Source: an uncultured Gammaproteobacteria bacterium (GTDB lineage: Bacteria; Pseudomonadota; Gammaproteobacteria; UBA9214). From it: a stretch of DNA of 20,107 nucleotides. Below the pieces are notes generated by a model. That model was not told the DNA's origin. It saw only the letters and a program-made list of their open reading frames with translations, and made no database searches. This document shows positions 1 through 20,107 of the stretch, one piece after another. How positions within the stretch are numbered: the stretch's first letter is position 1; each line of letters begins with the position of its first letter. The translations under genes and the position numbers were made by a program. The stretch spans positions 1-20,107 of the forward strand of contig CAWHCQ010000008.1 in assembly GCA_963827755.1 (NCBI GenBank), given 5' to 3'.

Positions 1-90
1 ACCCGGCGACGGAAACTGAAGCGGCCGCACGGCATGCTGCCGCTCCGGATAAAAAGCCGGAGGGATCGACGCCCGGGAAAGGCAGGTGCT

Positions 91-336
91 CTATTCCTTA
101 AGGTCCTCCAGGGCCTTCAACCCCTTGATGCGCTGCGCCTTGATAATTTCGCGCTCCATGCCCAGTCGCTTGAGTTTGCGCGCGTCTTTCTCGAGGCGCA
201 TTTTTTCTTTCAGCTCGACTTCCTTTTTCCTGAGTTTTTTCAGCAGCATCTTCAGTTCTTCGCGGTGTTTACGCTGCTTGCGCCCGTCCCTGTCGAGGAA
301 CTCACCGAGCTTCTGTAAGAGTTTTTTTCTTTTCAT
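91..336 (-). CDS. Small Lys/Arg/Glu-rich, probably helical hypothetical protein (81 aa)
   Basis: ATG at 336 with GGAGAGGA SD just upstream (341-348, minus strand); starts 22 nt after the Na/Pi cotransporter stop on the same strand. Confidence 0.7.
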   Translation of the reverse strand: MKRKKLLQKLGEFLDRDGRKQRKHREELKMLLKKLRKKEVELKEKMRLEKDARKLKRLGMEREIIKAQRIKGLKALEDLKE

Positions 337-358
337 TGAATCCTCTCCCCTGCCTGGA

Positions 359-2179
359 TTAGCTGTTCGGGTTCCCGGTGTCGCCATCGGCACCGATCCG
401 TGTGAGTTCGTTCTTGTCCAGCACGACATCGTAGGTCGCCTGTGACGGAGACTGTTCGCCCGCCACGAACAGGGTCTGTGCGGCCCGAATCAGGTTCATG
501 GAAATGTCATGCGCGAAAACGCTGTCGTTGATCAGCGAGGATCCCATGGCCGGGGTGATATCCCGCCTGCCGATCAGTTCGGTCGTGACCTGGTTGACGC
601 GCTTCTGCTCCTCTTCCACCAGCAGCTTCAGACCGTCCAGCGAGAGGATATCCAGCACGCCGCCGCCGGAAGCGCGCATCTCCTCCAGGTCACGGATGAT
701 CAAACCCATCTCCAGCCTGACCCGGTTGTAGACTTCGCGCATTTTCAGGTTTTCAGAACCCACGTAGTGGACCAGGTTCTCCTGCAGCTGACTGGTATCC
801 TTGATGGCTTCCACCAGGTGTGTGCCGGCTTCCCTGAGTCTCTGCAGGTCGGTCGACTGCTCCTCCCTGCGGGAAAATGCCGTCTCGCTGATAAAGGCAA
901 CAATGGCGCTGTATATACCCTTGATGTGCTTTTCGTACATCGCGTCGATGTCGAACTGATGAACCCGCGCCTGTGCCTTGACCTGCTGCTCCAGGTCGAC
1001 ACTCGAGAGCACGTCAGCCACCTTCAGGCCGAGGCCGTCTATGATGATGCGCAGTGCGGCCTCGTACAGGCGCATGGTCTCCAGTCGGACCGCCTCCATC
1101 GCCGTGCCGGGAAATTCCGCCGAGGACTCGGACAGGTATTTTGGCTGGTCCACTTCGGGTTTCTTCTCCGGGATAAACTCTTCCAGCCAGACGACCAGCC
1201 GATTCAGCAGTGGCAGCATCACGACGATGCCGATCAGGTTGAATATCGTGTGGAACACGGCCAGCTTGAGGGTGTAGTTCTCGTCGGCGATCCCCAGCAG
1301 ACCCGATGTCCCGTTCACGATATCGACCAGCTGATAGATAAACGCGATGGCGATGGCACCTGTTACCATGTTAAAGACAAAGTGCGCAGCCGCCAGGCGT
1401 CTACCGGCTTCGTTGGCGCTCATCGCACCCAGGATTGCGGTGATGGTGGTACCGACATTGGCGCCGATGGCCAGCGCGAGTGCGTTTTCATAGGTAATCT
1501 GGCCAGCCGCCAGCGCGGTGATGATCAACACCAGGGTGGCGTGGCTGGACTGCATCACCACGGTGGCAAAAATGCCGATGGCCGTGAACAGGAGCACCCC
1601 GGGATACCCGGCGACCGCGTACTCGGCCAGGTTGATGGTTTCCTTGAAGGTCTCGAAACCCTCTTTCATGTAGTGAATGCCGAGAAACAGAAATCCCAGT
1701 CCGGCGAGGATATAACCGATACCCTTGAGTGACTTCGAAGACTGGAAAACCAGGATCACGCCGAACGCCAGCAGCGGCATGGCATAGGCGGCAATATTGA
1801 CCTTGAGCCCGAAACCGGCAATCAGCCAGGCCCCGGTCGTGGTGCCCAGGTTGGCACCGAAGATGATGCCGATGCCGGCGGTCAGGGTGATGAGTCCCGC
1901 ACTGAGAAAGGAGATGGTAATCACCGAGACCAGCGAACTGGACTGCATCAGCGAAGTGCTGACGATACCGAACAGCAGACTCTTGCCGGTGGAGGATGTG
2001 GTGCGCTTCAGAATCCGGTCGAGGGCCCCGCCGGTGAAGGCGCGGAAGCCCTCCTCCAGCGACAACATGCCGAACAAAAAGATGGCGACGCCCGCGGCAA
2101 TGGCCTTGAAGTTCGGGCTTACCCAGAAACCATAGGCAAGCACCAGCAAAATGGTCGGAAGAAGAATTTTTTTCAGCAA
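359..2179 (-). CDS. Na/Pi cotransporter family protein (NptA/YjbB-like) with helical PhoU-like C-terminal region
   Basis: Duplicated family motifs QSSS...GANLGTT and QSSHAT...GANVGTT; many hydrophobic segments; helical cytoplasmic C-terminus; TTG start. Confidence 0.92.
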   Translation of the reverse strand: MLKKILLPTILLVLAYGFWVSPNFKAIAAGVAIFLFGMLSLEEGFRAFTGGALDRILKRTTSSTGKSLLFGIVSTSLMQSSSLVSVITISFLSAGLITLTAGIGIIFGANLGTTTGAWLIAGFGLKVNIAAYAMPLLAFGVILVFQSSKSLKGIGYILAGLGFLFLGIHYMKEGFETFKETINLAEYAVAGYPGVLLFTAIGIFATVVMQSSHATLVLIITALAAGQITYENALALAIGANVGTTITAILGAMSANEAGRRLAAAHFVFNMVTGAIAIAFIYQLVDIVNGTSGLLGIADENYTLKLAVFHTIFNLIGIVVMLPLLNRLVVWLEEFIPEKKPEVDQPKYLSESSAEFPGTAMEAVRLETMRLYEAALRIIIDGLGLKVADVLSSVDLEQQVKAQARVHQFDIDAMYEKHIKGIYSAIVAFISETAFSRREEQSTDLQRLREAGTHLVEAIKDTSQLQENLVHYVGSENLKMREVYNRVRLEMGLIIRDLEEMRASGGGVLDILSLDGLKLLVEEEQKRVNQVTTELIGRRDITPAMGSSLINDSVFAHDISMNLIRAAQTLFVAGEQSPSQATYDVVLDKNELTRIGADGDTGNPNS

Positions 2180-2285
2180 GACCTGGTCACCTCTGTAAAT
2201 CCGGCTTGTGCAGCCCGGTGCATCCTGGTGATTATGCTAACGTACTCTAGCAGAGTTTTTCCCGGCTGGTACTGCTTTCAGTTTT

Positions 2286-3011
2286 CTAGCAAACCAGCAT
2301 GCGATAATCCTGTGCCGCAAATAACCGGCCGCTTGGCCCGTTGTCGTCCAGCAGAGCCGGGACAAGTGCGCCCGGCAATACGTCCTCGACCGGGTACATG
2401 GCGTCCTGTCCGCCCATGTCGGTCTTCAGCCAGCCCGGATCGAGGTAATTTACCAGCACATTGCTGCCTTTCAGTTCAAATGCCAGGTCCCGGGAATATT
2501 TTTCGACCGCGGCCTTGGAAACACCGTAAGGTGCAAGATTCGGGGTGTCCTTGATCCCGGATGACAGGTTAATGATACGACCATAGCCGCGGCGCTTCAT
2601 CTCCGGTCCAAAGGCATTGCACAGGGCGATCATCGCCAGCAGGTTGATACGAAAGATATCCAGCCATTCTTCAGCGGTCACTTCCCAGACCGGTTTCCAT
2701 TGACTCATTACGGCGGCATTGTTGTAGAGAATATCGACGTGTCCGGGCCCTGAGCGTACCGCGTCGATCACGGACTGGATACCTTCCCTGCTCGATAAAT
2801 CCCCACTGACGCTGTGTACCTGTACACCGGATGATTTGAGCAGTTCAACCGTCCTGGCCGTGTTTTCCGGCTTGCGCCCGTGAACGACCAGGTTGCACTT
2901 GCGATCGGCCAGCCCCGTTGCAATCTGTTGGCCGATGCCGCGGCTGGATCCTGTCACCAGCGCCCATTTTCCTTCCAGTAATTTCATGCTTCTCCTGTTT
3001 TCACTGTTCAT
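2286..3011 (-). CDS. SDR family NAD(P)-dependent oxidoreductase
   Basis: TGSSRGIG Rossmann motif, NNAA motif, catalytic YGVSK (YxxxK), PGWLKT; ATGA overlap with the opcA stop (alternative start 2987 with AGGAG SD). Confidence 0.92.
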   Translation of the reverse strand: MNSENRRSMKLLEGKWALVTGSSRGIGQQIATGLADRKCNLVVHGRKPENTARTVELLKSSGVQVHSVSGDLSSREGIQSVIDAVRSGPGHVDILYNNAAVMSQWKPVWEVTAEEWLDIFRINLLAMIALCNAFGPEMKRRGYGRIINLSSGIKDTPNLAPYGVSKAAVEKYSRDLAFELKGSNVLVNYLDPGWLKTDMGGQDAMYPVEDVLPGALVPALLDDNGPSGRLFAAQDYRMLVC

Positions 3012-4132
3012 CGAGCCGCCTGCTTGTTCAGAACACCCGCCATGACTTGCGCAACGGCGATGGATTGCTCAAACAGGGGATCTTTCGTGCGGTGGGCGAG
3101 TTGTGCGGCGATCATCATCTCCAGGGGCACTTCGCGTGCGGGAATACTGGTGGCCGGCAAGGTGGATTCTTCCGGCAGCAATGACAACCTGTGATCATCG
3201 CCATACAGAAAACCGGCACGCCCCGGTGCAGCACCCTGCCATGCCAGGTTCAACTTGCGGACCTGTGCGATACCTTCGGAAGAGCGGTGAATCTGCACCC
3301 GTAGATCCCCTTGTGGCGCACGAAAGGCCCAGCCCACTTCACTGCCTGAATGTACTTCCCCTTTCTGCGGCTTCCATTGTAACCGGGCCGCCAGCCAGCC
3401 AATCAGCAACCATGCCATTGGCAGCGCATGGGGTCCGTGCTCGATGCGGATTGAATCGATATTCTGCAATGCACCCGGCGCCACCCTGGGATCCAGTACC
3501 TGTGCCAGGATACGCCGCCACGGCTTCAGGTAACGCCATGCCAGGTTAAATACCGGCCGTTTTTCCCCCATTACCCAGCGTGTCATGGCACGTACGCCCT
3601 CGGCCGGGTTTGGCCAGCCGACACTGTCATAAATCACCTGGTCTGCCAGCTCTGCCAGGGTATCGAACAGGCCTTCACTAAGCGGTGGCGGTTGATTACT
3701 CGCCCACCACAGGGCCGTCGGCAAATCACCAATCAACAGGGGGCGCAACACGGATCCAAGACGCCCTGCCAATGCCGGGTCAAAGCGGATATCGACATGC
3801 TCGGAGCAGAGTTGCTTGCTGCCGTTGGTAAGCCGGCAGTGAGCCGAAACCTCGGCCTCGATGGAATGGCCTTTTGGCGCACATGCGGTCAGTAAAAATA
3901 CCCGTGCCGGATGCCTCTCCACCAACTCTGGAATACGTTCACTGACATTGCGTGCCTGTTCTTCCGTCTGACAGGCGATAATGAGATTGGACATGCAGGC
4001 ACGCGTTACCCCTTGCTCCTCCTCGCCTTCGCCATGCAGTGCTACCCAAAGCCGGTTGAGTGCCAGTTCGATGTCGGCCAGATTGACCCGTGTCCCGGAT
4101 GCAGTAATAGTTGCAGAAGATAATTCCTTCAT
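3008..4132 (-). CDS. opcA: Glucose-6-phosphate dehydrogenase assembly protein OpcA
   Basis: RACMSNLII, HPAR, CSE, PLLIGDLPTALWW and LAWRYLKPWR motifs; start overlaps the zwf stop (ATGA). Confidence 0.88.
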   Translation of the reverse strand: MKELSSATITASGTRVNLADIELALNRLWVALHGEGEEEQGVTRACMSNLIIACQTEEQARNVSERIPELVERHPARVFLLTACAPKGHSIEAEVSAHCRLTNGSKQLCSEHVDIRFDPALAGRLGSVLRPLLIGDLPTALWWASNQPPPLSEGLFDTLAELADQVIYDSVGWPNPAEGVRAMTRWVMGEKRPVFNLAWRYLKPWRRILAQVLDPRVAPGALQNIDSIRIEHGPHALPMAWLLIGWLAARLQWKPQKGEVHSGSEVGWAFRAPQGDLRVQIHRSSEGIAQVRKLNLAWQGAAPGRAGFLYGDDHRLSLLPEESTLPATSIPAREVPLEMMIAAQLAHRTKDPLFEQSIAVAQVMAGVLNKQAAR

Positions 4133-5673
4133 AGCACGCGCCAGCGCCGCCCGTCGTCTTCAATCAATCGGTCGGCTTCCACCGGTCCCCAGGTACCTGC
4201 CGGATATTCCGGCAGCCAGCGTTTGTTACCCTGGTCCCAGGCATCGAGCAAGGGCTGTATCCAGCGCCAGGATGCCTCGACGGCGTCACGCCGCATGAAC
4301 AGGGTGGCGTCTCCCGCCATTACATCAATCAATAAACGCTCATAGGCCTCGGGGGATTGATCGCCAAACGTACTGCCATAGCGAAAATCCATTTTCACAG
4401 GATAGATCTTCACCCGCGACCCGGGTAACTTGGTGGCGATGCGCAGGGACAAACCCTCGTCCGGCTGGAGACGCAACGCCAGCACATTGGGGTCAAGCGG
4501 GTGGTCGTTGTCTGAATTGAAAAGGATATGCGGCACATCCTTGAACTGCACCGCAATTTCGCTGACCCGCTTCGGCAATCGCTTCCCGGTGCGGATATAG
4601 ATGGGAACACCGGCCCAGCGCCAGTTATCAATGAACAGTCGCAGCACCACATAACTTTCCGTGGTTGAATCACTGGCGACGCCTTCTTCGCGACGATAAC
4701 CGGGCACATCATCACCCTGGAAAAAGCCATGCGCATACTGGGCACGCACAACATGCGACTCGACATCCTCTATTTTAAGGGGCCGCAAGCAGTGCAACAC
4801 ATCCAGCCGGTGGTCACGGATCACGTCGGCATCCATGGACCAGGGTGGCTCCATGGCCATAAGAGAAAGCAACTGCAGGATATGATTTTGCACCATATCG
4901 CGAAGCGCGCCTGCACTCTCGTAATAACCGGCGCGGGTTCCAACGCCCTCCGCCTCTGCCACGGTTATCTGCACGTGGTCGATATGCTTGGAATTCCACA
5001 AGGGTTCAAAGATCGCATTGCCAAAACGCATGACCAGGATATTCTGTACGGTCTCCTTGCCAAGGTAATGATCGATACGATAAATCTGCTGCTCGGCAAA
5101 GCATGCACCGATAATTTCGTTCACCTCTTCGGCACTCTGCAGGTCGCGGCCAATGGGTTTTTCCACAATGATGCGAGAGAACGGGCCATCGGATGTCTCG
5201 TCCTGCACCAGCCCTGCAGCCTTGAGTTGCTGCACGCAAACACCGATAAGACGCGGTGGAATAGCAAGGTAAAAAACCCGGTTGCCCGGAATTCCGAACT
5301 GCGGCTCTATTTCATCCAGGCGCTGCTTCAGTCTTTCATAGGCGGCAGGATCATCAAAACTGCCCTGTTGATAAAACAGCTGCCGCTCATAATTCGGCCA
5401 GTGCTCTTCATCCAGCGCCTGGCGTGAAAAACGCTCGACACCCTGGCGCGCAAACCCGCGGTATCCGGCATCATCCATCTCTTCAATGGAGAAGCCGAGT
5501 ACGGCGAAATTGGCAGGCAGCACGCCGTCCACGCCCAGGTTGTAAATCGCCGGCAACAGTTTTCGCCCGGAAAGATCGCCCGCGCCGCCGAAAATCACCA
5601 GGGTGCAGGGTTGCGGCAGAATCGCCTCGGACAGGCCCACGGTGAGTGGATTGGCATTTTCCGCTGCACTCAT
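4129..5673 (-). CDS. zwf: Glucose-6-phosphate 1-dehydrogenase
   Basis: IFGGAGDLS, EKPIG, RIDHYLGKE, DMVQNH and RWAGVP motifs. Confidence 0.97.
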   Translation of the reverse strand: MSAAENANPLTVGLSEAILPQPCTLVIFGGAGDLSGRKLLPAIYNLGVDGVLPANFAVLGFSIEEMDDAGYRGFARQGVERFSRQALDEEHWPNYERQLFYQQGSFDDPAAYERLKQRLDEIEPQFGIPGNRVFYLAIPPRLIGVCVQQLKAAGLVQDETSDGPFSRIIVEKPIGRDLQSAEEVNEIIGACFAEQQIYRIDHYLGKETVQNILVMRFGNAIFEPLWNSKHIDHVQITVAEAEGVGTRAGYYESAGALRDMVQNHILQLLSLMAMEPPWSMDADVIRDHRLDVLHCLRPLKIEDVESHVVRAQYAHGFFQGDDVPGYRREEGVASDSTTESYVVLRLFIDNWRWAGVPIYIRTGKRLPKRVSEIAVQFKDVPHILFNSDNDHPLDPNVLALRLQPDEGLSLRIATKLPGSRVKIYPVKMDFRYGSTFGDQSPEAYERLLIDVMAGDATLFMRRDAVEASWRWIQPLLDAWDQGNKRWLPEYPAGTWGPVEADRLIEDDGRRWRVL

Positions 5674-6667
5674 CTACGCATCTCCCGCGTTGCTTGCTTT
5701 CTCCGTGTGGCCACCAAACTGGCTGCGCATGGCTGAAAGCATTTTCTCGGCGAAGGTATGCTCCTGGCGGGAGCGAAACCGGGTATACAAGGCAGCGGTC
5801 AATACCTCCGCCGGCACCTCTTCTTCAATGGCAGCCTGTACCGTCCAGCGGCCTTCTCCTGAATCCTGCACATACCCGCTGAAGTTTCCCAACTGCGGAT
5901 CTTCCTGCAGCGAGATGCTACACAGGTCCAGCAGCCATGAACTCACGACACTGCCACGCCGCCATACCTCGGCGATTTCACCAAGATCCAGTTCATAACG
6001 CATGTCCTCCGGCAGCGATTCCCTGGCGGCATTCTTCATAATATCGAAGCCCTCCGCATAGGCCTGCATCATGCCGTATTCAATGCCATTGTGGATCATC
6101 TTCACAAAGTGGCCGGAACCCGCAGGGCCGCAGTGAAAATAACCGGCTATCGGCACTGCCCTTGTTCGCCGGCCGTCCAGGCGTCGCCGGGATATCGCCC
6201 AGCCCGGGAGCCAGGCAACGAAATACCGGGTCGAGATAATCCACCGCAACTTTCGGTCCGCCGATCATCAGGCAGTAGCCCCGCTCGCGCCCCCATACAC
6301 CGCCGCTGGTGCCGACATCGATATAATGAATTCCAGCTGCTGATAATTCCTGCGCACGGCGCACATCGTCCTTGAAGTAGCTGTTGCCGCCGTCAATGAC
6401 GATATCTTCTGCACTGAAGCGTTCACCCAGGGCCTTCACGGTCTGCTCGGTTGCTTCACCATGCGGCACCATGCACCAGGCGGTTCGCGGCGGCTCCAGC
6501 CAGGACACGAATTCATCCAGGGAGGTTGTCGCCCTGACGCCCTCGGCCTGCATCTGCTCTACATTTTCCGGCGACAGATCCATGCCGACACATTGATGCC
6601 CACCCGCATGCAAGCGCAACAACATATTGCTTCCCATGCGTCCCAGTCCGACCATTCCGATTTGCAT
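5674..6667 (-). CDS. gnd: Decarboxylating 6-phosphogluconate dehydrogenase (short type), one frameshift near 6145
   Basis: N-half [12 protein letters not shown]...DGGNS...DVGTSGG in ORF 6080..6700; C-half [14 protein letters not shown]...DSGEGRWT...FGGH in ORF 5674..6249; removing one base near 6145 joins them. Confidence 0.92.
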
Positions 6668-6832
6668 TGTGTAGCGTCCCCCGTGAGGTGATTTTTTCAC
6701 CGTTTAAAGATTGGCAATAATAGTACCAGACAAATAGCAGTTCTATCGGATAAAAAATGACGCACTGATGATAGAGCGACCCGCTTCAGCATGCCTTGTT
6801 TCGGGTCACAGCTTTGTGTCGCGCGCTGCGCT

Positions 6833-7753
6833 TTACAAAGCCACAAAGCGCGGGCTTTTATCTTCGCGAATGGTGTCCAGGAACAGGTCGATAAAGGTTT
6901 GCTGGTGACGATGAATATACTTGTTTTTCAGATAGGCAATGCGCGAAACTTCCCAGGGGAACAGCTTGCTTATATCCCTGGAACGTAGTGGTTTATCAAT
7001 TTCAGCATTAAATGCCATGCAGGCAATAATTCCAATTCCCATTCCATCCAGCACGTAGGTTTTAATGATATCGGTATCCGCTGCACTTAACACGATGTTG
7101 GGCTTGAGCTGTGCATGCTGGAAGGTCTCATCCAGCTTCTTGCGTCCTGTAAAACCCATTACGTAGGTAATAAGGGGATAGTCACACAGGTCCTTCAAGC
7201 CGGGCTGCTTTAGTTTCAAAATCGGGTGATCAGGCAAGGCAATCAGGCAACGGTTCCAGCGGTAACAGGGAATGCTCGCCAGCATTTCCGACTGCGCCAG
7301 CTCTTCGGTGCATATAGAAAAATCCACCACATCGTTGACCGCCAACTCTACCAGCTGCTGCGGGGTACCCTGGTGCATCTGCAATTCAACATTCGGGTAA
7401 CTCTGGTGAAACCGGTTGATCACCAGCGGTAAAATATAGCGCGCCTGGGTATGCGTACAGCCAATGCGCAGGACACCATGGCTCAGTTGTTGCGCATCCT
7501 GTGCCATGCGACGGATATTTTTAACACTCTGGATCGCATAGTGCGCCTGTTCTTCGACCTGCCTGCCGAAATCTGTCAAACCAACCAGTCGTTTACCTTT
7601 GCGAATAAACACATCGCAATCCAGCTCCTGTTCCAGGCGCTTCAATTGCTGCGAGACTGCCGACTGCACCAGGAACAGTTTTTCTGCGGTGCGTGAAACG
7701 CTGAAATCATTGTTGATCAGGGCGATCAGCGTGCTTAACTGGCGTAATTCCAT
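6833..7753 (-). CDS. cysB: LysR-family regulator, CysB/Cbl subfamily
   Basis: N-terminal HTH; THTQARY, HQGTPQQ, YPLITY..GFTGR and DTDIIKTYV motifs typical of CysB/Cbl. Orthology to cysB versus cbl cannot be resolved here. Confidence 0.85.
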   Translation of the reverse strand: MELRQLSTLIALINNDFSVSRTAEKLFLVQSAVSQQLKRLEQELDCDVFIRKGKRLVGLTDFGRQVEEQAHYAIQSVKNIRRMAQDAQQLSHGVLRIGCTHTQARYILPLVINRFHQSYPNVELQMHQGTPQQLVELAVNDVVDFSICTEELAQSEMLASIPCYRWNRCLIALPDHPILKLKQPGLKDLCDYPLITYVMGFTGRKKLDETFQHAQLKPNIVLSAADTDIIKTYVLDGMGIGIIACMAFNAEIDKPLRSRDISKLFPWEVSRIAYLKNKYIHRHQQTFIDLFLDTIREDKSPRFVAL

Positions 7754-7761
7754 TCCGACAC

Positions 7762-7809
7762 TATATCGATATTATTGATATACATTCATAATTTATCACT
7801 TATATTAAT
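7762..7809. promoter_or_regulatory. Putative LysR (T-N11-A) binding sites in the divergent cysB/dsrC-like promoter
   Basis: TATATC-N9-GATATA at 7762-7782 and a weaker ATC-N9-AAT at 7795-7809 in an AT-rich intergenic region. Confidence 0.5.
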
Positions 7810-7829
7810 AATATTGCCATGTATAGTGG

Positions 7830-7846
7830 TTGCTCTATAGCAGATA
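7830..7846. promoter_or_regulatory. Near-match to the TGCTATATAGCA palindrome (TTGCTCTATAGCAGATA)
   Basis: 16/17 identical to the copies at 10306-10322 and 17671-17687; immediately before the AGGAG SD. Confidence 0.55.
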
Positions 7847-7858
7847 GGAGACCTATCG

Positions 7859-8200
7859 ATGACCCAGCTTCAATATTTGGAATATGTCAATAATTCAGAG
7901 TCTTACGTCCTCATAGACAAGGAAGGATACCTCCTTGACCCGCTGGACTGGACGCGCGCCTTCACTGAAGGCAGGGCCCGCGAGGCAGACATCGAGCTGA
8001 CGGATAAACACTGGCACTTGATCGAAATTATCCGTGACAAATACCTGAGACTGGGTGCACTGCCGCCGATACGCAGTGTATGTAAAGCCGTTGGTTTTGA
8101 GAAACATGAACTCAAGCGGCAGTTCGGAAGCTGTCTCAATCTATGGAGGATTGCCGGATTACCCAACCCGGGTGAAGAAGCCGTCGCGTATATGAACTAG
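7859..8200 (+). CDS. TusE/DsrC/DsvC family protein lacking the conserved C-terminal cysteines
   Basis: DKEGYL..P.DW, LTDKHW.LI..IR and RIAGLP.P motifs; ends GLPNPGEEAVAYMN rather than GLPKPxGCV; AGGAG SD. Confidence 0.85.
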   Translation: MTQLQYLEYVNNSESYVLIDKEGYLLDPLDWTRAFTEGRAREADIELTDKHWHLIEIIRDKYLRLGALPPIRSVCKAVGFEKHELKRQFGSCLNLWRIAGLPNPGEEAVAYMN

Positions 8201-8242
8201 CCCCCGGTTTTAGTTCGAACCCGGTCATTCTCAGGAGTTACA

Positions 8243-8265
8243 GCACACCCCGACAGGGGCTGTGC
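8243..8265. terminator. GC-rich hairpin between convergent genes (possible terminator)
   Basis: GCACACCCC-GACA-GGGG(C)TGTGC; no clear U-tract. Confidence 0.3.
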
Positions 8266-8273
8266 ATCCCGGC

Positions 8274-9287
8274 TTACTGAAGCAGCTTCTTCGGTGTCCG
8301 GTCGGCTTTATACACGCCCCAGTGCTTTTCAGCCTTGTCCATTGGATTCTCGCCGTCAAAGCCACCCTTCCAGTTTTCATCGAAGGCTTCGAAATACAAC
8401 GAGATCACCCCGTTTTCGTTTACCCACGCATCGTACTGGTCGAAGAAGATCTTCTGCTCATCTTCCCCGGCCTTGCCGATAAGCTTGCCCTCGTAACTGG
8501 TGGTGTCATAGACCCTGCTGGTCGGCCAGCCGGTCTCGGTATAGGCAATCAAATGGTCCGGATATCGTTCTTGAATATCGCGGTAGATCGAATCTGTCCA
8601 GCTCATGGCTTCCTGAAGAGTTTTATTATTCCAGAAGGCATAGGCATGCAGGCCGATAAAATCAATCTCAGCGGCTATTGTTTTTGCGTGCTCCTTGTTC
8701 CAGAAGTTGTAATCATCATTCACCGTAACCGGTTGCCTGATTTTCGAGCGCACATCGCGGATATATCCCACCACTCTATCCATGTCCTCGATCTTGTGCC
8801 CTGACCAGTCGACAAAGATCTCGTTGCCGACATTGACTGCAACGATGATGTCGGGAAACCGGTTTGCCAGCTCAATGGCCTGGTCCACCTGCGCCTGATT
8901 CTGTTCCGGCGTCTGGTGTCCTGCCAGCCACGCGCCCTGCATGACGCGTATGGGCAGCTTGTTGTCCCGAATCACCTCGAGGATGTTTTGCGACTGCTCT
9001 CCCGAATCGTATACCCTGATCAGGTTCCATCTTTTTGAAAGCAGCTGAAGATCTTCAAGAATATTTTCTTTTGAGGTAAGACTCCCCTTGTCGGGCCCCT
9101 CTCCATCCCGGTAGGCACCGTAGGAGATACCGTTGCCTATCCACTGGCCGTCGAGTGTCGGGTTGAACGCCCGCTTGATGATGCTGACATTCGCAAGCGG
9201 CGTTTCAGCTGAAATTTTCTGTGAAGAATCGCAGGCAGCCAGCAGGAATATGGCTGCGAATAGAATGAGTACGTTTTTAGAAATCAC
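8274..9287 (-). CDS. Glycoside hydrolase family 17 (beta-1,3-glucanase/transglucosylase-like), predicted lipoprotein
   Basis: ISYGAYR, IRVYD, VNVGNE (acid/base), TETGWPT (nucleophile), YFEAFDENWK and EKHWG motifs; LAAC lipobox; GTG start at 9287 with GGAGA SD. Confidence 0.88.
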   Translation of the reverse strand: MISKNVLILFAAIFLLAACDSSQKISAETPLANVSIIKRAFNPTLDGQWIGNGISYGAYRDGEGPDKGSLTSKENILEDLQLLSKRWNLIRVYDSGEQSQNILEVIRDNKLPIRVMQGAWLAGHQTPEQNQAQVDQAIELANRFPDIIVAVNVGNEIFVDWSGHKIEDMDRVVGYIRDVRSKIRQPVTVNDDYNFWNKEHAKTIAAEIDFIGLHAYAFWNNKTLQEAMSWTDSIYRDIQERYPDHLIAYTETGWPTSRVYDTTSYEGKLIGKAGEDEQKIFFDQYDAWVNENGVISLYFEAFDENWKGGFDGENPMDKAEKHWGVYKADRTPKKLLQ

Positions 9288-9297
9288 AGTTCTCCGG

Positions 9298-9325
9298 TTG
9301 ATGCTTGATGCGTTGATGCTTGATG
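9298..9325 (+). repeat. Short tandem repeat (TTGATGC) x4 in the GH17 leader
   Basis: TTGATGC TTGATGC G TTGATGC TTGATG. Confidence 0.8.
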
Positions 9326-9333
9326 TTAACATA

Positions 9334-9343
9334 GCTATATAGC
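9334..9343. promoter_or_regulatory. GCTATATAGC palindrome upstream of the GH17 gene
   Basis: Perfect 10-bp palindrome lying between a candidate minus-strand TTGATA (9358-9353) and TATGTT (9333-9328). Confidence 0.6.
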
Positions 9344-9371
9344 AGCCAGTACTATCAAGCCGGCGTAAAGG

Positions 9372-10224
9372 CTATGTCTCCGCAACCACCGGATTAGCAA
9401 GCAATCCGACCTTTTCAATATCAATCACGATTTCATCACCCGGCTTCAGGAAGACCTGCGGGTTCCGTTTGAAGCCGACACCGCCGGGCGTTCCCGTCGC
9501 GATCACGTCGCCGGCGGACAGGGGAGTAAACGCAGAAATATATTCGATAATTTCCGGAATACTGAAGATCAGCCGGCGAGTATTCGAGTCCTGCATAATC
9601 TCGCCATTGAGGCGCGTCCGAATGGCAAGATTGTGGACATCATCGATCTCATCGGCGGTCACCAGGCAGGGCCCGAAACCACCGGTTTGCGGAAAATTCT
9701 TGCCCGCTGTGAACTGTGAGGTATGGCTCTGCCAGTCGCGCACGCTTGCATCGTTGTAGCAGCTGTACCCGGCCACGTGATCCATCGCTGCATCTTTTTC
9801 GATCGCGCGCCCTCCCCGGCCGATCACAACAGCGAGTTCGCCTTCGTAGTCCAGCTGATCAGATACCCGCGGCAATATGACAGGCTGCCGGTGCCCGACC
9901 TGCGTATCGGCAAACCGCGTAAATACAACCGGGCGGGTCGTCCTGTCACGCCCTGTTTCCATTCTGTGACTCTCGTAATTCAACCCGATACAGAGAATCT
10001 TGGCCGGATTCATTATCACCGGCAAAAACTCGATGTGGTCGGCCTCGTAATCAGCTGTCACCGACTCCATCAGCGAATACAGCTCAAGTAACGCATCAGC
10101 TGCAAGCACCGCCTTGATGTCCGGGTAGCGGCTGCCAAGGCGTGCCCCGATGTCGACGACGCCGCCGTCCCTTGAGAGCACCGTAAGTTGCCTTAGCGCT
10201 AATGGTAAAACTCAGTAGTTTCAT
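9372..10224 (-). CDS. Fumarylacetoacetate hydrolase (FAH) family protein, frameshift near 10170
   Basis: KILCIGLNY, LDYEGELAVVIG, GYSCYND.S.RDWQ and GDVIATGTPGGVG motifs; the N-terminus MKLLSF...YGALK from ATG 10224 joins DGGVVD if one base of a G-run is removed. Confidence 0.9.
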
Positions 10225-10274
10225 ATGGTTACCACCGATAATTGATTCACATTAAATCAGTAAAAAAGTTAGCC

Positions 10275-10318
10275 TTGACTTAGCTGCTATATAGCTGTTA
10301 ATCTTTTGCTATATAGCA
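10275..10318 (+). promoter_or_regulatory. Putative sigma70 promoter with tandem GCTATATAGC operator-like palindromes
   Basis: TTGACT (10275-80), 18 nt, TAATCT (10299-304) preceded by TG; palindromes at 10286-10295 (in the spacer) and 10308-10317 (near +1), 22 bp apart. Confidence 0.6.
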
Positions 10319-10347
10319 GATATTTCAAAGAATGCGAGGACACTGCA

Positions 10348-10539
10348 ATGCAGATTAGCAACGACAGGAACGAGCAGGTCTTCACTTTCGTCATCAGGGG
10401 TGGCGACATCACACGGGCGACGGCCACAATACATGCAGAGGACATCGATGTCGCCTGGAAACGGGTCTATGCCCTGTTTCCCGGAAGGGACCTGAGTGAC
10501 ATAGAAGTAGAACATGACGAAGGCACGGTCCCGGCATAA
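10348..10539 (+). CDS. Small hypothetical protein (63 aa)
   Basis: ATG with GAGGA SD 7 nt upstream; candidate promoter upstream and strong terminator downstream. Confidence 0.6.
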   Translation: MQISNDRNEQVFTFVIRGGDITRATATIHAEDIDVAWKRVYALFPGRDLSDIEVEHDEGTVPA

Positions 10540-10632
10540 CCCGGATAACCAACGCCCAAAAGACAGCGGCCTGCTTTTCGTTGTGAATATCCACAGCCAG
10601 AAGAAAGCGGTCTAACAGTTGACTCCTCCTCT

Positions 10633-10659
10633 GGGCGGCCTTCAGGCCGCCCTTTTTTT
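10633..10659 (+). terminator. Rho-independent terminator
   Basis: GGGCGGCC-TTCA-GGCCGCCC followed by T7. Confidence 0.9.
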
Positions 10660-10730
10660 ATGGGAACGGCTACGATTGTTGGTTAAAATCATGGATGTAA
10701 AAGCATGAGCAATTTTCACCAGGGAGTGGT

Positions 10731-13005
10731 GTGAAAGTCTGCCCTTTTCAGGTAGCGCATAACGTGAAGAATTTCGTTTTAAAAATGGTATTGCTCTGGG
10801 CCGTCTGCATGGCGGGTGCGGTACAGGCAACGCCACCCATTTATGCCGACGGGGATCTTGCCCCCCTCGGTGCGCCTGATGGCCTGATCAACAGTGCCGA
10901 TTACCTGATCGCCTCCCGGATTGCGCTAAACCTGCTTGCCCCAACCGCGCTGGAACTGTCTCATGGCGACATCTACCCGGCAGGCGCACCGGATGGGGTC
11001 ATCAACCTGCAGGATATGTTGCTGCTGCTAAAGCAGGTACTTGGTCAGGGCACGAATCAGTACGTCGAGAATCTTGACCTGTTTGCTCGACGGACCAGCG
11101 ACGGTCAGCGTCGATGTCGGCGCCACGAGTGCCTCCACCACACTGACCGTGGGAGGCTACACCGGACCGGGTGCCGTGGTGGTCAACGACCCGAACTTCA
11201 CCGATCCCGCAGACCCCGGCAATACCGTCTGGCATTTTTCCGCCAGCGGTGGCGTGGCCAACATTTACCTGGGCACGGCCGACCTGGGCGCAGACCCCGT
11301 GCTCGATTCCGGTTTCGACCTTTCCGGTGCGGGCCTCGGCCAACTGGTGTTCGACATCAAGGTCAACAGCCTCTCGGCCGGGGCCGTCCTGACCGTGAAG
11401 ATCGACAGTGGCTACCCGGACCTGGGGCAGGTGGCGCTGGCAGCCTGGCGATTTCACCGTTGGCAGCTGGCGCAGGGTTGCCGTTGATTTTGCCGACCTG
11501 CTCGCCGACCCGGGTCCGGGCGCCGGTCTCGACCTGGAAAACGTGGTCAATGCCTTCGTCATCGAAGTCACCGGCGGAGACGCCGATTTTTACCTGGATA
11601 ATATTTTTATCTCCCACGCCTGCCCCGATGTCGGTGGCTGTCATGCAACCCTCAAGACCAAGGCCGTCTATCACGCCTGGTCTGGAGCGACGAGTTCGAT
11701 GGCACCGGTCTCAACCTGTCAAACTGGTCTTATGAAACCGGCTACGGTAGCTTTGGCTGGGGCAATGACGAGTGGCAGTTGTATACAAGCTCTGCGAACA
11801 ACACGTCTGTTGCCGGCGGTAACCTGGCGATTTCTGCGCAATGCGCATCGCCCCCGGCGTGCGGCAAACGCAATGGAACAATTACTTCCGCCAGGCTCAA
11901 TACACTCAACAAGTTTGCCTTTAAATACGGCAAAGTCGAGGCGCGCATTAAACCTCCCGTGGGGACAGGCGCCTGGCCGGCATTCTGGATGCTGGGTAAA
12001 AATTTCCCGAGCGTCGGCTGGCCACGGACGGGCGAAATAGATGTCATGGAGATGAACAACCGTTATTCCAATGCAAACACGACACATTTCACCCTGCACT
12101 GGTGCAATGACGCCGTGAGCTCGAATCCCTGCCAGTACGATCCCGGCTGGATATACTTTAGTGAAGAGCTGACCCTGGCTGACTCACTTGCCGATGATTT
12201 TCATGTTTTCTCGGCAGAGTGGGATGCAAGCGGAATCGTGGGAAAGATCGATGACATACCCTATTTTTACAGGGCTATCGACCCGGCCACGATGGAAGAG
12301 TTTCTGGAAGAGTTTTTCATGATCCTCAACGTGGCGATCGGCGGAACGCTGGGCGGCGCGCCGGATACAAGCACGCCGTGGCCCCAGACCATGCTGGTCG
12401 ATTATGTCAGGGTATACCAGGTAGACGGCGGCGCCGGTACCTACACGATTGGCACCGATCCGGTCAGCCCGGAACTGGGTGTTTACTCGGAAAGCCATAC
12501 AGAAGCGTTACTGCCCTACAGCGCCATCATCAACGGTGCGGACTGGGGCGGCAATGTCACCAACACCAACGAAAACAGCACGGCAGTCACGGCCCTGGAC
12601 GGCAGCAAGGTGCTGGCGGCGGATTTCACGAACACGGGAAAGACCTACGGCGGCTTTATATTCAATTTTACCCTCGGCCAGGATATCTCTGCCTACCAGA
12701 CCCTGAAGTTCGGTATCGATACCGATACCTCGGCGATGCCCGGTTTTGCCAACCTGACCGTGCAGATTGAAAATCCGGCTGGGGGACAGCCAGCTCCCAA
12801 GGTATCACTGTCGGCTTACACGCCAACGATGTCCGCTAACTGGGCCGTCTATGAAATACCGCTGGTTGATTTTACGGGACAGGCTGTCGCACTCGATCTG
12901 GCCAACGTGCTCTACCTGGGCTTCTGGAACGCACGATCGGCAAGCAACCAGCTGACGTTTGGCACGCTGTACTTCGATGACATCCATTTTTCCGGTGGCG
13001 AATAA
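10731..13005 (+). CDS. Secreted multidomain GH16 (laminarinase-like) protein: signal peptide, dockerin-like duplicated loop, beta-sandwich, GH16, C-terminal CBM-like domain; frameshifts near 11088, 11440 and 11675
   Basis: Signal ending AVQA; [15 protein letters not shown] and [14 protein letters not shown] repeats; WSDEFDG (read across frames), [23 protein letters not shown] and catalytic GEIDVME; pieces lie in ORFs 10731, 11041, 11408 and 11779. Confidence 0.82.
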
Positions 13006-13190
13006 TATGCATCATGGCCGTTATCCCCGGCCGACGCATCCCGCGGGCAGGCCCTGAGCTGCCGGGATTTCATGGAGAGGATTCTCCGAAAGTACGCAGG
13101 TTTTACTTGCCGTTGTCGTACGGAAAGAACGCTCGCATTTTCAGCAGGGTTACCCCGGCCGCAAGCCTTTACTGCAATGAGGATTTCATA

Positions 13191-15588
13191 ATGTCTGTTG
13201 CTATATCTGAACTGGAAATCACTGAAAAACCGCTGTCTCCGGAAGTGCTCGCGAACATCGATGCCTACTGGCGGGCCTGCAACTACCTGGCGGCGGGCAT
13301 GATCTACCTGCAGGAAAACCCCCTGCTGAGGGAGCCGCTGAAGCCGGAGCATATCAAGAACCGGCTGCTGGGCCACTGGGGCGCGAGCCCGGGCCTGTCC
13401 TTCATGTACACCCACCTGAACCGCCTGATCGTCAAAGAGGATTTGAACGCCATTTTTCTCGCCGGTCCGGGCCACGGTGCGCCCGGGGTACTGGCGCCGG
13501 TGTACCTGGAAGGTACTTATTCAGAGATCTATCCGGACAAGAGCGAAGACGTGGAAGGCATGCAGAAATTCTTCAGGCAGTTCTCGTTTCCCGGCGGCAT
13601 TGGCAGCCACTGCACGCCGGAGACGCCCGGGTCGATCCACGAGGGCGGCGAACTGGGTTACAGCGTATCGCACGCCTTTGGCGCGGCGTTCGACAATCCC
13701 GACCTGCTGGTGGCGGTCGCGGTCGGTGACGGCGAAGCGGAAACCGGCCCGCTGGCCACCTCCTGGCACTCCAGCAAGTTTCTCAACCCGATCCGCGACG
13801 GCGCGGTACTGCCGATCCTGCATTTGAACGGCTACAAGATCAACAACCCCACACTGCTGTCGCGCATTCCGCACCAGGAACTGGAAGACCTGTTCCGCGG
13901 TTATGGCTGGAACCCCTGTCTTTGTCGAAGGGGATGATCCACAGGTCCTGCACCAGACCATGGCCGCGACCCTGGACCGCTGCCTGGCGGAGATTCGTTC
14001 CATCCAGCAACAGGCGCGCGCAAGCGGCACGGCGACACGTGCCCACTGGCCGATGATCGTGCTGCGCACACCCAAGGGCTGGACCGGACCGAAGGAAGTC
14101 GACGGCAAGAAGGTCGAGGGTTTCTGGCGGGCGCACCAGGTGCCGCTGTCGGGCATGCATGACAATCCGGCGCACCTGCAAATGCTGGAAGACTGGTTGA
14201 AGGGTTACAAACCGGAGCAACTGTTCGACGACAGCGGCAAGCTGCGGCCGGAACTGCGGGCGCTGGCGCCCACCGGCGTGCGCCGCATGAGCGCCAACCC
14301 GCACGCCAACGGCGGCCTGTTGCGCAAGGCCCTGCGCATGCCGGACTTTCGCAAGTACGCTATCGAGGTACCCTCCCCGGCCCTCAAGGAGGTGGCGAAT
14401 ACGCCGCCGCTGGGCGAGTTCCTGCGCGACATCATGCGCAGGAACATGACCAACTTCCGCGTCTTCGGTCCGGACGAGAATACCTCCAACAAGTTGCACG
14501 CCATTTACGAGGTGAGCAAGAAACTCTGGCTGGCCGATTACCTGCCGGAAGACGCGGACGGCGGCGAACTCTCGCCCGACGGACGGGTGCTGGAAATGCT
14601 TTCCGAGCATACCCTGGAGGGCTGGCTGGAGGGCTATCTGCTGACCGGGCGGCATGGCTTCTTCGCCACCTACGAGGCCTTCGTGCACGTCATCGATTCC
14701 ATGTATAACCAGCACGCCAAGTGGCTGGCAATCTGCGCAGAGATTCCCTGGCGGGCGCCGGTCTCTTCACTGAATCTGCTGATCACCTCCACCGTATGGC
14801 GCCAGGACCATAATGGTTTTACCCACCAGGATCCCGGCTTCCTCAACGTGGTGGTCAACAAGGACCCACAGGTAACGCGGATCTATTTGCCGCCGGACGT
14901 CAACACGCTGCTGTCCGTGGCCGATCATTGTCTGCGCAGCCGGGATGACGTCAACGTCATCGTTGCCGACAAACAGGCGCATTTGCAATTCCTGGATATG
15001 GACGCTGCGATCAGGCACTGCACCAAGGGTATCGGTACCTGGGACTGGGCCAGCAACGACCAGGGTTTTGAACCGGACGTGGTGATGGCGGGTTGCGGCG
15101 ACATCCCCACCCAGGAGGCGCTGGCGGCCACGGCCCTGTTGCGCGAGCACTTCGAGGATCTGAAAATCCGCTTCATCAACGTCGTCGACCTGTTTCGCAT
15201 GCAGTCGGCCGGTGAACATCCGCACGGTCTGTCCGACCGCGACTTCGACAGCCTGTTTACCCTGGACAAGCCGATCATTTTCAATTTCCACGGCTATCCC
15301 TGGCTGATCCACCGCCTCGCCTACCGCCGCACCAACCACAGGAACCTGCACGTACGCGGCTACAAGGAAAAGGGCAATATCAACACGCCGCTGGAACTGG
15401 CCATCGAAAACGAGATCGACCGTTTCAGTCTCGCCATCGACGTCATCAACCGCGTGCCGCGCCTGCAGGTGGCCGGCGCCCACGTAAAGGAAAAACTGCG
15501 CGACATGCAGATCGACTGCCGCAACTACGCCCACGAGCACGGCATCGACCAACCCGAGGCGCGTGACTGGCGGTGGCCCTACTCATAG
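13191..15588 (+). CDS. xfp: Xylulose-5-phosphate/fructose-6-phosphate phosphoketolase, frameshift near 13911
   Basis: [32 protein letters not shown] and [13 protein letters not shown] motifs; GAGGA SD; removing one base at ~13911 joins ORFs 13014 and 13903. Confidence 0.95.
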
Positions 15589-15670
15589 AGGGTGCCTACG
15601 CGTAAATGGTGTCAGAGCAGATTGGCACTTACTTAAGGGGCTCTTCCCCAAATCGAGTGCTAGATTACCG

Positions 15671-15893
15671 TTGTAGGGCCGAATTCATTCGGCCAACGGC
15701 CTGCGACGCATTTGTAGGGCCGAATTCATTCGGCCAACGGCCTGTGGCGCATTGCGCAGGGGACGTCATTACCTCCACCATCATGTCTATTGCATCAGCA
15801 CGGTTAGGCGCGGTCGTTATCCTTTGTTCACGGATATCACCGCAGCACACCTGCCCGGATGAAACATCGCTGGTCGAATGAATTCGACCCTAC
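15671..15893. repeat. GTAG-type REP cluster (two direct copies plus one inverted; REPIN/BIME-like)
   Basis: GTAGGGCCGAATTCATTCGGCC at 15673 and 15714 within a 41-bp tandem unit (39/41 identical); inverted variant GTAGGGTCGAATTCATTCGACC at 15893-15872 with a compensatory stem change. Confidence 0.85.
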
Positions 15894-15920
15894 AGGAGCA
15901 CGAAAGGGGGTCACACGAAA

Positions 15921-15974
15921 GGAGGTCAGAGCACATTTTCTCCTAATATTAGAGTTAACTGTGCTCTGACACCA
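15921..15974. repeat. 54-bp dyad site, copy 1
   Basis: GGAGGTCAGAGCAC-N10-AATATT-N10-GTGCTCTGACACCA. Confidence 0.85.
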
Positions 15975-15975
15975 T

Positions 15976-17177
15976 TTAATCCCGGATGCAGCTGACGGCC
16001 TGCAGGGCAATTTCAAGTTCCTCGTTTGTCGGGATCACCAGCAGGCTGACCCGGCTCGTTTCAGTGTGGATGTCGAAGGCACCGTTTCCGGCGGCTGGCG
16101 TTCTTCTGTGCATCAAGTGCAATCCCCAGTGCCTCCAGTCCCGTACAGCATTGCTCGCGCACCCGGGCATCGTTCTCGCCGATACCCCCGGTAAATACCA
16201 CGGCATCGAGCCCGCCCAGTGCTGCGTAATAGGCACCGATATACTTTTTTATGCGGTAACAATACATATCCAGCGCCAGCCGGGCCTGCGCATCGCCCGC
16301 GTCGGCCAGGCGGTGTACTTCGCGCATGTCATTGGCGCCACAGATGCCTTTGAGCCCGCTTTCCTTGTTGAGCAGGGATTCGATCCCGGCGTTGTCCAGA
16401 CCGGTTGTACGTGCCAGGTAGAAGTGGATCGCCGGATCCATGTCTCCACAGCGGGTACCCATGATCAGGCCCTCGAGGGGTGTCATGCCCATCGAGGTAT
16501 CCACGCTTTGCGCCCTGCGCAATCGCCGCCGCACTGGCGCCATTGCCCAGGTGCAGGGTTATCAGCCTGAGTGACGTCAGCGGCTTGCCGAGCAGGTCGG
16601 CCGCCTGTTGTGCCACGTACGCGTGCGATGTGCCGTGAAAACCGTAACGGCGTACACGCTGTTCGGTGTAGAGCGCATCGGGCAAGGCATAGCGATAGGC
16701 ATGCGCGGGGATGGATTGATGGAAGGCGGTATCGAATACGGCAACCTGGGGGACCTCCGGCGCTTCTTGCAGCGCGACCTCGATGCCCATGACGTTGGCC
16801 GGATTGTGCAGCGGCGCGAGCGGAATCATGTCCCGTATCTGCTCCACTACCGCTTCGGTAATCAGTGCGGGCTCGCGAAAGGACTCGCCGCCATGCACCA
16901 CACGATGGCCGATGGCAAACAGCTCCGCCAGCCCGGTGACCGCTCCGGACTCGCGTAACAGTATGCCGATACGCGACAGCCCCTCGCGGTGGTCGGCAAT
17001 GCACTGCTCGTAGCGGCGCTCGGTGATGTCAGTGCCCGTGTGCAGCCGGTGCCGGTGCAGGCCTTGCGCTTCGCCGATACGCTCAACAGAACCGGAAGCA
17101 AGCACCGCCCCGCCATCCATGTTGAAAAGCTGGTACTTGATGGAGGAACTTCCGGAGTTAATTACCAGGACCTTCAT
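15976..17177 (-). CDS. ackA: Acetate kinase, frameshifts near 16511 and 16093
   Basis: VINSGSSSIK, GHRVVHGG, APLHNP, DTAFH, RRYGFHGTSH, HLGNG, TSMGMTPLEG, FTGGIGEN and IPTNEE motifs across three frames. Confidence 0.95.
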
Positions 17178-17182
17178 GGAAA

Positions 17183-17234
17183 GGGTGTCAGAGCACGATT
17201 AATTTGAATATCAGCAGTGAATGTGCTGACACCC
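17183..17234. repeat. Dyad site, copy 2 (2-nt deletion in right arm)
   Basis: GGGTGTCAGAGCAC-N10-AATATC-N10-GTGC--TGACACCC. Confidence 0.85.
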
Positions 17235-17240
17235 GTTCTT

Positions 17241-17573
17241 CTACAGCGTTGTTTCAGACAGTATCAGCTCAGCAGTCTGGGAACGGGTGTAAAAACAACC
17301 GTCACGGACAAAGCCCGCTACGACCGATTGGGTGATGGCTGTCGCTTTATTAGCCGCATCGCGCTCGACTACCCAGCATTCAGGGAGCCCATCGATCAGA
17401 TGTACCGGTGCGGGCTGGCCGTTTCGAAAACGTGAGATTTCTACCCGCCCCGTTATTGAATCGCGAAAGGCCGGCATAAAACCATTTCCGCGGTTTCCCG
17501 GGCTTACGCCGGTTGTCCCGTAAAATTCGAGGTTCTCGGTTTTGAGACTTGCTTCCGTCAACAATCGGTTCAT
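17241..17573 (-). CDS. Hypothetical protein (110 aa)
   Basis: Protein-like ORF with a GF.PAF.D..TG...SRF..G.PAP.HL.DGLP..WV...GFVR.G.FYTR pattern, which I recall from uncharacterised proteobacterial proteins; start may be GTG 17585. Confidence 0.72.
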   Translation of the reverse strand: MNRLLTEASLKTENLEFYGTTGVSPGNRGNGFMPAFRDSITGRVEISRFRNGQPAPVHLIDGLPECWVVERDAANKATAITQSVVAGFVRDGCFYTRSQTAELILSETTL

Positions 17574-17670
17574 TGCCCGGTCCACCGGTATTATGTGAAA
17601 GGTGCTTGTATTTACCGCCGGTAACGACTTCGACAGTTGCGGGAATGGACAGGAATATCCACTCCTTAGA

Positions 17671-17703
17671 TTGCTATATAGCAGATATATTAGCCAGATA
17701 GCA
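17671..17703. promoter_or_regulatory. TGCTATATAGCA palindrome plus a degenerate second copy
   Basis: Perfect 12-mer at 17672-17683; AGCCAGATAGCA (9/12) at 17692-17703, 20 bp away; upstream of the 110-aa ORF. Confidence 0.6.
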
Positions 17704-17756
17704 AGTACACTCGCTCAAAAATTGTATCTCATTGAATTATAGAGATATATTACAAA

Positions 17757-17810
17757 GGGTATCAGAGCACCTTTCATCCATATATCGGAAACAGATGTAC
17801 TCTGACACCC
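17757..17810. repeat. 54-bp dyad site, copy 3
   Basis: GGGTATCAGAGCAC-N10-TATATC-N10-GTACTCTGACACCC. Confidence 0.85.
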
Positions 17811-17828
17811 TCTATCAAGGCGCTTGCA

Positions 17829-18110
17829 CTACATACAGGTACGGTAACATTCTTCCAGGCTGGTGGCGCAGTCATCTACACATTGACCGTGCACGCTTGC
17901 CGATCCCGTCAACCCCCTCGTGTCACTGCAACTGCGAGTGCAGCAGGCATGCATGGCCTTGCACCCGCGCGCGCATACCTTCTGCTGTTCGGTTGTAAAT
18001 GACGGCATTGCCGGGATTGGTTTGTAAGGTGCTGGAGAGGCACATCCAGCGAGTGCAATAACAACAATGATCAGCCAGGCCGATAGCGCTTTCCTGTTAA
18101 GGTTTTTCAT
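17829..18110 (-). CDS. Small cysteine-rich lipoprotein (93 aa)
   Basis: Basic N-terminus, hydrophobic stretch and LAGC lipobox; two CX3C-X6-CX3C motifs; AGGGG SD. Confidence 0.75.
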   Translation of the reverse strand: MKNLNRKALSAWLIIVVIALAGCASPAPYKPIPAMPSFTTEQQKVCARGCKAMHACCTRSCSDTRGLTGSASVHGQCVDDCATSLEECYRTCM

Positions 18111-18148
18111 TTTAATCCCCCTGTTGGTGTTTCTGTCATCCTGTAAAA

Positions 18149-18188
18149 GGATGTCAGAGCACATTGTAGCCTTATATGAGAAACAATT
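18149..18188. repeat. Dyad site, copy 4 (left arm and core; right arm not recognisable)
   Basis: GGATGTCAGAGCAC-N10-TATATG at the same spacing; a lone partial right arm TCTGACAC lies at 18280-18287. Confidence 0.65.
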
Positions 18189-18297
18189 GCAGGTCCTGCT
18201 CATCAGTCTTATGGAACTGCAATATATCCATGTGATGTCACCGGGTCTGTAGGAAATGACTGAATCTATATAAGGAAAGTCTGACACGTTAATGGCA

Positions 18298-20104
18298 CTA
18301 TTTAATAAAGCGGATGCTGTCGAGGTAAACGTTAACCGATGTGTTCTGCCCGCTGAGGGTCACCACGAAGCCCGTCTTGATGCTCGACAGGTCGAGCTCC
18401 TTCAGGGGAATACGGTAGCGCTGCCACTCGCTCTTCAGGGCGACGTCCTCGATCTTCGTCTTGCCCGAATCGGGGTGCGCCTTGTCCGCTTCGAGCAGTC
18501 CGACACCGATGCTGATCCGCTCGAAACCGTATTCTCCCCGCGCCCACAGTTCCAGATGCGTCGCGCCGCTGAGGTCAAAGCCGCCTTCCTGCTCGCCCCA
18601 GTTGTTGGCGGGGTGCTGCCAGGCAACGCCGACCCAGTCGCCGACCTTGCCGGTGAAGCGCATCTTGATGCAGGCCTTGCCCTCGTGCGGGTTGTCCGCG
18701 TGCTCGCCGTCCAGGGTCAGCGAATCGTACGACACCCATCCACCCGGAAGGGGCCCAGGGCATGCCCTCGAAGCCGTCCGCGTAGACGTAAAACGGCAGC
18801 GGCGTGCGCACCTCCCCCTTCACCAGCAGCGGCACATTGGCCGTCGCCGCATTGCCCGCCGCGTCGTAGGCATAGAGGAACAGCCGATACGGCCCGGGGT
18901 ACTCGGGCATACGCACTCGAGCGCCGTTGCTGCGGCCCTCGAGAATCGCGCCTTCCACTTCGGGCAGCATCGGCCGAAAGTCACCGCCGGTCGCGTAGTC
19001 GCCGGACTCGCGCCGCAACACCCAGCGCACGCGGATTACCGAGTCTTCGGGATCGGCAATGACGGCGCGCACGCGCACCTCGTCGCCCGGTTCCACCTGC
19101 GGTTCACCCTCGATGATCAAGGGCTGGACCGTGGGTGCGCGGTCCTTCGGCGCGCTGCCGGACCAGAGTTCGGTCATGGTGTCGACCGCACCGACCCGGG
19201 CGCCATCTTCAAGGAACATGCCGAACCAGGTCGCGGTCGCTTCCATCTTGTAGCCCCAGGTAAAGACGTACGAACCAAGCGCAAGACCGGGCGCGCCAAG
19301 CACCGCGCGCTCGTAGCTGCTGCCGGTAGAACGCCGCCTTCTCCGTGCTTGTCAGTTCATAGGGAGCGCCCCAGTCGCTCTTGGCAACCTCCCACGACCC
19401 GGGCGGCCCGAACTCGGTAAGCACAAAAGGCTTGGTCCCACCGCCCTTGCGGTAGCGCTCCGGAACAGACTACGGCGCCGCCGTAAGAGTTGATGCCGTG
19501 GATGTCGATGGCCGGGCACGCTTGTGCACGTACTCGATGCGCTCGCCGCCGACTCGGCGGTGACGGTCATGGTCGGGTGTGCGGATCGAGCTCCTTGACC
19601 ATGGCGGCGATGTCGTTCACCGCCTTCCAGATGGCCGGGTTGTCGCCGTCCTCGAAGCCTTCCATCTCGTTGCCGATACCCCACAGCAGGACTGCCGGAT
19701 GGTCCTTGTAGCGCAGCACGGTCTCGCGGGCTCGCTCCAGCTGTTCGCGCGACCTGGGTCTTGTCGTTGTAGTCGAAGCCGTGGCGTTCGTGGCCGAGCC
19801 AGATGCCGACGGTCACGGACAGGCCAAGGGCATGCGCCTCGTCGAGACGCGCGCCGATGTCATCGCCGCCCCAGGTGCGCACCGAGTTCGCGCCCGCGGC
19901 CGCCAGCTGCTCCAGCGAGGCGCTGCCGCCGGCGCCACGGATGAAGTACGGCTCACCGTCGCGCAGCAGCTGCCAGCCCTGCCCTGTCTGGCGCAGTTCC
20001 ACCGGGATGGCCTTTGCCGATACGGCCGCAGGCCACAGCGCCAGCACAGCGGTTAACAGGAGCAACGCGCGTGCGGTTGTCTGCAAGGGATTCCTGCAAT
20101 ACAT
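18298..20104 (-). CDS. Secreted clan GH-A glycoside hydrolase (GH2 TIM-barrel-like, possibly GH158) with Ig-like and C-terminal CBM-like domains; several frameshifts
   Basis: Signal peptide; GEPYFIRGAGG, GANSVRTWG, WGIGNEME (acid/base, read in another frame) and LTEFGP (nucleophile); C-terminal beta-sandwich WVGVAW...YLDSIRF; pieces in ORFs 19352, 19209, 18575 and 18298. The start is at the window edge and uncertain. Confidence 0.75.
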
Positions 20105-20107
20105 TGG

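Follow-up and report, generated by a model that had tools for sequence, protein, structure and literature searches.

The stretch of DNA analysed here, called the window throughout, comprises 20,107 nucleotides from an uncultured gammaproteobacterium (assembly GCA_963827755.1, contig CAWHCQ010000008.1; the genome is G000 in what follows). The region of interest begins with xfp, a phosphoketolase gene on the plus strand (13191-15588), which is split into two frames near 13903-13937. It is convergent with ackA, the acetate kinase gene on the minus strand (15976-17177). The latter occupies three frames in the window, and public contigs show 1-nt differences at 16095 and 16510-16512. Two small open reading frames (ORFs) without a Pfam match also lie on the minus strand. 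The one of 114 amino acids (17241-17585) adjoins ackA in the relative G022, too. The other (17829-18110) would encode a Cys-rich lipoprotein, as judged from a LAGC lipobox read from the sequence; its sole homologue in G022 is found on another contig, with no arms of the kind described below nearby. A glycosidase gene lies beyond.

The gaps between these genes contain inverted repeats, to which no strand is assigned. When the arm GGGTGTCAGAGCAC was searched in the window with up to 3 mismatches and compared with 100 shuffles, 9 matches were obtained versus 1.67 expected, and none of the 100 shuffles yielded 9 or more. As claimed by the original prediction, three full dyads, all with a spacer of exactly 26 nt, are located at 15921-15974, 17183-17234 and 17757-17810, and their distances of 1, 6 and 18 nt to a stop codon agree with the ORF list. 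The arms are imperfect: relative to GGGTGTCAGAGCAC, those of the first copy have 2 and 1 mismatches. With its A/T flanks dyad 1 extends over 15918-15978 and reads arm, 26 nt, arm, being two abutted terminal inverted repeats (see below). The stop codon of ackA falls within its T-run flank. Dyad 2 (17180-17237), the right arm of which lacks 2 nt, lies 5 nt upstream from the start of ackA; G022 has it at the same position, and G006 has a degenerate version there. In dyad 3 (17754-17813) each arm contains one mismatch and the spacer has diverged.

Copy 4 had been described as partial. Its left arm is indeed there (18149-18162), followed by a complete 26-nt spacer (18146-18188 in total), yet the copy is not simply partial. 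A degenerate right arm, GTCTGACACG, that of a former transposase unit, is found 116 nt further on at about 18280-18290 (18279-18290 as a feature), and an insertion of ~11 nt comes after it. The right arm that should come next after the spacer has been deleted together with a Y1 gene. On the other side of ackA, a lone left arm, TAAATGGTGTCAGAGCAG (15603-15620, arm match 15607-15620), stands directly 3' of the xfp stop codon, and 17 nt of it pair perfectly, in inverted orientation, with 15962-15978. A different repeat family, a GTAG-tagged REP unit in two direct and one inverted copies, fills 15639-15896 between this lone arm and dyad 1. It is not seen at the corresponding site of G022; many matches of ~250 nt to it exist in G050 and G012.

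A repeat family of the genus

The dyads are not confined to the window. This genome contains 67 arm matches at up to 2 mismatches, versus 7 for the reversed pattern, and 22 dimers. The spacer measures 26 nt in 17 of the 22; the remaining ones have 24, 25, 28, 28 and 57 nt. The claim that the spacers differ in sequence except for a central ATAT does not survive the genome-wide view: the 17 copies with a 26-nt spacer give the consensus ATTTtcTgCTtATATTAGaGttAAAT, and their A-run and T-run flanks are likewise conserved. The dyad of ~60 bp is one conserved repeat family, spacer included. Its copies are clustered. In this genome, 32 of 34 good arms lie within 2% of the sequence, and in G022 all 13 exact copies are contained in 16.2 kb around a Y1 gene. 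A 12-mer of the repeat occurs in 29 of the 37 genomes of the genus, while in other families of the class the exact dyad is absent from all 16 genomes searched.

The 34 repeat units align without gaps, with G10, G11, G13, C15 and G17 being invariant. A stem of 7 pairs around the core is paired in 72.7% of the cells versus 52.5% in shuffles, and none of 500 shuffles reaches the former value. In the same 34-unit alignment the covariation of the stem amounts to 0.44 as against 0.13 in shuffles and at most 0.16 in slid controls. The repeat unit thus consists of a conserved GG(G/T)GTCAG core held by a short covarying A/T stem. The likeness to GGGGWSAS, which had been noted for the arms, stands in so far as this motif is described for the TIRYT transposases in the sections consulted of PMC3733652 and PMC6006769. 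The main arm itself, GGTGTCAG, is one base off the motif; the paralogous repeat types GGGGTCAG and GGGGACAG match it fully, and GGGGTCGG deviates at one position. A GT[AG]G tag is absent from the dimer consensus. The dyad ends read (A)AAGGGTG ... CACCCTT(T), which bears out the earlier remark that the RYYYAAC/GTTRRRY ends of attC sites are missing; an internal GTTAAAT is seen by the right arm in some copies only.

A single-stranded dimer would fold into a hairpin of ~27 bp. As DNA hairpins, the dyads 1, 2 and 3 are calculated to have -13.5, -12.6 and -7.8 kcal/mol, with z-scores of -5.4, -4.2 and -2.6, respectively; 4 of 5 dyads folded reach -13.5 to -21.3 kcal/mol (z -4 to -12). The stem-loop of a single arm is thermodynamically weak (-2.1 kcal/mol, z -0.5).

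The Y1 transposase unit and its remnant

G022 is syntenic with positions 2273-20044 of the window. Exactly at the position of copy 4 it carries, between a left and a right arm, an intact ORF of 234 amino acids that belongs to the HUH/Y1 transposases. The ends of this unit are inverted repeats of ~33 nt, the inner 13 nt of which equal the halves of the dyad spacer. Such ends flank the main-type gene in G022, G012 and G006. The dyad, read from its sequence, consists of the two terminal inverted repeats of the Y1 unit abutted to each other (27 + 27 nt), and its central TA is the point at which their inner ends meet.

The window holds what is left of such a unit. In G022 and G012 a leader separates the right arm from the start of the gene, and a stretch of 93 nt on the minus strand of the window (18186-18278) aligns with it (aligned window span 18186-18300, mean column identity 81%); this stretch is the remnant of the leader, i.e., the 5' flank, of a deleted Y1 gene. 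The cognate Y1 gene was once present at copy 4 and has since been lost, with the leader and both arms staying behind. A further deletion product is seen in G022, which also contains a Y1 unit of 348 nt with an internal deletion. Elsewhere in the present assembly there is only one Y1 gene, a paralogue of 47% identity on contig C3. The prediction of an enzyme encoded outside the window was therefore half right: the paralogue is indeed located elsewhere, but the cognate gene had its place at copy 4.

The main-type protein is recognised by the Pfam family PF01797 (Y1_Tnp) with 56.4 and 54.9 bits at a cut-off of 23. H60, H62 and Y120 are invariant in 19 Y1 sequences. The structure predicted for the protein (pLDDT 87) has its best Foldseek match in the REP-bound RAYT 4ER8 (E 3.9e-8, TM 0.76 on the target), the next matches being the TnpA proteins of IS608 and ISDra2; a sequence search of the Protein Data Bank yielded no match at E ≤ 0.01. 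The C-terminal part of the model (residues 167-213) is helical. A C-terminal helix-turn-helix (HTH) domain is not detected there by Pfam at E ≤ 1, Y1_Tnp being the sole match. The C3 paralogue, the sole protein scanned against NCBIfam NF047646 (REP_Tyr_transpos) and not of the main type, scored 74.7 bits, below the cut-off of 80.

Main-type genes exist in 3 of the 37 genomes of the genus. The 12-mer is most abundant in G006 (46 copies) and G012 (49), and both of these have such a gene. G000 (28 exact 12-mers, 92% complete) and G046 (34, 77% complete) have many copies as well, and the main-type gene was not found in either assembly; the gene is therefore not needed for the copies to persist. 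Of 20 Y1 loci in the genus, 17 have a pair of inverted repeats on both sides; the remaining 3 are either truncated at the end of a contig or fragments of a gene. In a tree of the 19 Y1 proteins the clades coincide with the types of flanking repeat, and the main type is supported by 100/100. Each Y1 clade in the genus has its own flanking repeat, with a GGGGWSAS-like core common to all. At least six enzyme clades can be distinguished in this way, each with its own repeat around the common core.

Readings of the dyads

The dyads are real, but bacterial repeats of this kind are already known, and the dyads do not constitute a new system of gene cassettes. Very probably, they are miniature non-autonomous elements in which the two terminal inverted repeats (~27-33 nt) of a small HUH/Y1 tyrosine-transposase unit are fused head to head. 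One of the options originally offered had been a mobile repeat family associated with such a transposase, and the Y1 genes of the genus are indeed flanked by these arms. What could be established here is the repeat family, its identity with the gene ends, the deletion derivatives, the fold and the catalytic residues of the enzyme, the match between clades and repeats, the hairpin potential and the clustering. Mechanistically, the Y1 enzyme would bind the hairpins when the DNA is single-stranded, which is probably the case at the replication fork. The enzyme would then cut and rejoin the repeats without target duplication, and new copies may be seeded mostly into nearby intergenic gaps by local hopping. 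With the cognate gene at copy 4 deleted, the ~20 dyads of this genome have probably been orphaned, unless they are cross-mobilised by the C3 paralogue.

No transposition event was observed among the relatives compared, which are only 70-90% identical, and a clean pair of filled and empty sites is, in consequence, not definable. At the site between xfp and ackA, the genes of G006 overlap with their ends and no dyad is present, the junction being too diverged for an insertion point or a target to be read.

Plain transposition alone does not explain the tight clustering. One may imagine that the Y1 enzyme and the repeat dimers form a local system, which occupies almost all intergenic gaps across 16-40 kb around the enzyme gene and then promotes loss, inversion or replacement of the genes between dimers by single-strand cutting and rejoining. 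We consider this unlikely. If it were true, we would be dealing with a cassette-like hypervariable array driven by a HUH enzyme instead of an integrase. The extreme clustering, the three gene contents between ackA and the glycosidase gene and the synteny breaks by dyads, to be detailed below, are compatible with it.

The dyads could also be static hairpins that function at gene ends as terminators, mRNA stabilisers or protein-binding sites, their likeness being maintained by selection or gene conversion. All three full dyads of the window lie 1-18 nt past the stop codon of co-oriented genes and combine A-run and T-run flanks with stable hairpins; the position of dyad 2 is conserved in G000, G022 and G006, and REPs are reported, in the part of PMC3733652 consulted, to lie for the most part 3' of coding regions and to act as RNA elements. 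A terminator scan of the window, however, flagged no dyad. Its 4 terminator-like sites are all elsewhere, and the dyads were seen to have long loops and T-runs of just 3-4 nt. Rfam at E ≤ 1 returned only sub-threshold matches to a miRNA hairpin and sbcD, far below the gathering scores. A static role leaves unexplained why the same repeats form the ends of transposase genes, why repeat types are clade-specific and why deletion derivatives of the gene unit exist. As the primary nature of the dyads it is quite improbable; as a secondary use it is compatible with their being miniature elements of the Y1 unit.

The cassette idea started from the geometry of the dyads: they would be sites for a site-specific recombinase or the Y1 enzyme, with the crossover at the centre, and gene-plus-site units would be captured, exchanged and inverted as in integrons. 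The stretch from ackA to the glycosidase gene indeed differs in content between all three genomes compared, with dyads as its boundaries every time: the 114-aa ORF, the lipoprotein ORF and the gene-less remnant in G000, the 114-aa ORF and the Y1 unit in G022, and an unrelated short ORF in G006. Three synteny breaks between G000 and G022 are found at dyads of G022: an inverted block ends 11 nt from one, homology starts 8 nt from another, and one break is inside a dyad. An 869-nt public contig matches the window at 17180-17831 only, a segment that begins at the edge of dyad 2 and ends 21 nt beyond dyad 3. The dyads, however, are intergenic, where synteny breaks fall anyway. Gene content does differ between sites among the relatives, as the original check had asked, but in a comparison with five relatives a control stretch of 20 kb without repeats on contig C9 proved just as scattered as the 20 kb rich in repeats; such differences therefore do not demonstrate cassette exchange. 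The scattering of the genes of contig C9 among relatives, once considered as evidence for a mosaic array, was dropped on the same grounds. The inter-dyad units on C9 comprise 1-4 genes on both strands from ordinary housekeeping-type families.

Nor do we see the enzyme that such a system would need. Serine recombinases (PF00239) gave no match in the 92%-complete assembly, the control being positive in 12 of 14 genomes. The 6 matches to PF00589, the tyrosine recombinases, are on contigs C26, C21, C15, C14 and C40 and none on the repeat-rich C9, C3, C8 and C4. For the integron integrase (TIGR02249) the best score is 105.9 bits versus a cut-off of 265, from an internally deleted remnant on C40, a contig without dyads. 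Neither an integron integrase nor a serine or tyrosine recombinase is thus encoded near the arrays. The public data comprised 24 runs, all as contigs, each with at most 0.26 of the sampled words. Over the window, the contigs add up to a very high depth on the repeats, and at 15925 and 15977 they continue into many different flanks. None spans the whole stretch, and in the parts covered there is no joint that removes a dyad; the joints listed all fall within the GTAG repeat cluster at 15695-15872. With no core sites of the attC type at the dyad ends and a centre that is accounted for by the junction of two terminal repeats, gene capture or shuffling at the central TA is unsupported and hardly credible.

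Seen as ends of a Y1 unit, the locus offers a natural series: an intact unit in G022, the 348-nt derivative, the gene-less remnant in the window and the 54-bp dimer. Together with the clade-specific repeats it is therefore a compact system for learning how a Y1 enzyme reads its ends. For annotation, the dyads should be treated as repeats and not as attC sites; stop codons can come from their flanks, as in ackA, and they mark a rearrangement-prone neighbourhood.

Relation to known systems

With the attC arrays of integrons the dyads share the imperfect palindromes of ~60 bp, the folding into hairpins and the occurrence of one site per gap between mostly co-oriented genes. Unlike these arrays, they come without IntI, R''/R' core sites or promoterless single-ORF cassettes, and the sites are the ends of a Y1 unit.

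With the IS200/IS605 transposons and their miniature derivatives, the PATEs, the common features are HUH/Y1 chemistry on single-stranded DNA, structured ends and miniatures that keep the ends only, in line with the fold matches to the IS608 and ISDra2 TnpA proteins. The ends of these elements, however, are not inverted repeats of each other, and whole insertion sequences multiply; in the present case most types have a single gene and the ends alone multiply.

The REPINs and their RAYTs are also comparable (Bertels and Rainey 2011, PMC3116915; Bertels et al. 2017, bioRxiv 10.1101/119735). In both cases a hairpin of two inverted repeats is the non-autonomous partner of a flanked Y1 gene, and each enzyme lineage has one repeat population; the fold of the enzyme is also closest to 4ER8. 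In contrast to REPINs, the dyads have no GTAG tag, their unit is a conserved loop between A/T stems instead of a GC-rich palindrome, the copies number tens, not hundreds, and the C3 paralogue remains just below the NCBIfam cut-off for RAYTs. The copies are also clustered, not dispersed, which, if due to local hopping, would set these elements apart from REPINs.

The published class that fits is TIRYT/TIRtron. According to the portions consulted of PMC3733652 and PMC6006769, TIRYT genes are flanked by terminal inverted repeats (TIRs) with a common GGGGWSAS, and the TIR families occur as singles, dimers and clusters; the class of 2013 (PMC3733652) corresponds to the TnpA-Y1 subclass 2.1 of Quentin et al. 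2018 (PMC6006769), for which a C-terminal helix-turn-helix (Bac_DnaA_C, HTH_23 or HTH_28) is given there. In the part of the TIRYT literature searched, sequence surveys are found and enzyme experiments are not, and a search for the arm sequence with four 9-10-mers returned, among the matches listed, unrelated primers only. Compared with the published description, the main arm with its GGTGTCAG and the protein without a C-terminal HTH by Pfam deviate, and the dimer is here an exact fusion of two repeats with a fixed inner part of 26 nt, its copies staying within tens of kb. As far as that description goes, the remaining traits agree: a RAYT-like Y1/HUH gene, long terminal inverted repeats, a motif that equals GGGGWSAS in some repeat types and is one position off it in others, no GTAG tag, moderately abundant repeats as singles, dimers and clusters, and several paralogous genes per genome, each with its own repeats. 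In all likelihood, the parent unit is a TIRtron in the sense of Di Nocera (2013), and the dyads are to it what REPINs are to a RAYT. By sequence, the dyad family matches the published TIRYT/TIRtron class, which in turn is close kin of RAYT/REPIN.

Dyads and the transposase unit

The source genome (G000) is an assembly of 2.85 Mb in 52 contigs with 57% GC and 92% completeness, the window being contig C8. In the window, the arm GGGTGTCAGAGCAC occurs nine times with up to three mismatches (1.67 expected; none of 100 shuffles reaches 9). The arms of the window dyads are imperfect. Three full dyads, each with a 26-nt spacer, lie at 15921-15974, 17183-17234 (its right arm two bases short) and 17757-17810, and copy 4 has its left arm at 18149-18162. 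In positions and spacer length the original prediction was accurate, as it was in placing the full sites 1, 6 and 18 nt from the stop codons of ackA, a 114-aa ORF and a lipoprotein ORF. It did not include the flaws of the arms, nor two further arms: a degenerate right arm of copy 4 at about 18280-18290, and a lone left arm at 15607-15620 that pairs perfectly over 17 nt with 15962-15978. As single-stranded DNA, the window dyads form long hairpins of −13.5, −12.6 and −7.8 kcal/mol (z −5.4, −4.2 and −2.6), two dyads of contig C9 such of −21.3 and −20.2 kcal/mol (z −12.4 and −8.2). A terminator scan flagged none of the dyads, and an Rfam search yielded nothing meaningful.

Genome-wide, the arm is found 67 times with up to two mismatches, versus 7 times for the reversed pattern. 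The spacer measures 26 nt in 17 of the 22 dimers and 24, 25, 28, 28 and 57 nt in the others. The 17 copies share one consensus, AAA-GGGTGTCAGAGCAC-ATTTtcTgCTtATATTAGaGttAAAT-GTGCTCTGACACC-TTT. The spacer, read originally as variable outside its centre, is therefore conserved rather than free: all 60 bp belong to a single repeat family, real and well defined. The form with the 57-nt spacer sits at 34849-34933 of contig C7. Two other genomes of the genus, G004 and G018, have a longer dimer with a 42-nt spacer and an extended stem, AATTTTTACTAATATT ... AATATTAGTAAAAATT, around a loop of about 10 nt.

The repeats are tightly clustered. Allowing one mismatch, 32 of 34 arms fall into four stretches that make up 2.06% of the genome (C9 71-113 kb, C3 12-24.5 kb, C8 15.5-18.4 kb and C4 3-4.5 kb), the bounds of which were chosen after the data had been seen. 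In the syntenic relative G022, all 13 exact 12-mers (6 forward, 7 reverse) lie in C7:369,827-386,063, around the Y1 transposase gene at 381,350-382,051; in G002, 7 of 8 lie within C5:196-236 kb.

The synteny with G022 covers 2273-20044 of the window. Exactly where the window has copy 4, this relative has a 234-aa ORF between a left and a right arm. The order of the unit is left arm, 13-16 nt, gene (minus strand), a leader of about 97 nt, 13-16 nt, right arm; the unit is bounded by inverted repeats, each about 33 nt long. The inner parts of these terminal repeats make up the dyad spacer, one half each, and a dyad is thus two terminal repeats abutted with nothing between them, its central TA being their junction. 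G022 also has an internally deleted unit of 348 nt. In the window, 18186-18300 aligns with the leaders of G022 and G012 (mean column identity 81%), the homology beginning at the start codon of the Y1 gene, and it is preceded on the left by a left arm with the spacer of 26 nt in full. Since leader, left arm and full spacer remain, copy 4 is a gene-less remnant of a transposase unit that lost a right arm and the entire ORF.

Public runs were compared with the window as contigs only. Their summed depth over the repeats is very high, many different flanks adjoin either edge of dyad 1, and no joint removing a dyad is seen in them. An 869-nt contig of run X4 matches the window at 17180-17831 only, with 14 differences; this span starts at the edge of dyad 2 and runs 21 nt beyond dyad 3. 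At 88% likeness, the 182 and 35 letters that remain have no place in the window.

Enzyme clades and repeat types

Pfam Y1_Tnp matches four places in the source genome, best of all a 233-aa ORF on C3 that lies amid a repeat cluster, is flanked by the variant arm ATTCAAGGGGTCAGAGTACTTGAA and represents a TTCAAG repeat type. Against Pfam, the 234-aa Y1 protein finds Y1_Tnp alone (56 bits); against the NCBIfam model of REP-associated tyrosine transposases, the C3 paralogue scores 74.7 bits, below the cut-off of 80. All 19 aligned Y1 proteins share H60 and H62 (the HUH motif) as well as Y120. A search of the Protein Data Bank by sequence alone found nothing. The predicted structure (mean pLDDT 87), however, matches best the E. 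coli RAYT on a REP hairpin (4ER8; E 3.9e-8, TM 0.76 on the target), followed by the IS608, ISDra2 and IS200 transposases. At the C-terminus, most of the 19 carry a tail rich in G-R-P-(R/K), e.g., KGRPRK, resembling an AT-hook, and the repeats have A/T-rich stems on their flanks. In one clade, GGDRKS takes the place of this tail.

An inverted pair stands on both sides at 17 of 20 Y1 loci; the exceptions are two loci cut by contig ends (L038 and L042) and a gene fragment (L049), the latter omitted from the maximum-likelihood tree of 19 proteins. The clades of this tree coincide with repeat types: the main type, whose ends match the window dyads (G006, G022 and G012; support 100/100), and further ones with ATCAAT..ATTGAT, AAAACC, GAAAA and GGGGACAG, besides the TTCAAG type of C3. 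From 51 anchor matches near Y1 genes, 34 were kept as evident repeat units, while 17 in coding sequence or representing extra neighbouring copies were dropped. The 34 align without gaps, with G10, G11, G13, C15 and G17 invariant. A stem of 7 pairs surrounds this core; 72.7% of its cells are paired, versus 52.5% in shuffles (none of 500 as high), with a covariation of 0.44 versus 0.13 (slid controls at most 0.16), although the rows form about seven related groups and thus represent few independent events. By energy, the stem of a single arm is weak (−2.1 kcal/mol, z −0.5). The match of enzyme clade to repeat type and the covarying stem around a shared core are notable features.

The arm 12-mer is present in 29 of 37 genomes of the genus and a Y1 homologue (E up to 1e-10) in 28 of 37. 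The exact dyad occurs in 13 of 24 sampled members, versus none of 16 genomes from other families of the class. Public records contain at least 103 stretches of the core with a 24-28-nt spacer; among the matches listed are records labelled Massilia, Thiohalophilus, Aliidiomarina, Dyella, Granulosicoccaceae and many uncultured Gammaproteobacteria.

A main-type protein, taken as one of at least 85% identity, occurs in three of 37 genomes, G022, G006 and G012, and the genomes richest in the 12-mer, G012 (49 copies) and G006 (46), both have the gene. It is absent from the assemblies of G046 (34 copies, 77% complete) and of the source genome (28). In the latter, the G022 protein recovers the C3 paralogue (47% identity), two truncated frames, on C13 and C11 (58% over the first half), and nothing else. 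With the main-type gene missing from the assembly, the repeat family of the window looks orphaned. The gene could be hidden in the missing 8%, or the C3 paralogue might cross-act on the family.

Possible gene exchange and other features

Originally, the dyads were read either as a system of gene capture or shuffling with crossover at the central TA or as a mobile repeat family. The contents of the interval between ackA and the glycosidase gene indeed differ in G000, G022 and G006 and are bounded by dyads in each; the only G022 homologue of the lipoprotein ORF lies on another contig without arms, and three synteny breaks adjoin G022 dyads. However, a repeat-free 20 kb of C9 is as scattered over five relatives as the repeat-rich stretches, and dyads occupy places where synteny breaks occur anyway. 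Cassette-like exchange is thus kept as a low-probability reading only. No serine recombinase was found in the assembly, the six matches to tyrosine recombinases fall outside the repeat-rich contigs, and no integron integrase exceeds the cut-off, the best being an internally deleted remnant on the dyad-free contig C40. The units between dyads on C9 comprise one to four genes of ordinary families on both strands (e.g., RIO kinase, solute symporter, aldose epimerase, AhpC/TSA, RNase T, aldo-keto reductase and response regulator). A new cassette system is rejected; the dyads are terminal repeats of a Y1 unit.

The integrase remnant (C40:95643-96103; L001, L008) consists of two short frames 60 nt apart that match positions 15-82 and 249-314 of the integron-integrase model, the latter with 106 bits. 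A LysR-type regulator block (window 6828-8200) is inverted relative to G022:C7 (L063 2443-3814); one end is 11 nt from a dyad in G022, and in the window neither end has one.

The stretch 15639-15896, between the lone arm and dyad 1, belongs to another repeat family, unrelated to the dyads. Its GTAG-tagged units, TGTAGGGCCGAATTCATTCGGCC, are arranged as two in 41-nt tandem and one inverted. The block of about 258 nt is absent at this site in G022 and has many copies of 70-95% in G050 and G012; its summed depth in contigs from sediment metagenomes is very high. The palindrome TGCTATATAGCA lies at 7831, 9333, 10285, 10307 and 17672, always in gaps adjoining gene starts (10 strand matches versus 0.13 expected; 0 of 100 shuffles reach 10), and in G022 recurs upstream of the homologue of the 114-aa ORF; it appears to be an operator or a promoter element of a single regulon. 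Finally, ackA (15976-17177) is read in three frames and xfp (13191-15588) in two. At 16095 and at 16510-16512, the places where the reading frame of ackA changes, contigs from three public runs are one base shorter, so the frame breaks may be errors of the assembly consensus rather than real pseudogenes.

Comparison with known systems

In the article texts searched, the terms TIRYT, TIRtron and GGGGWSAS lead only to PMC3733652 and PMC6006769; the arm sequence gave nothing relevant there among the matches listed. The text of Di Nocera et al. (2013, PMC3733652) describes RAYT-like genes with long flanking terminal inverted repeats as TIRYT or TIRtron; many of these repeats share GGGGWSAS, and their families are mentioned as singles, dimers and clusters. 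TIRYT corresponds to subclass 2.1 of TnpA-Y1, with a C-terminal HTH domain, in the text of Quentin et al. (2018, PMC6006769); in contrast, Pfam finds none in the Y1 protein here. The clustered dyads differ from REPINs, which are dispersed; the dyad family presumably works REPIN-like. REPINs flank RAYT genes almost always, as stated in the text of Bertels et al. (2017, bioRxiv 10.1101/119735). Also of note here are copy 4, a remnant of a unit without its gene, and how tightly the repeats cluster locally. The dyad family belongs to the TIRYT/TIRtron kind and is new within that kind.
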